A stretch of DNA of 64,000 nucleotides from Chloroflexota bacterium (GTDB taxonomy: Bacteria > Chloroflexota > Limnocylindria > QHBO01). Below are positions 1 to 64,000 of the stretch, piece after piece. Positions within the stretch are counted from its first letter, which is position 1. Every line of letters starts with the position of its first letter. Position numbers and translations under genes: made by a program. A model generated the notes under the pieces. The model was not told the DNA's origin. It was given only the letters and a program-made list of their open reading frames with translations, and searched no databases. The stretch lies in assembly GCA_038040195.1 (NCBI GenBank), contig JBBPIR010000001.1, forward strand, positions 417,341 to 481,340. Direction: 5' to 3'.

Positions 1-2
1 AC

Positions 3-761
3 GTGGAACCGGGGGCGCTGCTCGCGGATGGCTGGTTCCCCCGACGCGACATGTTCTCGATTCCCACCATCGTGGCCGGAACCCTGGTTGTCAGCGCCGT
101 CGCCATGGTGATCGCTACGCCGCTCGGCCTGGGGGCCGCCATCTACCTGTCGGAGTACGCCTCCAGTCGCAGCCGCAAGATCCTCAAGCCCATCCTCGAG
201 GTGCTGGCCGCAATCCCCTCGGTAGTACTGGGCTATTTCGCCTTGACGGTGATCAGCACCCAGGTCGTGGGCCGCATCAATCCGGACGTCTCGATCTTCA
301 ACCTGGCTGCCGCCGGGATCGCGGTTGGCATCCTGATCACGCCCCTCATCGCCTCGGTGGCCGAGGACGCCCTGCATGCAGTTCCCAACGCCCTGCGGGA
401 GGCCTCCTACGGCCTCGGCGCTCGCCGGCTGGCGACCAGCCTGCGGGTCGTCGTCCCGGCCGCGGTGTCGGGGATCGTGGCCGCCCTCATCCTGGGCATG
501 TCGCGAGCCATTGGGGAAACCATGATCGTGGCCATCGCGGCAGGGGCCACCGGCGGGTCGTTATTCACCCTCAACCCGTTCGACCCGGGCATGACCATGA
601 CCGCGGCCATGACCTCGTTGGCGACCGGATCGGACCAGGTGCGAGGCGCCACTTTGGCATTTCCCAGCCTGTTCTTCGTTGGCCTGCTGCTGTTCGGCGT
701 CACCTTGGTCCTGAACTTCATCAGCGAGGCCTTCGTCCGACGAGTTCGGGAGCGCTATTAG
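3..761 (+). CDS. pstC: Phosphate ABC transporter permease PstC (5' end truncated by window edge)
   Basis: Multi-TM ABC permease with the EAA-loop region (GIAVGILITPLIASVAEDAL); followed by pstA-pstB-phoU in the canonical order. Confidence 0.85.
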   Translation: MEPGALLADGWFPRRDMFSIPTIVAGTLVVSAVAMVIATPLGLGAAIYLSEYASSRSRKILKPILEVLAAIPSVVLGYFALTVISTQVVGRINPDVSIFNLAAAGIAVGILITPLIASVAEDALHAVPNALREASYGLGARRLATSLRVVVPAAVSGIVAALILGMSRAIGETMIVAIAAGATGGSLFTLNPFDPGMTMTAAMTSLATGSDQVRGATLAFPSLFFVGLLLFGVTLVLNFISEAFVRRVRERY

Positions 762-1705
762 TGGCCGGGGCGATCCGGGCTCCCCAGGCGGTCCGCGCCC
801 CCAGCCCGACCAGCGCGGCGGTTGAGGCCGCACTCCGAGCCGGGCGTCGGGACTGGGCGGGCATGGTGGCCGCGACGTTGCTGTTGCTCACGCTTCTCAC
901 CTCGCTCGCGATCCTGTTCGTCCTGCTGGCAGACGTATTCGGTCGCGCCCTGCCGGTGTTCGCCGAACGGGGCTTCGATATCCTCACCACCCCGCTCAGC
1001 GCGCGCCCAACCCAGGCGGGCGTGGCACAGGGCCTCTTCGGCTCGATCGTGCTCACGATCTTCGTGGTGGTCCTGGCCTTGCCCATCGGGATCCTGGCCG
1101 CCATCTACCTCGAGGAGTACGCGGGCGACAATGCCTTTGCGCGCTTCGTGAACACGAACATTCGAAACCTGGCCGGGGTGCCCGCCATCGTCTATGGGCT
1201 GCTGGGCCTGGCCGTCTTCGTCACCGCCCTCGGGGCCGGGCGCAGTCTGCTGGCCGGAGGCCTGACCCTCGCCATCCTCGTCCTGCCCATCGTGGTCATC
1301 ACCACCGCCGAAGCGCTGCGCGCCGTGCCGTTGACCATCCGCGAAGCGGCGTTCGGGGTGGGCGCCACCCGTTCAGAGGTCGTGACCAGCCATGTGCTGC
1401 CGTATGCCCTGCCCGGGATCCTGACCGGCACCGTCCTGACGCTGGCGCGAGCCTTCGGCGAGACGGCGCCGCTGATCATGGTGGGAGCCATCACCGGCGT
1501 GTTCCGTACGGCTCCGGGTTCAATCCTCGAGTCGCTGGAAGGGCCGTTCACCGCACTGCCGACGATCGTTTTTGCATGGTCGCGTGAGGTGAAGGACGAG
1601 TTCCGGGCCCTGACCGCCGCGGCGATCATCGTCCTGCTGGTCGTGATCCTGACCGTCAACGCCGCGGCTGTGCTGCTCCGCAATCGGTACGATAGGCGCT
1701 GGTGA
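761..1705 (+). CDS. pstA: Phosphate ABC transporter permease PstA
   Basis: Polytopic permease with PstA-like conserved region ([23 protein letters not shown]); start overlaps the pstC stop. Confidence 0.85.
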
Positions 1706-1709
1706 GCGG

Positions 1710-2618
1710 ATGTCCATCAAGCTGGCACCCTGGATTCGAAAGCCAAACGACCCTGGAGACGGGGCAATGACCGAGCAGACGGTCGGCGTGGCGCCGCGCG
1801 AGAAAGGTGCGGTCAACATTTTCAGCTCGACCAGCACCGCTCCGGACGTCGGGTTGGAGCCGGTGTTCGAACTGCGGGACTTCTCCGCCTACTACGGATC
1901 ATTCCGCGCCGTCCGTGAGATCAGCTTCTCGGTAGAGCGGAACCAGATCACCGCGATCATCGGTCCGTCGGGATGTGGCAAGAGCACGCTCCTGCGCAGC
2001 TTCAACCGGATGAACGACCTTGTGCCGTCAGCTCGGGTCAGCGGCGAGGTGCTCTATCACGGTGTGAACTTGTATGACCCCGGCGTCGACCCGGTGGAGG
2101 TCCGGCGCCGAATCGGGATGGTGTTCCAGAAGCCGAATCCGTTCCCGAAGTCGATCTACGACAACGTGGCGTTCGGTCCGCGGGTGGCTGGATACAAAGG
2201 CGACATGAAGGCCCTGGTCGAGGAGTCTCTCCGTCGCGCCGCCCTGTGGGACGAGGTCCGCGAGAAGCTCGGGTCGCCCGGGACGTCCCTGTCGGGGGGG
2301 CAGCAGCAACGACTGTGCATCGCGCGCGCGATCGCGGTCGAGCCGGACGTCATCCTCATGGACGAGCCGTGCTCGGCGCTGGACCCCATCGCCACCCTGA
2401 GGATCGAGGAGCTCATGCGCGAGCTACGGGAGAACTACACCATCGTGATCGTGACCCACAACATGCAGCAGGCGGCTCGGGTGTCGGACACGACGGCCTT
2501 TCTGACCATGGGTGAGGATCGCGCCGGATACCTGGTCGAGATGGCGCCCACCGAGAGACTGTTCACCCAGCCAGCCAACCCACTGACCGAGCAGTACATC
2601 ACGGGGCGGTTCGGATGA
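1710..2618 (+). CDS. pstB: Phosphate ABC transporter ATP-binding protein PstB
   Basis: Walker [13 protein letters not shown] signature LSGGQQQRL, Walker [12 protein letters not shown]; true start may be the internal ATG near 1767. Confidence 0.9.
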
Positions 2619-3433
2619 GCGGCCCCGACGAGCCCATGGCGCCCGATCCGGCAAAAGGCACCGGCAAAGCTGAAACTGCGCCGCCGACGCCGGTTGGTCC
2701 GTCGGTCGCGGCGACGGCCGCATCGGGACCCAACGGCGACAACCCGGGCGCAGCGTCAGGCGATGCGCCGGCGACGCGGGCGCCGCGCGCGACGCTCGAC
2801 AGCGAAGTGCGTACGATCAAGGACGACGTCCTGCGCCTGGGGGCGCTGGTCGAGGTGGCGCTGGAGCGGTCCGCGCGCGCCCTCACCGATCGTGACTCCG
2901 AGCTGGCCGACCACGTCCGATGGGACGACGCTGAGGTCAACGACCTCCAGCGCCGGGTCAGCAATGCGATCGCCGTGACACTCGCGACCCAACAGCCCAT
3001 GGCCCGTGACCTCCGAGAGCTGCTGGCCCTCTACCACGCCGCGGCGGAGCTCGAGCGCATGGGCGACTACGCGGTGAACATCGCCAAGCTCGCCCAGCAG
3101 CTCGCATCCGAGCCGGAGATCCCGATGTTCAGCCAGATCCCGCTCATGGAACGGCTGTGCCGCTCCCAGCTGCACGCGGCGATGCGGGCGCTGGTCGACG
3201 TCAGCGAAGCCGACGCGCGAGCGGTGTGCGCCAACGACGACGAGCTGGATCGGCTGTACGACGCGGTCTACCGCTCCGCCATCGAGGTCATGCAGGCCGA
3301 CCCCAGCCGTGTGCCGCAGGCGACCCACATGCTCTTCATCGCCCACCACCTGGAGCGATTGGGCGATCGGGTCACCAACATCGGCGAGGACGTCGTGTAC
3401 CTGGCCACCGGCCAGATCGAGGACTTGAACTGA
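2615..3433 (+). CDS. phoU: Phosphate transport system regulator PhoU
   Basis: PhoU repeats ([13 protein letters not shown] and [15 protein letters not shown]); ATGA overlap with pstB stop; low-complexity N-terminal extension. Confidence 0.85.
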
Positions 3434-4128
3434 AGCGACGGATCCTGGTCGTCGAGGACGACCGCACGCTGCGCCAGGCGCTGACGTTCAACCTCACTCG
3501 TGAAGGGTATGACGTGGCCAGCGCGGTCGACGGCGAGCAGGCCCTGGCCGCCGGGCGCGACCGGCGACACGACCTCATCCTGCTGGACCTGATGCTGCCC
3601 GGGATGAGCGGGTTGGAGGTCCTGCGCACCCTGCGCCGGGAGGGCATCGAGACCCCGGTCATCATCCTGTCGGCCAAGCGCGACGAGGTCGACCGGGTGG
3701 TCGGACTCAAGGTGGGAGCCGACGATTACGTCCCCAAGCCGTTCAGCCGGCCGGAGCTGCTGGCCCGTGTCGAAGCCGTGCTGCGTCGCGAGGGGCGGGC
3801 CCTGAGTGGCACGAACGGAAGTGGTGAGGTGGTCACCTCGGGCGCGATCCGGATCGACATCGGGCACCGCGAGGTCAGGTTGGGCGAACAGGCGCTGACC
3901 CTGACTGCCAAGGAGTTCGACCTGCTTGCCCACCTCGCGGCGCACCCGGGCCGGATCTTCACCCGCCATCAGCTGCTGGCTCGGATCTGGGGCTTTGACT
4001 ACGACGGGACCGATCGAACGGTGGACGTCCACGTCAGCTGGCTCCGAACCAAGCTGCGCGCCATGGACGGTCATGACTACTTCCGGACCGTGCGCGGGGT
4101 GGGATACGCCTTCCGGCCGCGTCCGTGA
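3430..4128 (+). CDS. OmpR-family response regulator (PhoP/RegX3-like)
   Basis: Receiver domain (ILVVEDD...LLDLMLPGMSG) plus winged-helix OmpR/PhoB C-terminus; the upstream part of the 3157 ORF overlaps phoU out of frame and is discounted. Confidence 0.8.
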   Translation: MKRRILVVEDDRTLRQALTFNLTREGYDVASAVDGEQALAAGRDRRHDLILLDLMLPGMSGLEVLRTLRREGIETPVIILSAKRDEVDRVVGLKVGADDYVPKPFSRPELLARVEAVLRREGRALSGTNGSGEVVTSGAIRIDIGHREVRLGEQALTLTAKEFDLLAHLAAHPGRIFTRHQLLARIWGFDYDGTDRTVDVHVSWLRTKLRAMDGHDYFRTVRGVGYAFRPRP

Positions 4129-5207
4129 ACGACCCCGAGACGCTGACCGCGATCCTCGCCCGCGGGGGCGACGATGCTCTCGTCGTGGTCGATGCCGACC
4201 TCCGCATCCGGCAGGCATCGGCGGAGGCGGCCAGCCTGGCGGCGCGTTCACGCGAGGAGCTGGGCGGCCTGAGCCTGATCGCCGCCTTCGGGTCGGCCTC
4301 CCTCGACGAGCTGGCCCGGGCGGCGATCGCGGCAGGCGAACCCCGCTCCGGCGAGGCGGCCATGGGCCGGATGGCCAGTCGCCAGTTCGAGGCCGAGGCA
4401 GTGCCGCTTCCCTCGGGGGGCCTGCTGCTGTGGCTGCACGAAGTGACCGCGGCTCGGCGGGCGGCGCAGGCCCGCCGCGACGTGGTGGCCAACATCAGCC
4501 ATGAGCTGCGCACGCCGCTGGCCTCGATCAAGCTGCTGGCCGAGACCCTTGCCGACGGCGCGGTCGCGGAGGTGGACACGAGCCGTGAGTTTGCGGTCCA
4601 GATCCAGCGTGAGGTCGACCACCTCGCCCAGCTCGTCGACGAGCTGCTGGACCTGTCGATGATCGAATCCGGGGAGACTGTCCTCGTCATCGAGCCGGTG
4701 GCGCCGGCGCGGGTCCTGGCCGACGTGGCGGAACGGATTGGCCCCATCGCAGCCCGACGCGAGGTCGCCGTGCGTCTGGTGGAACGGCCCACGGGCCAAT
4801 CAGACCCCGGCCGGGTCCGGGTCGCCGCCGACTCGGCTCGGCTCGCGCAGGCACTCCTCAACCTCACCCACAACGCGGTCAAGTACAGCCATCGCGGCGG
4901 CGAGGTGCGCTTGGGCTGGGACCCGCTCGATGACCGCGTCCGCTTTTGGGTCGCCGATGACGGGGTGGGCATCTCGCTCGCGCACCGCGAGCGGATCTTC
5001 GAGCGGTTCTACAAGGTCGACCGTGCCCGCGCCCGCCGCGACCGCGATGGCGAGAAGGGCCCGCGCGACCTGGGTGGGGCGAGTGCCGGGCTGGGCCTGG
5101 CCATCGTGCGACATATCGCTGAAGCCCACGGCGGGGCCGTGGGCGTCGAGAGCGAGGAAGGGGTCGGCTCCACGTTCTGGATCGAGGTTCCCCGGGCCGA
5201 GGGCTAG
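4125..5207 (+). CDS. Sensor histidine kinase (PhoR/SenX3-like), apparently cytoplasmic
   Basis: H-box ISHELRTPL; HATPase N/G boxes (HNAVKYS, DDGVGI, GLGLAIV); no hydrophobic TM segment at the N-terminus; GTGA overlap with the regulator stop. Confidence 0.8.
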   Translation: MNDPETLTAILARGGDDALVVVDADLRIRQASAEAASLAARSREELGGLSLIAAFGSASLDELARAAIAAGEPRSGEAAMGRMASRQFEAEAVPLPSGGLLLWLHEVTAARRAAQARRDVVANISHELRTPLASIKLLAETLADGAVAEVDTSREFAVQIQREVDHLAQLVDELLDLSMIESGETVLVIEPVAPARVLADVAERIGPIAARREVAVRLVERPTGQSDPGRVRVAADSARLAQALLNLTHNAVKYSHRGGEVRLGWDPLDDRVRFWVADDGVGISLAHRERIFERFYKVDRARARRDRDGEKGPRDLGGASAGLGLAIVRHIAEAHGGAVGVESEEGVGSTFWIEVPRAEG

Positions 5208-6244
5208 CGAACCTCCTCGAGGCTCGCTGCCGCCTGCTGCCGCAGCGCGCGAATCATCGGGACCCGCGGGTCGTCCGGGGCGATCTCCAGGAATGCGTCG
5301 AAGGCCTCGATGGCGGTCGCAGCGTCGCCGTACCCGCGCCACGCGATCAGACCCCGGAAGAACGGCACGTCGGGGGAGTCGGGGGCCAGCTCGGCGAGGG
5401 AATCGGTCGCGGCCGCGGCATTAGTCCAGTCCGAGGCGCGGATGTAGGCGGTGATGAGCCGAACGTACGGATTGGTGTCGCCCGGATCCAGACCGATGAC
5501 GGCCAGCAGGGTGAACGCCGCTCGCTGAAGATCCTGACCCGAGCTGCCCGCCAGGTACGCGTCGGCCAGGTCCGACAGGGACGCCACGTCGGAAGGGTCG
5601 GCGGCAATGATCGTCAGCAGGCGCTCGATCTCGGCCTGGCGCGCGGACTCGGCCGCCTGGACCTCGGCCAACGGCTGGTTGACCACCGTCTCGGCGGCGA
5701 GGCTGAACGGTTCGGGCAGGAGGAAGCCGATGCCCAACACCGCTGTCAGGGCCACGGCCACCCCAACCGCCAGGCGACGGGCGACGGGCCCGGACAGACC
5801 AGGATCGTGCGCCGGAGGACTGGCTTCGGCCAGCCGGGGATCGGACACCGCCGACGGCCGCAGGAGCCACCAGGCAAGGATGGCCGCTCCCAGCGCAGTG
5901 GCCGCCAGCGGGACCAGCCACGGGGCCGCACCGGGCGGGGTGAGCAGGATCCAGTCCCCGTAGCGGGCGACGAACGAGGCCTTGACCTGCTCCGGGCTCA
6001 GGCCGGCTGCCAGCATCTCGTCGACCTGGCGCCGGATCTCGGCCGCGGCCTGGGTCGGGGAGTCGGCCGCCGACAGCCCGGCGCAGTCGGGGCAGCGCAG
6101 CTCCGCAGCGACGGCCTGGGCCTGCTCCTCGACGGTTGGGGCCTGTGACGGCCGGAGGGCGATGACCGCAGCCAGCAGCGCGGCCACCGCCACCAGCGCC
6201 AGCACCGCCCAAGCCGAACGGGATACCCGGGACAGACGACTCAT
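5204..6244 (-). CDS. ccmH: Cytochrome c-type biogenesis protein CcmH with C-terminal TPR domain (CcmH-CcmI-like fusion)
   Basis: LRCPDCAG motif in the CcmH/NrfF position; two TM helices; TPR-like C-terminus; ATG at 6244 overlaps the ccmG stop. The upstream 205 codons of the 551-aa ORF are out-of-frame overlap and are discounted. Confidence 0.7.
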   Translation of the reverse strand: MSRLSRVSRSAWAVLALVAVAALLAAVIALRPSQAPTVEEQAQAVAAELRCPDCAGLSAADSPTQAAAEIRRQVDEMLAAGLSPEQVKASFVARYGDWILLTPPGAAPWLVPLAATALGAAILAWWLLRPSAVSDPRLAEASPPAHDPGLSGPVARRLAVGVAVALTAVLGIGFLLPEPFSLAAETVVNQPLAEVQAAESARQAEIERLLTIIAADPSDVASLSDLADAYLAGSSGQDLQRAAFTLLAVIGLDPGDTNPYVRLITAYIRASDWTNAAAATDSLAELAPDSPDVPFFRGLIAWRGYGDAATAIEAFDAFLEIAPDDPRVPMIRALRQQAAASLEEVR

Positions 6245-6768
6245 GGAGCCACCCCGATGAGCGCCAGATTGCGGGCCATGGTGGCCTCGGTCAACGGGCC
6301 GTAATGCTTGGCCCGGACGATGCCATCGGCGTCGACGAAGAAGGTCTCCGGCGGGCCGAGCACGCCGAAGGCCAGCGCCACCGATCCCGACGGGTCGTCG
6401 AGCTGCGGCCAGCCGCCGTCGCCGTAGCGGACCAGGAATTCGAGCGCGTCCTGCGGCGTGTCGTCGTACAGGATCCCCACCAGCTGGACCTGATCCGGGT
6501 CCCGAGCGCCCAGGTCCATCAACACCGGATGCTCGTCCACGCAGGCCGGGATGCACCAGCTGGCCCAGAAGTTGAGGACCGCCGGACGACCGACCAGATC
6601 GTCGGCGCTGAGCGACTGGCCGTCGAGTGTCGTCAGCACGAAGGACGGCATCGGCTTCCCGATCAGCGGCGACGGAATCTCGGCCGGATCGCGTCCCAGG
6701 CCGGTGAACAGGACCCAGCCCAGCGGGATGGCGAGCAGCGGGACGAGCAGCCAGCGCGCGGCGCGCAT
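6241..6768 (-). CDS. ccmG: Thiol:disulfide interchange protein CcmG/ResA/DsbE (TlpA-like thioredoxin)
   Basis: N-terminal TM anchor; thioredoxin fold with redox motif (WASWCIPAC, i.e. CxxC); sits between ccmF and ccmH. Confidence 0.8.
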   Translation of the reverse strand: MRAARWLLVPLLAIPLGWVLFTGLGRDPAEIPSPLIGKPMPSFVLTTLDGQSLSADDLVGRPAVLNFWASWCIPACVDEHPVLMDLGARDPDQVQLVGILYDDTPQDALEFLVRYGDGGWPQLDDPSGSVALAFGVLGPPETFFVDADGIVRAKHYGPLTEATMARNLALIGVAP

Positions 6769-6771
6769 CGG

Positions 6772-8741
<1,970 letters not shown>

Positions 8742-8742
<1 letters not shown>

Positions 8743-9179
8743 CAGCGCGCCGGCAGCTGGCCCTGGGTGGGGGCCACGTAATTCTCATCGTGCTTGACCA
8801 GGACCTCTTCGGCCTCGAACACGCCATCGGGACTCAGGACTCCCTCCACCACCGCCCCCGCGCCCTCGCGGAACGAGCTCGTGGGCGCCACGCTCGAGTG
8901 AACGGTGATCTCGGTCTCGCCGTCGGTCAGCACGAAGGTCAGGTCAGTGGCGGACCCGGAGACGCTATCCGGCAGCACCAGGCCACCCAGGCGAACGGAC
9001 TGACCGATGGCCGCCTCCCCGCGGGCTGCCAGCTCGGTCGGGGTCAGGTAGTAGACGAGCGCGTTGCCCACCCCGCTGAACGCCAGCCAGCCGATGATCG
9101 CCGCCACCCCAGCGCCCACCAGCCACGGGCCCCATCCGCGGCGCCGGATGGGGGGCGGGAGCGGGGTGGAGACGCTCAT
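8742..9179 (-). CDS. ccmE: Cytochrome c-type biogenesis haem chaperone CcmE
   Basis: Single N-terminal TM plus OB-fold CcmE domain (VYYLTPTELAA...VRLGGLV...LTDGETEITV); start overlaps the ccmF position. Confidence 0.85.
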
Positions 9180-9361
9180 GCCCGGCGGTCGATCGGGGGG
9201 TCGGACGGGCGTGGCTGATCCGATGCCGGGGTGGAACTGGTCTGGCGTGCGCCTTGCAACCGACGGGCCAGGGTGACGGCGTATAACCCGGTGCCACCCA
9301 GGATCACCCCGTATGCGGCGACAACGAAGGCCAGGTCGCCAATCGCGCCGAGGTCGATCAT
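9176..9361 (-). CDS. ccmD: Haem exporter protein CcmD (small single-TM protein)
   Basis: About 61 aa with one TM (AFVVAAYGVILGGTGLYAV); ATG at 9361 overlaps the ccmC stop by 4 nt; position between ccmC and ccmE. Confidence 0.5.
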   Translation of the reverse strand: MIDLGAIGDLAFVVAAYGVILGGTGLYAVTLARRLQGARQTSSTPASDQPRPSDPPIDRRA

Positions 9362-10077
9362 GGGCGGGGCGCCGGGACGGCGGCCGCCAGGCCGGGCAGT
9401 CGACCGCGGCGCGCAGATTCCTCGCCTTCCCAGTCCAGTCGCGCCAGCCGATATCGGTTCACCATCAGCCACAGCCATGCCAGGCTGAACGCCCCGAGCA
9501 TAAGCAGCAGCGCGGCCACGAACTGCCCCGGCGCAGGTGGATTGAGGATCGTGTCGGGCGACATGAACGTCGGGCCCTGGTGCAGGCCGCGCCACCACAC
9601 CACGCTGAAATGGACGATGGGGATGTCGATGGCGGCGACGATGCCCACCACCGCAGCCCGCGTGGCGCGCCGGGCCGGCTCATCGGTCAGCCGCCGAATC
9701 AGCAGGTAGCCCACGTACAGGGCCAGCAGCAGGGCGGTCGTCGTGAGCCGCGGGTCCTCCCACTGCCAGAAGGTGCCCCAGACAGGGCGGCCCCACATCA
9801 TGCCGGCCCAGATGGTGGCCGCCGTGAACAGGACGCCGACCGCGGCCCCGGCCAGGGCAGCCGCGTCAGCGCGCGGATCCCGTCGGACGAGCCACCAGAC
9901 CGATGCCGCGGCCGTGACCCCGAAGGACAGGTACGCCAGCCAGGCCGACGCGACATGGATGTACATGATTCGCTGCGCCTCGCCCTGGTTCAGGTCGGCC
10001 GGCACGCCAAACAGGGCGAACGCGGTTGCCCCCGCCACGGCCACCAGCGCGCCGATCCCCAGTACCCGCGTGGCCAC
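9358..10077 (-). CDS. ccmC: Haem exporter protein CcmC
   Basis: Six TM helices plus WWD-like motif (WGTFWQWEDPRL); GTG start at 10077 inferred; the upstream portion of the 488-aa ORF is low-complexity and discounted. Confidence 0.85.
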   Translation of the reverse strand: MATRVLGIGALVAVAGATAFALFGVPADLNQGEAQRIMYIHVASAWLAYLSFGVTAAASVWWLVRRDPRADAAALAGAAVGVLFTAATIWAGMMWGRPVWGTFWQWEDPRLTTTALLLALYVGYLLIRRLTDEPARRATRAAVVGIVAAIDIPIVHFSVVWWRGLHQGPTFMSPDTILNPPAPGQFVAALLLMLGAFSLAWLWLMVNRYRLARLDWEGEESARRGRLPGLAAAVPAPRP

Positions 10078-10085
10078 CGGTCGCC

Positions 10086-10808
10086 TTACTCCTCGAGCGC
10101 CAGGCCGTACGTCAGGCCGCCCGCCAGGAGCATGGCCAGGTCGTAACCGATCAGGAGCTGCAACCAGGCGCTCAGCTCCCCAAGGGGGTCCCCGGCCAGC
10201 AGGCTGGCGGTGGCGCTGACCGCGGCCAACAGGAGCGGGGCGACGACCGGAAGGAGGAGGAGCGGCAGCAGCACCTCGCGGGCGCGCAGGCGGACCGTCA
10301 GCCCCGCATACAGGGTCCCGATGGCCGCGAACCCCAGCGCTCCGAGGCCGATGACCAGCACCAGCCCGGGAAGTGACGAAGCCACGTCGAGCGCATACAG
10401 GATGACCGTCAGCGGCAGCACCAGGGCGCCCAGGGCCAGCATGGCCGCCAGGCCGCCCAGCGCCTTGCCCAGGTAGACGGCAGCCCGGGGGACCGGGTAC
10501 AAGGCCAGCAGCTCGAACGCGCCATCCTCCATCTCCAGCTGATGCAGCCGGCCCACGGCCAGCACCCCGCTCAGGATCACGGCCAGCCATAGGAGCCCCG
10601 GACCGGCGGCCGCCAGGCGGGCGTGGTCGGGGCCGAGCGCAAAGCCGAAGATGAGCAAGGTCAAGGCGGCCAAGAACAGGGTGGAGGTCACCGCCTGGCG
10701 ACCGCGGAGCTCGGCGCGCAGATCCTTGGCGGCTATCGCCCGCGCGACGGCCAGGTGACGAGCTACCGCGCTCACGGACGAGATCCCTCCGGCAGCGCCC
10801 CGCTCCAT
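10086..10808 (-). CDS. ccmB: Haem exporter permease CcmB
   Basis: Six-TM ABC-2 type permease between ccmA and ccmC; start (MERGAAGG) inferred. Confidence 0.75.
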   Translation of the reverse strand: MERGAAGGISSVSAVARHLAVARAIAAKDLRAELRGRQAVTSTLFLAALTLLIFGFALGPDHARLAAAGPGLLWLAVILSGVLAVGRLHQLEMEDGAFELLALYPVPRAAVYLGKALGGLAAMLALGALVLPLTVILYALDVASSLPGLVLVIGLGALGFAAIGTLYAGLTVRLRAREVLLPLLLLPVVAPLLLAAVSATASLLAGDPLGELSAWLQLLIGYDLAMLLAGGLTYGLALEE

Positions 10809-11653
10809 GGCTGCAGAGCGCCACCCGTCATGACTTCGCCACTGGCGCCCTCGCCCCCGACCTCCACCAGCAGCCCATCCACCAGGCGCAGCCAGCCGTC
10901 CACGCGAGCGGCCAGGCGCTCGTCCGCGTGGGTTGCGACCAGGACGGTGGCACCTGCCGCCCGCCACTCGTCCAGGAGCTCGTCCACCAGGGCCATCCCC
11001 GGGGCATCGAGGGCCGCGTACGGCTCATCCAGCAGGACGAGGCGCGGGTGGCCCAGCAAAAGACGCCCCAGCGCCAGTCGACGGCGCATGCCGGCCGAGA
11101 AGGCTGTGACGCGGGTGTCGCGGTCGCGTGTCAGGCCCACTCGCTCGAGCGCGGCGCCCACCCGGCCCGCGCGGTCGGGCCCGGGGAGCCCCATCAGCTG
11201 GGCGGCGAATCGGAGGTTCTCGGCTGCGGTGAGATCGTCATACAAGCCCGTGGCATGGGGCAGGAACGCCACCCGGGGGCGGATCTCCTCGGGCCGTTGG
11301 GCAACGTCGATGCCGTCCACGGCGGCCATCCCGAACGAGGGCCGGAGTGCGGTGGCCAGGATGCGCAGCAGGGTCGTCTTGCCGGCGCCGTTGGGTCCCA
11401 GGACGGTGACGGCGCGGCCGGCCTCCACCCGCAGCGTGACGCCGGCCAGGGCCGGACTGCGGCGAAAGAGACGGGCCAGGTCATGCGTTTCTACCGCCGG
11501 TGTGGTCTCGTCAGGGACCCCCGTCGGGCGAACGTGAATCGTGGTCGGCGGCATGCTCGTCCAGTGGGCGGAGGGGCGGGTCTCGGCAGTGTGCGGCCTG
11601 CCCCCCAGTGCGTCAAATTCCTCGTTCCATGCCAGAATTGGTTCCCAAACCAA
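10772..11653 (-). CDS. ccmA: Haem exporter ATP-binding protein CcmA
   Basis: Walker A GPNGAGKTT, signature FSAGMRRRL, Walker B LVLLDEPYAALD; true start probably internal (near VETHDLARLF). Confidence 0.8.
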   Translation of the reverse strand: MVWEPILAWNEEFDALGGRPHTAETRPSAHWTSMPPTTIHVRPTGVPDETTPAVETHDLARLFRRSPALAGVTLRVEAGRAVTVLGPNGAGKTTLLRILATALRPSFGMAAVDGIDVAQRPEEIRPRVAFLPHATGLYDDLTAAENLRFAAQLMGLPGPDRAGRVGAALERVGLTRDRDTRVTAFSAGMRRRLALGRLLLGHPRLVLLDEPYAALDAPGMALVDELLDEWRAAGATVLVATHADERLAARVDGWLRLVDGLLVEVGGEGASGEVMTGGALQPWSGALPEGSRP

Positions 11654-11682
11654 TACAAACCACAGCAGGAGACCGGCACCTC

Positions 11683-12147
11683 ATGTTCAGTTCACGCTCC
11701 GTTCCGGGGTCCCGACATCTGCCCGGGGCGACCTGGGTCGCCATCGCCGTGCTCGCCTTGGCCGCATGCAGCCCGTCAGCCAGTGCCTCGAGCACGGCCG
11801 AGAGCGCCGCTGCGAGCGCCGAGCCCCCGGCCGAGAGCGCCGCGGCCAGTACTGCTGCAAGCCCGTCCGAGCCGGCCGTTGGCGGAGATACCACCGTCAC
11901 CATCTCCGGTAACTCGTTCGGCGGCGACTTCACGATTTCCGCCGGCTCGACCGTGACGTTCGTCAACAACGACAGTGTCGGCCATACCGTGACGAACGGG
12001 GAGAACGGCGTGGCGGCAGCAGACGCCCTCTTCGACGAGCCGCTGGCGGACGGCGGGACGTTCGAATTCACGTTCGACACGCCCGGGGTCTACCAGGTGA
12101 CCTGCAAGATCCACTCGACCATGAACCTCACCATCACGGTCCAGTAA
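11683..12147 (+). CDS. Type 1 (blue) copper cupredoxin lipoprotein (plastocyanin/amicyanin-like)
   Basis: AGGAG ribosome-binding site 13 nt upstream; lipobox LALAAC; Ser/Ala-rich linker; cupredoxin copper ligands His (VGHTVT) and C-x2-H-x2-M (CKIHSTM). Confidence 0.75.
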   Translation: MFSSRSVPGSRHLPGATWVAIAVLALAACSPSASASSTAESAAASAEPPAESAAASTAASPSEPAVGGDTTVTISGNSFGGDFTISAGSTVTFVNNDSVGHTVTNGENGVAAADALFDEPLADGGTFEFTFDTPGVYQVTCKIHSTMNLTITVQ

Positions 12148-12172
12148 CCCGGCTACGGGCCGTCCGGCGAGT

Positions 12173-12586
12173 TTGATTCTGCCGGGGGGCGGTGCTACCG
12201 TTCGGCGCCTCATGGACGCTGGCCTGCACGCGCCGCTCCCCGCGCCTCACGGTCGCGCGGAACGCCGCGCCCTGGCAAGCCGCGGGGAGTCCGCCGCCAC
12301 CGCCGCTCTGACCGTGCTCGGTCAGAAGTGGGTCCTGCGCATCATTCACGCCCTCGGCGAACGGACCCAGCGCTTCTGTGAGCTGCAGGACGCGCTGGGC
12401 GGCGCCAACTCGGCCACCCTGTCGCAGCGGCTCAAGCTCCTCGAAGACGAAGGCCTCATCTCGCGCCGCGTGGTGTCCTCTGTCCCGCCCTGGGTGGAGT
12501 ACTCCCTGACCCCCAAAGGCCGCGATCTGCATGAGGCCCTGGCCCCCATCGACCGCTGGGCGGACCGATGGGCCACCCTCGCCTGA
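12173..12586 (+). CDS. HxlR-family (MarR-like winged-helix) transcriptional regulator
   Basis: HxlR signature region (VLGQKWVLRIIHALGERTQRFCELQDALGGANSATLSQRLKLLEDEGLI). Confidence 0.7.
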   Translation: MILPGGGATVRRLMDAGLHAPLPAPHGRAERRALASRGESAATAALTVLGQKWVLRIIHALGERTQRFCELQDALGGANSATLSQRLKLLEDEGLISRRVVSSVPPWVEYSLTPKGRDLHEALAPIDRWADRWATLA

Positions 12587-12596
12587 GCCGAGCGGC

Positions 12597-13106
12597 ATGA
12601 GCCATCCGGTCGCCGAGACGGCGCCCGGCGAGCATATCGACGCCCTGGCATTGGTCCGGGACACGATCGCCGCAGCGGACGGGCCCGCCGAAGCAGGCCA
12701 ACGGGCGGTCGAGATCCTGTACGAGCGCTTCCCCAGCTACGACTGGGTCGGCATCTACTGGGTCGACTCGTCGGGGGCGGAGCTGGTCCTTGGTCCGTGG
12801 ACCGGCCCCGAGGCGACCGAGCACACCCGCATCCCGATCGGAACCGGAATCTGCGGTGCGGCGGCGGCCTCGGGCCAGACCGAGATCATCGACGACGTCA
12901 ACCTCGATCCGCGCTACCTGGCCTGCTTCACGACCACCCGATCGGAGATCGTGGTGCCCATCCACCACGAGGGAAAGGTCGTGGGCGAAATCGACATCGA
13001 CAGCTCCGATCCGGCAGCCTTCGGCCCGCCGGATGCACGCTTCCTGGAGGAGGTGGCGGCCCTGTTGGCGGCGCTGCGCCCGCGCCAGGACGAGCAGCCC
13101 GCCTGA
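12597..13106 (+). CDS. GAF-domain protein (free methionine-R-sulfoxide reductase-like GAF)
   Basis: GAF fold motifs (YDWVGIYWV...IPIGTGICGAAAASGQTEIIDDV...EIVVPI...VGEIDIDS); ATG at 12597. Confidence 0.7.
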   Translation: MSHPVAETAPGEHIDALALVRDTIAAADGPAEAGQRAVEILYERFPSYDWVGIYWVDSSGAELVLGPWTGPEATEHTRIPIGTGICGAAAASGQTEIIDDVNLDPRYLACFTTTRSEIVVPIHHEGKVVGEIDIDSSDPAAFGPPDARFLEEVAALLAALRPRQDEQPA

Positions 13107-13122
13107 CCGATGCTGGCCGGGC

Positions 13123-13335
13123 TCAGAGCCCGCCCAGGGCCATGAGGTAGGCGACCAGGTACGGCAGGGCCAGGACGACCACGACGATCCCCAGCGCCAG
13201 GCCGACCCAGGCAAAGACTTTCAGACTGGGCGGCGACGGGTGCTCGGGCGGTGGCGTGAGCCGGCGCGGCAGGCGCGGCGGCCGCCGCGGCGGCTGGTGC
13301 TCGTAGACGTGTGGCTTCAGCTCAGGCATCGCCAT
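13123..13335 (-). CDS. Small hypothetical membrane protein (70 aa)
   Basis: Pro-rich N-terminus then one TM helix; 14-nt overlap with the end of the upstream transketolase gene. Confidence 0.3.
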   Translation of the reverse strand: MAMPELKPHVYEHQPPRRPPRLPRRLTPPPEHPSPPSLKVFAWVGLALGIVVVVLALPYLVAYLMALGGL

Positions 13336-15691
13336 CCAGGCCGGCGGTCAGCTTCTGGAGTCGAGCATGACGCTGCGGGCGCTCGTTCGCATAGCGAGTG
13401 ATGCCGTCGATGATGTGCCCGGGCCCCAGGTGCGCCTCGTCGATGACCTCCTCGACCGTGCCGCCGGTCCGCCAGCGGTTGTCCCAGTCGGAGGACAGGG
13501 AATACGTCTCCCCGATCGGCCCCGTCACCCAATCGTGCAGGAGCTTGTAGGCGCGGTTGGTGATGGCCATGCCGTCGAGACGATCGGCCTCGGAGCAGAT
13601 CTGATCGCGGTACGCCGCATCCTGGAGACGGAACAGTTGGGGGCTGATGCAGGCCACGATCCGCACGTTGAGGTTGAGCCGGTCGATCTCGGGCAGGACC
13701 TTGATCACGTTGGCCGTGGTGGCAGTGCCCTGGACGTAGACCGTGCCGGCGCGCGGGCGGTCTGGGTCCGCATCCCGGACGAGGTACGCGCCGCGAGCCG
13801 CTTCGAAGTGCGAGGCCATGCCCAGCGCGGCGCGGTCGGGGATCTCGACCGCGGGGCGGGTCAGGTGGAGTGCCACGATGGGGACCGGCTGGGCCAGCGC
13901 CGCAGCCAGCACCACCGGCACTTCGTTGTGCTCCCACGGGTGGAGGTCGATGACATGCCCCTCGGGGAACAGCTGCGTGACCCCCGTTTCGAAGATGCCG
14001 AAGTGGGTCCGCGAGTCCTCGGCGGTCTCGGGGCCCGAGTGGCCGGCCACCCAGATCACCTTGCCCACCTTGAGCTGGCAGTCCTGGGCGAGCTGTGAAA
14101 AGAGCCGCATGGGCCCGTACTTGAGGTACGAGAACGACCCGTACGTGGAGCATGCGCCCCAAAAGCCATTGAAGGCCGTCATCGGGTCATCAGCCAAGTT
14201 GACGGAGGCCAGCCCGACCGTCACCCCGGCGTTCGTGAACTCGGTGATCTGCTGGGGCAGCAGCGCGCCGCGGAGGTTGGAATCCCGTTGGTACCAGCCC
14301 CAGCCAGGGAGATCCTCCCAGCCCTTGGCGAAGCCGGCGATGTTCGTCGACTCCGCGAGGTCCGCCGAGCAGGCGATGAACAGCGGGCGGTCGTACTCGG
14401 CCTTGGCGATCGAGTTGACCCAGGCTCCCCAGGATCCGAGGGCGGCCCGGTTGGCAACCTTCTCGCCGGGCGCTTTCCACATCGCGGCGGGATAGGCGGC
14501 GACGTCGGTGAAGCGTGGATCGTCGAAGATCTCAGCTCCGCGCCCACCCAGGTTGAAGCCGGGGAGCTGATCCGGCACCAGATCCGCCACCTCCACCAAC
14601 CGATCGCTGACGGCGTCCACGACCTCGGTGTGGCGGCGCAGGACCGAGATCGCCAGCTCCAGGTTGTGGCGCGCCTGCGCGGTTCGCTCGTCCACATCGG
14701 CGGGCGCGGGCTCGTCGACGCCGGCGTAGGTCACCCCGTGGCGCTCCATGAACTCGTGGCGCACGGCCCAGAACTCGGGGGCGTTCATGGGCCAGGGCGT
14801 GCCATGGCTCTTGTTGTCGTACTTTCCGTAGCCGCGGCCCTTCCGGGTACGGATCCAGGCCACCGACGGCACGCGGTCCGGGTTGTCGCCGCGGGCCGCC
14901 TCCAGCACGACCCGCGTCACCGGCCCCCATTCCGACCCGTCCATGGTCCCGGCCACTCGCCAGTGGTAGGCCTCGAACCAGCTCTGGGGGGTGCCGGGCA
15001 CAACGGACGAGATGGCCGGATCGTCGATCCCGTAGTCGTTCCAGTCGACCAGGTACACCAGGTTGTTCAGGCCGAGCCCCCATGCCGAGTTGCGCGTCTC
15101 GTGGCTCGCGCCGGGGGTCAATCCACCCTCACCCTCGACCACGAAGACCTTGACCTCCTCGCAGCCTGCAAGCTTGAGCGCCACCGCCTCGCCGGCCGAC
15201 GGCGGTGACCCATGGCCCGACGGACCGGTGTTCCACTTCAGGAATAGGGTCTTCCCCTCCATCTCGGCGTGCCCGGGCAGGCCGCCCCGACGGCGCAGCA
15301 GGAGCAGGTCCTCCCAGGTCAGCGCCCAGCGCCCGTCATCGGGGAACGCGAACTCCGGTCGCGGGTCACGCTCGTGGCGGGCGCGGAGGGTCTCGTTGAG
15401 CACGGCCAGGGTGGCGTAGATGAGCGGCACCGTGTGCCCCGCCGCCAGCACGAACCGGTCCGCGAACGGTAGCCAGGGGCGGCGGAGGTCCCAGCGCATG
15501 GCGCCGGACAGCATCAGCGCCACCAGCAGGTGGACCTTGGAGCGTGAGCCGCCGGGGTGGCCGCTCTGGCGATAGTTCAACGACAGGTCGATGCACTCGT
15601 CGATGACCTCGCGCAGCAGCTCCCAATTCGGGAACTGGCTCTCGGACTCGGCCAGCAGGCGATCCGTGCCGGCCGGCTGGACGGCGGTCAT
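13322..15691 (-). CDS. tkt: Transketolase (TPP-dependent), 789 aa
   Basis: N-terminal transketolase motifs (SGHPGGS...DRFVLAAGH...LIYA); middle pyrimidine-binding-like region (VVEGEGGLTPGASHE...LVYLVDWNDYGID); C-terminal transketolase domain. Confidence 0.75.
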   Translation of the reverse strand: MTAVQPAGTDRLLAESESQFPNWELLREVIDECIDLSLNYRQSGHPGGSRSKVHLLVALMLSGAMRWDLRRPWLPFADRFVLAAGHTVPLIYATLAVLNETLRARHERDPRPEFAFPDDGRWALTWEDLLLLRRRGGLPGHAEMEGKTLFLKWNTGPSGHGSPPSAGEAVALKLAGCEEVKVFVVEGEGGLTPGASHETRNSAWGLGLNNLVYLVDWNDYGIDDPAISSVVPGTPQSWFEAYHWRVAGTMDGSEWGPVTRVVLEAARGDNPDRVPSVAWIRTRKGRGYGKYDNKSHGTPWPMNAPEFWAVRHEFMERHGVTYAGVDEPAPADVDERTAQARHNLELAISVLRRHTEVVDAVSDRLVEVADLVPDQLPGFNLGGRGAEIFDDPRFTDVAAYPAAMWKAPGEKVANRAALGSWGAWVNSIAKAEYDRPLFIACSADLAESTNIAGFAKGWEDLPGWGWYQRDSNLRGALLPQQITEFTNAGVTVGLASVNLADDPMTAFNGFWGACSTYGSFSYLKYGPMRLFSQLAQDCQLKVGKVIWVAGHSGPETAEDSRTHFGIFETGVTQLFPEGHVIDLHPWEHNEVPVVLAAALAQPVPIVALHLTRPAVEIPDRAALGMASHFEAARGAYLVRDADPDRPRAGTVYVQGTATTANVIKVLPEIDRLNLNVRIVACISPQLFRLQDAAYRDQICSEADRLDGMAITNRAYKLLHDWVTGPIGETYSLSSDWDNRWRTGGTVEEVIDEAHLGPGHIIDGITRYANERPQRHARLQKLTAGLDGDA

Positions 15692-16890
15692 CCGGCGCTG
15701 GACGTGACGAGGTCGCCGGTCCGCTCCAGGCGCCCCAGGGAGTCGCCGATGCGGTCCACGGCTTCGAGGATGTTGTCCCGGCTATTGGCGTAGCTGAAGC
15801 GGAGAAATCCCTCCCCATGACGGCCGAAGGCCGTCCCCGCCAGCCCGCAGACGCCCGCGTCATACAACAGGTGGGTCGCGATATCGGTGCTCGAGCGACC
15901 GAACGAGCCGAGGTTGGGAAAGACGTAGAACGCGCCGTGCGGCATGACGCAGCTGACGCCGGGGACGGCGTTCAGTCCGTCAACCATCAGGGTCCGCCGG
16001 GCGATGAATTCTTCGCGCATGGCGTCGGCGGCGTCCTGGGGTCCGGTCAGGGCCGCGATCGCCCCGGCCTGGGCGAAGGCGTTGGTGCAGCTGACCGAGT
16101 TGATCACCAGCCGGCTGAAGGTCGGCGCCAGCCAGGCGGGCACGATCCCGTATCCGAGCCGCCAGCCGGTCATGGCGAACGTCTTGGAGAACCCGTCCAG
16201 GGTGATCGTTCGCTCCGCCATGCCGGGCAGGGTGGCGATCGACAGCGGCTCGCCCTCGTACTGGAGCCGGCCGTAGATCTCATCGGCCAGGACCACCAGG
16301 TCGTGCCGATTGGCGATGTCGGCCACCGCCCGCACGTCATCGGAGGTCATCACCGAGCCGGTCGGGTTGTGCGGGCTGTTGATAACCAATAGACGGGTCC
16401 GCGGGGTGACCAGGCTGGCCACCTCCTCGACGTCCATCCGGAACTCGCGTTCCTCGCGCAGGGGCGCCGCCACCGCCACTCCGCCCACGTACTCGGCCAT
16501 GCTCTCGTAAATCGGGAAGCCGGGGTTGGGGTAGATGACCTCGTCGCCTTCGTCGACCACGGCCAGCATGGCGTAGAACATGATCGGCTTGGCGCCGGGG
16601 GTCACGATCACCTGGTCGGGCGTGGCCTCGATCCCCTTCCAGCGCCTGACGTCGTCCGCAATCGCCTCCCGGAGCGGGGCGATGCCCTCGGCTGCGGTGT
16701 AATGGGTCATCCCCTCGTCCAGCAGGCCGCGCACAGCCGCGGCCTTGATGTGGCGCGGGGTATCGAAGTCCGGCTCACCGATCTCGAGATGAATCACGCT
16801 CCGCCCGGTTGCCTCCAGCGCTCGCGCGCGGGCGGCGGCCTCGAACGCGGTCTCGGTCCCGATGCGGGACATCCGCTCAGCCAGCTTCAC
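15688..16890 (-). CDS. Class I/II PLP-dependent aminotransferase (aspartate aminotransferase family)
   Basis: Fold-type I aminotransferase motifs (PGFPIYESMA, LLVINSPHNPTGSV, FSKTFAMTGWRLGY with PLP lysine); 4-nt overlap with tkt. Confidence 0.85.
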   Translation of the reverse strand: MKLAERMSRIGTETAFEAAARARALEATGRSVIHLEIGEPDFDTPRHIKAAAVRGLLDEGMTHYTAAEGIAPLREAIADDVRRWKGIEATPDQVIVTPGAKPIMFYAMLAVVDEGDEVIYPNPGFPIYESMAEYVGGVAVAAPLREEREFRMDVEEVASLVTPRTRLLVINSPHNPTGSVMTSDDVRAVADIANRHDLVVLADEIYGRLQYEGEPLSIATLPGMAERTITLDGFSKTFAMTGWRLGYGIVPAWLAPTFSRLVINSVSCTNAFAQAGAIAALTGPQDAADAMREEFIARRTLMVDGLNAVPGVSCVMPHGAFYVFPNLGSFGRSSTDIATHLLYDAGVCGLAGTAFGRHGEGFLRFSYANSRDNILEAVDRIGDSLGRLERTGDLVTSSAG

Positions 16891-17005
16891 GCACCCAAGT
16901 GTACCGATGGGCCGGCCCGACCGAATGGGCCATTGCGGGGCGGCTGGCGCCGCTTGCTATACTTTGCGAAGCGATTCCAATCTGCGCCGGGAGAACCCAT
17001 CACCC

Positions 17006-17410
17006 ATGACGCTCTCCGAGACGACCCCTCAGGTCACCTCCACCACCGAACTGCTCGTCAGCCTTACCGATGCGGCTGCCGCCAAGGTCACCGAGCTCAG
17101 GGCCCGCGAGGGCAAAGCGGAGGCCGCGCTGCGCCTGTTCGTGAAGAGCGGCGGCTGTTCAGGGTTCAGCTATGGGCTGGCCTTTGACGACTCCCGGGCC
17201 GATGACGACCGGGTGGAGCTCCACGGCGGAGTCCCGATCGTGATCGATGCCTACAGCGCCCAGTACGTGGACGGCGCCGAGATCGACTACGTCGACTCGC
17301 TGATGGGATCCGGCTTCGCCATCAACAACCCGAACGCGGTGAGCAGCTGCTCCTGCGGCTCGTCGTTCAACACCGATGGCTCGCCGGCCAAGGCCGGGGG
17401 CTGCCACTAG
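17006..17410 (+). CDS. Iron-sulfur cluster insertion protein (IscA/ErpA/HesB family)
   Basis: HesB motifs (LRLFVKSGGCSGFSYGLAF ... CSCGSSF) with three conserved Cys; ATG at 17006. Confidence 0.8.
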   Translation: MTLSETTPQVTSTTELLVSLTDAAAAKVTELRAREGKAEAALRLFVKSGGCSGFSYGLAFDDSRADDDRVELHGGVPIVIDAYSAQYVDGAEIDYVDSLMGSGFAINNPNAVSSCSCGSSFNTDGSPAKAGGCH

Positions 17411-17466
17411 GCGCTTCCGTTTTCGACTACCCCCCACGACCCCGGTCCCGCCACCGGGGTCGTCCT

Positions 17467-18321
17467 CTATCCGCTGACCAGCGCCCAGATCTGTCGGGCG
17501 CCCGTGACGCCCTTCAGCTCATGCAGCCCGCGGCCTTCGAACCGCAGCTCGGAATCCGCCACCAGCTCGTAGGTCGTGCCCGATACGAGCACCTCCCCGG
17601 CAGCCGCCAAGGCGGTCACCCGGCTAAGCACATGTACCGCCACGCCCCGGACGTTGTCGGGGATCAGCTCGATCTCCCCGGTGTGCACACCGATGCGCAG
17701 ACCAAAGCCGAGGTCTGCCGCAGCGTCGCGGATCGCGGCAGCACACCGGATGGCCCGTTCGGCACCGTCGAACATGGCGATGATCCCATCCCCCGTCGTC
17801 GTGGCCAGCTTGCCCCGGAACTTGTCGATCTGGCGCCGGCTCTCGGCGTTCAGGCTGGCCAGCATGGTGGCCCAGGACGCGGGGCCCACCCGCTCGGCGG
17901 TCGCGGTGGAGTCCACGATGTCGGTGCACACCAGCGTGGCCAGGGTGCGCTCGCTCCGAGCGGCTGCCGGCAGGGCGAAGGTGCGCATGCCCGCGAAGTC
18001 GTACTGGATCACCGGCTCGTCGCCCACCACCCAGGCGTCGTGGCCGGGCAGGACCTCATACAGCATCCCTGGCCCGACCTCCATCTCCAACCCGTCGGGA
18101 GTGATGTAGTGGAGCTTCCCTTCCATCACCAGGCCCAGGTGGTGGTACTCGCACCATTCGGTCTGGGCAATCGGCTTGACGTCCTTCGACCACTGCCAGC
18201 CGGGTTCTAACGTCATTAGGCCGACCACGAAGTCGCCCAGGTTCCAGATATCGGTCCGCCCGTTGGGGAGCATCCGCGTCTCGTCGGGCAGGTCGAGGGA
18301 TTTGCGTTGCATGTGGGCCAC
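17467..18321 (-). CDS. Cupin-domain / class III adenylate-guanylate cyclase fusion protein
   Basis: N-terminal cupin_2 beta-barrel (EYHHLGLVMEGKLHY); C-terminal class III cyclase domain (LVCTDIVDSTA ... TTGDGIIAMFDGA ... GVHTGE). Confidence 0.75.
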   Translation of the reverse strand: MAHMQRKSLDLPDETRMLPNGRTDIWNLGDFVVGLMTLEPGWQWSKDVKPIAQTEWCEYHHLGLVMEGKLHYITPDGLEMEVGPGMLYEVLPGHDAWVVGDEPVIQYDFAGMRTFALPAAARSERTLATLVCTDIVDSTATAERVGPASWATMLASLNAESRRQIDKFRGKLATTTGDGIIAMFDGAERAIRCAAAIRDAAADLGFGLRIGVHTGEIELIPDNVRGVAVHVLSRVTALAAAGEVLVSGTTYELVADSELRFEGRGLHELKGVTGARQIWALVSG

Positions 18322-18339
18322 CCGGGTTCTCCTTTCGGG

Positions 18340-19809
18340 TTACTCGCCGGAGCCGTCGTCTTCGAATGCGCTGGCGCCGGCCTCGATCGACCGGCGGGGA
18401 CGGCCCCCCAATGCGACCGGGATCGGCCTGGGCAATCCCGGTGGACGGACATGCCGGTCCACCAGCTGGCGGGTGCCATCGACGCCGAGGCGCTCGAACA
18501 GGAGGCCCAGCCGGGCGCGGAGGTTCTCCCCGATCGTGGCCTCGGCCTCCGGTCCGATCGACCACAGCGCGGCCTTGAAGGGGCCCAGCGCCTTTTTGCG
18601 GGTCTTGTACAAGAACTGCTCATCGGTCTCGCCGGGGCGGCGTTCATCGGCGCAGTTGGCGAGGCACCAGGCCATCATCTCGGCCTTCAGGTCAGCGGGC
18701 AGCCCGCCTCCGTCGTACAGGATGTTCTGGAAGCCGGTGGCGAGGTGGATCTCGGCGCACCCCGCGGCCGGGAAATGCCCGAACGCTTCCTCGGGAAGGG
18801 TGCTGGCGCCGTGCTGGACGCAGCCGGCCAGCCCGAACTCCTCGCGAGCCACGGTCGAGAGGCGTCCCAGCGTGTCGAAGTCGAGCGCCACCGGGGCGAT
18901 GCTGCCGTCCGGAAGCGCCATCCCACCGTGCGAGGTCCCGGTCTGGATGCTCACCTTCGAGATACCCGTGTGCCGATCCGCCTCGTCACCCAGGGCGGCG
19001 CGGTACTCGGCCAGGTAGGCGCGCAGCTCGGCCTCGTTCGAGTTCACCTTCCCCACCTCGCCGATCTCACCGCCGATGGAGATCGTCACCCCGGGCGGCT
19101 GGATTGAGCGCACCAGGCGAGTGAGGTCGGCCGTGCGCTCGGCGTTCACGCGCTGCTGCTCGGGGATGGTGGCAAGGTCGAGGTCGACCAGCGTGCTGGC
19201 GTCGATGTCGACATTCAGGAACCCCGCGCCCACCGCCTCGCGGGTGAGGTCGCGGAGGCCGGTCAGCTCGATGTCGGGGTCCACCCGCCAGCGGGTGGCG
19301 TTGAACTGGAAGTGGTCGCCCTGCAGGAAGATCGGGCCTACCCACCCCTCGCGCAGGCCGGCGGCCAGGATGACCGCGGTGTACTCGTCGGGGCGCTGGT
19401 CGCTATACGCCATCTCGCTCTTGGCGATCTCGAACACGAGCGCCCCCACCTCGCGTAGGCGAGCGACCGCGAACACAGAGCGGGCCGTCAGGTATGCGGC
19501 GGCTCGGACGTTGATGGCGGGGACGGTGAAGGCCGTGGGCGCGATCTCGCCGCGACCACGCGCGGCGTATAGCTCCTGGATGGAGGCCGATCCACAGCCA
19601 AGCGCCTGGCTGGCGGCCCAGATCACCCAGCGCTGGGCGTCGCGGAAGGCCGGGTCGGCGTGGAAGACCGCGTGGCGGACCAGCCGGTCGGTGAGCGGAC
19701 CCCGAAACGCAGCCGGATCGGTGACCACCAGTCCGTCGGATCCGATGATCGCGGCCGGCGCCAGTTCCGCCCGCAGCTCATCGAGGGAGGCCGCGGTCAT
19801 GGCCTGCAT
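18340..19809 (-). CDS. Class II (metal-dependent) ketose-bisphosphate aldolase family protein, atypically long (489 aa)
   Basis: Class II aldolase-like motifs (LQGDHFQ and IQTGTSHGGMA, resembling GTSHGAYK of FbaA); exact specificity unknown. Confidence 0.55.
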   Translation of the reverse strand: MQAMTAASLDELRAELAPAAIIGSDGLVVTDPAAFRGPLTDRLVRHAVFHADPAFRDAQRWVIWAASQALGCGSASIQELYAARGRGEIAPTAFTVPAINVRAAAYLTARSVFAVARLREVGALVFEIAKSEMAYSDQRPDEYTAVILAAGLREGWVGPIFLQGDHFQFNATRWRVDPDIELTGLRDLTREAVGAGFLNVDIDASTLVDLDLATIPEQQRVNAERTADLTRLVRSIQPPGVTISIGGEIGEVGKVNSNEAELRAYLAEYRAALGDEADRHTGISKVSIQTGTSHGGMALPDGSIAPVALDFDTLGRLSTVAREEFGLAGCVQHGASTLPEEAFGHFPAAGCAEIHLATGFQNILYDGGGLPADLKAEMMAWCLANCADERRPGETDEQFLYKTRKKALGPFKAALWSIGPEAEATIGENLRARLGLLFERLGVDGTRQLVDRHVRPPGLPRPIPVALGGRPRRSIEAGASAFEDDGSGE

Positions 19810-19810
19810 G

Positions 19811-20113
19811 CTAGCCCAGCCATCCCAGGCCGGCCAGGATGTTGAAGGCCAGCAGGGCCGCGATGGGCACGCCGATGACCGCCACCAGGACGTACCAGTC
19901 GCGGCCGCCGGTGGGGTCCGGATTGGGGCGCCGCGCCAGCCGACTGGACCACGCCACCACCGCGCTCAGCAGTGCCACGTACAGGACGGCGGCCAGGGGC
20001 GCCACGGCCAGCGCCACGCGCTGGATCCCGCCACAGTCGAGGGCCAACAGGCCCCCGGGCGGACAGGGCGTCGCGGCTTCGCGTAGGACGAGGAGCCCCA
20101 CCCCGGCCAGCAC
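19811..20113 (-). CDS. Small hypothetical membrane protein (100 aa)
   Basis: Three predicted hydrophobic helices; last in the respiratory gene string; no recognisable domain. Confidence 0.35.
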   Translation of the reverse strand: MLAGVGLLVLREAATPCPPGGLLALDCGGIQRVALAVAPLAAVLYVALLSAVVAWSSRLARRPNPDPTGGRDWYVLVAVIGVPIAALLAFNILAGLGWLG

Positions 20114-20171
20114 CGCGGCTGACCAGCCGACGTGGACGACGAGCAGCCGATTCAGGCGCGATGGGCCGGTG

Positions 20172-20759
20172 TCAGCCGGCCGCGCGAACGGAAGCCTCGG
20201 CCGCGGCCTTCGCCTCGCGGCGGCTGATGCGCCGGAACTCGTAGTACAGGTAGGCGAGGCCGGTTGCGCCTCCGCCGGCGGTGATCGCGCCCAGGCCGAG
20301 CGCGATGAGGGGGAACTGAGGCCCGGTGGTGGTGATGAAGGCGCCGCCGGCGACGTTGAACACCAGGTACGGGATCAAGAGCAGTACCACCGCCACGTAG
20401 TTGGCGAGCACGAACAGTCGCACCAAGGTCCAGCCCGGGCCGTGCCGTCCGCGGGACGCCTGCGTCATGGCGGCCAGGATGACGACCAGCACGACGTTGG
20501 TCCAAGCCACACCGTTGGCGACGATGTAACCCACGTTCGCCGAGAACTGGAGGAATGGGATGAACTGGGTGACGGCGTAGAAGACCGAGTTCGGGACGTA
20601 GGTGAACAGCCAGTACACGAACAGGAACATCGGCACACCCTTCATGGTGGCGATGAGCCATGTCTCGGACCCGAACAGGAGCCAGTTCGTGAAGTCATCG
20701 GCCTCGCCCAGCAGGCGAGCAAACAGGCCGCGACGCCTGGGCAGCGCGTAAGTCGTCAT
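20172..20759 (-). CDS. Hypothetical polytopic membrane protein (195 aa) co-operonic with the cytochrome bc genes
   Basis: Five or six TM helices; ATGA-type 4-nt overlap with the upstream dihaem cytochrome c gene. Confidence 0.5.
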   Translation of the reverse strand: MTTYALPRRRGLFARLLGEADDFTNWLLFGSETWLIATMKGVPMFLFVYWLFTYVPNSVFYAVTQFIPFLQFSANVGYIVANGVAWTNVVLVVILAAMTQASRGRHGPGWTLVRLFVLANYVAVVLLLIPYLVFNVAGGAFITTTGPQFPLIALGLGAITAGGGATGLAYLYYEFRRISRREAKAAAEASVRAAG

Positions 20760-21820
20760 TGGGTCTGGTCCAGCAGGAACGTGATCAGGGCCTGCAGCTG
20801 GTCTGCAGTGAGGTCACTCTCCGGGAACGGCGGCATCCCGGTATCAGCGTCGTCGTTGTAATTGGCCGCCGAATCGCGGATCCATTTCTCCAGGAACGTC
20901 CGCATGTCGGCGTCGTAGTCGGCCTGCATCTGACCAAGGCCGGACACCGGGACTGGGAGGTCGGTCACCAGCTGGCTGCCGATGGTCTGGAGGTTTGGCC
21001 CGATTCCTCCCTCGAGATTGCGCCCGTGGCAGCCGAAGCACCCGGCATCCTCGAACACCTGCGCGCCGGCCTCGGCCGTATCCGGGACCTCCTCAGGCGG
21101 GTTGGCGAGCGTCTCCTCCGCCCATTCGCCGATCATCGCCGTCAGGGCTTCGATCTGCTGGCGAGTCAGCGACCCGCCGTACTCTTGGCCCCAGGCCGGC
21201 ATGAGGCTGTTGATGTCCCCCGATCGCACGATCCCGCCCAGGGTGATGACCCACTGCACATAGTTGTTCAGGCCCTGCCGGCCGCCGGTCTGAAGCCATT
21301 TGTTGGCCAGGCTCAGGGAGTGCAGGTTCGGCCCGATCCCACCCGTGCCGTCGACACCATGGCAGCGCGCGCAGTTGGCGCCATATGGCGTGAGATGCGG
21401 GGGGCCCGCGGTGACGAGCAGGGTGCTTTCCACGCCCTGGGCGGCGACGGTGGTCTCCCCATCCTCGTCGAACTTGACCGGCGATGTCCTGGTGTCCTCG
21501 ATGACAACCTCGAACGGCCGCGTCCCCGTCCCGCTCACGGTGAGCTCGGCGCCGGTCAGGTTCTTGAAGCTGATGGTTGTGTTCACGAATACCGAGATTT
21601 CCGTGAGGGCAACCTCAGCCTGGGAGAACCCGGCATCGATGACATCCACTTCGATGGTGTACGTGTCGTCGGGTAGGAAGACCAGCAGCCCGAAGTCCGG
21701 CAGCTCCTCGGTGTCGACGACCTCGAACTCCCCGCGCCGCGGGGCGTCGGTTATCCAGTAGAAGGTGGTGAATGCCGCGAAACCGACCATCAGCGCCACG
21801 CCGAGCGCCTTCATCCGCAT
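20756..21820 (-). CDS. Membrane-anchored dihaem c-type cytochrome (bc-complex cytochrome c subunit, QcrC-like)
   Basis: N-terminal TM; two CxxCH haem-binding motifs (CARCH, CFGCH), each followed by Met-containing loops. Confidence 0.8.
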   Translation of the reverse strand: MRMKALGVALMVGFAAFTTFYWITDAPRRGEFEVVDTEELPDFGLLVFLPDDTYTIEVDVIDAGFSQAEVALTEISVFVNTTISFKNLTGAELTVSGTGTRPFEVVIEDTRTSPVKFDEDGETTVAAQGVESTLLVTAGPPHLTPYGANCARCHGVDGTGGIGPNLHSLSLANKWLQTGGRQGLNNYVQWVITLGGIVRSGDINSLMPAWGQEYGGSLTRQQIEALTAMIGEWAEETLANPPEEVPDTAEAGAQVFEDAGCFGCHGRNLEGGIGPNLQTIGSQLVTDLPVPVSGLGQMQADYDADMRTFLEKWIRDSAANYNDDADTGMPPFPESDLTADQLQALITFLLDQTQ

Positions 21821-21830
21821 CGGCGCACAC

Positions 21831-22451
21831 CTACCCGGCGCAATGCGGGATGTCCTCGTTCCTGCGGTTGTCGAACGTCTCGGTGCCGATGGGCGGACCG
21901 TCGATCCTCACCGAGGTGTCCACGATGTACACGCCCTCCTCGATTCGGTGGGCGAACCGGTCCATGCCGCGGGGCGCGGGTCCCGCGCGCTTCTCGCCCA
22001 GGACCGTGTACTTCGATCCGTGGCACAGGCACTCGAACCACATGCTGCGGTCGCACAGCTGGGGGACGTTGCAGCCCAGGTGCGGGCACTTGCGGTACAG
22101 GGCCACGATCTCGTCTCCAGGGTCGTCGAACTCCTCCCCGGTGCCGTCGACGCGGGCCTTTGCAGCGGGGACGTTGACGACGAACAGCCGAGCCTTGTTG
22201 TAGATGAAAGGCAGGCCGCGCACCCACTCCGGCTGCTGCCCCGCGATGTCCGCCGCCGTTCCCAGGGCGAGGTTCGGGTCTCCGAGGCCACCCTTGATGT
22301 TGGGCCACAGGAACAGGATTGTGCCGCCCAGGAACTGGAGGGTAAGCAGGCCGACGCCGACCCCTACCGCCCGGCGCAAGAACCCTCGGCGGCTGATCTC
22401 GCGGACCGGCGGACCGGGCTGCTCCCCCCAGCCCGACGGTTGGGTGGTCAC
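21831..22451 (-). CDS. Rieske [2Fe-2S] iron-sulfur protein of the cytochrome bc/b6f complex
   Basis: Tat-like signal (RRGFLRRAVGVGVGL); Rieske boxes CPHLGC and CLCHGS. Confidence 0.85.
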   Translation of the reverse strand: MTTQPSGWGEQPGPPVREISRRGFLRRAVGVGVGLLTLQFLGGTILFLWPNIKGGLGDPNLALGTAADIAGQQPEWVRGLPFIYNKARLFVVNVPAAKARVDGTGEEFDDPGDEIVALYRKCPHLGCNVPQLCDRSMWFECLCHGSKYTVLGEKRAGPAPRGMDRFAHRIEEGVYIVDTSVRIDGPPIGTETFDNRRNEDIPHCAG

Positions 22452-22461
22452 GGCGCGGGCC

Positions 22462-23082
22462 TCATAGGGTGAAGAAGATCCCCTCCCACGGCCAGACCCA
22501 GTTCCAGCCCGGGCCGCGGAAGAACGAGCCGATGAGCGTGACCCCGATGCCGAAGAACATGATGCACAGGAAGAAGATCCAGGCCACCTTGCGATCCCGA
22601 GCCGCCCGATACGGCGAGCGGTCCACGTAGGCGATCAGAGCCAGACCGATGAAATAGACGGGCGGGATGAACAGCCCGGAAATCGTGACGTTGAAATAGG
22701 ACAGGAGCTCCTGGAGGCCGAGGAAGTACCACGGCGCCTTGGCCACGTGGGGCGTGACGTTCACGTTGGCCTGCTCTTCCAGCGGGGCCATGACAAAGAA
22801 CGACATGACCAGCAGCAGGGCGGTGATGAGGCACGCCATCAGGAACTCGGCCCGCAGCAGGTGGGGCCAGGTCAGAACCGTCTCGTCAGGGCGCTTGTCG
22901 ACCCGGACCATCGACTCCTGGCGGACGTAGGCCAGCAGCCGGAAACGCTCAGTGCCCGGGGCACCGGGCGGCCCCGGGAGTTTGGGACCGGTCCCCGGAA
23001 CCGCGGGCGGGGTCGTCGGCACCGGCGCCTGGGTGGGCGCGTTCTTATCGGCCGTCGCGTTGGGACGCTTCTCGATGGTCAT
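22462..23082 (-). CDS. Cytochrome b6f subunit IV-like (C-terminal half of a split cytochrome b)
   Basis: Three TM helices with a PEWY-like motif (APWYF); Pro/Ala-rich N-terminal extension; directly follows the b6-like gene. Confidence 0.8.
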   Translation of the reverse strand: MTIEKRPNATADKNAPTQAPVPTTPPAVPGTGPKLPGPPGAPGTERFRLLAYVRQESMVRVDKRPDETVLTWPHLLRAEFLMACLITALLLVMSFFVMAPLEEQANVNVTPHVAKAPWYFLGLQELLSYFNVTISGLFIPPVYFIGLALIAYVDRSPYRAARDRKVAWIFFLCIMFFGIGVTLIGSFFRGPGWNWVWPWEGIFFTL

Positions 23083-23096
23083 CGGTCAATCCAGCC

Positions 23097-23840
23097 TCAT
23101 ACCGGTCCGCTGATGCCGCCGTCTTTCCGAATCCGCCAGAAGTGGATCATCAGGAAGATGGCGGTGATGAGCGGGAACGCGATGACGTGATAGACGTAGA
23201 ACCGGATCAGGGTTTCCGAACCGATGTCGATCCCGGCGAAGATGATGAAGGCAGACTCGGTCGGGACCGCCGGAGCGTAGGCCGCCATCGAGCTGCCGAC
23301 ATTCACGGCCCAGAAGGCAATCTGGTCCCACGGCAGGAGGTACCCGGTGAAGCTGAGCCACAGCGTGCAGAACAGGAGGAACGTCCCGACCGCCCAGTTC
23401 CATTCGCGGGGCGGCTTGTAGGCCCCGTGGTAGAAGACCCGCATCATGTGCAGGAACACGGTGAGCACCATCAGGTGCGCACCCCAGCGGTGCATGTTCC
23501 GCACCAGGGAGCCGAAGGCCACGCTGTTCTCGATGGCGATGATGTCCTGGTAGGCGCGGTCGACGGAGGGTATGTAGAAGAACATCAGGTACAGACCGGT
23601 CACAGTCAGGACCAGGAACAGGAAGAAGCTGACCCCGCCGAGGCAGAACGTGTACGTGTAGCGCACGGCGTGGCGCTTGACCCGCACCGGGTGCAGGTGC
23701 AGGAACACGTTGTTCATGACCGCCAGGGCGCGCGTCCGGCTGGTGGTGGGGTACGGCTGACGGATCAGGGAGCGCCAGAAGTTGGACTCCTTGATCAGCC
23801 GGATGGGCAGCCAGTCCTGACCGGGCGGCTTGCGGGTCAC
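23097..23840 (-). CDS. Cytochrome b6-like (N-terminal half of a split cytochrome b; haem b ligands)
   Basis: Four TM helices with conserved His pairs (RxxH...H in helices B and D: MHRWGAHLMVLTVFLHMMRVFYHGAY ... YVYHVIAFP). Confidence 0.85.
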   Translation of the reverse strand: MTRKPPGQDWLPIRLIKESNFWRSLIRQPYPTTSRTRALAVMNNVFLHLHPVRVKRHAVRYTYTFCLGGVSFFLFLVLTVTGLYLMFFYIPSVDRAYQDIIAIENSVAFGSLVRNMHRWGAHLMVLTVFLHMMRVFYHGAYKPPREWNWAVGTFLLFCTLWLSFTGYLLPWDQIAFWAVNVGSSMAAYAPAVPTESAFIIFAGIDIGSETLIRFYVYHVIAFPLITAIFLMIHFWRIRKDGGISGPV

Positions 23841-25855
23841 CGTTCGACCACCATTCCCGCCTGCTGGCCAACCTGCCCCAGCACGTTGTCCTTGTAGCTC
23901 TCTAGCAACACTTTGCCATCAGGGGTGAACCGCTCGAGCTCGAGGCGGTCCATCGTGATGCAGTTGGTCGGGCACCGCTCCACACACAGGTTGCATCGGA
24001 TGCAGCGCTCCTCGTCGATGACCATTGCGATGCCCCGCGGCCACGACTGGAAGAGGTCGACCTCGGGGTCGTCACCGCCCACCGTCGCCTTGTCGACCAT
24101 GTAGATGACGCCTTCGGGACAGACGTCGGCGCAGAGCCCACACAGGATACAGCGGGGTCCATCGATGCTGATGTTGTGGTTGCACTGGAGGCAGCGGGCC
24201 CCTTCGGCGACCGCGCCCCGCGTGTCGTAGCCGATCTCGACCAGCCCGCTAAAGTCGCGGCGCATCTCGGGCGGGGCCATGGGGATGTGCTGGCGCGGGA
24301 TGGCCTCATAGAAGCGCGGCATGTCGTGGTCCAGGGCCTGGGTGATCGTGGCCCGGTTGATGATGGGCAGCTCGGCCAGCTCCGCGTCCCGGACGCCTGA
24401 CAGCCAGCGGTCGACGGCACGGGCGCAGGTGCGACCCAGGCCGGCGGCCTCGATGATGGTGGCTGGTCCGGTCACGTAGTCCCCCACCGCGAAGACCCCG
24501 TCCACGTTGGAGGCGAACGTGTTGCGGTCGGTCACGATCTTGCCGCGCATCAGCTCGAATGAGAGCGCGTTGAGCTTACGACCGTCGGGCCCGACCGGGG
24601 TGGTGCCGTTGAGCGGCTCGCGGCCCCACGACGAAATCGAGCCGCCTTTCACCACCTCGCGGGTATCGGTCACCCCGATGTGGCGGTTAAGGGGAGAGCC
24701 GTACTCGCCCAGGACGTTGTTGTCGGGTGACTGGCTCGTGCACGGGATGACCATGTCGCACGGGATCACGAACTCGCTGCCGGGGATCGGCTCCGCGGTG
24801 CGGCGGCCCGAGGCGTCCGGCTCGCCCAGGCGGGTGCGCTGGAAGACCGCGCCCTTCACCCGGCCCTGCTCATCGGCCAGGATCTCCACCGGGGCTCCGA
24901 AGTACTCGAAGCGGACCCCCTCGAAGCGCGTCTCGTGCTGCTCTTCCTCGTCGACGACCATCTCCTCGGGACCGCGGCGGTAGACCACCGTGCTGGTCTT
25001 GGCCCCGATCCGAAGGGCGGTCCGCGACGAGTCCATGGCCGTGTAGCCGCCACCGATGACCACGACGTGCTGGCCGACCCATTGCTCCTGGCCCAGGTTG
25101 GCGCGCTTCAGGAAGTCGACGCCGTAGATGACCCCGTCCAGCTCCTCGCCAGGGACGTTCATGGCGACCGGGTACATGCAGCCGGTGGCCACCACCACCG
25201 CGTCGTGCCGGGCGCGCAGCTCGTCCATGGTGACGTCCCGGCCGACCTCCACGTTGTAGTGGAACTCGGCGCCGTGCTTGGCCACCCAGTTGACGTCCAG
25301 CTCGATGACGTCGCGCGGCAGACGGAAGGCCGGCACGCCGATCAGGCAGGTGCCGCCGCCGGACGGCAACGCGTCGTAGATATCGACCTTGTGCCCCCAA
25401 CCGGCGAGCTCCTTGGCCGCGCTGAGCCCGGCCGGTCCGGCCCCGATGACCGCAACGCTCTTGCCGGTCGACGGCGCGACCTGGATGTCGTCGGGCATGT
25501 TGTTGGCGTAATGCCAGTCGACGAGGAACCGCTTCATCGCCCGGATGGCGAGTGGCTTGTCGATGTCGCCACGCCGGCAGGCCTTCTCGCATGGCGCCGA
25601 GCACACGTAGCCGCATATGGCGGCCACCGGGTTCGGGTCGCGGGCCAGGATGTAGCCCTCTTCGAACCGGCCCTCAGCGGCCAACATCAGGTAGCCGCGG
25701 CAGTTCGTGTTGACCGGGCAGCCTTCCTGGCACTCGATGTTGCACTGGAGCCAGTCGACGCCGACTTCGGCGGTCTGGAAGCGCAGGGGCACCGCGTCCT
25801 GAGAGGTCACGGGCGTTCGGAGCTCATCCAGCGTCCCCTTTGGCTCCCCCTGCAC
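23837..25855 (-). CDS. GltD-like NAD(P)H-dependent FAD flavoprotein with N-terminal [4Fe-4S] region and C-terminal 2x[4Fe-4S] ferredoxin domain
   Basis: Cys clusters (CNIECQEGCP...CGYVCSAPCEKAC); two Rossmann GxGxxG motifs (VIGAGPAGLSAA, VVVIGGGYTAMD); FAD motif VFAVGD; ferredoxin motifs (CLQCNHNISIDGPRCILCGLCADVCP and CIRCNLCVERCP); stop overlaps the b6 start. Confidence 0.8.
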   Translation of the reverse strand: MQGEPKGTLDELRTPVTSQDAVPLRFQTAEVGVDWLQCNIECQEGCPVNTNCRGYLMLAAEGRFEEGYILARDPNPVAAICGYVCSAPCEKACRRGDIDKPLAIRAMKRFLVDWHYANNMPDDIQVAPSTGKSVAVIGAGPAGLSAAKELAGWGHKVDIYDALPSGGGTCLIGVPAFRLPRDVIELDVNWVAKHGAEFHYNVEVGRDVTMDELRARHDAVVVATGCMYPVAMNVPGEELDGVIYGVDFLKRANLGQEQWVGQHVVVIGGGYTAMDSSRTALRIGAKTSTVVYRRGPEEMVVDEEEQHETRFEGVRFEYFGAPVEILADEQGRVKGAVFQRTRLGEPDASGRRTAEPIPGSEFVIPCDMVIPCTSQSPDNNVLGEYGSPLNRHIGVTDTREVVKGGSISSWGREPLNGTTPVGPDGRKLNALSFELMRGKIVTDRNTFASNVDGVFAVGDYVTGPATIIEAAGLGRTCARAVDRWLSGVRDAELAELPIINRATITQALDHDMPRFYEAIPRQHIPMAPPEMRRDFSGLVEIGYDTRGAVAEGARCLQCNHNISIDGPRCILCGLCADVCPEGVIYMVDKATVGGDDPEVDLFQSWPRGIAMVIDEERCIRCNLCVERCPTNCITMDRLELERFTPDGKVLLESYKDNVLGQVGQQAGMVVER

Positions 25856-25963
25856 TGAGCGGCGGAATCCGGCGTCGGACCGGTCCCCGGAAGCGGAAAC
25901 CGGCGATTCGATGCTACCCGTCGCCCACTCGTGGTGTCAAAGACGGGACACCGTGCTGAGGGT

Positions 25964-28066
25964 CTAGGGGAAGAAATGGGCGGCCATGACGCGGCGGACG
26001 AGAGGGGCGGCGTCCGAGCCCCCGGTTCCCAGGTGCACGCGGGCCAGGAGCGTGGCCACCACGATCTCCGGGTCGTCGGACGGGGCGAAGGCCGGAAACA
26101 GGGCATGGGGATCGGGACCGCCGGTTTCCGCCGTCCCGCTCTTGCCGGCGACGGGGATGCCAAACCCGGCAAAGGCCGCCGTCCCGGTGCCGTAGGAGTA
26201 GGTCGTCACGGCCTCCAGCGCCGTTACCAGGTATTCCAACTGGTCGGGGGTCATGGCGATCCGGCGTCGAACCTCGGGCCGGGTCACGAGCAGCGACTCC
26301 CCGTTGGGACCGGTCGCGTGCGCCACGAGACGCGGCATCCACAACGTCCCCCGGTTCGCGAACGCGGCGTAGGCCAGCGCCATTTGAAGCTGCGTACCGA
26401 GGAAGGATCCCTGGCCGATAGCCATCTGGACCTGATCGAAGGGTCCGAACGGTATGTACCCCCCGGAGGAGCGTGGATGTTCCTCGAACCACAGGGCATC
26501 GGGCAGTACGCCGGCTGTTTCGGAGACCCAGCCGATGCCGGTGGGTTGCCCGAACCCGAAGTCGGCGATGAGATCGGTCAGGGCGTCGACGTCGCGCTCG
26601 TAGACCAGCATGGACAACGGCATGTAGGTCGTGTTGCAGCTGAAGGCCATGGCCTCCACCAGCGAGACCGTGCCGGGCAGCAGGTGATAGAGGTAGTTTT
26701 GGAAGGTGAAGCCCTGCAGGTCCCAGGTCGGCTGACACGGCATCCGGGTTGCCGGCGTGGCCACCCCGATCTGGAGCGCCGCCGCCAGGGTGAACGGCTT
26801 GAACGACGAGCCGGTGGGATATGCAGACTCGGTGGCGTGGTTGAGCAGCTGGCTGGCGCTGGGCGCGCCCAGCGGCACCCCGCCCAGGGTGGTGCCCAGG
26901 GTCATCGCGTTGGGGTTAAACGCGGGAGCCGAGACCAGGGCCCAGATGTCGCCGCTATGGGGATCGACCACCACGGTGGCAGCTTCGGGATAGGGGGCCA
27001 GTGCCGCCTCGGCGGTGCGTTGGAGTTCGGGTCGAAGAGTCAGGACCACGTCCGCGCCCGGGATTGCGGCCCGCTCCACGACCCGCTGGGCCGCTCCACC
27101 GTATGGCGCGGCCAGGACGCTGAATCCGGCACGCCCCCGCAGGATCGACTCCGCGCTGGCCTCCACCCCCAAACGGCCCGCCAACTGGCCGGCCGCGTAG
27201 CCGTCGGCTGGCGGCCATGCGGCCGCCTCGGCATCGGTGAGCGGGGTCACGTAGCCCACCGTCTGGCCGGCCAGCGTCTCCTGGGGGTACACGCGGATGC
27301 CATCCGCGCGGGTCTCGGCCAGGACCGTTCCGTCGGCGGCCAGGATCCGACCACGGGCGGGGAGGGGGCCGCGGTCCAAGCTGAACGTGCCGCCGGTCGC
27401 GCCCAGCTCGGGGAATAGGAATGCCGGCGTCCAGCGCACCTCCCAGCCACGAGCCCCCCGGGTGAGCTCGACCACCCGATCCAGGACGATGTCTCCGAAC
27501 ACGGTGGATTGGAAAGTGAGACGCACGGGAACCGCCTGGCCCGGAACGGGTCCGAGCACCACCGCCTGGGGATCGATGGCCGGAGCGGGCGAGCTGCCCG
27601 GAACGGGCGGCCGGGCGAACCGCGACCGCGCGACCGGCGGCGGAGGCACCGGCAGATCCGGTGGCCGAGCTTCAGGCGGTTGGGCCGCGGCGCGAGGTGA
27701 GCCAACAGCCAAGTGCATCTCGGTCAGGCCGATGACCTCCGCGAAGCGAGCATGGAGATCGGCGAACCCGACCCGCGTATAGCGTTCGCGATCGGCGGCC
27801 GCCATGACATCGTGCATGTGGTCGTAGTCCCGAATCCGCCACAGGGTGAGGAAAAGCTCCACTGCTGCGCGCGGCTGGACACCGGCGTCCAGTGCCATCC
27901 CGCCACCGGCGGTGGTGACGGGAGGCAGGGCGGCGCCCAGGAGAACCGCCAGCACCAGGCCGGCGGTCGCCGCGCGCGGAGGCGCCGACCTCAAGAAGCT
28001 GCGGCGGGACGGCCCGCGAGCGGGATCACGATGTCCCGGGCCGGGTCCAGGTGGCGGCTGCCCCAC
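25964..28066 (-). CDS. Penicillin-binding protein (class B transpeptidase, FtsI/PBP2-like) with NTF2-like N-terminal domain
   Basis: Transpeptidase motifs SxxK (GSSFKP), SxN (FSCNT), KTG-type (AGKSGTA); start uncertain because the ORF overlaps the upstream gene by 76 nt (possible internal start near 27898). Confidence 0.8.
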   Translation of the reverse strand: MGQPPPGPGPGHRDPARGPSRRSFLRSAPPRAATAGLVLAVLLGAALPPVTTAGGGMALDAGVQPRAAVELFLTLWRIRDYDHMHDVMAAADRERYTRVGFADLHARFAEVIGLTEMHLAVGSPRAAAQPPEARPPDLPVPPPPVARSRFARPPVPGSSPAPAIDPQAVVLGPVPGQAVPVRLTFQSTVFGDIVLDRVVELTRGARGWEVRWTPAFLFPELGATGGTFSLDRGPLPARGRILAADGTVLAETRADGIRVYPQETLAGQTVGYVTPLTDAEAAAWPPADGYAAGQLAGRLGVEASAESILRGRAGFSVLAAPYGGAAQRVVERAAIPGADVVLTLRPELQRTAEAALAPYPEAATVVVDPHSGDIWALVSAPAFNPNAMTLGTTLGGVPLGAPSASQLLNHATESAYPTGSSFKPFTLAAALQIGVATPATRMPCQPTWDLQGFTFQNYLYHLLPGTVSLVEAMAFSCNTTYMPLSMLVYERDVDALTDLIADFGFGQPTGIGWVSETAGVLPDALWFEEHPRSSGGYIPFGPFDQVQMAIGQGSFLGTQLQMALAYAAFANRGTLWMPRLVAHATGPNGESLLVTRPEVRRRIAMTPDQLEYLVTALEAVTTYSYGTGTAAFAGFGIPVAGKSGTAETGGPDPHALFPAFAPSDDPEIVVATLLARVHLGTGGSDAAPLVRRVMAAHFFP

Positions 28067-30468
28067 TCCCCGATCCGCGGATCGTGGGTGAACAGGATGA
28101 CCTGTCGCTCCCCGCTGAGCTCGTGGAGGACCCCGAGGAGCGCCTCACGTCGGGTGTCGTCTGCCTGGGCGGTCACCTCGTCCAGGATGAGGGGCGCCGT
28201 CTCGCCCGTCGTGACCAGGTGCTGGGCCATGGCCACCCGGAGCAGCAGGTAGATCTGCTCCCGGGTCCCCTCCGACAGGCGCCACGCATCGCGCCATTGG
28301 CGGGTCGCCGCTTCTCTGACCCGGACGCGCAGGTCGCGAGGATCGACGCTGACGTCGAGGTAGGCGCCGCCGGTGATGCGGGGCAGCCAGCGTCGAACCG
28401 TGTCGGCCAGCACCGGCGCGAGGTCGCGATGGACCTGTTCCTCGGCGTTGCGCAGCAGGGCCAGCGTTCGGTCCAGGACCTCCGCCATGGTCACGACTCG
28501 TTGGAGCTCGACGCCGGCGGCCTCGACCGCCTCCTCGGCCTCCGCCACGCTCGGCAGACTGGCGTCCAGCTGGCGCGCCTCGCCCTCGAGTGTCGCCGCC
28601 GCCCGTTCGGCGGTGAGCAGCTCGGCTTGGCCGGCGGCGAGCGCTTTCTCGGCCGCAGCCGTGGCGAGGCCGGCGTCGGCACCGACGGGCACCGCGACCG
28701 ATGTGGACAGACCGGCCGCCGCCATTCGTCGCGCGGCATCGGCGGCCTCCGACTCCAGCTGCCCGATGCTGCGGCCGTCAAGCAGGTCGCTGAGCTCCTG
28801 CCACTCCGCGATTGCCTGCTGGCCGGTCTGCAGATCGGCGAGGCGACGGCGCTGCCACGCCTCGAGGTCGCTCACGACGCGTTCGGGGTCATTCCCGTTG
28901 AGTGGTTGTCCAATGCGCTGGGCGGCCGCTCGGACCTCGGACTCGGCGCGGGCAATGGCGGCGGCCGCCTCAGCCGCCGTGCCCTCCAGCTGGCGACGGG
29001 ATTCGAGCTGCCGGCGCAGAGGCTCGGCCTGGGCGGCGGTGGCCGCCTCCTCCGCTCGCTGTGCGCAGGCGGCCAAGTAGGCGGCAACGGCCGCGCGCAG
29101 GTCGCCCTCACCGGGCGCGCCACGGGCAGTCAGCGCCTCGCGGACCGACCGCCCAGACCGCCCAACGCGGGCCGCGACGTCCTCCTGCCGACGCCCCCAA
29201 TCCGCAGCTGCGCCGGCCCCGCCCGTCCGCTGGCGGATCGTGATCCAGGCCGTGAATCCGAGCCCGAGGGCAATCAGGATGAGCCCAACCAGCGGTGCAC
29301 CCAGCAATACGGCGCTCAAACCGGCCGCCGCGGCCAGTAGGCCGCCGCCCACAAGCAGCCGCTCGCCCGAGGCGCCCGGCGCAGGGTGCCCACCGGGTTG
29401 CCGGAGCTCAGCAGCGGCGCCCTCGGCCTGGTCAAGCGCGCTCACCGCGTCCATGACCGACACATGGGGCGCTATGTCGCCCTGGGGCGCGGGCGGCAGC
29501 GCGGCCAGCCGCCGCGAGATGGCTTCGGCGTCCGGCCCGTCCAGGACGGCCGTCGCCGGTCGACCCCGCCACGCCTCCAGCGCGGTGGCCACACGGGCCG
29601 TTTCGTGTTCCACGGCGGCGAGTGTTGCCGGCGGACCGCTGTTGCGGGCGGCCAGCTCCGCGGCGCGGCGAGCGCGGGCCACGAGCGCAATGGCCCTGGA
29701 CTGCTCCACGGCGGCCTCGGCCTGGGCCAGCCGATCCCGAGCGGAAACGACCCGCCAGGCTGCGACCTGTGCATCGGCCGCCCGAGCCAGGTCACGCTGG
29801 TGTCGAGCCCGGGCATCGGCTACAACGCGCTCGGCATCCGCGGCTGCATGGCGCGCTTGGCGCAGGGGCCCGACCGCGACGCGGGTGTCGGCGCCTACGG
29901 CGGACTTCCGGAAATCGGTCAATCGGCCAATGGCTTCTGCCGCAGTGGAGTCCCGTCCGGCGGTGGCTGCGGCCCGCTGCATGTCGTCCTGGAGCCCATC
30001 GGCGGCATCCACGACGGCGAGGATGCGCGCCTGGTCGACCGATACGGTGGCGGCGAAGGCCTGCCGGTCAAGGCCCAGCCACCGCGATGCGTCCGGGCTG
30101 CCCTCGACGATGATCTCGGCCGACACGTCCCGCCCCAGACCGACATCCACCGCCCGGCAGTCAACCCGGCCAGCCAGGTCCTGGCTGATGTCGATCACGC
30201 GGCCGTCATCCAGATGCAGGCGGGCCTCGACCTCCCATGGGCCATCCGCCTCGTCCCACGGACGGTGCCGCTCCTCGAGCTCGAGGTCCTCCTTCGTCCG
30301 GCCCCCGCGCCCGCGCCGCCGACCGGTCAACGCCAGGCGCAGCGCGGCGTGCCAGGAGGACTTGCCCGCCTCGTTTGGGCCGACCACCACGGCCAGACCG
30401 GGGCGCAGTTCGAGGATGGCGTCGCGGAAGGGCCCGAATGCGCGCGCGGACACTCGCTCAACCCACAT
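27991..30468 (-). CDS. SbcC/Rad50-like SMC-family ATPase with central transmembrane hairpin (SbcE/YhaN-like)
   Basis: Walker A GPNEAGKSS; long Ala/Glu/Arg-rich coiled-coil; two adjacent hydrophobic helices mid-protein (LLVGGGLLAAAAGLSAVLLGAPLVGLILIALGLGFTAWITI); C-terminal signature-like LSEGTREQ, Walker B LILDEV and H-loop FTHD. Confidence 0.75.
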   Translation of the reverse strand: MWVERVSARAFGPFRDAILELRPGLAVVVGPNEAGKSSWHAALRLALTGRRRGRGGRTKEDLELEERHRPWDEADGPWEVEARLHLDDGRVIDISQDLAGRVDCRAVDVGLGRDVSAEIIVEGSPDASRWLGLDRQAFAATVSVDQARILAVVDAADGLQDDMQRAAATAGRDSTAAEAIGRLTDFRKSAVGADTRVAVGPLRQARHAAADAERVVADARARHQRDLARAADAQVAAWRVVSARDRLAQAEAAVEQSRAIALVARARRAAELAARNSGPPATLAAVEHETARVATALEAWRGRPATAVLDGPDAEAISRRLAALPPAPQGDIAPHVSVMDAVSALDQAEGAAAELRQPGGHPAPGASGERLLVGGGLLAAAAGLSAVLLGAPLVGLILIALGLGFTAWITIRQRTGGAGAAADWGRRQEDVAARVGRSGRSVREALTARGAPGEGDLRAAVAAYLAACAQRAEEAATAAQAEPLRRQLESRRQLEGTAAEAAAAIARAESEVRAAAQRIGQPLNGNDPERVVSDLEAWQRRRLADLQTGQQAIAEWQELSDLLDGRSIGQLESEAADAARRMAAAGLSTSVAVPVGADAGLATAAAEKALAAGQAELLTAERAAATLEGEARQLDASLPSVAEAEEAVEAAGVELQRVVTMAEVLDRTLALLRNAEEQVHRDLAPVLADTVRRWLPRITGGAYLDVSVDPRDLRVRVREAATRQWRDAWRLSEGTREQIYLLLRVAMAQHLVTTGETAPLILDEVTAQADDTRREALLGVLHELSGERQVILFTHDPRIGEWGSRHLDPARDIVIPLAGRPAAAS

Positions 30469-30471
30469 CGG

Positions 30472-31566
30472 TCACAGCACCTCGAGGTCGCGGCGCCCAT
30501 CGAGGGCGCGCAGTCCGGTGACGATCACGCGCCGCCGCTGGTCGAGATCTTTCACCTCTGCCGTTGCCAGCCGCACGAACTGGCCTCGGACGGTGGCCTC
30601 CCCGCCGATGGCGTCGAGGTCGTATCCCACGCGTGCCGACCCGGGGCGAATGACCAGCCCCTCGAGGTGGGCACCGAGCGTCGTCAGGCCGGCCAGGTCG
30701 ACCTCTACGCTGGGGGCCATCTCCCCGCTCAGCGTCACCCGCACGCAGCCGCCGAGGGGGGCAAGCGCCGCCTCGACCCGAGTCCGCACGTCGTCGCCGT
30801 GGGCCGCATCGTCGAGCGACACCTCGACGTCATGGACGACCGAGGTCGCCACCAATCGGCGTTCGCGCACCACCGAGCCGTCTGCGCCGACGGATGCCAG
30901 GACCGCACCCCGCTCCCCGGTCTCTCCGAAGTCGAGCGGATCGGGGTTGCCCGGGTACGTGTACCGATCCGCGTCGCGCGGGACATGGAAGTGGCCCAGG
31001 AATGCGTGGGCCAACCCGGACGCCTCCAGCTCACCCGCATCGAAGGGCGCGTGGGGCAGCTTGCCGCTCCCCTGCTGGGCCAGGAACCCGCGCTCGGATG
31101 CGTGCGCCAGGGCCAGGTGGATCCCACCCCGGTCGGGCCGGAAGGTCGCGAAGAACCCATCCGTGTTGGCCGGTGCCCGGTGCGCCGCACCCCACAAGGT
31201 GAGCCCATCGGCGAGGCCGGCCGGGGTCAATCGGTCCTCCGTGAACAGGTTGACGTTCGGCGACCAGTCCGTCACCGCGTACGGGCTGGCCTCGGACAGC
31301 CAGTCGTGGTTGCCGGGGGCGAGGTAGATGGGGATATTTGTCCCGCCGAAGCTGGCTCGCAGAAACTCGACCGTGTCAGGTGAGATCCGGTCGTGCTCGA
31401 ACAGGTCCCCTCCGCTGAGGATGGCGTCGACCCGCTCCGCCTCAGCCAGCTCCAGGATCCGGGTCAGGGTCGCGCGCCGGTTCTGGCGCCGCAGGGCGGC
31501 GGTGGCGGGACGAGCCCACGCGAACGGCGCGTCGAGATGGAGGTCCGCGAACAGGAGCAGCTTCAT
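30472..31566 (-). CDS. SbcD/Mre11-like calcineurin-type metallophosphoesterase (SbcF/YhaO-like nuclease)
   Basis: Phosphoesterase motifs (LFADLHLD, GGDLFEH, GNHD, GHFH); ATG at 31566; 4-nt spacing to the downstream ATPase gene. Confidence 0.8.
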   Translation of the reverse strand: MKLLLFADLHLDAPFAWARPATAALRRQNRRATLTRILELAEAERVDAILSGGDLFEHDRISPDTVEFLRASFGGTNIPIYLAPGNHDWLSEASPYAVTDWSPNVNLFTEDRLTPAGLADGLTLWGAAHRAPANTDGFFATFRPDRGGIHLALAHASERGFLAQQGSGKLPHAPFDAGELEASGLAHAFLGHFHVPRDADRYTYPGNPDPLDFGETGERGAVLASVGADGSVVRERRLVATSVVHDVEVSLDDAAHGDDVRTRVEAALAPLGGCVRVTLSGEMAPSVEVDLAGLTTLGAHLEGLVIRPGSARVGYDLDAIGGEATVRGQFVRLATAEVKDLDQRRRVIVTGLRALDGRRDLEVL

Positions 31567-31618
31567 GGTCAGCCGCGCTCGATCGTGGCCGACCGCGGTG
31601 ACAGGTCGTGTGTCGTGA

Positions 31619-31768
31619 TCACGACTCCGCGGCGCCGCGGTCGCGCCGCACCTGGACGACCAACAGGCCCGCCGCGGCCACAAGCAGCAAGTGGACGACG
31701 GGGCCGATCTGCAGCAGGAGCCCGATCAGCCAGACGGTGACGGCTACGCCGGTCCCCAGCCAGATCAC
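31619..31768 (-). CDS. Tiny hydrophobic ORF 2 (49 aa, predicted 2 TM), GTG start overlapping the preceding stop
   Basis: Read directly: MIWLGTGVAVTVWLIGLLLQIGPVVHLLLVAAAGLLVVQVRRDRGAAES; below the six-frame track size cut-off; GTGA junction with ORF 1. Confidence 0.25.
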   Translation of the reverse strand: MIWLGTGVAVTVWLIGLLLQIGPVVHLLLVAAAGLLVVQVRRDRGAAES

Positions 31769-31869
31769 GGCACGGGCGATGTGAGGGCGACCAGGCCCAG
31801 GACGGCACCGATGACGACCAGGCCGATGACGGCGACCGCCACGGTCGCCGCCACCTCGCGACTGCTCAC
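31765..31869 (-). CDS. Tiny hydrophobic ORF 1 (34 aa, predicted 1 TM), GTG start overlapping the bcp stop
   Basis: Read directly: MSSREVAATVAVAVIGLVVIGAVLGLVALTSPVP; GTGA junction with the bcp stop codon. Confidence 0.25.
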   Translation of the reverse strand: MSSREVAATVAVAVIGLVVIGAVLGLVALTSPVP

Positions 31870-32330
31870 GCGGCCAGGACCTCGACCAGCATGCTCACGT
31901 GCTCGCCGGGCTTGACCCGCGGGAAGACGTGCTCGACTCGCCCGTCGGGCCCGATGACGAAGGTCGTGCGCTCGGTCCCGAAGTACGTCCGGCCCAGGTA
32001 CGACTTCTCGACCCAGGTCCCGTAGGCCTCGGCCACGCGATGTCCTTCATCGGACAGGAGGCGATGGCGCAGGCCGTACTTGTCGCGGAACTTGACGTGG
32101 CTGGCCACGCTGTCCGGCGAGACGCCGAAGATCTCGGTGTCCAGGTCGGCCACGGCATCCCACGCGTCGCGCAGTCCGCAGGCCTGCGCCGTGCAGCCGG
32201 CCGTATCGTCCTTGGGATAGAAGAACAGGACGTAGCGCCGGCCGGCCAGGCCTTCGGAAGTAACCACGCTTCCGTCGTCGGCGCGCATCGAAAAGGCGGG
32301 GGCGGTCTCGCCCGGCTGGGGGTAGCTCAC
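31866..32330 (-). CDS. bcp: Thioredoxin-dependent thiol peroxidase Bcp (peroxiredoxin Q family)
   Basis: Peroxiredoxin motif FFYPKDDTAGCTAQACG with peroxidatic and resolving Cys. Confidence 0.85.
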   Translation of the reverse strand: MSYPQPGETAPAFSMRADDGSVVTSEGLAGRRYVLFFYPKDDTAGCTAQACGLRDAWDAVADLDTEIFGVSPDSVASHVKFRDKYGLRHRLLSDEGHRVAEAYGTWVEKSYLGRTYFGTERTTFVIGPDGRVEHVFPRVKPGEHVSMLVEVLAA

Positions 32331-32342
32331 GGCCGGGCCATC

Positions 32343-33329
32343 CTAGCGCAGGCCGATCGACAGCAAGACGGTCGGCAGGCGGCGCGGTTGGAGACGCGCG
32401 GCGAGGTCAGCTGCCAGATCCCGCCACAGGTCTGCGGAAGCCTCGTCCAGGTCGTGGCCGGCACCGGGGACGAGGAGGCGGCATGGGGCCGCGACATCGC
32501 GCAGGGCCGCCTCCAGCAGGGCGGACTCGTCGGGATCGACCCACGCATCGGCCTCGCCGTGCACGATCGTCACCGAGCGGCGCTGGAGTGTGGCCAGGGC
32601 CCGGGTCGAGACCTGCATCGCCTGCTCCCAGGCCGGCAGGCCGATGACCGCGCGCCGCCCGCCCGGCAGGCTGAGGACCATCTCGGGCTCACCCCGATCC
32701 GCCCGTTCGATGAGCTCCTCCAGGCCGCGGTCGAGGGCGACGACGAACGGATGACCCGGCTCGGCGCGGTGGCTCTGGCGACGTCGAGCGCGCTCGGCCA
32801 CGGCGCGACGCAGGACATCGCGCAGGCCTCGGGCCGGTGCACCGATGAGGGTCAGGGGGCCGATCGCGGGATCGGCAGCGGCCACGCTGAACGCCAGCCA
32901 TGCGCCTTCGCCGTGGCCCAGGATGCCGATCCGGGTGGGGTCAACCTCGGGGTGGCCGCGCAGGACCCCGATCGCGTCCCGGGCGTCGTCGACCAGGGTG
33001 AACAGGCCGGCCTCCGCCCAGCGACCACCCGACCGCCCGCAGCCGCGCTTGTCGTAGCGCAGCGTCGCCACCCCACGCGCCGCGAGGGCAGCCGCCGCCC
33101 GCGCCAGGATGCCAGTCTGGGTGCGGCTGGCGGGGCGGAACCACCCGGGATGGCGGCGGCGATCGAAGCGGCCCTCGCGGTCCCGCGGCAGCAGGCTGGG
33201 GAGGAGGAGCACGGCGGGCGGGCGGGCGCCCACGCCGGGGCTCCCGTCCGCTGGCGGGTCGGGCAGGGTCAGAGTGGCGCTCAGGCTGACCTGGCCGGCG
33301 GTGATGCGCAGCTCCTCATCCCGGGCCAT
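32343..33329 (-). CDS. Alpha/beta-hydrolase fold protein (atypical nucleophile elbow GHGEG)
   Basis: Alpha/beta hydrolase topology with a GxSxG-like elbow in which Ser is replaced (ILGHGEGAW); C-terminal Asp/His region (VPGAGHDLD). Confidence 0.55.
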   Translation of the reverse strand: MARDEELRITAGQVSLSATLTLPDPPADGSPGVGARPPAVLLLPSLLPRDREGRFDRRRHPGWFRPASRTQTGILARAAAALAARGVATLRYDKRGCGRSGGRWAEAGLFTLVDDARDAIGVLRGHPEVDPTRIGILGHGEGAWLAFSVAAADPAIGPLTLIGAPARGLRDVLRRAVAERARRRQSHRAEPGHPFVVALDRGLEELIERADRGEPEMVLSLPGGRRAVIGLPAWEQAMQVSTRALATLQRRSVTIVHGEADAWVDPDESALLEAALRDVAAPCRLLVPGAGHDLDEASADLWRDLAADLAARLQPRRLPTVLLSIGLR

Positions 33330-33359
33330 GGCACGGGCATCATGCCACCCGGTTCCGGT

Positions 33360-34145
33360 TCAGCCGAAGATGAACCCCCACATCCCCAGCGCCATGCTGA
33401 TGGCCACCGCGGCCACGCCCAGGGCGCCGGACGCGGCCAGGAGCAGCCAGTCGGCGCGACGCATGCGCGGCGGTCGGGCCATTGTCCGAGCCGTCCGGCC
33501 GTCGAAACCGCGCGCATCCATGGCCAGCGCCAGCCGGGTCGCGCGTCGGATGGCCGATACCAGCAGCGTTACCAGCGCACTCAGAGCCAGGCGCAGGGCG
33601 GCCACCGGGTTGCGGCCCGCATCCACCCCTCTTGCGCGCCGGGCCAGCCCGATGGTCCGCCATTCGGCGCCCAGGATCGGGATCAGACGCAGCGACGCCA
33701 GGGCGCCGATGGCCAGCCGGTCCGGGACGTGGAGCTGACCGATGAGCCCGGCAGCCAGGTCCGCCGGATCGATGGTGGCCAGGGCCAGGCTGCCGGCCAG
33801 CGCAATTGCCGCAATCCGCAGGCCCAGCGCCAGCCCAATCGTCGCGCGGTCGACGACGGCCCCGGGTGACGAGCCGACCGGCGTTCCGGCCAGCAGCGCG
33901 TTCAGGACGCCCAGGATGGCAGCCGCGACCAGCAGGGGACCGACCAAGCGGGCGAGATCAGTTGGGCGGAGCCCGGTAAGGGTCATGGCCAGTCCCACCC
34001 CGCCCAACAGGATCGCGGGGGTGACCGGGTCGCGCGAGAGGAACGCAACCAGCATCACGATCAGCGCTGCGCCCAGCTTGGCAACCGAGTTCGCCGCCGG
34101 GAGGAACGCGGTCGGACTGGCGATGGCGGGCCGGCGCAGGTGCAT
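33360..34145 (-). CDS. ecfT: ECF transporter transmembrane (T) component EcfT (CbiQ family)
   Basis: Five or six TM helices with the conserved ARGxD/ARG-type motif region (RLALAMDARGF). Confidence 0.8.
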   Translation of the reverse strand: MHLRRPAIASPTAFLPAANSVAKLGAALIVMLVAFLSRDPVTPAILLGGVGLAMTLTGLRPTDLARLVGPLLVAAAILGVLNALLAGTPVGSSPGAVVDRATIGLALGLRIAAIALAGSLALATIDPADLAAGLIGQLHVPDRLAIGALASLRLIPILGAEWRTIGLARRARGVDAGRNPVAALRLALSALVTLLVSAIRRATRLALAMDARGFDGRTARTMARPPRMRRADWLLLAASGALGVAAVAISMALGMWGFIFG

Positions 34146-34148
34146 CGG

Positions 34149-35702
34149 TCAGGCGCCCGGCGGCAGGTGGAGGGTGCGATCGGCGAGCGCCTCGACGAGT
34201 GCCCGATCGTGCGTCGCGAGCACGACGCCCCGGCCGCTGTCGGCCAGGCCGGCGAGCAGCGAGAGCATCTCGTCCCAGGTCCGCCGGTCCTGGCCGTAGG
34301 TTGGCTCGTCGAGGATCAGGGCCAGCGGTGCCGTGGCCAATGCGGTGGCCACCGACAGGCGCCGCTGTTCGCCACCTGACAGCGTGAACGGGTTCGCCTC
34401 CCAGACCGCATCCAGGTGGAGACGTTCGGCGAGCTCCAACGCGCGCCGGCGGGCCTCCGCCTCCGCCAGCCCGGCCCGCAGCGGTCCGAGCGCCAGCTCA
34501 TCCGCCACGCGGCCGGTCAGGAATTGGTGCTCGGGGTCCTGGAATACCGATCCGATGCGAGTCACCAGCCGACGGGCGGGCCACTGCCAGACGGCGGAGC
34601 CGGCATGCCCGGGGGCCAGGGCCTCGCTGGCGCTGACCTGCCCGGCCTGCGGCCGGTGAAGGCCGCCCAGGAGGTGTGCCAGCGTGGATTTCCCCGAACC
34701 GTTGGGGCCCACGATGGCCAGCGTTTCGGCAGACCGCACGACCAGGTCGAGACGCGCGAACAGCGGTCGGTCCCCCAGCGGCGCCTGGGCGGACAACTGC
34801 TCGGTCACGATCAACGACTCGGGCTGCGGCGCCAACAACGGTCGCGCCGGGCGTTGCCCGCGGTGGTCGGGCGTCCAGATCCCGTGTCGGGCGAAGAGCT
34901 CGTCGTGCCCGACGAACACCTCGGAAGGTGGCCCGTCCAGCAGGATGCCTCCGCCCGCCGCCAGGACCACCACCCGGGTCACGAGGGGGAGCCACTCCGC
35001 CACGCGGTGCTCGACCAGGATGAGGGTGGTGGCGCGGTGTTCCAGCACTCGGGCCAGCGCCTCACGGACCAGGCCCGCTCCCTCGGGGTCGAGGTTGGCG
35101 GTCGGTTCGTCGAGGAGGAGCAGGTCGGGCTCGAGGGCCAACGCACCGGCCAGCGCCAGGCGCTGCTGCTCACCGCCGGACAGCTGCTCGGTGGGGCGGT
35201 TGGGCCCGTAGGCCCAGCCCACCGCATCCAGCGCGGCCCGAACCCGCGGCCAGATGTCGTTGGTCGGGACCCCCCGGTTCTCGAGCCCGAAGGCGACGTC
35301 ATCACCGGCTCGGCTCATGACCAGCTGGGCCTCGGGATCCTGGAGGACCAGGCCACAGCGCGGCCTGGAGGTGGCCGGAGTCTCCCCGAAGACGCGCAAC
35401 CGGCCCTCGGACTCGCCCCCTCCGCGCTCGTCGAACAGGCCGGCCAGACCCGCCAGGAGGGTGGACTTGCCCGATCCCGACGGACCGAGGAGCAGGACCC
35501 GCTCCCCGGGCTGGACAACCAGGTCGAGATGCCGGACCGCCCATGTGCTCCGGCTGCCGTGCCGCCAGCCCCATGTAACAGCCTCGATGGCCGGGGCCGG
35601 CGGGGCGTGGCTCGCGTTCAGCTGGCGGGCTCCGGACCGCTTCGCCCCGACGGGAAGGCGGCCAGCACGCCGGTCGGCCGCAGCAGACGGAGCAGATACC
35701 AC
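34149..35702 (-). CDS. ecfA: ECF transporter fused tandem ATPase EcfA-EcfA'
   Basis: Two complete ABC cassettes (GPSGSGKST / LSGGEQQRL / LLLLDEP and GPNGSGKST / LSGGEQRRL / LILDEP); start uncertain because the ORF overlaps the upstream S-component gene by about 85 nt. Confidence 0.85.
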   Translation of the reverse strand: MVSAPSAAADRRAGRLPVGAKRSGARQLNASHAPPAPAIEAVTWGWRHGSRSTWAVRHLDLVVQPGERVLLLGPSGSGKSTLLAGLAGLFDERGGGESEGRLRVFGETPATSRPRCGLVLQDPEAQLVMSRAGDDVAFGLENRGVPTNDIWPRVRAALDAVGWAYGPNRPTEQLSGGEQQRLALAGALALEPDLLLLDEPTANLDPEGAGLVREALARVLEHRATTLILVEHRVAEWLPLVTRVVVLAAGGGILLDGPPSEVFVGHDELFARHGIWTPDHRGQRPARPLLAPQPESLIVTEQLSAQAPLGDRPLFARLDLVVRSAETLAIVGPNGSGKSTLAHLLGGLHRPQAGQVSASEALAPGHAGSAVWQWPARRLVTRIGSVFQDPEHQFLTGRVADELALGPLRAGLAEAEARRRALELAERLHLDAVWEANPFTLSGGEQRRLSVATALATAPLALILDEPTYGQDRRTWDEMLSLLAGLADSGRGVVLATHDRALVEALADRTLHLPPGA

Positions 35703-36187
35703 GATCCCAGCCCGGCGATCATCACGCCGCTGACCAGCATCCAGGCCCCATACGTGAGCTGGATGGCGAAGTCGACCCCGACGAAATAGAACGTCATGTC
35801 ATGGATCCATTCACCGATGGCGGCGCCGGCGCCGGCAAGCAGCGCGACGGGCAGCGTCCAGCGCCGGTACAGCCCGAGGGCGAACACGAGCTCGGCGCCG
35901 ACGCCCTGCATCAGCCCCGAGGCCAGCGCGTCGAGCCCCCACACCGACCCGAGCAGGGCGGAGACCGCCGCGGCCATGAACTCGGCCAACAGGCCGGCGC
36001 CCGGCAGCCGCACGATGAGCGCAGCCAGGACAGCCGGGATCAGCCAAACCCCGGACAGGATGTACAACGGCGGGGCGAATGTGCCAGCTCCGATCGTGCT
36101 GAAGACCAGGCCCCAGGCCCAGAAGACGACGCCGAACGCGACGCCCAGCGACGCGGTGACCACGATGTCGACGGTTCGCCACCTCAT
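35618..36187 (-). CDS. ECF transporter substrate-specific (S) component, probably for thiamine or a thiamine precursor (ThiT/YkoE-like)
   Basis: Six-TM small integral membrane protein in an operon with the TPP riboswitch, tpk and ecfAT; 4-nt overlap with tpk. Confidence 0.65.
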   Translation of the reverse strand: MRWRTVDIVVTASLGVAFGVVFWAWGLVFSTIGAGTFAPPLYILSGVWLIPAVLAALIVRLPGAGLLAEFMAAAVSALLGSVWGLDALASGLMQGVGAELVFALGLYRRWTLPVALLAGAGAAIGEWIHDMTFYFVGVDFAIQLTYGAWMLVSGVMIAGLGSWYLLRLLRPTGVLAAFPSGRSGPEPAS

Positions 36188-36840
36188 TCCGCCGGATCTC
36201 CTTCACCATCCGCCAATTCGATGACGAGCAGACGGCCGGCGCTTAGCGAGACCTCGGCCGGGAGGGCCTCCACGACATTTGCCAGCCCGCGAGACGACCC
36301 GGCTTCCAGCCGCTCGTCGACCAACGGCCAGCGCAGGCCCTGGGTCGTCACGCCATCCGCCGCCGTCCCGACGGCGAGCAGACTGACGCGGGATCCGGGA
36401 GGCCCGTGCAGCTCTGCGCGAGCTGGGCCGGTCAGCAGACGGGCCGACGTCAATCCGTGGACCAGCCGAGTCGCCCGACCAGCCGCCGCGTCGGAGCCCA
36501 GCAGGAACACATTGGCGAGCAGGTGGTCGAGGGCTCCGCCCAGGGCACCGAGCACGACGATCTCGTCCGCCCCGGCTCGGGCCGCCGCCTCCAGGCTGAG
36601 CTCGAGGTCCGAGGCGTCCTTTTCGGGGGGATGCCGCTCGACGGGGACCTGGGCCCCTTCCAACCGTTCGACCACCGCCGGATCGGCCGAATCGAGGTCA
36701 CCCACCAGCCGATGCGGGGCAACGCCGACGGCATCCAGCCAATCGGCGCCTCCGTCGGCGGCGATGATCAGATCGGCATCCGTCAGCTGGCGCCGGTCAG
36801 CTGGCGCGTGCTCCCCATCCGCCACGATGACTGCCTTCAC
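36184..36840 (-). CDS. Thiamine pyrophosphokinase (TPK, ThiN-type catalytic domain)
   Basis: TPK motifs (IIAADGGADWL, GDLDS, KDASDLELSL, GALGGALDHLLAN); GTG start at 36840 is 8 nt downstream of an AGGGAG SD embedded in the riboswitch; the upstream 480 codons of the 702-aa ORF are read-through and discounted. Confidence 0.75.
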   Translation of the reverse strand: MKAVIVADGEHAPADRRQLTDADLIIAADGGADWLDAVGVAPHRLVGDLDSADPAVVERLEGAQVPVERHPPEKDASDLELSLEAAARAGADEIVVLGALGGALDHLLANVFLLGSDAAAGRATRLVHGLTSARLLTGPARAELHGPPGSRVSLLAVGTAADGVTTQGLRWPLVDERLEAGSSRGLANVVEALPAEVSLSAGRLLVIELADGEGDPAE

Positions 36841-36842
36841 GA

Positions 36843-36935
36843 TTCGACTCCCTACGCTGGCATGACCCAGGTCAGGTTCGAGGGTCTGCGGACCCATCCG
36901 CACTCTCAGCGCCGAGGCGCTCCCCTGTCGTGGTC
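36843..36935 (-). ncRNA. TPP (thiamine pyrophosphate) riboswitch / THI element
   Basis: Minus-strand RNA reads CGACAGGGGAGCGCCUCGGCGCUGAGAGUGCGGAUGGGUCCGCAGACCCUCGAACCUGACCUGGGUCAUGCCAGCGUAGGGAGUCG; contains the conserved CUGAGA, ACCCU-GAACCUGAUC-like and GCCAGCGUAGGGA blocks of the THI element; the P1 3' strand includes the SD of tpk. Confidence 0.8.
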
Positions 36936-36966
36936 CTGTGCCCCGCAGCCTAGCACTCCCCGTACC

Positions 36967-37458
36967 ATGGGTCGCATGCCAGGAGCCGATGACCGGGTGG
37001 CCGCGGCCGCCGCGGCGGCCGGGCTGCAGATCTCGATTCAGCGCTTCCCGGAGGGGACGCGCACGGCCGAGGACGCCGCACGGGCCGTGGGCTGCAAGGT
37101 GGCCCAGATCGTCAAGTCGCTCGTCTTCGTTGCCGACGGCCGACCAGTGCTCGCGCTGATCTCCGGAGACGATCGGCTCGACCCGGGGCGATTGGCGACC
37201 ATCCTGGGAGTCCAACGGGTCGATCGGGCGGATGGCGATGCGGTGCGGGACGCCACCGGCTTTGCCATCGGCGGCGTCCCACCCATCGGTCATGTTCGAC
37301 CCCTGCCCATCCTGATGGACCGACGCCTGTTGGACCATGCCGAGGTCTGGGCGGCGGCCGGGCGGCCAGACGCGGTTTTCTCGGTCGCCCCCGAGCACCT
37401 GCGACAGGCCAGCGGTGCGCAGGTGGCCGATATCGCGGTCGACAGGTCCGGCGTTTGA
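36967..37458 (+). CDS. YbaK/ProX-family aminoacyl-tRNA deacylase (Cys-tRNA(Pro) editing domain protein)
   Basis: YbaK fold motifs (KSLVFVADGRPVLALISGDDRLD ... GFAIGGVPPIGH); the upstream part of the 36406 ORF is antisense to tpk and discounted. Confidence 0.7.
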   Translation: MGRMPGADDRVAAAAAAAGLQISIQRFPEGTRTAEDAARAVGCKVAQIVKSLVFVADGRPVLALISGDDRLDPGRLATILGVQRVDRADGDAVRDATGFAIGGVPPIGHVRPLPILMDRRLLDHAEVWAAAGRPDAVFSVAPEHLRQASGAQVADIAVDRSGV

Positions 37459-37477
37459 GCGCCTCATACTCGCGGCC

Positions 37478-38233
37478 GTGAGCGAGGCCGCCCTGCCCAT
37501 CCTGGCCGTGGCCATCGGCCTGCTGGGCGCGGGGTTGGGGGCCGCACTCATCCGTTCCAGTGGAGCCGACACACGAGCCGGGCGACGCCTGGCCGGCGCC
37601 CGCGCCGCGCCGCTGGCGACGCTCCAGGACCTCGCCGCAAGTGACCAGCTGCCGCCCGGACCGGTGCGGGTCGAGGGCCGCGTGCGATGCGCCAACCCCC
37701 TGGTGACGCCCGACGGGGACCGCCTGGCCGCGCTCCACCGCGACGTGGAGGTGCAGCTGCCGGACGGCCGATGGCGCGTCATCGAGCGCCTGCGGGAGGC
37801 GCGACCCATCGACCTGTGGGAACGGTCGTCCTCCGTCCGCCTTGATCTGGCCCAGATGGCCGAGCCGCTCATCGGCATTCCGCGGGTCTGGGAGGGCTCG
37901 CCCGCCGAGCTCGGCGACAAATACAGCCCGGCCATCGACCGCGTCGCGGGCGAGCTGGGACCTCTCCACCGGGCACGGGCGACGACCCGCCAGCTGAGCC
38001 TGGTGGACCAGCTCATCGTGCTGGCCATCGCGCGCCGAGACGAGCACGGTCGACTGCGGCTCGAACCGCCGCCCGGCGGGTTCCTGGCGGCCAATGTCGA
38101 GCTCGACACGGCGATGCGCCTCCTGGCCGGTCCCCGCCGGACCCGCATGCTCGCCGGCTTCGCCGTGGGCCTGGTTGGCGCCGTCGTCGCGGTGGCTGGG
38201 CTGATCGGGGTGCTGTTGGTCCTGCCCGGCTGA
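37478..38233 (+). CDS. Hypothetical membrane protein (N- and C-terminal TM helices)
   Basis: TM helix at each end (ILAVAIGLLGAGLGAAL and LAGFAVGLVGAVVAVAGLIGVLLVL); GTG start inferred; no domain recognised. Confidence 0.35.
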   Translation: MSEAALPILAVAIGLLGAGLGAALIRSSGADTRAGRRLAGARAAPLATLQDLAASDQLPPGPVRVEGRVRCANPLVTPDGDRLAALHRDVEVQLPDGRWRVIERLREARPIDLWERSSSVRLDLAQMAEPLIGIPRVWEGSPAELGDKYSPAIDRVAGELGPLHRARATTRQLSLVDQLIVLAIARRDEHGRLRLEPPPGGFLAANVELDTAMRLLAGPRRTRMLAGFAVGLVGAVVAVAGLIGVLLVLPG

Positions 38234-38348
38234 CCGGGGGAGGTACGAACGGGGCATGGAGCCGCAGACCTATCGTTTCTAGCATGGGCCACACGCCGCC
38301 TACCAGATCCTCCATTCGGGGTTCGGGCGACGCGATAACGGGGATCTC

Positions 38349-41174
38349 GTGGCTTCAGGCTCCGCCAGTCCTCCGCGGCCCGACGCGCTGATCAGCGTGG
38401 CGCAGGCGGCTGCGGTGCTGGGTGTGCACCCGAACACCGTCCGGGCCTGGACCGAGAGCGGACGGCTGGCCGCCTGGCGCATCAACCCGCGCGGTGACCG
38501 GCGCTACCGCCGCGCCGACGTGGAGCGGCTGCTGGCCGAGGGCACCGGGAAGTCGACCGGCTCCGATGGTGCGCTCACTCCCTCAGCCCGGAGCACGGAT
38601 GCCGACGCCGAGGCGGCCGTGCTCACCCGAATCTCGCAGGGGACCGTCGAGGCTGGCAGCGTCGCCGCCGTCTGCCGCGTGACCGTCGAGTCGCTGCGCA
38701 CGGTCGAAGCCATCGCCCGAGTGGCGGTGTACCTCGTGCGCGACGATCGGCTGGTCCTCGAGACACACTCAGGGCACAGCGCCCCGCCTCCGCCCACCCT
38801 GGCCTGGCCATCCGACGCGGAGGATTTCGGGCCCGACGGCAGCTTGCGCCTGCCATTGACCATCGGCCAGGAGCGCATCGGGGTGCTCCTGCTGGCCGAC
38901 GACCTGAAAGGGGCATTCCTGCGAAGCCGGCGTCGATTCATGAGCGCGGTGGCCGCCACGACCAGTGTCGCGTTGCGCCACGCACGGGCCATCGCCCGGG
39001 CCCGCCGCGAGCTGACTCGGGCCCGCGCCCTGGCCGGCGTAACCCGCGAGCTGACCGGCCAGCTCGAGCTGGGCGCGGTCTTGAGCGACATCGCCGACCG
39101 CACCCGTGGCCTCTTCGACGCCGACCGCGTCGGCCTGTGGATGATCAACGAGGAGCGCGAGCATCCGTTCGAGCTGGCCGCCGAGCGCGGCATCAGCCCC
39201 GCCTTCCAGGCCATGATCAGCCGGCTGACCCTGACCAGCGCATCGCTGGGGACCCAGGCCGTCCGAGAGCGGCGCACGTTCGTCGCCCGCCACGCCGACA
39301 CCGACCCCACCACCGGCGTCATGCAGGAGGTCTACCGCGACGAGGGAATCAAAACCGCGTGCCTGGTGCCGCTCGTCACCCACGACCGCGCGGTGGGGGT
39401 GATCGGCCTATACCACGCGCGGGACCGCGATTGGCCCGACGACGAGCTGGCCCTGGCCCAGGCGTTCGCGAACCAGGCGGCCGTGGCCATCAGCAACGCG
39501 CGACTGTACCGCTCGACCGCCGAACAGGCGGCGCGCATGCGATCCATTCACGACCTGTCGGCCCGCCTGAACCGGCTGACCGATGTGCAGGCCATTGCCG
39601 ACGCGATCGTGGCCGAGGCCAGCACCCTGGCGGCCTTCCATGACATCCGCATCTACACCGTTGACTGGGAGCGGGGGACCTGCGAGCCGATCGCCTTCAC
39701 CGACCGCCTGACGGGGGAGGGGGACTTCCGCGACCTGTTGCGGGTCGACATCGGTCCCGGATCGTTCACCGGCTGGGTGGCCGCCAACGCGCAGCCCATC
39801 CTCAGCAACGATGCCCTGAACGACGGGCGGGGCCACACCATCGAGGGCACCGAGGAGATCGAGGAGTCGATGCTGGTGGTGCCCATGGTCTACGAGGGCC
39901 GCTCGGTGGGCGTCATCGCTCTGTCCAAGCTGGGCGTCAACCAATTCTCGACCGATGACCTGCAGACGATGATGATCTTCGCCGGCTACGCTGCCCAGGC
40001 GCTGGTCAACGCCCGGAGCTATCGGCGCCTGGAGGAGCAGTCCAGCCAGCTCGCCCGCCAGCTGGATTCGCAGCGCAAGCTGCTCGACGTCAGCGCCCGG
40101 GTCATGGGCACCCTGGAGCAGGAGGACATCCTGGAGGTGGTGGCCGACGGGCTGAAGGCGGTCGTCCACTACGACAACCTGTCCATCTACCGCGCCGACC
40201 ACGTCAAGCAGGTCCTGGTCCCGGTCCTCACCCGCGAGGAGCACGCCGAGGAGGTGGCCCGCTACATCATCCCGTTCGGGCGGGGCCTGATGGGCTGGGT
40301 GGTCGAGCACGCCGAGGCGGTGCTGGCCAACGACGCGCTGGCCGACCCCCGCGCGCTTCAGATCCCGGGCACGCCGCCCGACGCTGAGGCGCTGGTCGTG
40401 GTGCCCCTCATCAGCGACGGCCAGGTGAACGGCGCCATGAACGTCGGCCGGGTGGGCGGCGAGGAGGTCTACTTCAGCGAGACCGATTTCGAGCTCGTGC
40501 AGCTGTTCGCCGCTCAGGCTTCGGTCGCCCTGCGAAACGCGGACGAGCACCACGCCATGAGCCTGCGGGCGTTGACCGATGCCCTCACCGGGCTGGCCAA
40601 CCACGGGGCCTTTCAGCGCGACCTGACGTCCGCCATTGAGGCGGTGCAGAGCGGGCAGTCCGGTGAGGGCCAGCTTGGCCTGCTGATGATGGACCTCGAC
40701 CGATTCAAGACCTACAACGATCGCTTCGGCCATCCGGCCGGCGACGCGCTCCTGCACGCCGTGGGCGAGGCGCTGTATTCCGCCACCCGCAGCGATGACC
40801 GGGTGTACCGATATGGCGGCGACGAATTCGCGATCATCCTGTCGGGCGTCGGCCTGCCCGAGGCCCAACGGGTCGCGGAGCGGGCACGGCGGTTAGTGGC
40901 CGCCGTCTCCCTGGAACGCGGCGCGGCGCCGGTGACGATCACGATCGGCGTGGCGCTCTTCCCGGACCACGGCGCCAGCAAGGACGCGCTGATCGCGGCC
41001 GCTGACGGCGCGCTCTACAGCGGCAAGCAGGCGGGAGGCGACCGGGTGATCGTGCCGGGCGAAGCGCCGAAAACCCGCAGCCGGAAGGCCGCAGAGCCGG
41101 TCGACCCCGGACGCGCCGAAGAGCAGCGCCGCCGCCGCAGCGACGCCCGCCGCGCGAAGTCGTCCGCCGCCTGA
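38349..41174 (+). CDS. Multidomain signalling protein: N-terminal MerR/excisionase-type HTH, about four GAF domains, C-terminal GGDEF diguanylate cyclase
   Basis: HTH (VAQAAAVLGVHPNTVRAWTESGRLAAWRINPRGDRRYRRADV); repeated GAF cores; GGDEF active site RYGGDEF with I-site RSDD five residues upstream. Confidence 0.8.
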   Translation: MASGSASPPRPDALISVAQAAAVLGVHPNTVRAWTESGRLAAWRINPRGDRRYRRADVERLLAEGTGKSTGSDGALTPSARSTDADAEAAVLTRISQGTVEAGSVAAVCRVTVESLRTVEAIARVAVYLVRDDRLVLETHSGHSAPPPPTLAWPSDAEDFGPDGSLRLPLTIGQERIGVLLLADDLKGAFLRSRRRFMSAVAATTSVALRHARAIARARRELTRARALAGVTRELTGQLELGAVLSDIADRTRGLFDADRVGLWMINEEREHPFELAAERGISPAFQAMISRLTLTSASLGTQAVRERRTFVARHADTDPTTGVMQEVYRDEGIKTACLVPLVTHDRAVGVIGLYHARDRDWPDDELALAQAFANQAAVAISNARLYRSTAEQAARMRSIHDLSARLNRLTDVQAIADAIVAEASTLAAFHDIRIYTVDWERGTCEPIAFTDRLTGEGDFRDLLRVDIGPGSFTGWVAANAQPILSNDALNDGRGHTIEGTEEIEESMLVVPMVYEGRSVGVIALSKLGVNQFSTDDLQTMMIFAGYAAQALVNARSYRRLEEQSSQLARQLDSQRKLLDVSARVMGTLEQEDILEVVADGLKAVVHYDNLSIYRADHVKQVLVPVLTREEHAEEVARYIIPFGRGLMGWVVEHAEAVLANDALADPRALQIPGTPPDAEALVVVPLISDGQVNGAMNVGRVGGEEVYFSETDFELVQLFAAQASVALRNADEHHAMSLRALTDALTGLANHGAFQRDLTSAIEAVQSGQSGEGQLGLLMMDLDRFKTYNDRFGHPAGDALLHAVGEALYSATRSDDRVYRYGGDEFAIILSGVGLPEAQRVAERARRLVAAVSLERGAAPVTITIGVALFPDHGASKDALIAAADGALYSGKQAGGDRVIVPGEAPKTRSRKAAEPVDPGRAEEQRRRRSDARRAKSSAA

Positions 41175-41219
41175 CCCTCGTCCGGCCCACGACGGGCCGG
41201 GTGCTATCCTCGGCCCCCC

Positions 41220-41915
41220 ATGCGTGATCGACGCCGCGTCCCGCTGCGCCCTGCGGCGATGGCGCTCCTGGTGGCCGCCCTCTCCGCCGCCTGTGTGACC
41301 TCCCCCTCGCCCACGCCCTCCCCCAGCCTCACGCCGCGCCCGACCCCGACTCCCACCCCGTCCCCGACCCCGGTCCCCACCCCCCGCTTCACGAATGAAC
41401 CCGATCCCAGCCTGTCGGCCCTCATCCCGGCCCAGGTCGGGGCGTGGGCCGTGGAGCAGCCGCCGATCGCGGATTACGCCATCACGCCGGGCGACATCGG
41501 TCAGGCGGCCTACGGGGAGCTTGGCGCCCGGTTCCAGACCCTGGTCATCGCCTTCGTCCGGGAACCCCGACTGAGCCTGTATGCCGTGCGGGTGAACCCA
41601 TCGGCGGTGACCACGCCCGACCTCGAGCCCTACCTTGCCACGGCCGGCCGCTACGTGGGCATCGCCGGCCTCCAGCGCGAACCCTGGGAGCTGGCCGACG
41701 TCGCCGGGCACTGGGTCTGGGTTCGGCCCTCGGACGACGCGACCCTGCCTGGCACCCACGTCTACACCTGGGCCGCAGACGAGTTCGTGTTCCTCCTGAT
41801 CGGCGTCAGCGATGAAGTCAACCAGGCGCTGATCGCCCTCCTCCCCGGTGAGCCACCCCCAACCCCCAGCCCCGCGCCGACCACGAGCCCGGCGCCCAGT
41901 CCCAGCGCCTCCTAG
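41220..41915 (+). CDS. Hypothetical lipoprotein with Pro/Thr/Ser-rich linkers
   Basis: Signal peptide with lipobox LSAAC; PT-rich low-complexity linkers flanking a roughly 150-aa globular region. Confidence 0.5.
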   Translation: MRDRRRVPLRPAAMALLVAALSAACVTSPSPTPSPSLTPRPTPTPTPSPTPVPTPRFTNEPDPSLSALIPAQVGAWAVEQPPIADYAITPGDIGQAAYGELGARFQTLVIAFVREPRLSLYAVRVNPSAVTTPDLEPYLATAGRYVGIAGLQREPWELADVAGHWVWVRPSDDATLPGTHVYTWAADEFVFLLIGVSDEVNQALIALLPGEPPPTPSPAPTTSPAPSPSAS

Positions 41916-41932
41916 ACTGGCAAGCCAGACCC

Positions 41933-42931
41933 ATGGATGACGACCTGGCCGGCCCGGCCCGCAAGCGCGATCGGCTGGCGCGTCTGCTGGCGGTGGCCTC
42001 GATCCTGTACGCCAAGGGCAGCACCGAGCAGGGCGTGCCCGTGTCCGAGATCGCCCGCCTGACGGGCATGAATGTGCGGACCGTGTACCGCGACCTGCGC
42101 GCCCTCGAGGACGAGCTGGCGATGCCCATCTTCCAGGCCGGTCGAGGCCGTTACGGGATCGAGCGCCGCTTCTTCCTGCCGCCACTCCACCTGACCGTGC
42201 CGGAAGCCATCGTCCTGTTCCTCGCCGCGCGGCTCATCGCGCGCTGGTCCGATGAGTCGGACCAGGTCGTCATCAGCGCCTTCATGAAGATCGCCAGTGA
42301 GCTCCCGCAGCCCATCGCGCGCCATGTGACCGCCACCATGCTGGTCATCGGCGAGCAGCGCCTCAACGAGCCGTTCACGGCCATCTTCAACGTCGTGGCC
42401 CGCGGCTGGGCCGAGGGCCGGGTGGTGGAGATCACGTACGACTCCGGCACCGGCCCGGCCCGCCACACACGGTTCCGGCCCTACCTGCTGGAGCCGTTCG
42501 CCGCCGGACGCAGCATCTACCTCATCGGCCACGACGAGACCGTTGACGCCATGCGGACCTACAAGGTGGAGCGCATCCGTCAGGCGACCCTCACCCTCGA
42601 CCGATACGAGATCCCCGACGCGTTCGACCCGGACCAATTCCTGGCCAACTCGTGGGGCATCTGGTCGTCGGACACCACCCCGCCGGTCGACGTTCGGCTG
42701 CGCTTCGATGCCGGCGTGGCGCGCCGCGTCCGGGAGACCATCTGGCATCGCTCGCAGGTCCTCACCGACCTCCCCGACGGAGGAGTCGAGCTGACCGTCC
42801 GGGTGGCGGGCATCGTCGAGATCCGGCCCTGGGTCCTCTCCTGGGGCGACCAGGTGGAGGTGCTTGCCCCGCCGGAGCTGCGCGAGGCGGTGGCCGGAGC
42901 GGTGCGGGGCGCGACCGAGCGCTACGCCTGA
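41933..42931 (+). CDS. WYL-domain transcriptional regulator (HTH-WYL-WCX architecture, PafBC/YafY-like)
   Basis: N-terminal HTH (VSEIARLTGMNVRTVYRDLRALE); central WYL-like region (GRVVEITYDSGTGPARHTRFRPYLLE...SIYLIGHD); C-terminal extension. Confidence 0.8.
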   Translation: MDDDLAGPARKRDRLARLLAVASILYAKGSTEQGVPVSEIARLTGMNVRTVYRDLRALEDELAMPIFQAGRGRYGIERRFFLPPLHLTVPEAIVLFLAARLIARWSDESDQVVISAFMKIASELPQPIARHVTATMLVIGEQRLNEPFTAIFNVVARGWAEGRVVEITYDSGTGPARHTRFRPYLLEPFAAGRSIYLIGHDETVDAMRTYKVERIRQATLTLDRYEIPDAFDPDQFLANSWGIWSSDTTPPVDVRLRFDAGVARRVRETIWHRSQVLTDLPDGGVELTVRVAGIVEIRPWVLSWGDQVEVLAPPELREAVAGAVRGATERYA

Positions 42932-43626
42932 GGCTCGCCCAGCGGGAGCCGCAGGATGAGGGCCAGGGTTGGCCGGGGCCGAGGTTGGGCCGGTAACACC
43001 GGCGCCCGCAGCCACGCGTCCCCGGCCGCGCCGGCGCGGTATCGGGCCGACAGGCGGCGCGCGGAGAGGCCCTCGATCCCCAGCCGTGCCAGGGCCTCGG
43101 CCACCAGGGTCCCGTCGTCCGGATATCCATGCCCGACCGTGATCCGGTCGCCCGGGGCCAGGATCGCCCCCAGCCACTCGCGCCGGATTCGGAACGAGCG
43201 CCGGGTGATCGGCTCCCCGGCCGCCCACAGCAGGTCGGCGGCGACGTACGCCGCGCGGCCGGCATGCGGCTGCCGCCCACTGAGTCGGGCGCGCAGGAGT
43301 TCGGGGTCCGGTCGACCCTCGGGATCCAGCACGAGCAGGGTGCCGTCAAGCACGACCCCGTCCTCGGCCAGCTGATCGGGCAGCTCCCCAAGCTCTGGGA
43401 ATGCGCCCTCGGCATCCGCCAATCCGGCGACCTGGAGCCGAACGCGGCCACGTTCCGCCGAGGCTACCGCGCGGGCACCGGGCCACCACGGCTCAAAAAA
43501 GTAGTCGGGGTGGTCGAACGCGGCGTCGACCTCGGTCGGCTGCATGGTGTTGACGCGATCCGGCAGACGGAGCCGGGGAGAGTCGAGCGCGGGAAGCTCC
43601 GGCAGGGGGAGCTGTTCGGCCGGCAC
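42922..43626 (-). CDS. LigD-like ATP-dependent DNA ligase nucleotidyltransferase domain with degenerate catalytic motifs (putative pseudo-ligase or gene remnant)
   Basis: Clear similarity to the ligase adenylation domain (VRLQVAGLADAEGAFPEL ... LDGTLLVLDPEGRPD ... EGLSARRLSARYRAG). Motif I reads EPWWPGARA instead of EPKWDGFRA, so the adenylated Lys and the Asp are absent; no OB domain. Confidence 0.5.
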   Translation of the reverse strand: MPAEQLPLPELPALDSPRLRLPDRVNTMQPTEVDAAFDHPDYFFEPWWPGARAVASAERGRVRLQVAGLADAEGAFPELGELPDQLAEDGVVLDGTLLVLDPEGRPDPELLRARLSGRQPHAGRAAYVAADLLWAAGEPITRRSFRIRREWLGAILAPGDRITVGHGYPDDGTLVAEALARLGIEGLSARRLSARYRAGAAGDAWLRAPVLPAQPRPRPTLALILRLPLGEPQA

Positions 43627-43634
43627 GCCGGCGC

Positions 43635-44549
43635 TCAGGCGGTCTTGCGCCGCCGGGTCTGACGCTCACCGGCGGCGGCCGGCTCGGCCTTCTTGGCTCG
43701 GCTGGCAGCCTTGGCTCCGCCTGCCGCCTTGGCCTTGGCAGCCGGTCCACCGGCGGCCGCATCGCGGCGCGCCTCCCGAGCAGCGGACACGCTGGCCTCC
43801 AGCGCGGCCATCAGGTCTCCGATCCGGGTCGGCTCGGCCTTGGCGATCGGCGTCGGCTCCTCGCCGGCCACCTTGGACTCGATGACGCCCATCAGCGCCT
43901 GGCGGTAGTCGTCCTGGAACTCCTCGGCCTTGAACTCGCCGGTCATCGACGCGATGAGCTGCTCGGCCATCTTGCGCTCGGAGGCCTTGATCTCGATACC
44001 GCTGCTGTCCACCGCCAGCTCTTCTACAGAGCGGATTTCATCGGGCCAATGGAGGGTGGTCAGCAACATGGTGTCGGCGTACGGGTTGATGGCGGCCAGC
44101 TGCTCGCGGTCCTTCATGACCACCTTGCAGATGGCGCTCTTCCCGGTGTCGGCCAGCACCTCGCGGAGGAGGAAGAACGCCTTCTTGCCAACCGGATCGG
44201 GCTCGAGGTAGTAGGCGCTCTTCACGAACTGCGCCCCGTGCTCCTCTTTCTGGGCGTCCACGAACATGGCAATCTCGATGGCCCGGATGGTCTTCAGCGG
44301 CACGGCTTCCAGATCGTCGTCGGTGACCACCACGTACCGACCCTTGCTCCATTCATAGCCTCGGACCGTCTCGGAGCGGGGCACGACCTCGTCGTGATGC
44401 GGGCAATAGATCTTCATCTGGATCCGGTTCAGGCAGCTCGCGTGCAGCATGTTGAACCCGATTCCGGTCGACTCGGTGGCGAGGTACAGCTTGACGGGGA
44501 TCGTGACGAGTCCGAACTGGATCGCCCCCCGCCACATCGCGCGTGCCAT
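43635..44549 (-). CDS. ku: Ku protein (non-homologous end joining DNA end-binding protein)
   Basis: Ku core (MWRGAIQFGLVTIPVKLY ... HDEVVPRSETVRGYE ... YYLEPD); basic Lys/Ala-rich C-terminal tail. Confidence 0.85.
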   Translation of the reverse strand: MARAMWRGAIQFGLVTIPVKLYLATESTGIGFNMLHASCLNRIQMKIYCPHHDEVVPRSETVRGYEWSKGRYVVVTDDDLEAVPLKTIRAIEIAMFVDAQKEEHGAQFVKSAYYLEPDPVGKKAFFLLREVLADTGKSAICKVVMKDREQLAAINPYADTMLLTTLHWPDEIRSVEELAVDSSGIEIKASERKMAEQLIASMTGEFKAEEFQDDYRQALMGVIESKVAGEEPTPIAKAEPTRIGDLMAALEASVSAAREARRDAAAGGPAAKAKAAGGAKAASRAKKAEPAAAGERQTRRRKTA

Positions 44550-44691
44550 AGGGTGGGTTAGGTTACACCCCTCCGCCAACTGCTCAGCAGAGGGCAGCCG
44601 GTGCGCCAGTACTACTGGGGTGCCCGTTCAGCGGCATTGCCGATTCAGGCGTCCCATCCGAGACTCCCCGCGTGACATATCGGCCGACGAC

Positions 44692-45171
44692 CTACGCATT
44701 CGATCGATCGGGCCCGGTGATGACCACAAGCGCTTCCCGATCGGGCTGCCCGGCTTGACGCAGCCGATACCGATGCTCCAGCGTCACCGACCGGCTCAGC
44801 ATGGCGCTGACCGGGCAGTAGCGGGTGGCCGACAGCTCGATGGCCCGGTGCAGGGCCTCGGGCTCCACCGCCCCGCTGAGCTGGTGCTCGATCACGATCC
44901 GGGTAAAGACCTGCGGCGGACGCGCAGCCGTTACGGCCTCCACCGCCACCTGGTAGCTGCTGGGCGCCTGGCGCTTCTTGGCCAGGATGGCCGCCACGTC
45001 CATCCCGGTGCAGCCGGCCAGGCCCACCAGCACCGCCTCGCGCGGGGAGGCCCCGGCTGGAGTCCCGGCATCCGGGCTGTCGATCGTGACCGTGAAGCCG
45101 GACCCGGTCTCCGCGTCGGCCCGCAGCGAGGACGCGGGCGCGGGGAACGTGGCCAGGACCCGCATCGGCAC
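44692..45171 (-). CDS. OsmC/Ohr-family peroxiredoxin-like protein
   Basis: OsmC fold with the two conserved Cys (LAGCTGMDV and ATRYCPVSAM). Confidence 0.8.
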   Translation of the reverse strand: MPMRVLATFPAPASSLRADAETGSGFTVTIDSPDAGTPAGASPREAVLVGLAGCTGMDVAAILAKKRQAPSSYQVAVEAVTAARPPQVFTRIVIEHQLSGAVEPEALHRAIELSATRYCPVSAMLSRSVTLEHRYRLRQAGQPDREALVVITGPDRSNA

Positions 45172-45223
45172 GGGGCGACTCTACCAGCGCTCCGGCGCCG
45201 CCCACGCATGGGAAGCTGAAACG

Positions 45224-45781
45224 ATGCAGGTCCTGACGCCGGAGCATCCGCCGCGCCGATTCGAATGGTTGCGGGCCCGGCGGGACCCGACGGCGGAGGC
45301 CGACGGGCGGGCCCTCGAAAAGCTGCTGGCGCCAGTCCTGGACGACTCGTACGTCCTCGTACTGTCGCCCCGTATCCCCGGTGTCGATCGCGGCCTGCAC
45401 GGATTGCTCATCGGGCCCGGCGGCGTGCGGGCGCTGCTCGTCCGCCATTGGAACGGCCATTTCCGCCAGCGCGGCCGGGCCTGGGAATACGACGCTCGGG
45501 GGCGACGGGGGTGGGTGCCGTGCCGAACCGATCCCACCCGCGACGGGCGACGGATCGTGGACCAGGTCGGGCGCTGGATGACGGACGCGCTCGGCACCCG
45601 GCTGCCGATCGAGGCTGCCATCGCCTTCCCGGATCGACACAGCCGGATCGAGCTCACCAGCGACCCGGTCACCGAGGTCGTGACCATCGACAACGCCCCG
45701 TGGTGGGGCAAACGCGTGGGGCGAGTCCGCCAGCTGGATGGACGAAGCGCCGGCCGCCTGCTCGAGGCGCTCGGGGCGTGA
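45224..45781 (+). CDS. NERD (nuclease-related domain)-like protein
   Basis: Central segment (GLHGLLIGPGGVRALLVRHWNG) resembles the NERD core (hhhIsp.GVFVIEtKnysG); ATG at 45224; the upstream part of the ORF is antisense to osmC and discounted. Confidence 0.5.
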   Translation: MQVLTPEHPPRRFEWLRARRDPTAEADGRALEKLLAPVLDDSYVLVLSPRIPGVDRGLHGLLIGPGGVRALLVRHWNGHFRQRGRAWEYDARGRRGWVPCRTDPTRDGRRIVDQVGRWMTDALGTRLPIEAAIAFPDRHSRIELTSDPVTEVVTIDNAPWWGKRVGRVRQLDGRSAGRLLEALGA

Positions 45782-45807
45782 GGAGCGCTCGAGAGGCCGC
45801 TCCGGGG

Positions 45808-46410
45808 CTAGGCCGGTTCCTCCGGGGGCAGCCAGTCGCGAACGGCATCCTCGGGAAGGATGTCGGCCAGCAGCTCCTCGGGAGCTTCGTCGTCGGACGA
45901 CAGGAGGACCTCGGCCAGGCTGCGCTGGACGGCCAGCACCGGTGACTGGCGGTTGAACTGCGGGTACTCGGCGCAGACGACCGACACGTCGGTCAGCGCC
46001 AGGAATCGGTCCGAAGCGTTGAGCAAACCGTCCATCGGGCGGCTGCCCTGCGGGACATGGATCATGCCGGTCAGCCAGAATGGGCGGACCGCGATCTGGG
46101 TCTGCACCGGGCGCTTCGGGATGCGCAGCTCATCGGCGCTGCTGTCGTCCACCCCGCTGCTGCTCCCGAACAGGACGGCCTCAACCGGAACCATGACCTG
46201 CTGCGCCGTGCGCGTCGAGCCGGGGTCCGCGTAGTCGGTGACGGTGGCTTCTTCGACGATCAGGTGAGTGGAGCTGCTCAGGTTGAGGATGTCGGCGACA
46301 CGCCGGAAGCGGGTGGCCATCCGGCCGCTGACCCGATACCCGGAGGTGTACAGCTCCACCTGGACCTGCACGACCTGAGGGCCAAACTCACCGCTGTCCC
46401 AATCGGTCAC
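45808..46410 (-). CDS. Hypothetical protein (200 aa), acidic C-terminus
   Basis: Uninterrupted ORF with no recognisable motif; lies between the NERD gene and the DNA ligase gene. Confidence 0.4.
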   Translation of the reverse strand: MTDWDSGEFGPQVVQVQVELYTSGYRVSGRMATRFRRVADILNLSSSTHLIVEEATVTDYADPGSTRTAQQVMVPVEAVLFGSSSGVDDSSADELRIPKRPVQTQIAVRPFWLTGMIHVPQGSRPMDGLLNASDRFLALTDVSVVCAEYPQFNRQSPVLAVQRSLAEVLLSSDDEAPEELLADILPEDAVRDWLPPEEPA

Positions 46411-46433
46411 CTTGGGATGCTACCGCGTGTGAG

Positions 46434-48158
46434 CTACTCGCCGTCCAGCTTGCCAGTGGCGGCGATCCGGGCCTCGCTGCCGCCACGCCCGGTGGCCAGC
46501 AGGATCCGCCCGCTGGCCTGGGCCTGGTACAGGGTCTCCACGGTGGCCAGGTCATCGATCTCGGCCACGGTCTTGTCGTCGCGCACTCGCACGATCCGTG
46601 GGAAGCGCAGCGCGAACCCGCTCCCGTGCCGACCGCTGCGCATGATCCGATCGAACGCGATCTCAACCACGACCTCCGGCACCACGCTCCGGAAGCGTCC
46701 GAAGTCGCGCACCGTGGTGCGCAGGAAATGCTCGGTGAAGGCGGCGATCTCGGCATCGGTCAGGCCGGTGTAGGCCTTGCCGATGACGGCCAGCGAGGCA
46801 CCGTCCGGCTCGCGCACGGCAAAGGTGTAGTCCGACAGGACGCCGCGACGCTTGCCGTGGCCCCACTCCACGCCGACCACCACGCAATCCAGGGTGGCCA
46901 GCGCCTTCTTCAGCTTCAGCCAGCCCAGGCCGCGCCGGCCGGGCTGGTAGACCGAGGTCGGGTCTTTGACCATCAGCCCCTCGTTGTGCCGCTCACGGGC
47001 GGCGTCGAACAGCTCGTCCACTTCCTCCGCTGAGCGGGCCCGGTTCAGGCGCGCGTACAGGAACCGGGCGTCGGTTCGCTCGGGGAGCTCGAGGCGCTCG
47101 AGAGCGGTGCGCCGATCCCGAAGTGGCCGCTCCAGCAGGTCCGCTCCGTTCAGATGGAGGAGGTCGAACGCGACCAGGGCGACGGGCACGCGCTCGAGAA
47201 GGGCGGCGTCGGGCCGTACTCGGCCCAGACGAGTCTGGAGAGCCGCGAAGTCCAGCACCGCGCCCGCCTTGAAGGGCACGAGCTCACCGTCGAGCACGAG
47301 CGACTCGGACAGGTCCGCGACGGCCGCCGTGACCTCCGGGAAGGAAACCGTGATCTCCTTCAGGTCACGACTGAACAGCCGACCCTGGCCGTCGCGGAGG
47401 TGGAGCTGAGCCCGGATGCCGTCGTACTTGTCCTCCACCCAGGCCTCGGACCCGACCCGCCGCATGACCTCGGCCGCGTCGCCGACCGGAGTCGCCAGCA
47501 TGGGCCGGATGGGCCGACCCAGGTCCAGCGCGGCCTGGTCGAGCGTTCCCCGGCGGGCCAGTTGGGCCGCCTCGCCCGGCTCGCCGAGCAGCATGAGCGC
47601 CCGGCGGACCGATTCGAGCGGCGCCGCGAAAGCAGCGGCGATGGCCTCTTCGAGCAGCCCTTCGCGCAGGCCGATGCGCAGCTCGCGCGCCGCGATGCGG
47701 CCCACGTAGCGGGCCTCGGCCGGGGTCGCGCGCCGGAACAGGTCGGCCATCAGGGCCACCCGCGCCTCGGCGCTCGAGGCATCGGACATGGCCCGGTAGC
47801 CGCGTGCCACATCGGACACGGTAAGCGGCGGCCCCGCCGATTGCCGGCCGGCGAGCAGCTCCGCGGCCACATCCCCGAAGTCCGAGTGGCGCAGCCAGGC
47901 AGCCGACATGGCGCTCTCGTCCACACCGCTGGCCGCCGCCAGCGCGGCCGCCTGCTGGACCCAGCCCAGGCCCAGGCGGTCCGCGGCGCCGGGGAGCGGC
48001 TTGCCCGACAGGAAAGTGGCCGCCGACGGCAGGTCGCCGGCGGGCAGCTCGCGCAGGTAGGTCGCCAGCCGATCCCGCTTGGCCAGCTTGGAGCGGGTGG
48101 CGGCCACGTCGTCGGCGGCGGTCGCGAACGCGGCAAACGGGGAGCTGCGGGGCGCCAT
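46434..48158 (-). CDS. lig: ATP-dependent DNA ligase (Lig1-like, LigB/LigC type) with DNA-binding, adenylation and OB domains
   Basis: Motif I WVEDKYDGIRAQL with catalytic Lys, plus motif III, IV and V equivalents (FDLLHLNG..., EGLMVKDPTSVYQPGRRGLGWLKLK). Confidence 0.85.
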   Translation of the reverse strand: MAPRSSPFAAFATAADDVAATRSKLAKRDRLATYLRELPAGDLPSAATFLSGKPLPGAADRLGLGWVQQAAALAAASGVDESAMSAAWLRHSDFGDVAAELLAGRQSAGPPLTVSDVARGYRAMSDASSAEARVALMADLFRRATPAEARYVGRIAARELRIGLREGLLEEAIAAAFAAPLESVRRALMLLGEPGEAAQLARRGTLDQAALDLGRPIRPMLATPVGDAAEVMRRVGSEAWVEDKYDGIRAQLHLRDGQGRLFSRDLKEITVSFPEVTAAVADLSESLVLDGELVPFKAGAVLDFAALQTRLGRVRPDAALLERVPVALVAFDLLHLNGADLLERPLRDRRTALERLELPERTDARFLYARLNRARSAEEVDELFDAARERHNEGLMVKDPTSVYQPGRRGLGWLKLKKALATLDCVVVGVEWGHGKRRGVLSDYTFAVREPDGASLAVIGKAYTGLTDAEIAAFTEHFLRTTVRDFGRFRSVVPEVVVEIAFDRIMRSGRHGSGFALRFPRIVRVRDDKTVAEIDDLATVETLYQAQASGRILLATGRGGSEARIAATGKLDGE

Positions 48159-48254
48159 CGGAGGAGTCTAGGCGCCCGCTTGACGGGCGCCTACGGTCCG
48201 GCCACCCTTGCGGGCAATGGTGTCCTGGCAACGCAGCCCGTCACTGAAACGACC

Positions 48255-48590
48255 GTGACCGCCCAGCCACAACCGCGGCGCCTCTCCCCGCTGTGGCGGA
48301 CCGCGGTCATCTGCTTCGTCGGCCTGACCGTATCGGGAGCATTGATCGCGCTGTCGCTTTTCACGCGCAACGTCGACCTGTTCGTCATCCTGACCCTGGT
48401 CGCAACCTTCCTCTCGGCCGGGGTCGGGGTGTTCGCCGCGATCCAGGGCTGGAGGGGGTCGCAGCGGGCGGCGGCCCGGGGCGCGCAGGGCCGTTCGGCG
48501 GCTATTGCCGTGGCGGCCGGGCTCATGCTGATCGTCACCGCGGTCGCCATCTCGGGCGCGATTTGGGTCGGCCTTCTGTTCTTCCTGTAG
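48255..48590 (+). CDS. Small hypothetical membrane protein (3 TM)
   Basis: Hydrophobic helices (AVICFVGLTVSGALIALSLF, VILTLVATFLSAGVGVFAAI, LMLIVTAVAISGAIWVGLLFFL); start codon uncertain (GTG 48255 or CTG 48225). Confidence 0.3.
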   Translation: MTAQPQPRRLSPLWRTAVICFVGLTVSGALIALSLFTRNVDLFVILTLVATFLSAGVGVFAAIQGWRGSQRAAARGAQGRSAAIAVAAGLMLIVTAVAISGAIWVGLLFFL

Positions 48591-48619
48591 ACCGACATCG
48601 GCCTACCATGTGGTCGACC

Positions 48620-48696
48620 GCCCCCATCGTCTAGAGGCCTAGGACGCCACCCTTTCAAGGTGGAGATCACCGGTTCGAATCCGGTTGGGGGCGCCA
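48620..48696 (+). tRNA. tRNA-Glu (anticodon UUC)
   Basis: Cloverleaf read directly: acceptor GCCCCCA/UGGGGGC; D-arm UCUAGAGGCCUAGGA (typical of tRNA-Glu); anticodon loop CUUUCAA; T-arm GGUUCGAAUCC; encoded CCA. Confidence 0.85.
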
Positions 48697-48699
48697 ACC

Positions 48700-48879
48700 C
48701 TAGACGTGATGGATCTCCATCCGCTCCCCGCACTCGGGGCAGTGGAGCAGGAGCAGCTTCGGATCGTCCGCCGAGGGCCGCCAGGTGTAGACATCGGCCT
48801 CAGTCACGATCTCGCCGCAGGTTGGGCACTCGGCTCCGAACACCAGCCACTGCTCGCGCGGCAACGACTGACGGCCCAC
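48700..48879 (-). CDS. Small zinc-ribbon protein (two CPxCG motifs)
   Basis: CPTCG...CPECG pair about 27 residues apart; GTG (or TTG) start inferred; sits directly after the tRNA 3' end on the opposite strand. Confidence 0.3.
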   Translation of the reverse strand: MGRQSLPREQWLVFGAECPTCGEIVTEADVYTWRPSADDPKLLLLHCPECGERMEIHHV

Positions 48880-48887
48880 GGCGGTGC

Positions 48888-49280
48888 CTAGTCCTCGGCG
48901 GGGGTATCGGTCGGCGTCGGCCCGGCAGGGGGCGGAGGCTCCCAGCCCGGCATCCGGGAGGGCGGTTCGGAGAGCACCTCGCGGGCGGCCGCGGCCTCCT
49001 CGGGGCTGGCCAGCAGGGAGTAGCGCATGGCGTCGTAGCCCGGCCAATGGCCCACGTCGCCGTCGCGGATCATGACCGCGCGCTTGAGATGGGTGCCGGT
49101 GACGTCCTGGACCGAGCGGTCGAGCACCTCGTAGTCACGCCCGGTGACCTCTCGCAGCGCGTCGGGCAGGGTCTCGACCAAGTAGTAGGGATCGGGGTTG
49201 ACGGCCAGCGCCCGGCCCAGCGCCTCGACCACGGTCGCATCGGGCAGGTCGCGGGGGAGTGGACGGCTGATGTATTCCAT
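48888..49280 (-). CDS. Hypothetical protein (130 aa), Pro-rich C-terminus
   Basis: ATG at 49280; no domain recognised; the rest of the 448-aa ORF is low-complexity antisense to galU and discounted. Confidence 0.35.
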   Translation of the reverse strand: MEYISRPLPRDLPDATVVEALGRALAVNPDPYYLVETLPDALREVTGRDYEVLDRSVQDVTGTHLKRAVMIRDGDVGHWPGYDAMRYSLLASPEEAAAAREVLSEPPSRMPGWEPPPPAGPTPTDTPAED

Positions 49281-49472
49281 CCGGGGGTCCCGGCTGGGAC
49301 CCAGGAGCGTGCGCCACAGGCTGCGAACCATCGGACGGCGATTGTACCGATGCCGGCTGACGGGTGGCTGCCCGCCCATCGGTATACTGGCCGCCGCGTG
49401 AAACCGTCCGTCCACCCGCCCGGCAGGACCGACCCGCGCCGCTGACAGCCAGCCACCTGGAGGAACCTTCGC

Positions 49473-50351
49473 ATCACCGCGCGCGTCCGCAAGGCGGTCC
49501 TCCCCGCCGCCGGCTTCGGGACCCGATTCCTGCCGGCAACCAAGGCCATTCCCAAGGAGATCCTGCCCCTCGTCGACCGGCCGGTCATCCAGTACGCGGT
49601 CGAGGAAGCCGTCGCCTCGGGCATCGAGCAGATCATCATCGTCGTCGGTTCGGGGACGAGCGTCATCGAGGAGCACTTCGACTCGCACCCGGCGATGGAG
49701 CGCTGGCTTGAGGATCGGGGTGACATCGAGCTCCTGCGCGCGGTCCGCCACCAGTCCGAGTACGGCGCAATCGCGTATGTCCGCCAGAAGGAGCCGCTGG
49801 GGCTGGGCCACGCGATCCTGATGGCCAAGGAGCTGGTCGGCGACGAGCCGTTCGCGGTGCTCCTTCCCGACGATGTCATGGTCAACCCCGGTGGGGCCCC
49901 GGTCATCGCGCAGCTGATGGAGGCCCACAGCGCGCACCGCGGATCGGTGATCGCCATCACCCGGGTCCCGCCCGCCGAAGCCAGCCGCTACGGGATCGTG
50001 CGCACCACCCGCGGCGAAGGCCGGCTGTGGGAGCTGGCCGACGTGGTCGAGAAGCCGCCGGTGGACGAGGCCCCGTCCGACCTGGCGGTGCTGGGCCGCT
50101 ACGTCCTGAGCCCGCGCATCTTCGACGAGCTCGAGCACACCCCCCAGGGCGCTGGGGGCGAGATCCAGCTCACCGACGCCATTCGGTCCCTCATCGCCGA
50201 CCAGACCGTGTACGGCTACCAGTTCGCCGGCCACCGCTACGACGCCGGCACCCGGATCGGCTGGCTGGAGGCCAACGTGGCGCTGGCCCTGGAGTCGGAC
50301 CTGGCCGACGACTTCCGCACCTACCTCCGCGGCCTCGACCTGCGAGACTAG
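49473..50351 (+). CDS. galU: UTP--glucose-1-phosphate uridylyltransferase GalU
   Basis: GalU motifs KAVLPAAGFGTRFLPATKAIPKEILPLVDRPVIQY and onward. The in-frame N-terminus has no ATG/GTG/TTG between the upstream TGA (49443) and the conserved KAV; the proposed start is ATC at 49473, 7 nt after GGAGGAA. Confidence 0.75.
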   Translation: MTARVRKAVLPAAGFGTRFLPATKAIPKEILPLVDRPVIQYAVEEAVASGIEQIIIVVGSGTSVIEEHFDSHPAMERWLEDRGDIELLRAVRHQSEYGAIAYVRQKEPLGLGHAILMAKELVGDEPFAVLLPDDVMVNPGGAPVIAQLMEAHSAHRGSVIAITRVPPAEASRYGIVRTTRGEGRLWELADVVEKPPVDEAPSDLAVLGRYVLSPRIFDELEHTPQGAGGEIQLTDAIRSLIADQTVYGYQFAGHRYDAGTRIGWLEANVALALESDLADDFRTYLRGLDLRD

Positions 50352-50356
50352 CTGCC

Positions 50357-51964
50357 ATGAGCCAGGCGGCCAAGGGCCGGGTCATCGCGGGCCGCTACCA
50401 GCTCATCGCCCTCGTCGGCGAGGGGGGCATGGCCACTCTGTGGCGGGCGATGGACGAGCAGCTCGAGCGCGAGGTGGCGGTCAAGATCCTCCGCCCCCAG
50501 TTCGGCGCCGATCCCGGATTCGCGGCTCGATTCCGCAATGAGGCGCGGATCGCCGGCTCGCTATCCCATCCCAGCATCGTCCAGGTCTACGACTTCGGAA
50601 CCGATCCCGACGGCGGCGACCAGTACATCGTCATGCAGCTGGTCGAGGGCCAGGACCTGGCCGCCGTCCTTCGCGAGCGCGGCCCGCTCGCGGTCAACGA
50701 GGCGGTGGGCATCGGAGCCGCGGTTGCGGATGCCCTGGACGCCGCGCATCGCCACGGGCTGGTGCACCGCGACATCAAGCCCGGCAACATCCTGATCACG
50801 CCCGCGGGGCGGGCCCTGGTCACGGACTTCGGCATCTCGCGCGCCATCACCGACGCGTCGATGACGGTGACCGGGACCACGATCGGTTCGGTGCACTATT
50901 TCAGCCCGGAGCAGGCGGCCGGCGAAGAGGTAGGCCCGCCATCCGACATCTATGCCTTGGGCATCGTGCTGTACGAGATGCTGAGCGGGCGCCGCCCATT
51001 CCAGGCCGACTCCGCCGCCGGGGTGGCACTCAAGCGCCTGAACGAGCCGCCACCACCCCTGTCGACCGGGATCCGGCCCATCCCGCCTCGTCTCGATGCG
51101 GTGGTCATGCGCGCCCTGGAGCGGGACCCGGCCCGTCGCTACGCGAGCGCCGCCGATTTCGCGCGGGCCCTCCGCGACTGGCCGAGCGAAGAGGAGACGG
51201 CTGCCATCGTGGCCCCGCTGCCGGTGGCCCCGCCTCTCGTCGTCCCTCCACCAGTCGTCCCGCCGCCGCTCGAGCCCGAACCCCCGTCTGGGCCGCCCTT
51301 CGGACCGCCCTTCGTGCCTCCGCCTGCCTTCGGCCCGCCCCCCAGGAAGGGGCAGCCGTGGTGGATCTGGCTGTTGGCCGTCCTGGCGGTACTCATGCTG
51401 GGCGCGATGGGCTTCCTGGCCGCTCGCCTGCTGGGAGCCATCGGGCCCGACGCGGAGGCCAGCCCCAGCGCCGAGGTGTTCGCCCTCCCCAACTGGGTCG
51501 GGGACCCGATCGTGGCCGTCCGCGCGGAGGCCGACCGCCTGGGCCTCCATCTGGACGAGCGGCCCGAGTCCAGCGAGGACGTGCCCGAGGGCGAGGTCGT
51601 ATCGACGGATCCCGAGCCGTTCTCCCAGGTCCACGAGGGCGACCGGATCAGGGTCTTCGTGAGCTCCGGCGAGGAGACGGTCGAGGTCCCACTCCTGGCT
51701 GGGCAGACGCGGGATGAGGCGAGGGACACCTTGGTCGCCGCTCAGCTGCAGCTTGGTCTCGTCACGCAAGAGCCCTCCGACCAGCCGGAGGGAACGGTGA
51801 TCCGATCCACCCCCGCGGCGGGCACGACGGTAGAAGCCGGCTCGCAGGTCGACATCGTGCTGTCGGCCGGGCCGACCCCCAGCCCGACGCCACTCCCGAC
51901 ACCTCCGCCCACGCCGGTCCCGACGCCGACACCCCCGCCCCCGATGCCCGAGCCTTCGACCTAG
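50357..51964 (+). CDS. PknB-like Ser/Thr protein kinase with TM helix and two extracellular PASTA domains
   Basis: Hanks kinase motifs (GEGGMATLW, AVK, HRDIKPGNIL, DFG, SPEQ); Pro-rich linker; TM (WWIWLLAVLAVLMLGAMGFLAA); two PASTA-like repeats; PT-rich tail. Confidence 0.85.
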   Translation: MSQAAKGRVIAGRYQLIALVGEGGMATLWRAMDEQLEREVAVKILRPQFGADPGFAARFRNEARIAGSLSHPSIVQVYDFGTDPDGGDQYIVMQLVEGQDLAAVLRERGPLAVNEAVGIGAAVADALDAAHRHGLVHRDIKPGNILITPAGRALVTDFGISRAITDASMTVTGTTIGSVHYFSPEQAAGEEVGPPSDIYALGIVLYEMLSGRRPFQADSAAGVALKRLNEPPPPLSTGIRPIPPRLDAVVMRALERDPARRYASAADFARALRDWPSEEETAAIVAPLPVAPPLVVPPPVVPPPLEPEPPSGPPFGPPFVPPPAFGPPPRKGQPWWIWLLAVLAVLMLGAMGFLAARLLGAIGPDAEASPSAEVFALPNWVGDPIVAVRAEADRLGLHLDERPESSEDVPEGEVVSTDPEPFSQVHEGDRIRVFVSSGEETVEVPLLAGQTRDEARDTLVAAQLQLGLVTQEPSDQPEGTVIRSTPAAGTTVEAGSQVDIVLSAGPTPSPTPLPTPPPTPVPTPTPPPPMPEPST

Positions 51965-52030
51965 CCCGGGCTGACCGGCCGGCGGTGCTAGGATGGCCGA
52001 CGCTTCACCGTCCACCGCCAATGAGGTCAT

Positions 52031-52357
52031 GTGCCGATGTCCCCCGTCGCCGTCGACGAGACGACGTTCGAGTCCGAGGTGCTGAACAGCGAGAAGCCGG
52101 TCCTGGTTGACTTCTGGGCCCCGTGGTGCGGCCCGTGTCGACTGGTGTCGCCGGTGGTCGAGTCGATCGGTGACTCACACGCCGACAAGATCGGCGTGGC
52201 CAAGCTGAACACCGATGAGAACCAGGAGCTGGCGATGCGCTACAGCATCTTTAGCATCCCGACCCTGATCCTGTTCAAGGACGGACGCGAGGCTGCTCGA
52301 CTGGTCGGCTACATGCCGCAGCCGGTGATCGAAGAGCGCCTGAGGGACTGGCTGTAG
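52031..52357 (+). CDS. trxA: Thioredoxin
   Basis: Active site WAPWCGPC; typical 108-aa thioredoxin fold. Confidence 0.85.
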   Translation: MPMSPVAVDETTFESEVLNSEKPVLVDFWAPWCGPCRLVSPVVESIGDSHADKIGVAKLNTDENQELAMRYSIFSIPTLILFKDGREAARLVGYMPQPVIEERLRDWL

Positions 52358-52369
52358 GCCAGTCACCCG

Positions 52370-52975
52370 ATGGAGGGACGGCCACCACCCCGCCAGATCG
52401 TCATCCGGCCCGAGCGCCGGACCGGTCCCGAACGCCGTCAGGCCGAAACCTCGTCGCCGGGCGACCGCCGCGAGGGCGACGAGCGGCGCACGATGTGCTG
52501 GGAGGTCGAGAACTGCGATCTCGCCATCCGCTACCGGTGCCCCGCCTTCATCCTGCGCCGGCCGTGCTGGGAGCTGTGGGCGGTGGAGGGCCTGGGCCCC
52601 GCCCGCGCCTGCTGCCACAACGACACCGACTGCGAGCCGGGCCGATGTGCGATCGCCGAGAAGCGGTTCGCGGCTACCGCCACCGCCACCGCGACCGCCG
52701 AGCCACTGGCGGTGCACGTCGGGCGGCGTGGCGCGCCGCTGGGCTTCAGCCGGCCCCGGCGCCACAGCTGTCCGAACTTCTTCGTGACCCATGGGTCGGG
52801 AGATCGGATCCCGGTCGACGCCCCGCATCTTCTCCGATCGTTGGCCAAGCAGGAAGGCACGGTGTCGCGCTGCCGGGTGCGCGGTGGCGTCCACCTGGAC
52901 AGCGGATATGTCACCGACCTGTGCCTGACCGGGCAGTACCGCGACTGCGTGTTCTACGAGGACGAGCAGGACTGA
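52370..52975 (+). CDS. Hypothetical Cys-rich protein (201 aa; about 14 Cys)
   Basis: Arg/Glu-rich N-terminus, then spaced Cys (CWEVENC...C...CCHNDTDC...C); Ala-Thr repeat (ATATATATA); a second Cys cluster; no recognised family; overlaps the probable folC start. Confidence 0.35.
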   Translation: MEGRPPPRQIVIRPERRTGPERRQAETSSPGDRREGDERRTMCWEVENCDLAIRYRCPAFILRRPCWELWAVEGLGPARACCHNDTDCEPGRCAIAEKRFAATATATATAEPLAVHVGRRGAPLGFSRPRRHSCPNFFVTHGSGDRIPVDAPHLLRSLAKQEGTVSRCRVRGGVHLDSGYVTDLCLTGQYRDCVFYEDEQD

Positions 52976-54330
52976 GCGCGGCCCTCGCGTACCCGGCTGC
53001 GGTAGCGGCCATTCGCCGCCGGGGGCGCTTCGGGGTGAGCCTGGGCCTGGCGCGCATCGAGCGCCTGCTGGCCGGGCTCGACCATCCGGAGCGGCAGCTG
53101 CATGGCGCCCTGGTGGGCGGCACCAATGGCAAGGGCAGCGTGGTGGCGCTGGCTGGCGCCGTGCTGCACGAGGCGGGCGTGCGCGTGGGGTCCATGCCGA
53201 AGCCGCACCTGGTCGCGTACCGGGAGCGGATCCTGGTCGACGGCCAGATGCTGCCTCCAGCGGCCTTTGGCGCCACCGTCGAGTCCGTGCTCGTCGAAGC
53301 GGACCGCATCGTCGACGAGGGCGGGCCACCGACCGAATTCGAAGTCCTGACCGCGGCGGGCTTCCTGGCCCTGGCGCGGGCCAGGGTGGATCTCGCCCTG
53401 GTCGAGGTCGGCCTCGGCGGCCGGCTGGACGCCACCAACGCGGCGGATCTGGGGGTGGCGGCCGTCACCACGGTGACCCACGACCACGAGCGTCACCTGG
53501 GACACACCCTGGCGGCCATCGGCGGCGAGAAGGCGGCCATCATCAAGTCCGGTGACCTGGCGGTGACCGGCGCCCGCGGGCAGGGCCTGGCTCCCATTGC
53601 CGCGCGGTGCGCGGCGTTGGGCGTGCCACTCCGCCGGGCCGGCCCCGGCCAGGGGTGGGAGGCGCGCGTCGTGGACAGCGGCTGGGACGGGGTGGTGGTC
53701 GACCTGAGAACGCCCCACGGCTGGGTGCGTGACCTTCGGGTCGGGCTGCTGGGCAGCCATCAGGCAATGAACGCGGCGGTGGCAGCCGCCCTGCTCGACG
53801 CGCTGCGCGAGGACGGGGAGCGGCGGGGCCGGCCGGTCACGGTGAGCGAGGAGGCGCTGCGGGCCGGCCTGGCCGCCGCCCGCTGGCCGGGGCGCCTGGA
53901 GCTGTTCGGCGCGGCGGCGGGGGGCCGCGACGTCCTGCTCGACGGGGCCCACAACCCCGCCGGGGCGCGAGCGCTGACGCGGGCGCTGGGCGAGCTGGGC
54001 GTGCGCCGCTTCCCCCTCGTGTTCGGGGCCATGCGCGGAAAGCGGGTGGCCGCTGTGCTGCGCGCGCTTGCGCCCCTCGAGCCGCGCCCGGTGTTCACCG
54101 CGGTTGCGGACCCGCATGCCCTGCCGCCCGACCGGCTGCTGCGGACCTGGCGACGGGTCGCTCCCCACCTCCGGGGAGCCGAGGCCGGCACGACGGCACC
54201 GACTCCCGACCAGGCCCTGCTGCGGGCTGCCGCACTCGGTCCGTCCGCCGGGCCGGTGGTCGTGGCCGGCTCGCTGTACCTGGTCGGCGCGATTCGTGCC
54301 ACGCTGACCGGCGAGCAGCCCGACGCCTGA
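52972..54330 (+). CDS. folC: Folylpolyglutamate synthase / dihydrofolate synthase FolC (Mur ligase family)
   Basis: P-loop GGTNGKGS and Mur-ligase middle/C-terminal domains (VTHDHERHLG, LLDGAHNPAGA); start codon uncertain (non-ATG; approximate). Confidence 0.8.
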   Translation: MSAALAYPAAVAAIRRRGRFGVSLGLARIERLLAGLDHPERQLHGALVGGTNGKGSVVALAGAVLHEAGVRVGSMPKPHLVAYRERILVDGQMLPPAAFGATVESVLVEADRIVDEGGPPTEFEVLTAAGFLALARARVDLALVEVGLGGRLDATNAADLGVAAVTTVTHDHERHLGHTLAAIGGEKAAIIKSGDLAVTGARGQGLAPIAARCAALGVPLRRAGPGQGWEARVVDSGWDGVVVDLRTPHGWVRDLRVGLLGSHQAMNAAVAAALLDALREDGERRGRPVTVSEEALRAGLAAARWPGRLELFGAAAGGRDVLLDGAHNPAGARALTRALGELGVRRFPLVFGAMRGKRVAAVLRALAPLEPRPVFTAVADPHALPPDRLLRTWRRVAPHLRGAEAGTTAPTPDQALLRAAALGPSAGPVVVAGSLYLVGAIRATLTGEQPDA

Positions 54331-54338
54331 GGACCCAT

Positions 54339-55619
54339 ATGCCGTCACGACCACTCTCCCCGCTGCGCTGGGGCGAGCGCACCTACGTCATGGGGATCCT
54401 GAACGTGACCGCGGACTCGTTCTCCGGCGACGGCCTGGCGGTCGCGGGTCGGTCCGAGGCCGAGGTGGTCGCGGCGGCGGTCGAGCTGGCGCGAGGCTTC
54501 GTAGCCGCCGGGGCCGACATCCTGGACGTGGGGGGCGAGTCGTCGCGTCCCGCGGCGGTCTACGGGGAGCACCCCGCGATTGACGCGGACGCGGAGACGC
54601 GGCTCACGCTTCCGGTCGTCCAGGCCCTGGTCGCGGAATTCGGGGAGCAGGTCCTGGTAAGCATCGACACCGCCAAGGGCAGCGTGGCCCGCGCGGCCCT
54701 GTCAGCGGGCGCCGGCATGGTCAACGACGTGTGGGCCGCGCGCCGCGACCCGGGGACGGCGGTGGCGGCCGCCGAGGCGGGCGCGTACCTGGTGGTCATG
54801 CACAACAAGGACGTGGCCGAGTACCCCGACGGGGTCCTGCCCGAGGTCATCGACTGGCTCCGGTCCGCCGCCGAAGCGGCGGCCGGAATCGGGGTCCGGG
54901 CGGATCGGCTCCTGGTCGACCCGGGAATCGGGTTCGGCAAGACGCCTGACCACAGCCTGGAGGTCCTCCATCGGCTGGCGGAGCTGAAGGCAGCCCTCGG
55001 GCTGCCGCTGCTGATCGGGACCAGCCGGAAGCGCTTCATCGGCGAGATCCTGGGTGGTGCCCCGGCCGGCGACCGCTTGGAAGGGACGGCGGCCAGCGTC
55101 GTGCTGGCCATTGCCTCAGGCGCGGACGTGGTGCGCGTCCACGACGTGGCCCCCATCGCACGGGCCGTTCGGGTAGCGGACGCGATTGTGCGGCGGATCG
55201 ACCTGGCGCCCGCCGACGCCTCGCGGCCGGCGGAGGCCGCGCCCGGGCGGGTGTCGATCCGTGCCATCCAGGCTCAGGGCCGGCACGGCGTCGGGGACGA
55301 CGAGCGCTCCCGCCGGCAGCCGTTCGAGGTGGACGTGGCCGTCAGTGCCGACCTGTCCGCGGCGGCCGCCGGTGACCGCCTCGAGGACACCGTCGACTAC
55401 GCAACCCTGCAGATCCTGGTCACGACGCGGGTCCGCGACGACAGCTTCCACCTCATGGAGTCCCTGGCCGCGAGCATCGGCCGGGCCATCCTGGACCGCT
55501 GGCCTGCTGTGACCGAGGTGGAGGTCGCGGTCCGGAAGCCAATGGCATCTCTGCCGGGCCCCTCTGGCGGGGCCGAGGTCCGTCTGCGGCTCCATCGGGC
55601 GCGCGAATCAGCGCGCTGA
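54339..55619 (+). CDS. folP: Bifunctional dihydropteroate synthase (FolP) fused to dihydroneopterin aldolase (FolB)
   Basis: Residues about 1-290 form the DHPS TIM barrel (VMGILNVTADSFSGDG, LDVGGESSRP, DPGIGFGK, LIGTSRKRFIG); residues about 300-420 form the FolB fold (IRAIQAQGRHGVGDDERSRRQPFEVDV...DTVDYATL...LMESLAASIGRAIL...VAVRKP). Confidence 0.8.
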   Translation: MPSRPLSPLRWGERTYVMGILNVTADSFSGDGLAVAGRSEAEVVAAAVELARGFVAAGADILDVGGESSRPAAVYGEHPAIDADAETRLTLPVVQALVAEFGEQVLVSIDTAKGSVARAALSAGAGMVNDVWAARRDPGTAVAAAEAGAYLVVMHNKDVAEYPDGVLPEVIDWLRSAAEAAAGIGVRADRLLVDPGIGFGKTPDHSLEVLHRLAELKAALGLPLLIGTSRKRFIGEILGGAPAGDRLEGTAASVVLAIASGADVVRVHDVAPIARAVRVADAIVRRIDLAPADASRPAEAAPGRVSIRAIQAQGRHGVGDDERSRRQPFEVDVAVSADLSAAAAGDRLEDTVDYATLQILVTTRVRDDSFHLMESLAASIGRAILDRWPAVTEVEVAVRKPMASLPGPSGGAEVRLRLHRARESAR

Positions 55620-55623
55620 TCGA

Positions 55624-56898
55624 TCAGCGCTCGACCGGCAGGGTTCCCAGCGTCACCTCGATCTCGAGCGTCTCGCCGCCCCGCAGCACGGTCACAGCAA
55701 CCACGTCACCCGGCCGGTAGGGCAGCAGGAGAGTGGCCAGGTCCCGACCCTCCTCCACACGCCGACCCCCGAGCAAGGTGATGATGTCGCCGGCCTGAAG
55801 TCCGGCCTGCTCGCCCGGGCTGCCGGGGAACACCGCCGGCGCCCCGTTGGGGCCGACGTCGACCAGGGCACCCTCCTCGACCGGCAGGCTGAGGTCAGTG
55901 GCGATCTGGCGCGTGATCATGGTGTAGTACACGCCCACCCATGGCCGGGCCATTTCCTGCCCGCTGAGGGCCAGGGCCATGATCGGCTTGGCGAAGTCGA
56001 TCGGGATGGCGAAGCCGATGCCCTGGGCACTGGTCGCGACCGCAGTGTTGATCCCGATGACCTGGCCGAGGCTGTTGACCAGCGGCCCGCCCGAGTTGCC
56101 AGGGTTGATGGCGGCATCGGTCTGGATCAGGTGGTTGAGCTGCTCCGAGCTGGCACCGTCGCCGGCCACGATCTGGCGACCAAGCCCCGACACGACCCCG
56201 GTCGTGACCGTGTCACGGTAGGTGCCCAAGGGGTTGCCGATGGCGATCGCCAGCTGACCGATCTCGAGCGCCGCAGATGAGCCGATGGGCGCGGTCGGCA
56301 GCTCCCCGGCGTCGATCTTGATGATAGCCAGGTCGGTCAGGGTGTCGGACCCGATGAGGGTGGCCTCAAAGGTGCGCGAGTCGGCCAGGGTGACGGTCAG
56401 GCTGGCGGCGCCGGCAGCGACGTGCTTGTTGGTCAAGATCCAGCCATCGGGGTCGAAGATGAAGCCCGACCCGCTGCCGGTTCCGCCGGTGGTCTGAGTG
56501 GCCCTGATGGTCACGACGGCAGGCGCGACGCTGGCCACCGCGTTGGTGATGGCCGACGTTTCCTCTAGGGTGATCTGCGAGACGTTCTCGCCCGGGGGCA
56601 GAGTGGTCGTGCCGGGCGGCTGGACGCCCACCAGATTGACCACCGCCAGGCCGGAGAGCGATCCGGATACCAACCCGGCGGCCAGGGCGATGGCCACGAA
56701 CCCGATCAGGCGCGGGCGCCGGGTGGGCTCTGGAGGCGGTGGTTCGGCAGGCAGGGATCGGCGGGTCGACCATGCCGGCGCCGACGACCAGCTGTCGGAG
56801 CGAGGTGGGATGGGAGTGGATTCCCCGCTGGCGCCGTAGCGGTCGGTCTCGACCGCGCGGGGCAGAGTTGGGTCGGCGTCAGGATCGGGTCCGGTCAC
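55624..56898 (-). CDS. HtrA/DegP/PepD-family trypsin-like serine protease with C-terminal PDZ domain
   Basis: N-terminal TM anchor; catalytic triad context (TNKHV, DLAIIKI, GNSGGPL); PDZ domain. Confidence 0.85.
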   Translation of the reverse strand: MTGPDPDADPTLPRAVETDRYGASGESTPIPPRSDSWSSAPAWSTRRSLPAEPPPPEPTRRPRLIGFVAIALAAGLVSGSLSGLAVVNLVGVQPPGTTTLPPGENVSQITLEETSAITNAVASVAPAVVTIRATQTTGGTGSGSGFIFDPDGWILTNKHVAAGAASLTVTLADSRTFEATLIGSDTLTDLAIIKIDAGELPTAPIGSSAALEIGQLAIAIGNPLGTYRDTVTTGVVSGLGRQIVAGDGASSEQLNHLIQTDAAINPGNSGGPLVNSLGQVIGINTAVATSAQGIGFAIPIDFAKPIMALALSGQEMARPWVGVYYTMITRQIATDLSLPVEEGALVDVGPNGAPAVFPGSPGEQAGLQAGDIITLLGGRRVEEGRDLATLLLPYRPGDVVAVTVLRGGETLEIEVTLGTLPVER

Positions 56899-56955
56899 GT
56901 TTGCAGTGTGGCGCTTCGACGATTACGCCCGCAGCCGTACGACGGTGAAGATTCT

Positions 56956-58443
56956 CTAATGAGCGGTGACCGAAGGGGGTTCGCTCGCCAGCTCGCCGGC
57001 GGCGGCGGCACCCTGGCGGGGCAGGACGACGCGGAACACGGCCCCCTCGCCCAGGACGCTGGTCACCTCGATGAACCCCCCATGCATCTCGACGATGGAG
57101 CGGGCGATGGCCAGCCCCAGACCACTCCCCGACGCCCGAGCCTCGCCGAGGTTGGTGCCGCGGTAGAAGCGTTCGAAAATGCGCGGCAGCTCCGCGGGCG
57201 GGATGCCGGGACCGGTGTCGCTGACCTCGATCAGCGCCGCGTCGGCCTGGTCCAGGATCTGGACCGCCACCGTTCCGCCGCGGGGCGTGAACTTGACGGC
57301 GTTGCCGACCAGGTTGTTCACCAGCTGGACGATCCGCTCGCGGTCGAATCGAATGGCGACCATGGTGGAGGGCGCGGCATAGGTCACGCCGATGCCCCGG
57401 CCCGCGGCCGCCTCGGCGCTGGCTTCAACGGCGGCCCGAATCGGCTCGCGCAGATCGCCGATCTTCACGTCCATCGGGAAGATACCCGCGTCGATGCGCG
57501 ACAGGTCGAGCAGGTTGGCGCTCATCCATTCCAGCCGAGTGAGCTGCTCGCTGGACCGATCCAGGAACTCGTGTCGGGTCTCCTCGTCGACGCCCCCGTC
57601 GCGCTGGAGCTCGGTGTAGGTCCGCAGCGCCGCCAGCGGAGTGCGCAGCTCGTGGCTCACGTCGGCAACGAACTCACGCAGCCGGTCGCGGTCCGCCTCG
57701 AGGAGCTGCAGCGATTCGGTGAGCCGGTCGGCCATGAGATTGAACTGGTCGCCGAGCTGATCGATTTCCTCGACGCCGGCCGGCGGCACGCGTGCGTCGA
57801 GCTGCCCGTGGGCCAGCCGGCTCGAGAAGCTCCCCAGCCGGTCGAGGGGAATGGTCAGCCGGCGAGCGGCCCACACCCCGACCCCGAGCGACACCAGCAG
57901 GGCCAGCGCCCCGGCACCGACCAACGCGGCGCGGACCTGGGCCAGGGTCGCGTCCCGCGGGGTATAGGGCGCCGACACCACGACCTCCAGCTGCAACGTC
58001 CCGTCGGGGGCCAGCGGCTGTTCGGACAGTGGCAGCTCGACGGAGAACGCGAGTCGCGTCGACGGCGCCAGCGGGTCCGCGGCCAGGCCCTGGGACGTGG
58101 CGGCCTCGACGTCCTGGGGCTCAGCGAAGGCCGCCTCCGAGCCGTCGACCACGTTGAAGACCTCGACCGTGACCAGCAGGCCGTCGGCCGCCTCCTGGGC
58201 GGCGGGCTGGATGATGCGCGCCTCGCGCTGTTCGCGGTCGTTGAGGAACTCGCCCAGCCCGCTCGTCGCCGATCGGCTGACGGTGTCGATGATGAGCAGG
58301 GCCGTGGCCTGGGCCGAGGTCTCGGTGCTCGCCTTGCCCTGCTGCTCGAAGTAGCCGGGCAGGATCTGGTTAAGCGCCACGCCGCTGATGAGCAGCGCGA
58401 TGAGGGCAGTCACCGCCAGGGCCACCGCCAGTCGGACGTCCAA
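56956..58443 (-). CDS. Membrane sensor histidine kinase (MprB/CssS-like) with HAMP domain
   Basis: Two TM helices flanking a periplasmic loop; HAMP; H-box HELRTPLAAL; N/G boxes (GNAVKFT, DTGPGI, GSGLGLAI). Confidence 0.8.
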   Translation of the reverse strand: MDVRLAVALAVTALIALLISGVALNQILPGYFEQQGKASTETSAQATALLIIDTVSRSATSGLGEFLNDREQREARIIQPAAQEAADGLLVTVEVFNVVDGSEAAFAEPQDVEAATSQGLAADPLAPSTRLAFSVELPLSEQPLAPDGTLQLEVVVSAPYTPRDATLAQVRAALVGAGALALLVSLGVGVWAARRLTIPLDRLGSFSSRLAHGQLDARVPPAGVEEIDQLGDQFNLMADRLTESLQLLEADRDRLREFVADVSHELRTPLAALRTYTELQRDGGVDEETRHEFLDRSSEQLTRLEWMSANLLDLSRIDAGIFPMDVKIGDLREPIRAAVEASAEAAAGRGIGVTYAAPSTMVAIRFDRERIVQLVNNLVGNAVKFTPRGGTVAVQILDQADAALIEVSDTGPGIPPAELPRIFERFYRGTNLGEARASGSGLGLAIARSIVEMHGGFIEVTSVLGEGAVFRVVLPRQGAAAAGELASEPPSVTAH

Positions 58444-58474
58444 GCGGCGGAGGAATCGGCGAATGGGCGTCGGC

Positions 58475-59269
58475 TCAGTCCTCGCCGAAGGCGTAGCCCA
58501 CGCCCCTGACGGTTCGGATGTAGCGCGGCCGGTCGGGATCCGCCTCGATCTTGTCGCGGATGTGGCTGATGTGGACGTTGATCGTCCGCTCGTCCTGCTC
58601 GACCGCGGCGTCGTAGTCGCGGACCAGCTCCAGCAGCTGCGGGCGAGTGAACACGCGCCCCGGGCGCGCGGCGAGGTGGCGCAGCAGGTCGAACTCGGTG
58701 GTGGTGAGGCCTATCCGCTCCCCGTCCCGCGTCACACGTCTCCGCTCGAGGTCGATCACGAGGTCGCCGCGCCGCAGAGTGTCGGTGGCCTGGACGTCGG
58801 CCAGCTCCCCGTAGGCGCGGCGCAGGAGGGCCTTCACCCGGCTCGTCAGCTCGCGCAGGCTGAACGGCTTGACCAGGTAGTCATCGGCTCCGATCTCGAG
58901 GCCGACCACCTTGTCGACCTCGTCCGTCCGGGCGGTGAGGAACAGGATCGGAACCCGCGTCTCGCGCCGCAGCTGACGGCAGACCTCGAAACCGTCGATC
59001 CCGGGCAGGCGGACGTCGAGAAGGACGAGGTCGGGCGCGACCTCTCTGAAGCGGGCGACCGCTTCCTCCCCGGTGGGGATGACACTCACACCGTAGCCCT
59101 CGCGCTCCAGCACCACCTGGACCCCGTGGGCAACGGCCGGTTCGTCCTCGACGATCATGATGCTGGCGGCCACGGCCACCGATTCTAGACCGATGCCCGG
59201 CGTTCGCCGTTTCCCGGCCTCCGCCCGTTTGCCCGTCCATCGGTCCGCCTGTACCATCCGGCTTCCCAC
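58475..59269 (-). CDS. OmpR-family response regulator (MprA/CssR-like)
   Basis: Receiver domain (IMIVEDE...LLDVRLPGIDG) plus winged helix; true start probably internal (near SIMIVEDE). Confidence 0.8.
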   Translation of the reverse strand: MGSRMVQADRWTGKRAEAGKRRTPGIGLESVAVAASIMIVEDEPAVAHGVQVVLEREGYGVSVIPTGEEAVARFREVAPDLVLLDVRLPGIDGFEVCRQLRRETRVPILFLTARTDEVDKVVGLEIGADDYLVKPFSLRELTSRVKALLRRAYGELADVQATDTLRRGDLVIDLERRRVTRDGERIGLTTTEFDLLRHLAARPGRVFTRPQLLELVRDYDAAVEQDERTINVHISHIRDKIEADPDRPRYIRTVRGVGYAFGED

Positions 59270-59293
59270 CTCGACCTGGAGAACGGCCGACCC

Positions 59294-59995
59294 ATGACCC
59301 TGGACTTCACCGTCGACACCCGCAGCGTGCTTGGCAAGCAGACCAAGCGCCTCCGGCGCTCAGGCACGGTGCCCGGAGTGGTGTTCGGGAAAGGCGCCGA
59401 GTCGGTCCCGGTCCAGGTGGACGCTAAGCGCTTCGAGGCCCTGTACCACGCCGCGGGGCGGACGACCATCTTCCAGCTGACGGTGGCCGGGGCCGGAGTC
59501 AAGAGCGCCATCATCAAGTCCGTCCAGCGCCACCCGTTGAGCGGGCGCGCGGTGCACGTCGACTTCTTCCTTCCCGACCTCAACGTCGAGATGCAGGTCG
59601 ATGTCCCGCTCGTCTTCATCGGGGAGGCGCCGGCCATCGAGGTCACCGGCGGCAGCCTGTTCACCGCGCTGGACCACATCAAGGTCCGCGCCCTGCCCGC
59701 CGACCTTCCACATGAGATCACGGTCGACGTGACGCCGCTCATCGACCTGGAGGCCGCCATCCATGTCAGCGACCTGCCGTTTGATGCCGAGCGGGTCACC
59801 GTCCTGAACGACCCGGACGAGCTGGTGGCCAAGGTCATGCCGCCGCGGGTCATCGAAGAGGAGCCCGTGGCCGAGGTCGAGGGCGAAGAGGGCGCCGAGG
59901 GCGAAGAGGGCGCCGAGGGCGAGGCCGGTGCGGAGGGTGGGGCCGAAGCTCGAGGCGAAGTGGACCGCGGCTCGGCTCCGGGCGGAGAGGGCTAG
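59294..59995 (+). CDS. rplY: 50S ribosomal protein L25 / general stress protein Ctc, with acidic Glu/Gly/Ala repeat tail
   Basis: L25 N-terminal domain (RLRRSGTVPGVVFGKG) and Ctc C-terminal beta-barrel; tandem EGAEGE repeats encoded by an 18-bp tandem repeat near 59881-59920. Confidence 0.85.
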   Translation: MTLDFTVDTRSVLGKQTKRLRRSGTVPGVVFGKGAESVPVQVDAKRFEALYHAAGRTTIFQLTVAGAGVKSAIIKSVQRHPLSGRAVHVDFFLPDLNVEMQVDVPLVFIGEAPAIEVTGGSLFTALDHIKVRALPADLPHEITVDVTPLIDLEAAIHVSDLPFDAERVTVLNDPDELVAKVMPPRVIEEEPVAEVEGEEGAEGEEGAEGEAGAEGGAEARGEVDRGSAPGGEG

Positions 59996-59996
59996 C

Positions 59997-61037
59997 TCAC
60001 CGCCGCCGCGAGGCGCGCGGATCCAGGGCGTCGCGCATCCCGTCACCGAGCAAGGTGAAGCCGACCAGGGCCAGGCCCAGGGCCACCATCGGTGGAAACA
60101 CGAGCCAGGGCGCAACCGTGAAATTGTCGATCCCCGCGTCCACCAGGCTGCCCCAGGATGCGCGCGGGATCTGCACCCCGAGGCCCAGGAACGACAGGGT
60201 AGATTCGGCCAGGATGGCCATCGGGATGCCGAGGCTGATGGCAATCGCGATAGGCCCGGCAGCCTGCGGGAGGATATGTCGGCGCACGATGCGTCCCTCG
60301 GGGACGCCGATGGCCCGCGCGGCTTCGACGTCCTCGCGCTGCTTGAGGGACAGGGTCTCAGCCCGGACCAGCCGGGCGGTGCCCACCCACGAGATCAGAC
60401 CGATGGCCACGAACGTGGCCAGCAGCCCGTTCAGCACCCCGAACAAGGGGGTATCCACCACTGCGGCCGAGATCATGATGATGAACAGCAGGTCCGGGAA
60501 TGTCCCGATGACATCGGTGAACCGCATGAGCCCCGTCTCGACCAGGCCGCCCCGCCACCCGGCGACCAGGCCGATGGGAACGCCGATGCCCAGCACGACG
60601 AGCTGGGCGACCAGCGCCACCGTGAGCGAGACCTGGGCCCCATCCACGGTTCGAGCCAGCAGGTCGCGACCGAGGGCGTCGGTCCCCAGTGGGTGCTGGG
60701 GCGACCCCGGCGGCATCGGACCGCCGTAGGCGAGGACCGCCTCGAGGTCCTGCTCGTAGTAGGTCCACGTCAGGAGCTGCGGGCCGACGACGGCGATCAC
60801 GACCAATACCGTCACGATCCCGAGCCCCCCGACCCCGGCTGGCGCCCGCAACAGGCGCCGGAGCGCGTCGGCCCAGTAGCCGGGACTCGGCTCCGGGCGG
60901 ACCTCGGCAGCCCGCTCGGCGATCGAGCCGGCATCAGCCACCGGTCGTCTCCAGCGGTCGCGCCAGACTGCCATCCCGGATTCGAGGGTCGATGAAGCCG
61001 TAGGCCACATCCACGACCGCGTTGGCGATGGCCACAA
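59997..61037 (-). CDS. Peptide/nickel ABC transporter permease (DppC/OppC family)
   Basis: Six-TM permease with EAA-like loop (SLKQREDVEAARAIGVPEGRIVRRHILP); start probably internal (overlap with the upstream permease gene). Confidence 0.8.
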   Translation of the reverse strand: MWPSPTRSWMWPTASSTLESGMAVWRDRWRRPVADAGSIAERAAEVRPEPSPGYWADALRRLLRAPAGVGGLGIVTVLVVIAVVGPQLLTWTYYEQDLEAVLAYGGPMPPGSPQHPLGTDALGRDLLARTVDGAQVSLTVALVAQLVVLGIGVPIGLVAGWRGGLVETGLMRFTDVIGTFPDLLFIIMISAAVVDTPLFGVLNGLLATFVAIGLISWVGTARLVRAETLSLKQREDVEAARAIGVPEGRIVRRHILPQAAGPIAIAISLGIPMAILAESTLSFLGLGVQIPRASWGSLVDAGIDNFTVAPWLVFPPMVALGLALVGFTLLGDGMRDALDPRASRRR

Positions 61038-61869
61038 CCAGGGCGTAGACGACGGTAATCGACATCAGGAGCGTGTAGTCGCGACCGCGAATGGCCCAGT
61101 AGTACAGGTTGCCCAGCCCGGGGATGTCGAACACGCGCTCCACCACGATCGAGCCGGTGACGAGCAGAGCCAGGACCGAGCCCGCGATGGTCACCACCGG
61201 AATGGCTGCGTTCCGCAGGAGGTGGAATCGGATGACCTGTTCCTCTCGCAGGCCCTTCGAATGGGCGGTGCGGACATAGTCCGCGTGAAGAACCTCGAGC
61301 ACGCTCGCCTTCGTATGGCGTGCGATCTGCGCCATCGGAAGCCCCGCCAGGGCGATGGTCGGCAAGATCCATTCCACGCTCGTCGCCCATTCGGCGGGTC
61401 GGGGCAGGCCGCTGACTCCGCTGAAGTGCGGCGGCACGAACACCAGCTGCAAGAACGCAGCCAGGGCGAAGGCCGGCAGGGCCATGCCGAGCAGAGCCAC
61501 CCCGGTTGCAACCAGGCCGATCGGGGTGCGTTGACGGAGGGCGGCCACGAGGCCCACCGGCAATCCCACCGCCAGGGCCAGCGCGAAGGCGAGGCCACAT
61601 AGCACGAGCGAGGTCCCGATCGCCGGGAAGATGATTTCCGCGACCTCGTAGCGGGTAGTCGTGCTGCCGATGCCGAGGTCGCCCTGCAGCAGACGACCCA
61701 GCCAGGCGAGGTACTGGAGGGGCAACGGCTGGTCCAGGCCCAGCTCCTGGTTCAGCCGGGCGACGAGCTCTGGAGCGAGCTGTCGCCCCTCGCGGTTCCA
61801 CGGGCTGCCGGGCGCGACGTGCATGATCGTGAACGCCACCATCGAGGCCCCCAGGACGACAGGGACCAC
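60934..61869 (-). CDS. Peptide/nickel ABC transporter permease (DppB/OppB family)
   Basis: Six-TM permease with EAA loop (YVRTAHSKGLREEQVIRFHLLRNA); the in-frame upstream sequence suggests a CTG start near 61902 after AGGAGG. Confidence 0.8.
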   Translation of the reverse strand: MVPVVLGASMVAFTIMHVAPGSPWNREGRQLAPELVARLNQELGLDQPLPLQYLAWLGRLLQGDLGIGSTTTRYEVAEIIFPAIGTSLVLCGLAFALALAVGLPVGLVAALRQRTPIGLVATGVALLGMALPAFALAAFLQLVFVPPHFSGVSGLPRPAEWATSVEWILPTIALAGLPMAQIARHTKASVLEVLHADYVRTAHSKGLREEQVIRFHLLRNAAIPVVTIAGSVLALLVTGSIVVERVFDIPGLGNLYYWAIRGRDYTLLMSITVVYALVVAIANAVVDVAYGFIDPRIRDGSLARPLETTGG

Positions 61870-62178
61870 CCAGAGCAGGCGACGAAGGGCATAGCCGAGC
61901 AGCTCAGGACCTCCTGCCTACTACTCCGGCCGATGGCGGCAGGTTCAGATCGCGGATCCTACGCGACGCCGCGTCCGGAAAGGCTGGTTTCGGTCCCCTG
62001 CCCGCGATATAGTCCCGAGCGGCACGCCGCGTCCGCGCTCGTCCAGCCCGCTCTCCGCTGGACCTCCGCTGCGCGGCTAGAAAGGAGCCGCCAACCGGCA
62101 TCCCTTTCCCTGCATGCTCGCGTTCCCGCCGCCCAACGGCGCGGAGTTCGCCCACGGCTGAACATCAGCGAGGTACCG

Positions 62179-63876
62179 ATGTCGCAAGAGCCCAATCGCG
62201 AGGACGTCATCCGCGAGGACGTCCGCGACCTCCATCGCCTGGGCTACGCCCAGGAGTTGTTCCGCACGATGGGCGGATTCAGCAACTTCGCCATCAGCTT
62301 TTCGATTATCTCGATCCTGACCGGCGCGGTCATCCTGTACGACTATGGCCTGGCCTGGGCCGGGACCGCCGCCAGCCTGATTGGTTGGCCACTCGTCACC
62401 GTCTTCGTTCTCGCGATCGCGGCCTCGATGGCCGAGGTCGCGTCGGCGTATCCCACCGCCGGCGGCCTGTATTACTGGGCGAGCAAGATGAAGGGCATCG
62501 GGTGGGGATGGTGGACCGCCTGGCTCAACCTGATCGGTCAATTCGCGATCGTGGCCGGCATCAATTTCGCGGCGGCGTTCTTCATCAACGCCACGATCAT
62601 CGGTCCGCTTACCGGCGGGGCCTTCACGAACAGCACGCCGATCTTCGGCGACCCTGCTTCGGGTCCGTACTTCTCGGGCTGGCTGGCCACCATGGCGGCG
62701 CTGCTGGCCGTCGAGCTGGTACTGAACATCGCCGGCGTGAGAGTCGTGGCCCTCCTGAACAACATCAGTGTGTGGTGGCATATCGCGTTCGTGGTGGCCA
62801 TCACCGGCGCCCTGTTTCTCCTCGGGACCCAGTCCACGACCGAAGATGCAGGGCTGACCCTGTTCGCCCTGCAGCCGGTGGACACGCTGAACTCGTGGGA
62901 GAACAGGATCCCACCCGGGAGCGACAACCCTTGGCTCCTGCTCACATACGGGCCTGCCGTGAGCTACCCCATCTTGATCGCCTTCGCCTTCAGCCTGCTC
63001 CAGGCCAACTGGACGTACACCGGGTACGACGCCTCGGCGCACGTGGCGGAGGAGACGGTTGGGGCGAGACGCGGCAGCGCGTGGGGCATCTTCATGTCCG
63101 TCGCGGTCTCGGCCGTGGCCGGCTACATCTTCCTGGTGGCCATTACGCTCCACCTCCCGGACCTCTTCCCGCTGTTCGGCCAGCTGGACGACATGGTGCA
63201 GGCCAGCCAGTACTACTTCGGAGACGGCGCGGCGGTCCTGTACACCCTGAATCAGAACCTCGACGCGGGGCTGGCTGCCATCCTGGGCGGCGGAATCGCC
63301 ATCGCCATGGCGTTCTGTGGCCTGTCGTCGGTGGCATCCGCCGGCCGGATGCTGTTCGCGTTCAGCCGTGACGACGGGATTCCCGGCTCACGCTGGATGA
63401 AGAAGGTCTCCCACCGGTTCCGAACCCCGGCCAACGCCCTGATCGTGGTCGTGGTCGGCGCCTTCGTGTTGACCTTCCTGGCGTTCTGGGTGGGACGCAA
63501 CATCGCCGTCGTCATCGTGACCGCCATCAGCACGATCTTCCTGTACGCCGCCTATGGCGTGCCCATCCTGCTTGGCTTGATCACCGACGGATGGAAGCAG
63601 GAGCGGGTCTGGAGCCTCGGCCGCTGGTCGAGGCCCGTCGCCTACATCTCGCTCGGATGGATTGTGGTCCTGATGGTGCTCTTCTCGTGGCCGACCGCGG
63701 GCAATATCAGCTGGCCGTTCATGCTGGCCGTTGTCCTGTTCCTCCTGGTCTACTACTTCGGCTGGGCCCGTCGGAACTTCAAGGGACCGAAGGTCATGGG
63801 TCGGGAGGAGGAGCTCACCGAGATCGAGCGTGAGTTCGAGGAGGCAGCCGAACAGCTCGGCACGGCAAGGACCTGA
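62179..63876 (+). CDS. APC-superfamily amino acid permease (12 TM)
   Basis: Amino acid permease signature region (AYPTAGGLYYWASKM) and 12 hydrophobic helices; ATG at 62179; the upstream part of the 61819 ORF is discounted. Confidence 0.8.
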   Translation: MSQEPNREDVIREDVRDLHRLGYAQELFRTMGGFSNFAISFSIISILTGAVILYDYGLAWAGTAASLIGWPLVTVFVLAIAASMAEVASAYPTAGGLYYWASKMKGIGWGWWTAWLNLIGQFAIVAGINFAAAFFINATIIGPLTGGAFTNSTPIFGDPASGPYFSGWLATMAALLAVELVLNIAGVRVVALLNNISVWWHIAFVVAITGALFLLGTQSTTEDAGLTLFALQPVDTLNSWENRIPPGSDNPWLLLTYGPAVSYPILIAFAFSLLQANWTYTGYDASAHVAEETVGARRGSAWGIFMSVAVSAVAGYIFLVAITLHLPDLFPLFGQLDDMVQASQYYFGDGAAVLYTLNQNLDAGLAAILGGGIAIAMAFCGLSSVASAGRMLFAFSRDDGIPGSRWMKKVSHRFRTPANALIVVVVGAFVLTFLAFWVGRNIAVVIVTAISTIFLYAAYGVPILLGLITDGWKQERVWSLGRWSRPVAYISLGWIVVLMVLFSWPTAGNISWPFMLAVVLFLLVYYFGWARRNFKGPKVMGREEELTEIEREFEEAAEQLGTART

Positions 63877-63950
63877 CAATTACCTGACCCGATCCACGCT
63901 GCGGGCCGGCCGGGCGATCCGGCCGGCCCGATTTGCTACCGGAGGACGCA

Positions 63951-64000
63951 TGGCCAAGACCGATAGCCACCCCAAGCGCGAGGAGCTGACGGCCGCCGTC
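63951..64000 (+). CDS. 5' end of an unidentified gene (MAKTDSHPKREELTAAV...), truncated by window end
   Basis: ATG preceded by GGAGGA at good spacing; too short to classify. Confidence 0.3.

Follow-up and report, generated by a model that had tools for sequence, protein, structure and literature searches.

A densely packed string of genes on the minus strand of a 64,000-nucleotide stretch of Chloroflexota DNA (hereafter the window) encodes a predicted Rieske/cytochrome b6 complex together with a large NADP(H)-binding FeS flavoprotein; the genes present and their cofactor motifs, the conserved synteny and the homology with complexes of anammox bacteria show this. This arrangement is already present in the literature, in Kuenenia Kuste4569-74 and Kustd1480-85 and in the ‘subfamily G’ cytochromes b, and judged by its sequence the locus is a further member. 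What sets it apart is its cytochrome c partner, which is simple and dihaem rather than hexa- or octahaem. The reading that we tentatively prefer is that of a menaquinol-oxidising Rieske/b6 complex bearing a cytoplasmic NADP(H) flavoprotein, in which quinol bifurcation would drive NADP+ reduction.

The gene string and its junctions

The string spans positions 19811-25855, with the genes at the positions given by the original prediction. From the upstream to the downstream end, the promoter-like site ahead of the string and the features within it are as follows:

25911 to 25940, minus strand: promoter-like site TTGACA-18 nt-TAGCAT, a sigma-70-like match at 10/12 positions
23837 to 25855, minus strand: NADP(H)-binding FeS flavoprotein of the GltD/NfnL type (Pfam, NCBIfam, homologues, AF2 model)
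25499 to 25750, minus strand: N-terminal two-cluster FeS region of the flavoprotein, aa 36-119, with Lys108 (Fer4_20, 8.3e-17)
23936 to 24196, minus strand: C-terminal ferredoxin-like domain of the flavoprotein, aa 554-640 (Pfam and invariant Cys)
23097 to 23840, minus strand: cytochrome b6, four-helix split type (Pfam Cytochrome_B, 3.8e-41)
22462 to 23082, minus strand: subunit IV, 3 transmembrane helices (Pfam Cytochrom_B_C)
21831 to 22451, minus strand: Rieske [2Fe-2S] protein with a twin-arginine signal and 1 transmembrane helix (Pfam and cluster boxes)
20756 to 21820, minus strand: membrane-anchored dihaem cytochrome c (two CxxCH; Cytochrome_CBB3 x2)
20172 to 20759, minus strand: 195-aa membrane protein (conserved in Limnocylindria only; start overlaps the cytochrome c stop)
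19811 to 20113, minus strand: ~100-aa protein with two transmembrane helices, final small gene of the string (kept in close relatives only)

As originally predicted, the stop of the 672-aa flavoprotein frame overlaps the start of cytochrome b6 by 4 nt (GTGA, in cgGTGAccc). The same overlap is present in a 93%-identical relative, where the genes were called independently, and also in eight Chloroflexota loci. The cytochrome c and 195-aa genes are joined by an ATGA overlap, and at the remaining junctions 10-14 nt lie between the genes, with GAGG directly upstream. The string was further expected to run through subunit IV, Rieske and dihaem cytochrome c into two membrane proteins, and all of these are present. 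The 195-aa membrane protein, conserved only among close Limnocylindria relatives and without a family match in Pfam or NCBIfam, may be an accessory subunit of the complex. Upstream, a 108-nt gap separates the stop of a PBP2 gene (25964) from the flavoprotein start and harbours the promoter-like site. This site is the sole sigma-70-like match in 18000-28200 and, since 0.9 matches are expected by chance, it is suggestive by its position alone.

Cofactor motifs of the flavoprotein and the membrane subunits

The longest ORF of the flavoprotein is 672 aa long and its close homologues all measure 656-659 aa; for this reason, translation probably starts at the GTG of codon 16 (~25810), for an actual length of probably 657 aa. 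An FeS N-terminus, an FAD/NAD(P) core and a 2x[4Fe-4S] C-terminus had been anticipated, and the Pfam search finds all three: Fer4_20 (aa 36-119), Pyr_redox_2/Pyr_redox (aa 133-393) and two Fer4 motifs (aa 562-637). Neither a signal peptide nor a transmembrane helix was found in the flavoprotein, suggesting that it is cytoplasmic. In the alignment, C42, C46, C85, C89, C93 and K108 of the N-terminal region are invariant, as are the YRR and GxGxxAxD motifs of the NADP(H) site. The C-terminal domain displays an RCxxC pair followed by two CxxCxxCxxxCP motifs, a motif pair present in 22 of 25 bc-linked homologues versus 11 of 58 unlinked ones. Altogether, four Cys groups are predicted to hold FeS clusters, with a Lys in place of the fourth Cys at the FAD-proximal one. 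The AF2 model of the flavoprotein has a mean pLDDT of 85.5; the C-terminal domain was not resolved in the first model, which was counted against the best explanation, and appears as a ferredoxin-like domain with pLDDT 80-95 in the second.

The closest PDB relatives of the flavoprotein are NfnA/StnC, NfnL and GltD, and all the solved relatives use NADPH. The best of them, NfnA of NfnABC and StnC of StnABC (PDB 9n5u, 9bov, 8oh5), share ~30% identity with it, and Foldseek aligns them to it over 663-711 columns at E-values between 1e-49 and 1e-50. Like the window protein, they possess an N-terminal two-cluster domain, FAD and NADPH sites, a Lys at the proximal cluster and FeS clusters beyond the flavin module. 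As parts of Bfu-type transhydrogenases, NfnA and StnC have an additional NuoG/formate-dehydrogenase-like domain and bind to soluble BfuBC; in the window protein, the flavin module is followed by a terminal 2x[4Fe-4S] ferredoxin domain, and its gene stands with those of a membrane b6 complex. The FAD modules of NfnABC and StnABC are non-bifurcating, with a Lys at the proximal cluster and a linear path FAD-A7-A6-further clusters (PMC12018979). The position of Lys108 is occupied by Lys in NfnA/StnC, but by Glu in NfnL (4ylf_B, 5jca_L). The invariant YRR/GxGxxAxD motifs, and a Lys108 as found in NfnA/StnC and in Kuste4570/Kustd1483, argue for an NADPH site and a linear wire; together with the high-potential ‘SY’ type of the Rieske protein, they suggest a non-bifurcating NADP(H)-FAD site, putatively wired via four FeS clusters to the N-side haems.

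Two narrower assignments of the flavoprotein were rejected. As a GltD, it scores 202.1 against a cut-off of 447.7 (TIGR01317) and 256.8 against 482.95 (TIGR01318), and no gltB is adjacent, its neighbours being PBP2 and cytochrome b6. As a bifurcating NfnL/NfnB, it would need the Glu that Lys108 replaces, and no NfnS-like gene is found in the operon.

The membrane complex is assigned to the Rieske/cytochrome b6 type on the basis of its split cytochrome b, haem cn cysteine, separate subunit IV and TAT Rieske protein. All four haem-b His of cytochrome b6 (H117, H131, H218, H233) align with those of PDB 1q90 and 1vf5 and are invariant in alignment A3. At the haem cn site, Cys66, within FCLGG, aligns with Cys35 of solved b6, and the in-silico mutation C66A lowers the profile scores. 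An N-terminal extension of 31 residues, harbouring the invariant His48, is conserved across all linked loci. Subunit IV carries the Qo-site motif AKAPWYFLGLQE and the C-terminal motif FFRGPGWNWVWPW. Its PxWY-type Qo motif takes the form A-P-W-Y (AKAPWYF) without exception in the 24/24 linked loci, among which AKAPWYFLGLQE and FFRGPGWxWVWPW are strictly conserved. The Rieske protein exhibits a twin-arginine (TAT) signal, SRRGFLRR, and the cluster boxes CPHLGC and CLCHGSKY (‘SY’ type). The dihaem cytochrome c (354 aa) is formed by an N-terminal transmembrane helix, a domain of ~110 aa without assignment and two class-I c domains with the haem motifs CARCH and CFGCH.

The best NCBIfam models for cytochrome b and subunit IV are ExtP (284.3 bits) and ExtQ of Geobacter ExtOPQ, equivalogs of a selenite/tellurite reduction operon in which ExtO, ExtP and ExtQ are a Rieske protein, a cytochrome b and a membrane protein. 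Both equivalog assignments were rejected, the scores being 284.3 against a cut-off of 290 and 55.9 against 150. In the Geobacter ext cluster (extHIJKLMNOPQS), which is devoid of a flavoprotein, the cytochromes have 4-12 haems and are accompanied by a porin and a rhodanese (PMC5877670); around the window operon, neither a porin nor a rhodanese nor any multihaem gene is found, and the ext-type context is absent. The His48 position is favoured by the ExtP model too, upon in-silico mutation.

Conservation and anammox counterparts

Of 84 homologous loci, those in which the flavoprotein gene adjoins the genes for b6, subunit IV and Rieske number 24 and come from three phyla, an association with the b6 module that is far beyond chance. 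It is kept in 11/11 near-complete Chloroflexota relatives (50-97% identity), and the four-gene module recurs, differently ordered, in 10 genomes of Acidobacteriota as well as in Scalindua and Brocadia among the anammox Planctomycetota, the adjacency persisting through four gene orders. The synteny is thus conserved despite reshuffling and is not unique to one genome, and the original prediction withstands this check. The 4-nt overlap, the 10-14-nt gaps and the maintenance of the module in 24 loci, three phyla and four gene orders suggest functional coupling. The cytochrome c partner has two CxxCH motifs in the window, one or two in other Chloroflexota, and eight in Acidobacteriota and Brocadia. 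The Acidobacteriota members have no haem-cn cysteine and their Rieske proteins are of the ‘SF’ type, so that one mechanism may not fit all members.

Like Kuste4569-4574 and Kustd1480-1485, the window locus encodes a split b6 with the cn cysteine, subunit IV and a high-potential Rieske (in the window, by its ‘SY’ type), as well as an in-operon GltD-like FAD subunit with four predicted FeS clusters and a Lys at the proximal one. Identities with the Scalindua (L015) and Brocadia (L055) loci amount to 49-53% for cytochrome b, 42-43% for subunit IV and 35-38% for the flavoprotein. The Qo motif AKAPWYFLGLQE is identical in the window and anammox loci, and His48 aligns with Scalindua His43, the residue number of the extra-haem ligand proposed for Kuste4571. 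In a rough NJ tree, the window and anammox flavoproteins fall in the same region, not cleanly monophyletic. On the P side, the 354-aa dihaem class-I cytochrome c contrasts with the hexa-/octahaem or HAO-like protein of anammox bacteria; this 6-8-haem partner, absent in the window, is a lineage trait of the anammox examples, outside the core definition. Subunit IV has three transmembrane helices instead of five, the gene order begins with the flavoprotein, unlike in the Kuenenia complexes, and the host is a member of the Chloroflexota, not an anammox planctomycete. The locus also resembles ‘subfamily G’ (Dibrova et al. 2013, 2017) in combining a short cytochrome b with a large NAD(P)-binding FeS oxidoreductase, genes whose proximity is noted in PMC5600118 ‘in many other cases’ besides planctomycetes.

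For the anammox complexes, direct NAD(P)H production from quinol has been proposed (Kartal 2013, as cited in PMC12954380), and the same N-side route appears as a hypothesis in Dibrova 2017 (PMC5600118). The original prediction of a non-canonical N-side entry or exit of electrons is reasonable and coincides with this published hypothesis, hence it is not new. Kuste4570 and Kustd1483 possess a buried Lys and have been modelled with four clusters leading to the membrane, while the anammox Rieske potentials (+303 and +335 mV) are said to suit the NAD(P)H-generation scheme (PMC12954380).

Proposed electron flow and its alternatives

In the preferred scheme, the split cytochrome b would carry haems bp, bn and cn, with the high-potential Rieske and the dihaem cytochrome c on the same complex and the NADP(H) flavoprotein sitting on its cytoplasmic face. 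A linear wire of four FeS clusters, two N-terminal and two in the C-terminal ferredoxin domain, would connect the non-bifurcating FAD to the N-side haems of cytochrome b6. Upon quinol oxidation at the Qo site, the first electron would flow downhill via Rieske and dihaem cytochrome c to a terminal oxidase, and this step would drive the second one through haems bp and bn/cn, the FeS wire and FAD to NADP+. The complex would act as a quinol:cytochrome c / NADP+ oxidoreductase, as Kartal suggested for anammox, and could also perform an ordinary Q cycle. This direction is favoured because the window Rieske is of the ‘SY’ type (CLCHGSKY), a type that correlates with +300-350 mV (PMC3509893), and because feeding NADPH into Qn would bring, by our own bookkeeping, no stoichiometric gain over NDH-2 + bc. 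Two points were counted against NADP+ reduction: an aerobic heterotroph has alternative sources of NADPH, and de Almeida 2016 made the opposite-direction suggestion (cited in PMC5600118).

That opposite direction, which we hold to be rather unlikely, would make NADPH the N-side donor to FAD, the four FeS clusters, haem cn/bn and finally quinone at Qn. As a hard-wired NADPH:quinone oxidoreductase, with NADPH:cytochrome c as its overall reaction, the complex would correspond in bacteria to FNR on chloroplast b6f and to Mitchell's original n-side-donor Q cycle. With NADPH at -320 mV and menaquinone at about -75 mV, electrons would run downhill without any special energetics, the host, probably an aerobic heterotroph, is obliged to oxidise reduced pyridine nucleotides, and quinone reduction is what de Almeida 2016, as cited in PMC5600118, proposed for the anammox complexes. 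The window b6 retains the cn cysteine; according to the accounts in PMC7908018 and PMC5600118, proposals that stromal reductants enter at haem cn are long-standing, and b6f from spinach co-purifies with FNR, an association discussed as an N-side electron entry point (PMC7908018). The chloroplast system shares a b6-type complex, haem cn and an N-side NADP(H) flavoenzyme with the window, but FNR differs in its fold, which is unrelated, in being loosely bound and devoid of an FeS wire, and in having its gene apart from the pet genes. Against this direction, the H+/e- ratio of the reversed flow equals that of separate NDH-2 + bc, leaving the strict Qo/Rieske conservation beside the flavoprotein unexplained; a high-potential ‘SY’ Rieske would not be needed, and the Acidobacteriota have kept the flavoprotein yet lost the haem-cn cysteine.

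It is very improbable that the FAD itself bifurcates or confurcates NADPH electrons between membrane haems/quinone (high) and a soluble ferredoxin/flavodoxin (low), with one cluster pair for each, by analogy with NfnSL or EtfABCX. The flavoprotein shares its core fold with NfnL, a protein with a bifurcating FAD, and has two separate predicted [4Fe-4S] cluster pairs, and EtfABCX is a known membrane-associated NADH/menaquinone/ferredoxin bifurcating enzyme. Lys108, however, is found at the non-Cys ligand position as in non-bifurcating NfnABC/StnABC (PMC12018979), in place of the Glu of NfnL, which also disfavours the ‘confurcating partner’ offered originally; in addition, the models of the anammox homologues place all four clusters on one line between FAD and the membrane (PMC12954380), and no ferredoxin or flavodoxin gene lies within the operon. 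Still less credible is a free soluble NADPH oxidoreductase that is only co-transcribed with an ordinary b6c complex. Same-clade flavoproteins do exist without an adjoining cytochrome b (P0123, 48% identity; Capsulimonas L019 and L026), and the C-terminal ferredoxin domain is not restricted to bc-linked members, but the adjacency outlasts four gene orders in three phyla, translation is coupled to that of b6, and expression of complexes that hold the oxidoreductase as well as cytochrome b is reported for Kuenenia (de Almeida 2016, as cited in PMC5600118).

Returning to NADP+ reduction, we propose with more hesitation that in aerobic Chloroflexota (and Acidobacteriota) the complex might serve as a respiration-driven NADPH generator, the low-potential Qo electron passing through haem bn/cn and the four-cluster wire to NADP+ and the high-potential one through the dihaem cytochrome c to oxygen. 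If true, a bc-type complex that delivers the electron of its low-potential branch to a soluble pyridine nucleotide would have been demonstrated for the first time, and the mechanism proposed for anammox would prove to be widespread among ordinary aerobes of soil and freshwater. The host of the window is a soil or freshwater Chloroflexota bacterium of the class Limnocylindria. Most Limnocylindria genomes are more recent than the 2013 and 2017 studies of Dibrova et al.

Layout and conservation of the operon

The window has a G+C content of ~70%, and the operon lies on its minus strand, downstream of a PBP2-like transpeptidase gene. Proteins and loci of 85-97% identity bear names that place the window in the class Candidatus Limnocylindria of the Chloroflexota. 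Every gene and domain assignment of the original prediction is borne out by Pfam and NCBIfam matches.

Features of the operon and its upstream border, in 5' to 3' order along the minus strand
25964-28066, minus: PBP2-like transpeptidase gene
25940-25911: sigma-70-like TTGACA-18-TAGCAT, within the 108-nt gap between the PBP2 and flavoprotein genes; the sole such match in region 18000-28200, where 0.9 match is expected by chance
23837-25855, minus: GltD/NfnL-like FeS flavoprotein gene (Pfam, NCBIfam)
23097-23840, minus: cytochrome b6 gene (Pfam, NCBIfam)
22462-23082, minus: subunit IV gene (Pfam, NCBIfam)
21831-22451, minus: Rieske protein gene (Pfam, NCBIfam)
20756-21820, minus: dihaem cytochrome c gene (Pfam, NCBIfam)
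20172-20759, minus: gene of a 195-aa membrane protein (no family match)
19811-20113, minus: gene of a ~100-aa membrane protein (no family match)

The predicted 4-nt overlap is seen as a GTGA in which the flavoprotein gene ends and the b6 gene begins; independent gene calls give the identical overlap in a 93%-identical relative, where the two proteins are 657 and 247 aa long. Since the flavoprotein is called at 657 residues in this relative, the start in the window is probably the GTG at codon 16 of the 672-aa longest ORF. The gaps after the b6, subunit IV and Rieske genes measure 14, 10 and 10 nt, with GAGG immediately 5' of two starts, and an ATGA is common to the cytochrome c stop and the start of the 195-aa protein gene. 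A scan for terminators inside the operon gave chance-level matches only. The two small membrane proteins are kept only in the closest relatives (loci L005-L008) and are missing downstream of cytochrome c in more distant Chloroflexota; they may thus be lineage-specific accessory subunits. One base past the stop of the last of them begins a 489-aa class-II aldolase-like gene (18340-19809, minus), whose position is unchanged in the 93%-identical relative (L085) and which may therefore be co-transcribed with the bc operon.

An alignment of 12 flavoprotein-family sequences served to scan one genome per species, and the resulting 80 loci, together with four from an exact-protein look-up, were searched with the proteins of the window. 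In 24 of these, from three phyla, the flavoprotein gene directly adjoins those of b6, subunit IV and the Rieske protein, so the association is not confined to the genome that contains the window.

Gene orders of the linked loci
Chloroflexota, 50-97% identity, 12 loci (L001, L005-L014, L039; L005 and L006 are 97% identical): flavoprotein-b6-IV-Rieske-c
Anammox Scalindua (L015): Rieske-flavoprotein-b6-IV
Anammox Brocadia (L055): Rieske-b6-flavoprotein-...-IV
Acidobacteriota, 10 loci (L017, L018, L020, L022, L024, L027, L030, L037, L043, L050): flavoprotein-Rieske-b6-IV

Adjacency kept through four gene orders and three phyla, together with the invariant motifs of the membrane subunits, is strong evidence that the flavoprotein and the membrane subunits form one functional unit. 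A 48%-identical flavoprotein paralogue stands alone, and Capsulimonas members and many more distant GltD-like proteins are unlinked. The C-terminal ferredoxin domain is enriched, not exclusive, in linked members (22 of 25, versus 11 of 58 unlinked). No other recognisable membrane anchor lies beside the unlinked clade members of Capsulimonas (L019), Betaproteobacteria (L047) and the loci of protein P0123. The best 120 matches of a cytochrome b profile search are all Chloroflexota- or Acidobacteria-like and include no flavoprotein-less controls. To note, b6 and subunit IV appear as a single 445-aa ORF in one Chloroflexota MAG (L014:7819-9156); its b6 C-terminus diverges abruptly ahead of subunit IV, so this looks like an assembly frameshift and not a true fusion.

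Predicted cofactors and partners of the subunits

The flavoprotein has neither a transmembrane helix nor a signal peptide. From the N- to the C-terminus, it comprises a Fer4_20 region with two clusters, a GltD/NfnL-type FAD/NADPH core in which the motifs GxGxxAxD and YRR are invariant, and an RCxxC followed by a 2x CxxCxxCxxxCP domain. This last domain has a pLDDT <50 when AlphaFold2 is given 12 sequences and is resolved with a 58-sequence alignment, for which the whole model reaches a mean pLDDT of 85.5 and a pTM of 0.86. Among solved structures, NfnA (NfnABC) and StnC (StnABC) come closest through their NfnL-like modules, then NfnL and GltD; all of them use NADPH. A ~45-residue insertion (EYGSPLNRHIGVTDTREVVKGGSISSWGREPLNGTTPVGPDGRK..., window 24566-24700, residues ~385-430), modelled with low confidence, is confined to the window protein and close relatives of >80% identity and is missing in all homologues of <60% identity.

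In bifurcating NfnSL, a Glu ligates the FAD-proximal cluster; in NfnABC and StnABC, whose FAD is stated outright to be non-bifurcating and heads the linear chain FAD-A7-A6-A3-A2-A1, a conserved Lys takes this position (PMC12018979). In pairwise alignments, Lys108 (MKRF) of the window protein, invariant or nearly so across the family, pairs with the Lys of 9n5u, 9bov and 8oh5 and with the Glu of 4ylf_B and 5jca_L. Because Lys108 matches the Lys of NfnABC/StnABC and not the Glu of NfnSL, the flavoprotein is read as a plain putative NADP(H)-FAD site wired through four clusters and not as a flavin bifurcation site, which speaks against the confurcating partner offered as one option in the original prediction.

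Cytochrome b6 carries an N-terminal extension of 31 residues, and its residues 63-247 align with solved b6 structures, retaining all four haem-ligating His as well as Cys66 (FCLGG) at the position of the haem cn-binding cysteine. Three transmembrane helices are predicted in subunit IV, which carries the Qo motif AKAPWYFLGLQE and, at its C-terminus, a FFRGPGWNWVWPW motif. The Rieske protein bears a twin-arginine signal; its boxes, CPHLGC and CLCHGSKY, make it the “SY” type that correlates with potentials of +300-350 mV (Baymann et al., PMC3509893). Cytochrome c is composed of an N-terminal anchor, a ~110-residue unassigned domain and two class-I haem domains.

A possible extra haem b, with His43 of Kuste4571 or His62 of Kustd1481 as ligand, has been described for the Kuenenia complexes (Hauser et al. 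2025, PMC12954380). His48 (NVFLH) of the window cytochrome b is invariant in 24 of 24 linked cytochromes b and corresponds in the alignment to Scalindua His43, a residue whose number is that of the ligand proposed for Kuste4571. His48 was rejected as a signature of flavoprotein-linked cytochromes b: scored in silico against a Geobacter-type ExtP model, H48A loses 4.9 bits, similar to C66A (4.0 bits), while H50A loses 1.5 bits and H57A none. His48 is therefore a feature of ExtP-like cytochromes more widely. Membership in ExtP/ExtQ itself was also rejected, since the scores lie under the cut-offs (284.3 against 290 for ExtP) and the Geobacter ext cluster contains no flavoprotein (PMC5877670). 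NCBI labels the cytochrome b of some Limnocylindria/Chloroflexota MAGs (P0297, P0308, P0338) “selenite/tellurite reduction operon b-type cytochrome ExtP”; given the score and a gene context unlike that of Geobacter ext, this name is probably over-specific, a mis-annotation.

The P-side cytochrome varies: CxxCH motifs number two in the protein of the window, one or two in those of other Chloroflexota, and eight in the 946-aa protein of Brocadia. Acidobacterial modules encode an octahaem cytochrome of ~700 aa and a monohaem one downstream, and a conserved ORF with one CxxCH motif upstream. Their haem-cn cysteine is replaced by Tyr or Phe, their Rieske boxes are “SF”, not “SY”, and their subunit IV is a 5-TM protein.

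Known counterparts and direction of electron flow

Diversion of the low-potential electron to NAD(P)+ by a Rieske/cytochrome b complex has been an open proposal since 2011-2013 and, to our knowledge, the only systems in which it has been studied are anammox enrichments, which grow slowly and whose multihaem partners are very complex. The module of flavoprotein, b6, subunit IV (AKAPWYF) and Rieske protein also occurs in probably aerobic, abundant Chloroflexota with a minimal dihaem cytochrome c, and in Acidobacteriota, some families of which have cultured members. The minimal partner and the cultured families would thus offer simpler systems in which to test this bioenergetic proposal.

The kind of complex is already known from reports on homologous systems. 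NAD(P)+ reduction in the anammox complexes was proposed by Kartal et al. to be driven by Qo bifurcation. The anammox Rieske proteins have potentials of +303 and +335 mV, and AlphaFold3 models place four FeS clusters from FAD to the membrane, with a buried Lys in place of the fourth Cys at the FAD-proximal cluster (Hauser et al. 2025, PMC12954380). For short “subfamily G” cytochromes b, Dibrova et al. 2017 (PMC5600118) note a co-occurrence with large NAD(P)-binding FeS oxidoreductases, gene proximity “in many other cases” and expression of such complexes in Kuenenia (citing de Almeida 2016). The gene order of the Scalindua locus is that of Kuste4569-73, and that of the Brocadia locus corresponds to Kustd1480-85. 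The Limnocylindria and Acidobacteriota versions were not found described in the literature searched, a search that did not include Ten Brink 2013 and Dibrova 2013. The non-canonical electron route originally predicted is thus supported at the level of sequence and already published for homologous systems; judged from its genes, the window complex is of this known kind, set apart by a host that is probably an aerobe and by the minimal, dihaem form of its cytochrome c partner.

The anatomy of the complex is compatible with both directions of electron flow. Quinol bifurcation at Qo is tentatively favoured: the low-potential electron would exit via bn/cn and the FeS wire to NADP+. If the quinol is menaquinol (~-75 mV) and the Rieske potential is near +300 mV, roughly -450 mV might be attained in the low-potential branch, following the argument in PMC12954380, and this would suffice for NADP+. 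The opposite direction, with NADPH as N-side donor to Qn, can be likened to the FNR-b6f route debated for cyclic electron flow (PMC7908018) and is held somewhat less likely. By our own bookkeeping it would release 2 H+ and move 1 charge per electron, a yield equal to that of a separate NDH-2 plus Q cycle, and so it leaves two things without an explanation: the strict linkage of the flavoprotein to a complete Qo/Rieske module and the high-potential character of the Rieske protein. Besides the favoured bifurcation towards NADP+, the complex may also be reversible.

Neighbouring genes

The SbcC/SbcD-like ATPase and phosphoesterase pair (27991-31683, minus) lies immediately upstream of the PBP2 gene, and a non-homologous end-joining pair, Ku and an ATP-dependent DNA ligase, is encoded at 43635-44579 (minus) and 46434-48158 (minus). 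The surroundings of the operon also include two signalling genes, encoding an adenylate/guanylate cyclase-domain protein (17467-18321, minus) and a 941-aa MerR-HTH/triple-GAF/GGDEF protein (38349-41174, plus). A CcmF-type cytochrome c maturation gene (System I; 6772-8742, minus) is found with small neighbours 12 kb from the operon, its group including an ABC ATPase (10772-11653), and an IscA/ErpA-like Fe-S assembly protein is encoded 3 kb away (16862-17410, plus). The CcmF-type and IscA/ErpA-like genes would fit a complex rich in haem c and FeS clusters.

Follow-up and report, generated by a model that had tools for sequence, protein, structure and literature searches.

The zinc hook counts as a functional hallmark of the Mre11-Rad50 complexes. 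The window analyzed here, a stretch of 64,000 nucleotides from Candidatus Limnocylindria (Chloroflexota), raises the question of what such a complex may be when the place of the hook is taken by a long hydrophobic segment. A predicted nuclease and a Rad50-like ATPase are encoded side by side in this DNA (Table 1). The reading favored here, to which a probability of roughly 60% is given, is that the two proteins form an SbcE/SbcF (YhaN/YhaO)-type, Mre11-Rad50-like (MR-like) complex that is anchored in the membrane and processes DNA ends.

Table 1. Features of the gene pair and of the genes upstream of it (positions in the window; residue numbers refer to the protein named).
Feature	Position	Strand	Remarks
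bcp	31866-32330		Co-directional with the pair
Tiny membrane ORF, 34 aa	31765-31869	-	4-nt overlap with bcp and with the 49-aa ORF each
Tiny membrane protein, 49 aa, upstream in the gene string	31619-31768	-	Weak lmo0937/DUF5670 match
Mre11/SbcD-fold phosphoesterase, 364 aa, YhaO/SbcF-like predicted nuclease	30472-31566	-	Metallophos, AF2, Foldseek
C-terminal helix-loop-helix of the nuclease, residues 326-355	30502-30591	-	AF2 helices 326-337 and 341-355
Intergenic spacer, 3 nt (TGA CCG ATG)	30469-30471	-	Nuclease gene, then ATPase gene
Rad50/SMC-like ABC ATPase, 825 aa, YhaN/SbcE type	27991-30468	-	ORF, Pfam, PDB, Foldseek
Walker A / P-loop GPNEAGKS, residues 30-37	30358-30381	-	G30, N32, E33, G35 and K36 invariant (59 sequences)
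Hydrophobic hairpin in the zinc-hook place, residues 371-411	29236-29358	-	Two predicted transmembrane helices and a G-A-P turn
ABC signature LSEGTREQ, residues 731-738	28255-28278	-	S732, G734, R736, E737 and Q738 invariant
Walker B and D-loop PLILDEVTAQAD, residues 759-770	28159-28194	-	D763, E764 and D770 invariant
H-loop LFTHDP (His795)	28078-28095	-	H795 and D796 invariant

Pairing of the two genes is obligate, with hardly any space between them. In 83 of 83 related loci the nuclease gene lies immediately 5' of the ATPase gene, at an estimated distance of -1 to 4 nt. An initial annotation of the window had given a spacing of 4 nt, which the count in the sequence corrects to 3 nt. A Shine-Dalgarno-like sequence (GAGGTG) sits within the end of the nuclease gene, ahead of the ATPase start. 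The same annotation had placed the pair in a co-directional string with bcp and two tiny membrane ORFs, and this arrangement is borne out. A scan of the gene string for promoters and terminators was uninformative at 70% GC.

The nuclease carries six phosphoesterase motifs, and by its AF2 model (pLDDT 84.7, pTM 0.79) it is an intact di-metal phosphoesterase of the Mre11 fold, complete with capping domain and a helix-loop-helix at the C-terminus. Metallophos is matched at 53.2 bits against a cut-off of 21.5, and the residues D8, H10, D54, N86, H87, H155, H192 and H194 are invariant. The Mre11/SbcD-type partner proposed initially is fully recovered at the level of the fold: the top 50 Foldseek matches in the PDB are all Mre11 or SbcD (TM-score ~0.6), and the protein aligns over the whole chain to the full-length T. 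maritima Mre11 in the Rad50 complex (3qg5). Invariant residues are dense between 327 and 361, and the helix-loop-helix is likely the element that binds the coiled coil of the ATPase. Judged from the curated SbcD/Mre11 scores, the nuclease belongs to a divergent branch, with 44 bits for TIGR00619 (sbcd) against 77.65 and at most 25 bits for the Mre11 equivalog models against cut-offs of 434-600. An upstream TTG start at 31683 was considered and rejected in favor of the ATG at 31566, because all the homologues (120 of 120) have a length of about 364 aa.

In the ATPase, long helical arms divide a complete ABC head of the Rad50/SMC type. The full set of head motifs, namely Walker A, Q-loop (Q146), signature, Walker B, D-loop and H-loop, is present and invariant, as judged on an alignment of 59 sequences. 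The protein is composed of 21% Ala, 12% Arg, 10.5% Leu and 7.6% Glu. The best matches in a PDB sequence search are Rad50 heads (3e-9), and the top Foldseek match of the full-length AF2 model is the Rad50 7zr1 (E 1.8e-13), in line with the Rad50/SMC-type ATPase first proposed. The arms are unequal, with ~155 residues ahead of the hydrophobic segment and ~280 behind it; the model has a pLDDT of 76.5, and its overall arm geometry is unreliable because the pTM is 0.45.

The domain matches point to the SbcE/YhaN side of the superfamily rather than to the classical SbcCD, as the initial annotation had suggested. The N-terminal head matches Pfam AAA_27 (PF13514), which we take from the InterPro naming to be the YhaN-type AAA domain, scoring 36.7 bits (gathering score 22), the alignment being limited to about the first 44-47 residues. 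AAA_23 is matched at 38.2 bits, above its cut-off, and nearly every full-length homologue carries a precomputed PF13514 match. On the other hand, none of the classical Rad50/SbcC curated cut-offs in Pfam and NCBIfam is reached: the NCBIfam Rad50 models give at most 43 bits (cut-offs 700-1087), SMC_N gives 36.9 (cut-off 40) and SbcC_Walker_B gives 18.7 (cut-off 27).

The central segment is a run of 41 residues without D, E, K, R, H, N or Q, a set that makes up 33% of the ATPase overall. The second-longest run of this kind has 16 residues. In 5000 shuffles of the protein the longest run had a mean of 14.8 and a maximum of 33, and the chance expectation is ~5e-5. The segment is long enough for two bilayer crossings. 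Its maximum Kyte-Doolittle mean is 2.48 (19-residue window), and a simple Hessa-scale sum gives -2.0 kcal/mol for helix 2 and a marginal -0.1 kcal/mol for the Ala/Gly-rich helix 1; the best window elsewhere in the protein is +8.6. In the AF2 model the helices span residues 367-388 and 392-415 with a tight turn between them (pLDDT ~80), the turn having a length of 0-4 residues. Basic residues flank the hairpin C-terminally and mixed charges (E369, R370) N-terminally. From the hydropathy scales and the AF2 model, anchoring of the ATPase in the membrane by the hairpin is predicted. Hydropathy, Hessa sums, shuffles and AF2 agree on the strongly hydrophobic two-helix apex described initially. The claim that the zinc hook is missing stands as well, the CxxC having been searched for as the contrary sign: the ATPase has none, its only Cys residues being 104 and 468, none occurs anywhere in the 120 close homologues, and the two found among 145 divergent representatives are both away from the apex. 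An artefact of GC bias (Ala-rich high-GC coding) was rejected, since a low-GC Actinomycetota homologue has a more hydrophobic hairpin of Ile, Leu and Val (Kyte-Doolittle 2.98) and no shuffle attains a run as long as the observed one.

The hairpin has a relative position of ~0.45: among the close homologues in 120 of 120, among representatives of divergent clusters in 142 of 145, and among Actinomycetota-centered relatives (Mycobacterium, Streptomyces, other Actinomycetota and Gemmatimonadota) in 93 of 94. Over hundreds of clusters the uncharged stretch of 41-50 residues is conserved in composition, not in sequence. Superimposed on it are glycines seven residues apart, G376, G383 and G390 on helix 1 (kept in 82, 118 and 106 of 146 sequences) and G395 and G402 on helix 2 (107 and 98), together with the flanking W424 (124) and P364 (115). 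The patterns derived from the alignment for a scan of a genome collection were Limnocylindria-specific and returned almost only Limnocylindria; for this reason, the wider taxonomy was drawn from a second search of proteins that started from an Acidimicrobiales relative. The feature had been regarded as notable in this lineage. It is indeed present here, but it is common to Chloroflexota, Actinomycetota and Gemmatimonadota. Because hundreds of relatives have the hairpin too, the pair is a further SbcE/SbcF (YhaN/YhaO)-type member of an already known but neglected family.

The closest known system is SbcE/SbcF (YhaN/YhaO) of B. subtilis, likened here through its published description and the domain match. 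SbcE has no CxxC, carries a hydrophobic, insoluble central domain between heptad-repeat arms, interacts with SbcF and has a role in transformation and in the repair of double-strand breaks (Krishnamurthy et al. 2009, PMC2811018), a description that further supports the SbcE/YhaN assignment. That paper never read the central domain as transmembrane. A study of CRISPR and repair co-occurrence calls SbcEF poorly characterized. A literature search on membrane anchoring of SbcE/YhaN-type or Rad50-like proteins found no study, and anchoring in SbcE/SbcF-type pairs has apparently never been studied. Both ATPases lack the CxxC and have a hydrophobic center between the arms (SbcE being known here by description), both are preceded directly by an Mre11/SbcD-like nuclease gene (yhaO/sbcF in B. 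subtilis) and both have the N-terminal head in AAA_27. However, the Limnocylindria ATPase is shorter (825 aa against the ~106 kDa reported for SbcE), the gene downstream encodes a PBP instead of a yhaM-type exoribonuclease, and the host is a Chloroflexota MAG lineage without known competence. With the classical SbcCD/Mre11-Rad50 systems (E. coli, T. maritima, P. furiosus and the eukaryotic MR) the pair shares the split ABC head, in which every catalytic motif is present, the helical arms, the nuclease fold with capping domain and C-terminal helix-loop-helix, and the operon pairing. It differs from them in the hydrophobic apex without CxxC, in the shorter, unequal arms and in curated scores far under the cut-offs.

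In the mechanism proposed for the anchored complex, the hairpin would insert into the cytoplasmic membrane and stand in structurally for the zinc hook, with both arms and the heads staying cytoplasmic. The seven-spaced glycines would allow the antiparallel coiled coil to extend into the membrane as a closely packed pair and may also mediate the pairing of two hairpins. The nuclease would dock at the base of the coiled coil via its C-terminal helices. Then, ATP-driven engagement of the heads would control the trimming of DNA ends by exo- and endonuclease action, in the manner of SbcCD, but the trimming would be restricted to DNA next to the membrane.

The neighborhood bears on what this complex may be used for. 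In Limnocylindria the pair lies in a conserved housekeeping block with the order ECF transporter, hydrolase, bcp, tiny ORFs, pair, PBP and respiratory genes, and its position is kept down to ~50% ATPase identity. The pair is thus a stable core-genome feature of this class, which adds a Chloroflexota member and not a new kind of system, and in the best explanation it probably behaves there as a vertically inherited housekeeping repair function. The initial annotation had left the choice between a defense island and a housekeeping locus to be checked; since the context in Limnocylindria is of the second type, its suggestion of a defense or DNA-uptake role is left without local support. A mobile-element origin of the locus was rejected, because tblastn against plasmids and phages gave only short, partial matches to the head.

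The alternative that survives best, although an improbable one, is that of a nuclease stationed at the membrane for defense, which would degrade entering linear foreign DNA (phage, conjugative or transforming) and would not serve chromosome repair. Tethering would put the nuclease at the entry site of such DNA, and SbcE has a polar localization in competent B. subtilis (PMC2811018). Some relatives also have a suggestive context: the pair of a Mycobacterium sp. lies among transposases and Mrr restriction fragments, that of a Streptomyces adjoins HipA_2/DUF3037, and that of a Gemmatimonadota member lies next to a patatin gene, with an integrase at the edge of the locus. These loci leave room for a defense role in parts of the family. 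In addition, the C-terminal head of the ATPase matches the PADLOC model mad3 at 1.7e-18. Nevertheless, the PADLOC matches (mad3, GajA and LmuB) are partial and fall on generic ABC head segments, the nuclease matches no PADLOC model, and the neighbors of the pair are housekeeping genes with no cognate defense partner among them. The defense SMC-like ATPases (Lamassu LmuB, Gabija GajA, MADS mad3 and PbeC) resemble the ATPase in the generic ABC/SMC head, LmuB being among its fold matches, but in head fragments alone. The constant place in the Limnocylindria block and the fragmentary plasmid and phage matches also argue against this alternative, as does recC, which adjoins the pair in another Actinomycetota locus.

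Still less probable is that the hydrophobic center forms the buried dimerization core of a soluble complex, a four-helix bundle of two protomers in the place of the zinc hook. The marginal insertion energy of helix 1 would fit such a core, and the tight packing suggested by the seven-spaced glycines is equally possible in a soluble bundle. SbcE foci were reported both at the poles and on nucleoids, and no membrane rim was described by the authors (PMC2811018). On the other hand, an uncharged stretch of this length with a composition conserved so widely is what lipid-exposed helices typically show, unlike soluble cores, the energy of helix 2 favors insertion, and Arg and Trp flank the segment. 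Both the isolated central domain and the full-length SbcE were insoluble in E. coli (PMC2811018), and the staphylococcal YhaN, detected by surface shaving, is classed as a membrane protein in that proteome (PMC7137321). A role in the envelope without DNA, in which the SMC-like ATPase would serve as a scaffold tethered to the membrane and the phosphoesterase would have a substrate other than nucleic acid, in line with the neighbors in cell-wall metabolism, is very improbable: in Limnocylindria a PBP2-type transpeptidase is always just downstream of the pair, often with a PIG-L deacetylase between, but this association is lost outside the class while the two-gene pair is kept, and the phosphoesterase has a specific Mre11 architecture with Rad50-binding-type C-terminal helices and none but Mre11/SbcD among its top structural matches.

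The membrane-anchored reading may extend beyond this locus. A tentative generalization, less secure than the reading of the pair itself, is that the hairpin proteins constitute a distinct, unrecognized class of membrane-anchored Mre11-Rad50 machines. The class would comprise at least several hundred 50%-identity clusters in Chloroflexota, Actinomycetota (including Mycobacterium and Streptomyces), Gemmatimonadota and probably the SbcE of Firmicutes. In it, a heptad-glycine transmembrane continuation of the coiled coil would replace the zinc hook as apex and dimerization element, and DNA-end processing would be confined to the membrane surface, with incoming DNA or membrane-attached chromosomal regions as possible substrates. 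A large bacterial branch would then have swapped the hook for an apparent membrane anchor, a reading missed by the sole experimental study, that of 2009. If the anchoring is true, the question becomes why DNA ends should have to be processed by a nuclease tethered to the membrane. Testable handles on it are offered by the conserved heptad glycines, by the Trp and Pro on the flanks and by the relatives in cultivable Mycobacterium and Streptomyces.

Not everything labeled YhaN belongs to the hairpin proteins. A proteobacterial 'YhaN family protein' from a Sphingomonas paucimobilis plasmid (WP_197939295.1) is likewise preceded by a 'DNA repair exonuclease' gene, lacks the CxxC and has 47% identity to the C-terminal head of the ATPase over 75 residues. 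However, it has 1154 aa and no hydrophobic central segment (maximum Kyte-Doolittle 1.27). On its sequence, this type of YhaN is a soluble branch, and the hairpin therefore marks a subfamily. Some close homologues of the ATPase carry the JGI label 'uncharacterized protein YhaN'.

In the Rad50/SMC-type ATPase of the window, the zinc hook is replaced by a probable transmembrane hairpin, a replacement that extends across the whole family and is apparently unexamined. The ATPase and the Mre11/SbcD-fold nuclease encoded before it add a Chloroflexota member to a family that is known but has been neglected; they do not constitute a new type of system.

The N-terminus of the ATPase clears the Pfam cut-offs for AAA_23 (38.2 bits) and AAA_27 (36.7 bits). 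SMC_N and SbcC_Walker_B scored below their cut-offs, and the NCBIfam Rad50 models were sub-threshold (at most 43 bits vs cut-offs of at least 700). By sequence, the ATPase is closest in the PDB to Rad50 head domains (3e-9), and the catalytic motifs are intact, as judged in a 59-sequence alignment. In the AlphaFold2 model built from this alignment (mean pLDDT 76.5, pTM 0.45), the α/β head is split and residues 201-698 hold long helices. In a Foldseek search of the PDB the top match was Rad50 from the C. thermophilum MRN complex (E 1.8e-13), ahead of MukB, Smc5/6, cohesin and JetC.

The nuclease matches Pfam Metallophos (53.2 bits), and the SbcD model TIGR00619 scored 44 bits, below its cut-off. 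In the PDB its sequence matches T. maritima Mre11 (1.5e-8). The metal-binding residues D8, H10, D54, N86, H87, H155, H192 and H194 are invariant, and the last 40 positions also hold dense invariant residues. In the AlphaFold2 model (pLDDT 84.7, pTM 0.79) the phosphoesterase core is accompanied by a capping domain rich in β-structure and by two helices at the C-terminus (within residues 326-355). All the top 50 Foldseek matches in the PDB are Mre11 or SbcD (TM-score ~0.6). Since full-length T. maritima Mre11 bound to Rad50 is among them, the conserved C-terminal helices likely correspond to the Rad50-binding domain. The initial annotation had proposed a Rad50/Mre11 pair of the SbcE/SbcF type, and the AAA_27 assignment, the Rad50 and Mre11/SbcD fold matches and the lack of a CxxC motif support it.

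The two genes are tightly coupled. The nuclease stop and the ATPase start are separated by 3 nt (TGA CCG ATG), with GAGGTG just upstream. The longest nuclease ORF would begin at TTG 31683; because the homologues are ~364 aa in all 120 cases retrieved, the ATG at 31566 chosen in the initial annotation is the correct start. By tblastn over every fetched locus, the gene immediately upstream of the ATPase encodes a nuclease homologue in 83/83 loci with the ATPase N-terminus, and the gap between them is an estimated -1 to 4 nt. Within the class Limnocylindria the nuclease is the better conserved partner (~70% identity vs ~50% for the ATPase).

Features of the window encoded around and within the ATPase-nuclease pair (nucleotide positions are those of the window; residues are those of the ATPase)
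Feature	Position	Strand	Remark
ECF S component	35618-36187	-	opens the co-directional gene string of the pair
ECF fused double ATPase	34149-35702	-	
ECF T component	33360-34145	-	
Tiny membrane ORF, 34 aa	31765-31869	-	4-nt overlap chain with bcp
Tiny membrane ORF, 49 aa	31619-31768	-	weak lmo0937/DUF5670 match; just upstream of nuclease
Nuclease ORF, 364 aa	30472-31566	-	
ATPase ORF, 825 aa	27991-30468	-	
Walker A GPNEAGKS	residues 30-37	-	invariant, 59 sequences
Q146	residue 146	-	invariant, 59 sequences
Signature motif LSEGTREQ	residues 731-738	-	invariant, 59 sequences
Walker B and D-loop PLILDEVTAQAD	residues 759-770	-	invariant, 59 sequences
H795	residue 795	-	invariant, 59 sequences
PBP2-type transpeptidase, longest ORF	25964-28066	-	GTG start at 28066; 76-nt overlap with ATPase 3' end
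GltD-like FAD/NAD(P)H oxidoreductase, 672 aa	within 20756-25855	-	several 4Fe-4S domains; stop overlaps cytochrome b start
Split cytochrome b	23097-23840, then 22462-23082	-	
Rieske protein	21831-22451	-	
Di-haem cytochrome c	20756-21820	-	

The GC content of the window is ~70% and its closest named relatives are Candidatus Limnocylindria (Chloroflexota) MAGs, one of which (L007) shares 96% protein identity. In this class the pair is placed in a conserved block that runs from ECF transporter genes through an α/β-hydrolase, bcp and two tiny membrane ORFs to the nuclease and ATPase, continues with PIG-L (in many relatives), a PBP2-type transpeptidase and a GltD-like Fe-S flavoprotein, and ends with a split cytochrome b, a Rieske protein and a cytochrome c. 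The conserved block, together with the presence of bcp near the pair in 63/83 loci, argues for vertical inheritance of the pair among housekeeping genes. Of the two settings raised by the initial annotation, the housekeeping locus thus stands in Limnocylindria and the defence island finds no support there. Outside the class the two-gene pair alone persists and its neighbours differ: transposases and Mrr restriction fragments in a Mycobacterium sp. MAG (L087), HipA_2/DUF3037 in a Streptomyces sp. (L088), a patatin gene plus a locus-edge integrase in a Gemmatimonadota MAG (L089), recC in an Actinomycetota MAG, and central metabolism genes in another genome. The variable-region neighbours of L087-L089 imply that part of the family may be mobile or defence-associated outside Limnocylindria. 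Searches of plasmid and phage collections returned short, head-level ATPase matches only. A defence role of the pair against entering DNA, which these variable regions would suit and the Limnocylindria block would not, is unlikely. In L087-L089 the stop and start codons of nuclease and ATPase overlap.

Residues 371-411 of the ATPase (LLVGGGLLAAAAGLSAVLLGAPLVGLILIALGLGFTAWITI) form an uninterrupted run of 41 positions at which D, E, K, R, H, N and Q are all absent; those seven residues make up a third of the protein. The second-longest such run has 16 residues, and in 5000 shuffles of the protein the longest run averaged 14.8, with a maximum of 33. In this segment the 19-residue Kyte-Doolittle mean reaches its maximum of 2.48; simple Hessa-scale sums come to -0.1 kcal/mol over the first half and -2.0 kcal/mol over the second, and the best window elsewhere in the ATPase is +8.6. 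Charged residues flank the hairpin (GER before, RQR after), and AlphaFold2 models it as helices 367-388 and 392-415 (pLDDT ~80). The uncharged run, its hydrophobicity and the modelled helices confirm the two consecutive strongly hydrophobic central helices previously noted at the place of the zinc hook. A canonical CxxC was looked for in the ATPase and none was found; the protein has two cysteines in total. On the hydropathy scales and the AlphaFold2 model, the segment did not look like a soluble coiled coil either, and neither outcome named in the initial annotation as refuting arose.

The hairpin is a family trait. The most hydrophobic window lies at relative position 0.43-0.48 in all 120 best homologues except three truncated fragments, and none of the 120 contains CxxC. 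An exhaustive HMMER search over 1.84 billion cluster representatives yielded 764 clusters below E=1e-30, rising to 3066 below 1e-10. Among 145 newly retrieved representatives of the best 150 clusters (identity down to ~34%), the segment is found at ~0.45 in 142, and CxxC occurs in two, incidentally and outside the segment. A second search, seeded with an Acidimicrobiales relative, matched Mycobacterium sp., Streptomyces sp., Micromonosporaceae, Nanopelagicales and one Gemmatimonadota MAG, and 93/94 of its long proteins carry the segment. L044, an Actinomycetota homologue of low GC (29% identity), carries a hairpin rich in Ile, Leu and Val with a Kyte-Doolittle value of 2.98, so the feature does not simply follow from Ala-rich, high-GC coding.

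Across 146 aligned sequences the hairpin keeps its character but not its exact residues, apart from certain glycines, prolines and tryptophans. The glycines are G376 (82/146), G383 (118/146) and G390 (106/146) in helix 1, and G395 (107/146) and G402 (98/146) in helix 2; also conserved are prolines 358 and 364 ahead of the hairpin and, past it, tryptophans 408 and 424. The turn is 0-4 residues in most relatives, shorter than in the window ATPase. The spacing of seven places the glycines on one face of each helix, and we infer that the two helices pack tightly, as an antiparallel coiled coil running on into the membrane. Packing of this kind could also be expected of a soluble hydrophobic dimerisation core, which is quite improbable for an uncharged run of such length and hydrophobicity.

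The sole experimental work on such proteins concerns SbcE (YhaN) and SbcF (YhaO) of B. subtilis (Krishnamurthy et al. 2009; PMC2811018). There, yhaN follows the sbcD-like gene yhaO, yeast two-hybrid assays showed the two products to interact, and mutants proved sensitive to double-strand breaks, with a mild transformation defect. SbcE has a unique central domain, hydrophobic in its first half and completely insoluble, which the authors never termed transmembrane (PMC2811018). YhaN appears as a predicted membrane protein in a staphylococcal surface-shaving study (PMC7137321), and SbcEF were still "poorly characterised" in a 2019 survey (PMC6452273). No paper addressing membrane anchoring was found in the literature on SbcE/YhaN-type proteins. 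A 'YhaN family protein' of a Sphingomonas paucimobilis plasmid (L086 1824-5288, NZ_CP065714.1; 1154 aa) is likewise encoded after a 'DNA repair exonuclease' gene but, unlike the window ATPase, lacks a hydrophobic segment (maximum Kyte-Doolittle 1.27); it also lacks CxxC and, by its sequence, represents a soluble branch. The hairpin is therefore the mark of a subfamily and not of every protein labelled YhaN.

The preferred reading, with a probability of about 0.6, is a Mre11-Rad50-like complex tethered to the membrane at its coiled-coil apex and trimming DNA ends near the membrane. The apex would anchor the complex, the ATPase heads and the nuclease docked on the ATPase would face the cytoplasm, and DNA ends near the membrane would be trimmed under ATP control. 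The sequences establish the domain architecture, the intact catalytic motifs, the coupling of the genes and the conserved hydrophobic hairpin with its glycines; insertion into the membrane, topology, pairing of hairpins, nuclease docking and the DNA substrate belong to the proposed model. An envelope-related role not involving DNA is very improbable.

The PBPs of relatives (650-708 aa) begin past the ATPase stop, so the window PBP probably starts downstream of 27991. A PIG-L family deacetylase gene lies between ATPase and PBP in many relatives (L003-L006; e.g. L005 10609-11328), and is absent from the window and its closest relatives L001 and L002. The respiratory operon, a flavoprotein plus b6c-type genes, is kept in L001 and L003-L006. 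Both ATPase cysteines, C104 (~30155-30157) and C468 (~29065-29067), are kept within the class, C104 at 90% or more and C468 invariantly, in an invariant Y464-C468-R471 patch ~55 residues past the hairpin. Related Limnocylindria loci have equivalent tiny genes at the position of the 34- and 49-aa ORFs. The stretch 33360-36187 (-) is a complete ECF-type transporter module, preceded in relatives by a thiamine pyrophosphokinase gene.

Follow-up and report, generated by a model that had tools for sequence, protein, structure and literature searches.

Gene Content of the Locus

The locus lies in a 64,000-nucleotide stretch of DNA (the window) from Candidatus Limnocylindria (Chloroflexota). Seven open reading frames are present within 6.2 kb, at the coordinates and on the strands given below, in agreement with an earlier sequence-only reading that had placed seven genes in about 6 kb. 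The gene at 41933–42931 (+ strand) encodes a genuine HTH-WYL-WCX protein (WYL PF13280, 1.2e-11; WCX PF25583, 1.6e-21), which bears out its assignment as a WYL-domain regulator; the closest solved relative is DriD (8tp8, 9pfq; E about 1e-10), an ssDNA-sensing activator, followed by PafC (2.6e-4). This gene lies 17 bp downstream of one for a 231-aa Pro/Thr-rich protein, in a co-directional run behind a GGDEF-GAF gene, and it converges on the neighboring gene with a 10-bp overlap of the 3′ ends. That neighbor (42922–43626, − strand) encodes a 234-aa pseudo-ligase, henceforth psLig, that matches DNA_ligase_A_M only (PF01068, 30.4 bits; cutoff 26.2). The ku gene (43635–44549, − strand; 304 aa from ATG 44549; TIGR02772, 271 bits; PF02735, 1.6e-41) encodes a core Ku domain with a Lys/Ala-rich C-terminal arm, and beyond it lies an OsmC-family gene (44692–45171, − strand; PF02566, 7.8e-17).

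The gene at 45224–45781 (+ strand) encodes a 185-aa protein with a distant NERD-like region whose match to PF08378 (E = 0.06, 14.3 bits) falls below the 22.1-bit cutoff, which makes its previous designation as NERD-like weak. Nine of 36 orthologues match PF08378 at an E value of 1 or less (best 4e-4), a search by sequence found no solved relative of the protein, and the catalytic residues expected of a nuclease do not seem to be conserved. The start is probably ATG 45224 and not the mechanically listed 44978. The 200-aa gene that had been left unassigned (45808–46410, − strand) encodes a DUF6812 protein (PF20660, 4.3e-12) and is located 23 bp downstream, on the same strand, of a gene for a three-domain ATP-dependent DNA ligase (46434–48158, − strand; PF04675, PF01068, and PF04679). 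This Lig1/LigB-like enzyme, already described as full length and intact, has all three domains and intact motifs (KYDGIR, DGE, EGLMVK, and WLKLKK); among solved structures it is closest to archaeal replicative-type ligases (1e-86).

psLig Is a LigD-Type Adenylation Domain without Catalytic Residues

The earlier reading had taken the 42922–43626 product for a LigD-like domain that has lost catalysis, and the PF01068 score of this product lies above the cutoff. The best NCBIfam matches of psLig are LigD-type ligase domains (NF007210, 1.4e-26; TIGR02779, 1.3e-20), with scores far below the model cutoffs, and its AF2 model (pLDDT 91.6) matches ligase adenylation domains in Foldseek with TMq values of 0.66–0.73 and 30% identity to the ligase domain (LIG) of LigD. 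Neither a domain profile search nor the AF2 model revealed an OB domain. Translation starts at a GTG 8 bp past the ku stop, and this long form is the real one, since its first 27 residues match the canonical LIG N-terminus (LPxxxxPMLA) in the alignment.

In motif I (residues 44–50; 43477–43497, − strand) FEPWWPG replaces FEGKWDG, which places Trp47 at the AMP-accepting Lys and Pro49 at the Asp (KxDG to WWPG). In the alignment with Mycobacterium tuberculosis LigD LIG (1vs0/6nhx), K481 corresponds to W47, D483 to P49, the motif III Glu to T96, the motif IV Lys to R190, and the motif V Lys to R207. All five replacements, motif I included, are invariant in the aligned homologues (20/20), and they are also kept in those representatives of the WWPG clade that span the motifs. 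The loss of catalysis is thus confirmed: psLig has no domain besides the LigD-type adenylation (NTase) domain, all of its catalytic residues are lost, and without an OB domain or the residues for self-adenylylation and nick sealing it is therefore unable to ligate. psLig also carries a conserved C-terminal tail (RPRPTLALILRLPLG, residues 216–231; 42934–42981, − strand); its core is invariant in alignment A1, and it is present in every full-length member of the WWPG clade. Modeled by AF2 as a short helix at lower pLDDT (66–77), the tail stands where the OB domain would be and is a candidate partner-binding peptide.

Relatives of psLig were identified in 195 species genomes, and 80 loci encode psLig in an unbroken frame. 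The dN/dS ratio is about 0.1 (0.04–0.16 in most pairs), the same range as for Ku, the WYL protein, and the intact ligase; the 20 aligned homologues have a mean column identity of 75% with 90 invariant positions, and GC content by codon position follows the pattern expected of coding sequence. These values indicate that psLig is under strong purifying selection and is not decaying.

psLig Is Coupled to ku

The link to Ku proposed from the window holds across relatives, as ku lies directly upstream of psLig in 78 of the 80 loci, the two exceptions being loci cut by contig ends. In the divergent locus L082, where psLig is 44% identical, ku and psLig overlap by 4 bp, all remaining neighbors are unrelated, and none of the five other genes is found within 6 kb. 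The pairing is also kept in L085 and L086, and the gene order in the latter, ku–psLig–ligD(PE-LIG, active KWDG)–pol, indicates that psLig and a real LigD can work side by side.

A recombination or allele-replacement tract (42940–43750, without strand assignment) spans psLig together with the final ~38 codons of ku. Within it the nucleotide sequence is 71–77% identical to L005 and L015, against 95–97% on either side; the edges are sharp, and dS for psLig is 1.03 versus 0.13–0.19 in adjacent genes. psLig and the Ku C-terminal tail were thus exchanged together, in a single event, and inclusion of the Ku tail may reflect mere adjacency. A close paralogue of psLig, P0271, has FEPRWGG in motif I and the same C-terminal tail and follows PPK2, not Ku; this combination of fold and tail can thus also function independently of Ku.

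The ku Promoter

A position weight table built from 71 related loci and the window defines a conserved, noncanonical ku promoter, TTGc-N6-GgTG-TAnnnT, that has no −35 element. In the window this promoter (TTGGCGGAGGGGTGTAACCT; 44560–44579, − strand) places TTG near −26 and GGTG at −16 to −13, and its −10 hexamer is TAACCT. Its position led us to revise the ku start, most likely to ATG 44549 (MARAMW...); TTG 44579 was rejected as a start because it belongs to the promoter. Because the ATG is 10 nt past the −10 hexamer, the mRNA would be leaderless or nearly so. Within 1.33 Mb of related loci the strict pattern has 55 matches, all of them upstream of ku and none upstream of another gene; the divergent osmC/NERD region, which the earlier reading had named as a place to look for a promoter motif, does not contain it. 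No canonical sigma-70 promoter was found in 41000–48800. A palindrome, CCAGTAGTACTGG (44606–44618, no strand), lies 27 nt upstream of the promoter TTG. GTAC and GGTCC are enriched about 4–5-fold in the 70 nt upstream of ku promoters, with at least one present in 51 of 55, and the palindrome is the window's version of these elements, seen upstream of ku promoters in relatives, and a candidate operator.

A promoter of this kind, with an element near −26 and no −35, suggests that expression depends on an activator and is not constitutive. The WYL activators PafBC (PMC8635444) and DriD (PMC13004042) both act at promoters without a −35 element, and the actinobacterial PafBC promoters have the form tGTCgg(N10)tA(N3)T (PMC8635444). 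The ku promoter resembles this type in being bipartite: it combines a good TAnnnT −10 with a conserved element around −26 and has no −35, and a gene for a WYL-family regulator lies nearby. The PafBC type, which the earlier reading suggested looking for upstream of ku, is thus matched in architecture but not in sequence: TTGc occupies −26 to −23 and the PafBC GTC −27 to −25, and the TTGC element is 2 nt nearer the −10; an extra invariant G(G/T)TG directly precedes the −10; a single DriD-like regulator gene is found in place of the PafB/PafC pair; and, unlike for PafBC and DriD, no regulon beyond ku was found in the 1.33 Mb examined. The DriD-like protein is a candidate activator of the ku promoter, linked to it by proximity alone, and this proximity itself varies (WYL to psLig is 1.7, 2.3, or 4.5 kb in relatives).

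Extent of the Functional Unit

In the original proposal the WYL regulator governs a damage-inducible, co-regulated end-joining island of all seven genes, and the downstream three-domain ligase carries out ligation. Besides the compactness of the locus, the DriD-like regulator, the −35-less ku promoter, and a ligase that is catalytically intact as judged by its motifs, this is favored by the recurrence of the arrangement in many Limnocylindria (WYL in 72, OsmC in 66, ligase in 62, NERD-like in 60, and DUF6812 in 50 of 80 loci). However, the housekeeping flanks (the GGDEF-GAF gene, a UTP-glucose-1-phosphate uridylyltransferase-like gene, and a Ser/Thr kinase) are equally syntenic, and many relatives carry unrelated insertions within the locus, namely genes for a Wzy_C/TPR membrane protein, a CYTH protein, and a response regulator. 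The distance from ligase to psLig is variable, ligase and OsmC are absent near psLig in L082 as are the other three genes, the promoter motif is restricted to ku, and the WYL gene belongs to a co-directional run with the preceding GGDEF-GAF and 231-aa protein genes. Canonical LigD (PE-LIG, PE-LIG-POL) and PolDom loci are present in related genomes, and LigD-type polymerase (PolDom) proteins labeled Limnocylindria exist, which weakens the idea that ligation is outsourced to the three-domain ligase; moreover, mycobacterial LigB is reportedly dispensable for end joining (cited in PMC5124664). Synteny therefore supports the ku–psLig linkage but not a tight linkage of the other five genes, and we consider the seven-gene island unlikely. 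The best explanation is a smaller functional unit, the ku–psLig pair, with OsmC as a syntenic neighbor outside this core.

Proposed Role of psLig

We infer, with a probability of roughly 0.55, that ku and psLig form a two-gene operon in which psLig is a noncatalytic Ku partner, an adaptor for end binding or synapsis. psLig descends from a LigD ligase domain, of which it has kept the adenylation fold while losing the OB domain and catalysis. Almost always translated directly behind Ku, it would dock on Ku, possibly via the C-terminal arm of Ku, in the manner of the M. tuberculosis LigD ligase domain, and then help to hold or mark DNA ends or pass them to a real ligase. Candidates for this ligase are the nearby three-domain enzyme, LigA, and a canonical LigD from elsewhere in the genome. 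Transcription would start from the operon's own conserved −35-less promoter and depend on an activator, for which the WYL regulator is a candidate. In M. tuberculosis LigD, D522 and L580 contact the Ku C-terminus (preprint, bioRxiv 10.64898/2025.12.12.693941); in our alignment they map to the invariant psLig residues E88 and W151, which suggests a possible Ku interface there, but K579, the third residue of the reported interface, corresponds to E150, which is variable. The joint exchange of psLig and the Ku C-terminal tail would be in keeping with such an interface. As a precedent, synapsis mediated by Ku reportedly lasts about 18 s with LigD and about 2 s without it (PMC7969030).

Alternatively, psLig could be a brake, a dominant-negative ligase mimic that sits on Ku or on the 5′-phosphate end and, until displaced by a real ligase, protects ends or prevents mutagenic joining. 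The ligase fold and possible Ku-contact surface are kept without the chemistry, phosphate binding could persist because motifs IV and V, which contact phosphate, have Arg in place of Lys, psLig would be made stoichiometrically with Ku from one predicted transcript, and the allele swap, confined among close relatives to the psLig locus, could reflect conflict-type selection. We nevertheless regard a brake as doubtful because in L086 psLig forms part of a complete ku–ligD–pol operon, where an inhibitor would be out of place, and because the low dN/dS gives no signal of diversifying selection. A new enzymatic or ligand-binding role in a remodeled nucleotide pocket, for instance for a nucleotide or polyphosphate-derived signal, with the Ku linkage being regulatory, appears quite improbable. 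The remodeled motifs (FEPWWPG, DGT, SAR, and WLR) are the most invariant parts of psLig, and such invariance of a former active site could indicate a new ligand or chemistry instead of pure scaffolding; the motif I Arg52 is retained, the same-tail paralogue is beside PPK2, PPK1, and CYTH-CHAD genes, and a CYTH gene is inserted beside psLig in some Limnocylindria. Yet the adenine-stacking aromatic of motif IIIa (FWAFDLL to YVAADLL) and the ribose-binding Glu are lost, the motif I Pro and Trp probably fill the pocket, and no other catalytic-looking residues were identified in psLig. That psLig is a decaying LigD remnant, a pseudogene, or an annotation artefact, as the weak domain match (30 bits) and the loss of the OB domain and every catalytic residue might suggest, has a negligible chance of being true and is already refuted by the conservation data (intact frames, low dN/dS, and column identity), to which the codon-position GC pattern and the confident fold prediction can be added.

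Comparison with Known Systems

Eukaryotic end joining employs the noncatalytic scaffolds XRCC4, XLF, and PAXX, and DNA ligase IV has a structural, catalysis-independent role in synapsis. The noncatalytic Ku partner proposed here would resemble XRCC4, XLF, and PAXX in working with Ku at DNA ends without ligation chemistry, although psLig has no homology to XRCC4 or XLF and we infer its function only. Other LigD/LigC-like paralogues have likewise lost the motif I lysine, namely P0159 (FEVLWDG, 355 aa), which adjoins a full LigD, and P0144 (FEPLYDG, 327 aa) from Dehalococcoidia, which has no NHEJ neighbors on its 3.5-kb contig; unlike psLig, both have retained an OB domain (PF04679) and have neither the WWPG motif nor the C-terminal tail.

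In split NHEJ systems LigD functions are distributed over separate genes, as in Streptomyces (ligC/ligD/pol; PMC5124664) and, according to work cited in PMC7719229, Methanocella paludicola (Lig, Pol, and PE), and there too a ligase-domain-only protein is associated with ku. However, the stand-alone ligase domains of those systems comprise NTase and OB domains and are treated as active, whereas psLig is NTase only and catalytically dead. Compared with M. tuberculosis LigD (Rv0938; PDB 1VS0, 6NHX), psLig lacks the OB, POL, and PE domains, has other residues in place of the Lys and Asp of motif I, the Glu of motif III, and the Lys of motifs IV and V, and carries a conserved tail (RPxLALIxRLPLG) that is absent from LigD, but it shares the adenylation fold with LigD LIG at about 30% identity, its gene adjoins ku, and the equivalents of two reported Ku-contact positions are conserved.

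A LigD-type adenylation domain that has lost its catalytic residues

The reverse-strand gene at 42922-43626, immediately 3' of ku, encodes a 234-aa protein, termed here psLig, that consists of a ligase adenylation domain only (PF01068, 30.4 bits against a cutoff of 26.2). Its nearest relatives are LigD-type ligase (LIG) domains, yet it scores far below every equivalog cutoff (e.g., 73.9 against 227.75 for TIGR02779). Alignment to the ligase domain of M. tuberculosis LigD (1vs0 and 6nhx) revealed that motif I has changed from FEGKWDG to FEPWWPG, with Trp47 and Pro49 in place of Lys481 and Asp483, that motif III reads DGT96 instead of DGE, that the aromatic residue of motif IIIa is gone, and that motifs IV and V have changed from EGVIAK to EGLSAR190 and from WVK to WLR207. 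None of these substitutions varies among 20 homologues that are 66–95% identical to the window protein, and they are also kept in the 50%-identity cluster representatives, among those covering the motifs; proteins with FEPWWPG in motif I make up the majority of the 35 representatives with scores below 1e-30. The C-terminal OB domain (PF04679) found no match in psLig, the chain of which ends 27 residues past motif V, and a conserved tail, RPRPTLALILRLPLG, takes the place of this domain. Judged by its sequence, psLig cannot adenylylate itself or seal DNA because the nucleophile, the lysine contacts to ribose and phosphate, and the OB domain are all missing. The sequence-only reading had described the Ku-adjacent LigD-like gene as catalytically dead, and this is borne out, as every catalytic residue is replaced and the replacements are invariant in the 20 homologues. 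We gave no weight to the absence of any lysine from psLig, a mildly unusual trait (lysine is missing from 91 of 120 homologues and occurs once in 26), because lysine is scarce genome-wide (approximately 1–2.5%) and the window protein encoded at 6772-8742 is also lysine-free.

An AF2 model of psLig reached a pLDDT of 91.6, with lower confidence in the tail and the first 20 residues; this confident model needed a deeper alignment to which active ligases contributed, a shallow family alignment giving a pLDDT of 37. The model superimposes on ligase adenylation domains with TMq 0.66–0.73 and an rmsd of approximately 2.5 Å, and Foldseek matched it to 6nhx and 1vs0 with an E value of 1e-13 and TMq of approximately 0.68. 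Residues 1–27 align to the canonical N-terminus of LIG domains (LPxxxxPMLA), and the form of 234 aa, with its start codon 8 bp past the ku stop codon, is therefore the real one. Some NCBI records begin psLig homologues at Met28 (207 aa), and many homologues are named "bifunctional non-homologous end joining protein LigD" in JGI. Both the name and the shortened start are likely mis-annotations that would inflate counts of genomes positive for nonhomologous end joining (NHEJ), and NHEJ surveys based on domain hits would mis-score organisms with psLig.

A pattern scan with one genome per species identified relatives of psLig in 195 genomes, and the taxon label is Limnocylindria or Chloroflexota for nearly all of them. 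The few that deviate are probably binning errors, as the flanking genes on these contigs match Limnocylindria loci. The window itself has a G+C content of approximately 70%, and its proteins are 94–99% identical to those of Candidatus Limnocylindria metagenome-assembled contigs (e.g., L002). In most comparisons between close relatives, the pairwise dN/dS of psLig is 0.04–0.16, a range equal to that of Ku, the WYL regulator, and the intact ligase encoded nearby. Given this purifying selection and the relatives in 195 species genomes, we excluded the possibility that psLig is a decaying pseudogene. Literature searches in an incomplete library, and thus weak as evidence, found nothing relevant on a Ku-associated inactive ligase or on NHEJ in Limnocylindria; within the literature searched, a conserved, Ku-coupled pseudo-ligase without an OB domain has no earlier description.

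ku and psLig form the conserved unit

The ku ORF at 43635-44579 on the reverse strand most likely starts at the ATG at 44549; its product matches TIGR02772 with 271.2 bits (cutoff 150) and PF02735 with 142.8 bits. Of the 80 loci fetched, 78 have ku directly 5' of psLig, and the other two are cut short by contig ends. The same order is found in two further loci. In L085, Ku is likewise encoded upstream of psLig, and in L082, a contig of 1.88 Mb, a psLig with 44% identity has its start overlapped by 4 bp by the Ku gene. The neighbours in L082 are all different (urease, MoxR/DUF58, beta-CASP hydrolase, and ABC transporters), and genes for a WYL regulator, OsmC, the NERD-like protein, DUF6812, and the ligase are absent within 6 kb of psLig. 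The proposed link between the dead ligase and Ku thus stands, and the conserved unit is ku–psLig. The hydrolase of L082 is a 377-aa beta-CASP/RMMBL metallo-hydrolase encoded at 7261-8394, 550 bp 3' of ku–psLig and on the same strand, a position that could be a coincidence; Artemis and RNase J belong to this beta-CASP/RMMBL fold family.

All seven genes assigned to a putative repair island at 41933-48158 are present on the strands reported. The five other than ku and psLig are also frequent within 10 kb of psLig in the 80 loci. However, the flanking genes for a GGDEF-GAF protein, a sugar-nucleotidyltransferase, and a Ser/Thr kinase are likewise frequent over this distance, and the neighbourhood therefore reflects the general conserved gene order of the class and is no evidence of a module. 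In addition, in many relatives a Wzy_C/TPR membrane protein gene and a CYTH protein gene are inserted between psLig and the WYL gene, and in many a response regulator gene is inserted between ku and osmC. With these inserted unrelated genes, the equally syntenic flanks, ku–psLig alone in L082, and a promoter motif confined to ku, the rival model of a single seven-gene module is not supported. PADLOC matched only the regulator among the island proteins, with generic WYL and Cas3c-N-terminal (WYL) models; it gave no match for psLig, OsmC, the NERD-like protein, DUF6812, or the ligase and assigned no defence system.

The window is 95–97% identical at the nucleotide level to L005 and L015, two related loci, over approximately 9 kb, except for a tract at approximately 42940-43750 where identity falls to 71–77%. 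This tract has sharp edges and comprises psLig and the last approximately 38 codons of ku, which encode its Lys/Ala-rich tail. In these comparisons, psLig has a dS of 1.03 as opposed to 0.13–0.19 in the neighbouring genes, and the psLig allele of L005 is nearest to that of another locus, L010. The sharply bounded low identity and the high dS argue for an allele replacement by recombination among close relatives that took in both psLig and the Ku tail; this fits co-adapted partners but is a single event.

Neighbouring genes

The regulator encoded at 41933-42931 on the forward strand has an HTH-WYL-WCX architecture (PF13280 and PF25583 above cutoff). Several HTH models match residues 30–66, and the closest relative is DriD (E value approximately 1e-10), whereas HTH_PafC scores 21 bits against a cutoff of 32 bits. 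Two tandem paralogues make up the PafBC heterodimer, and the island has a single WYL gene. The distance between the WYL gene and ku varies, and the WYL gene follows two unrelated genes in a run of co-directional genes. The region at 38349-41915 on the forward strand encodes a 941-aa protein with an HTH-like N-terminal region, GAF repeats, and a GGDEF domain, followed by a 231-aa protein that is rich in Pro and Thr and probably has a signal or lipoprotein sequence at its N-terminus, and the gaps in the run ahead of the WYL gene are 45 and 17 bp. The regulator may belong to the transcription unit of the GGDEF gene and not to the ku locus.

Upstream of ku, an OsmC family protein is encoded at 44692-45171 on the reverse strand (PF02566, 62 bits against 27.5). 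The next gene, at 45224-45781 with 45224 as the probable start, had been assigned to the NERD family. This assignment is weak, as PF08378 scores 14.3 bits against a gathering threshold of 22.1 and the nuclease residues seem not to be conserved: by eye, the Asp/Glu expected of a PD-(D/E)xK enzyme is not retained, and Arg74 occupies the Lys position. Among 36 orthologues, nine match PF08378 with an E value of 1 or less (best 4e-4), making it the only recurring family; Trp, Arg, and Pro positions are invariant in these proteins, and sequence searches found no solved relative. By these matches, the protein is possibly a distant NERD relative at most, and it may represent a second protein in this neighbourhood whose catalytic residues have degenerated, here in a nuclease fold.

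A DUF6812 protein, identified by a domain match, is encoded at 45808-46410, and a three-domain ATP-dependent ligase of the Lig1/LigB type at 46434-48158, both on the reverse strand. The ligase matches PF04675, PF01068, and PF04679 above cutoff and TIGR00574 with 269.8 against 217.8, and its motifs are intact (KYDGIR, LDGELV, EGLMVK, and WLKLKK). Just past its gene lie a tRNA-Glu(TTC) gene (48620-48696, forward strand) and, adjoining it, a 115-aa ORF (48700-49047, reverse strand) with weak zinc-ribbon matches.

LigD loci and lysine-less paralogues in relatives

An active LIG domain with a polymerase (POL or PolDom) and/or PE domain is absent beside ku in the window. Such genes are found in relatives. 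L086, a long-read contig with frameshifts, has the order ku, psLig, ligD, and LigD polymerase domain; its psLig has FEPWWPG and the tail RELPPFLALLRRLPL, and its LigD combines a PE domain with an active ligase domain (FEPKWDG, DGE, AMAK, and WLKLK). L087 has the order ku, ligD (PE-LIG), and pol, has no psLig, and encodes a Ku 63% identical to that of the window. L089 and L090 encode a LigD (PE-LIG-OB) and a PolDom protein at a locus without Ku. Among the best 120 PolDom matches listed, at least three proteins labelled Candidatus Limnocylindria or Limnocylindrales in NCBI are 66% identical to the PolDom of L086. The arrangements in L087, L086, and the window suggest a path in which, plausibly, a ligase adenylation domain was duplicated beside ku and the catalytic LigD was subsequently separated or lost. 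The idea that ligation is outsourced to the downstream three-domain ligase is weakened and, like the seven-gene module, not supported.

A 247-aa paralogue represented by P0271 has FEPRWGG in motif I, keeps DGE, and shares the psLig tail (RPxLALIQRLPLE). It is encoded in L083 (6001-6744) and L084 (3919-4662), 36 bp 3' of a PPK2 gene with PPK1 and CYTH-CHAD genes close by, and no Ku gene was found near it at either locus. This suggests that the psLig scaffold is used independently of Ku, perhaps with a tie to polyphosphate. Other LigD/LigC-like proteins of 340–400 aa have also lost the motif I lysine (FEVLWDG, FEIDWDG, FEPAWDG, and FEVRWDG) and have kept the OB domain (representatives P0154, P0159, P0164-P0166, P0187, P0207, and P0228). 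The gene for P0159 is tail-to-tail with that for a full 927-aa LigD (979-2046 and 2056-4839 in L092), and ligase paralogues that lack this lysine may recur in the vicinity of NHEJ genes.

A promoter motif specific to ku

The sequences 5' of ku in the window and in 71 related loci, when aligned, share a conserved bipartite motif, TTGc-N6-G(G/T)TG-TAnnnT-N6-CC. If TAnnnT is the −10 hexamer, the TTG lies at −26 to −24, and a −35 element at the usual distance is missing. In the window, the motif is TTGGCGGAGGGGTGTAACCT (44579-44560, reverse strand), and the TTG at 44579 taken as a start codon is an element of the promoter. The ATG at 44549 is 10 nt past the hexamer, which would make the window ku mRNA leaderless or nearly so; leaders at other loci are approximately 30–80 nt. 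Across 1.33 Mb of window and loci (both strands), the strict pattern has 55 matches, all of them 5' of ku; it is thus neither a general promoter type nor common to the other island genes. There were no matches 5' of the ligase, WYL, osmC/NERD, or DUF6812 genes or elsewhere in the 64-kb window, and a scan of 41000-48800 for consensus sigma-70 promoters and intrinsic terminators found nothing.

Upstream of the promoter, GTAC or GGTCC elements are approximately 4–5-fold enriched, with at least one in 51 of 55 promoters. The window version is the palindrome CCAGTAGTACTGG at 44606-44618. GTAC repeats or palindromes lie 30–70 nt 5' of the ku −10 hexamer in the window and in five relatives (L062, L065, L076, L077, and L078), for example GGTAC-N7-GTACC or GGTACTGATGG repeated with an 11-nt period, and at other loci CAATGGCGnGATGGTCCT is found in their place. 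The GTAC and CAATGGCGnGATGGTCCT elements are candidate operator sites. Near-matches to CCAGTAGTACTGG, considered as a possible mark of a regulon, number 20 in the window against 6 expected but are scattered, mostly intragenic and in its lower-GC ends. Hypothetically, the WYL protein could control the ku promoter.

A possible role for psLig and comparison with known systems

End joining in bacteria is commonly presented as the work of two proteins, Ku and LigD. psLig, a ligase fold without the chemistry and obligately linked to Ku, would be a natural separation-of-function variant, and it opens to test what the body of a ligase contributes besides sealing, namely, Ku docking, end recognition, and synapsis. 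To our knowledge, eukaryotic work has approached the nonsealing role of a ligase solely through engineered dead ligase IV.

The C-terminus of M. tuberculosis Ku contacts the LigD ligase domain via D522, K579, and L580, and the LigD mutant D522R did not measurably bind Ku alone (bioRxiv 10.64898/2025.12.12.693941). In psLig, the LigD alignment places the invariant E88, the variable E150, and the invariant W151 at these positions. Ku-mediated synapsis is lengthened by LigD (PMC7969030). On the grounds of the lost chemistry, the mapped contacts, and the effect of LigD on synapsis, we favour psLig as a noncatalytic partner of Ku. As such, it would dock on Ku and help to hold, mark, or hand over DNA ends, and the arginines that replace the motif IV and V lysines might retain recognition of a 5'-phosphate. 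One rival is a re-purposed ligand pocket, with which the remodelled motifs, the most invariant part of psLig, and the paralogue among polyphosphate genes agree. psLig could also act as a ligase-mimic brake on end joining, starting from the same lost chemistry and contact mapping. Taking the noncatalytic Ku partner to its fullest form, psLig would be a dedicated NHEJ factor, the bacterial counterpart of the structural role of XRCC4/XLF or of dead ligase IV, that docks on the C-terminal arm of Ku and binds 5'-phosphate ends for synapsis or end protection, with a WYL-type activator switching on the operon via the −26 promoter; we hold this tentatively, at a probability of roughly 0.3.

The ku-specific promoter offers a handle on the control of break repair in a poorly known lineage that is abundant in soil and freshwater. 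If a WYL activator does act at the −26 promoter, control of DNA repair resembling sigma adaptation would extend beyond Actinobacteria. PafBC promoters have the form tGTCgg(N10)tA(N3)T, in which an element at −26 is present and a −35 is missing (PMC8635444), and DriD promoters likewise lack a −35 (PMC13004042). A search for a PafBC-type motif upstream of ku and in the osmC/NERD divergent region had been suggested; a PafBC-like architecture is present 5' of ku, the sequence and register differ, and the ku motif does not occur at osmC/NERD. The ku promoter thus resembles PafBC promoters in having a −26 element and no −35, and DriD promoters in lacking a −35, but differs from PafBC promoters in having TTGc rather than GTC at approximately −26, with a 2-nt offset in register.
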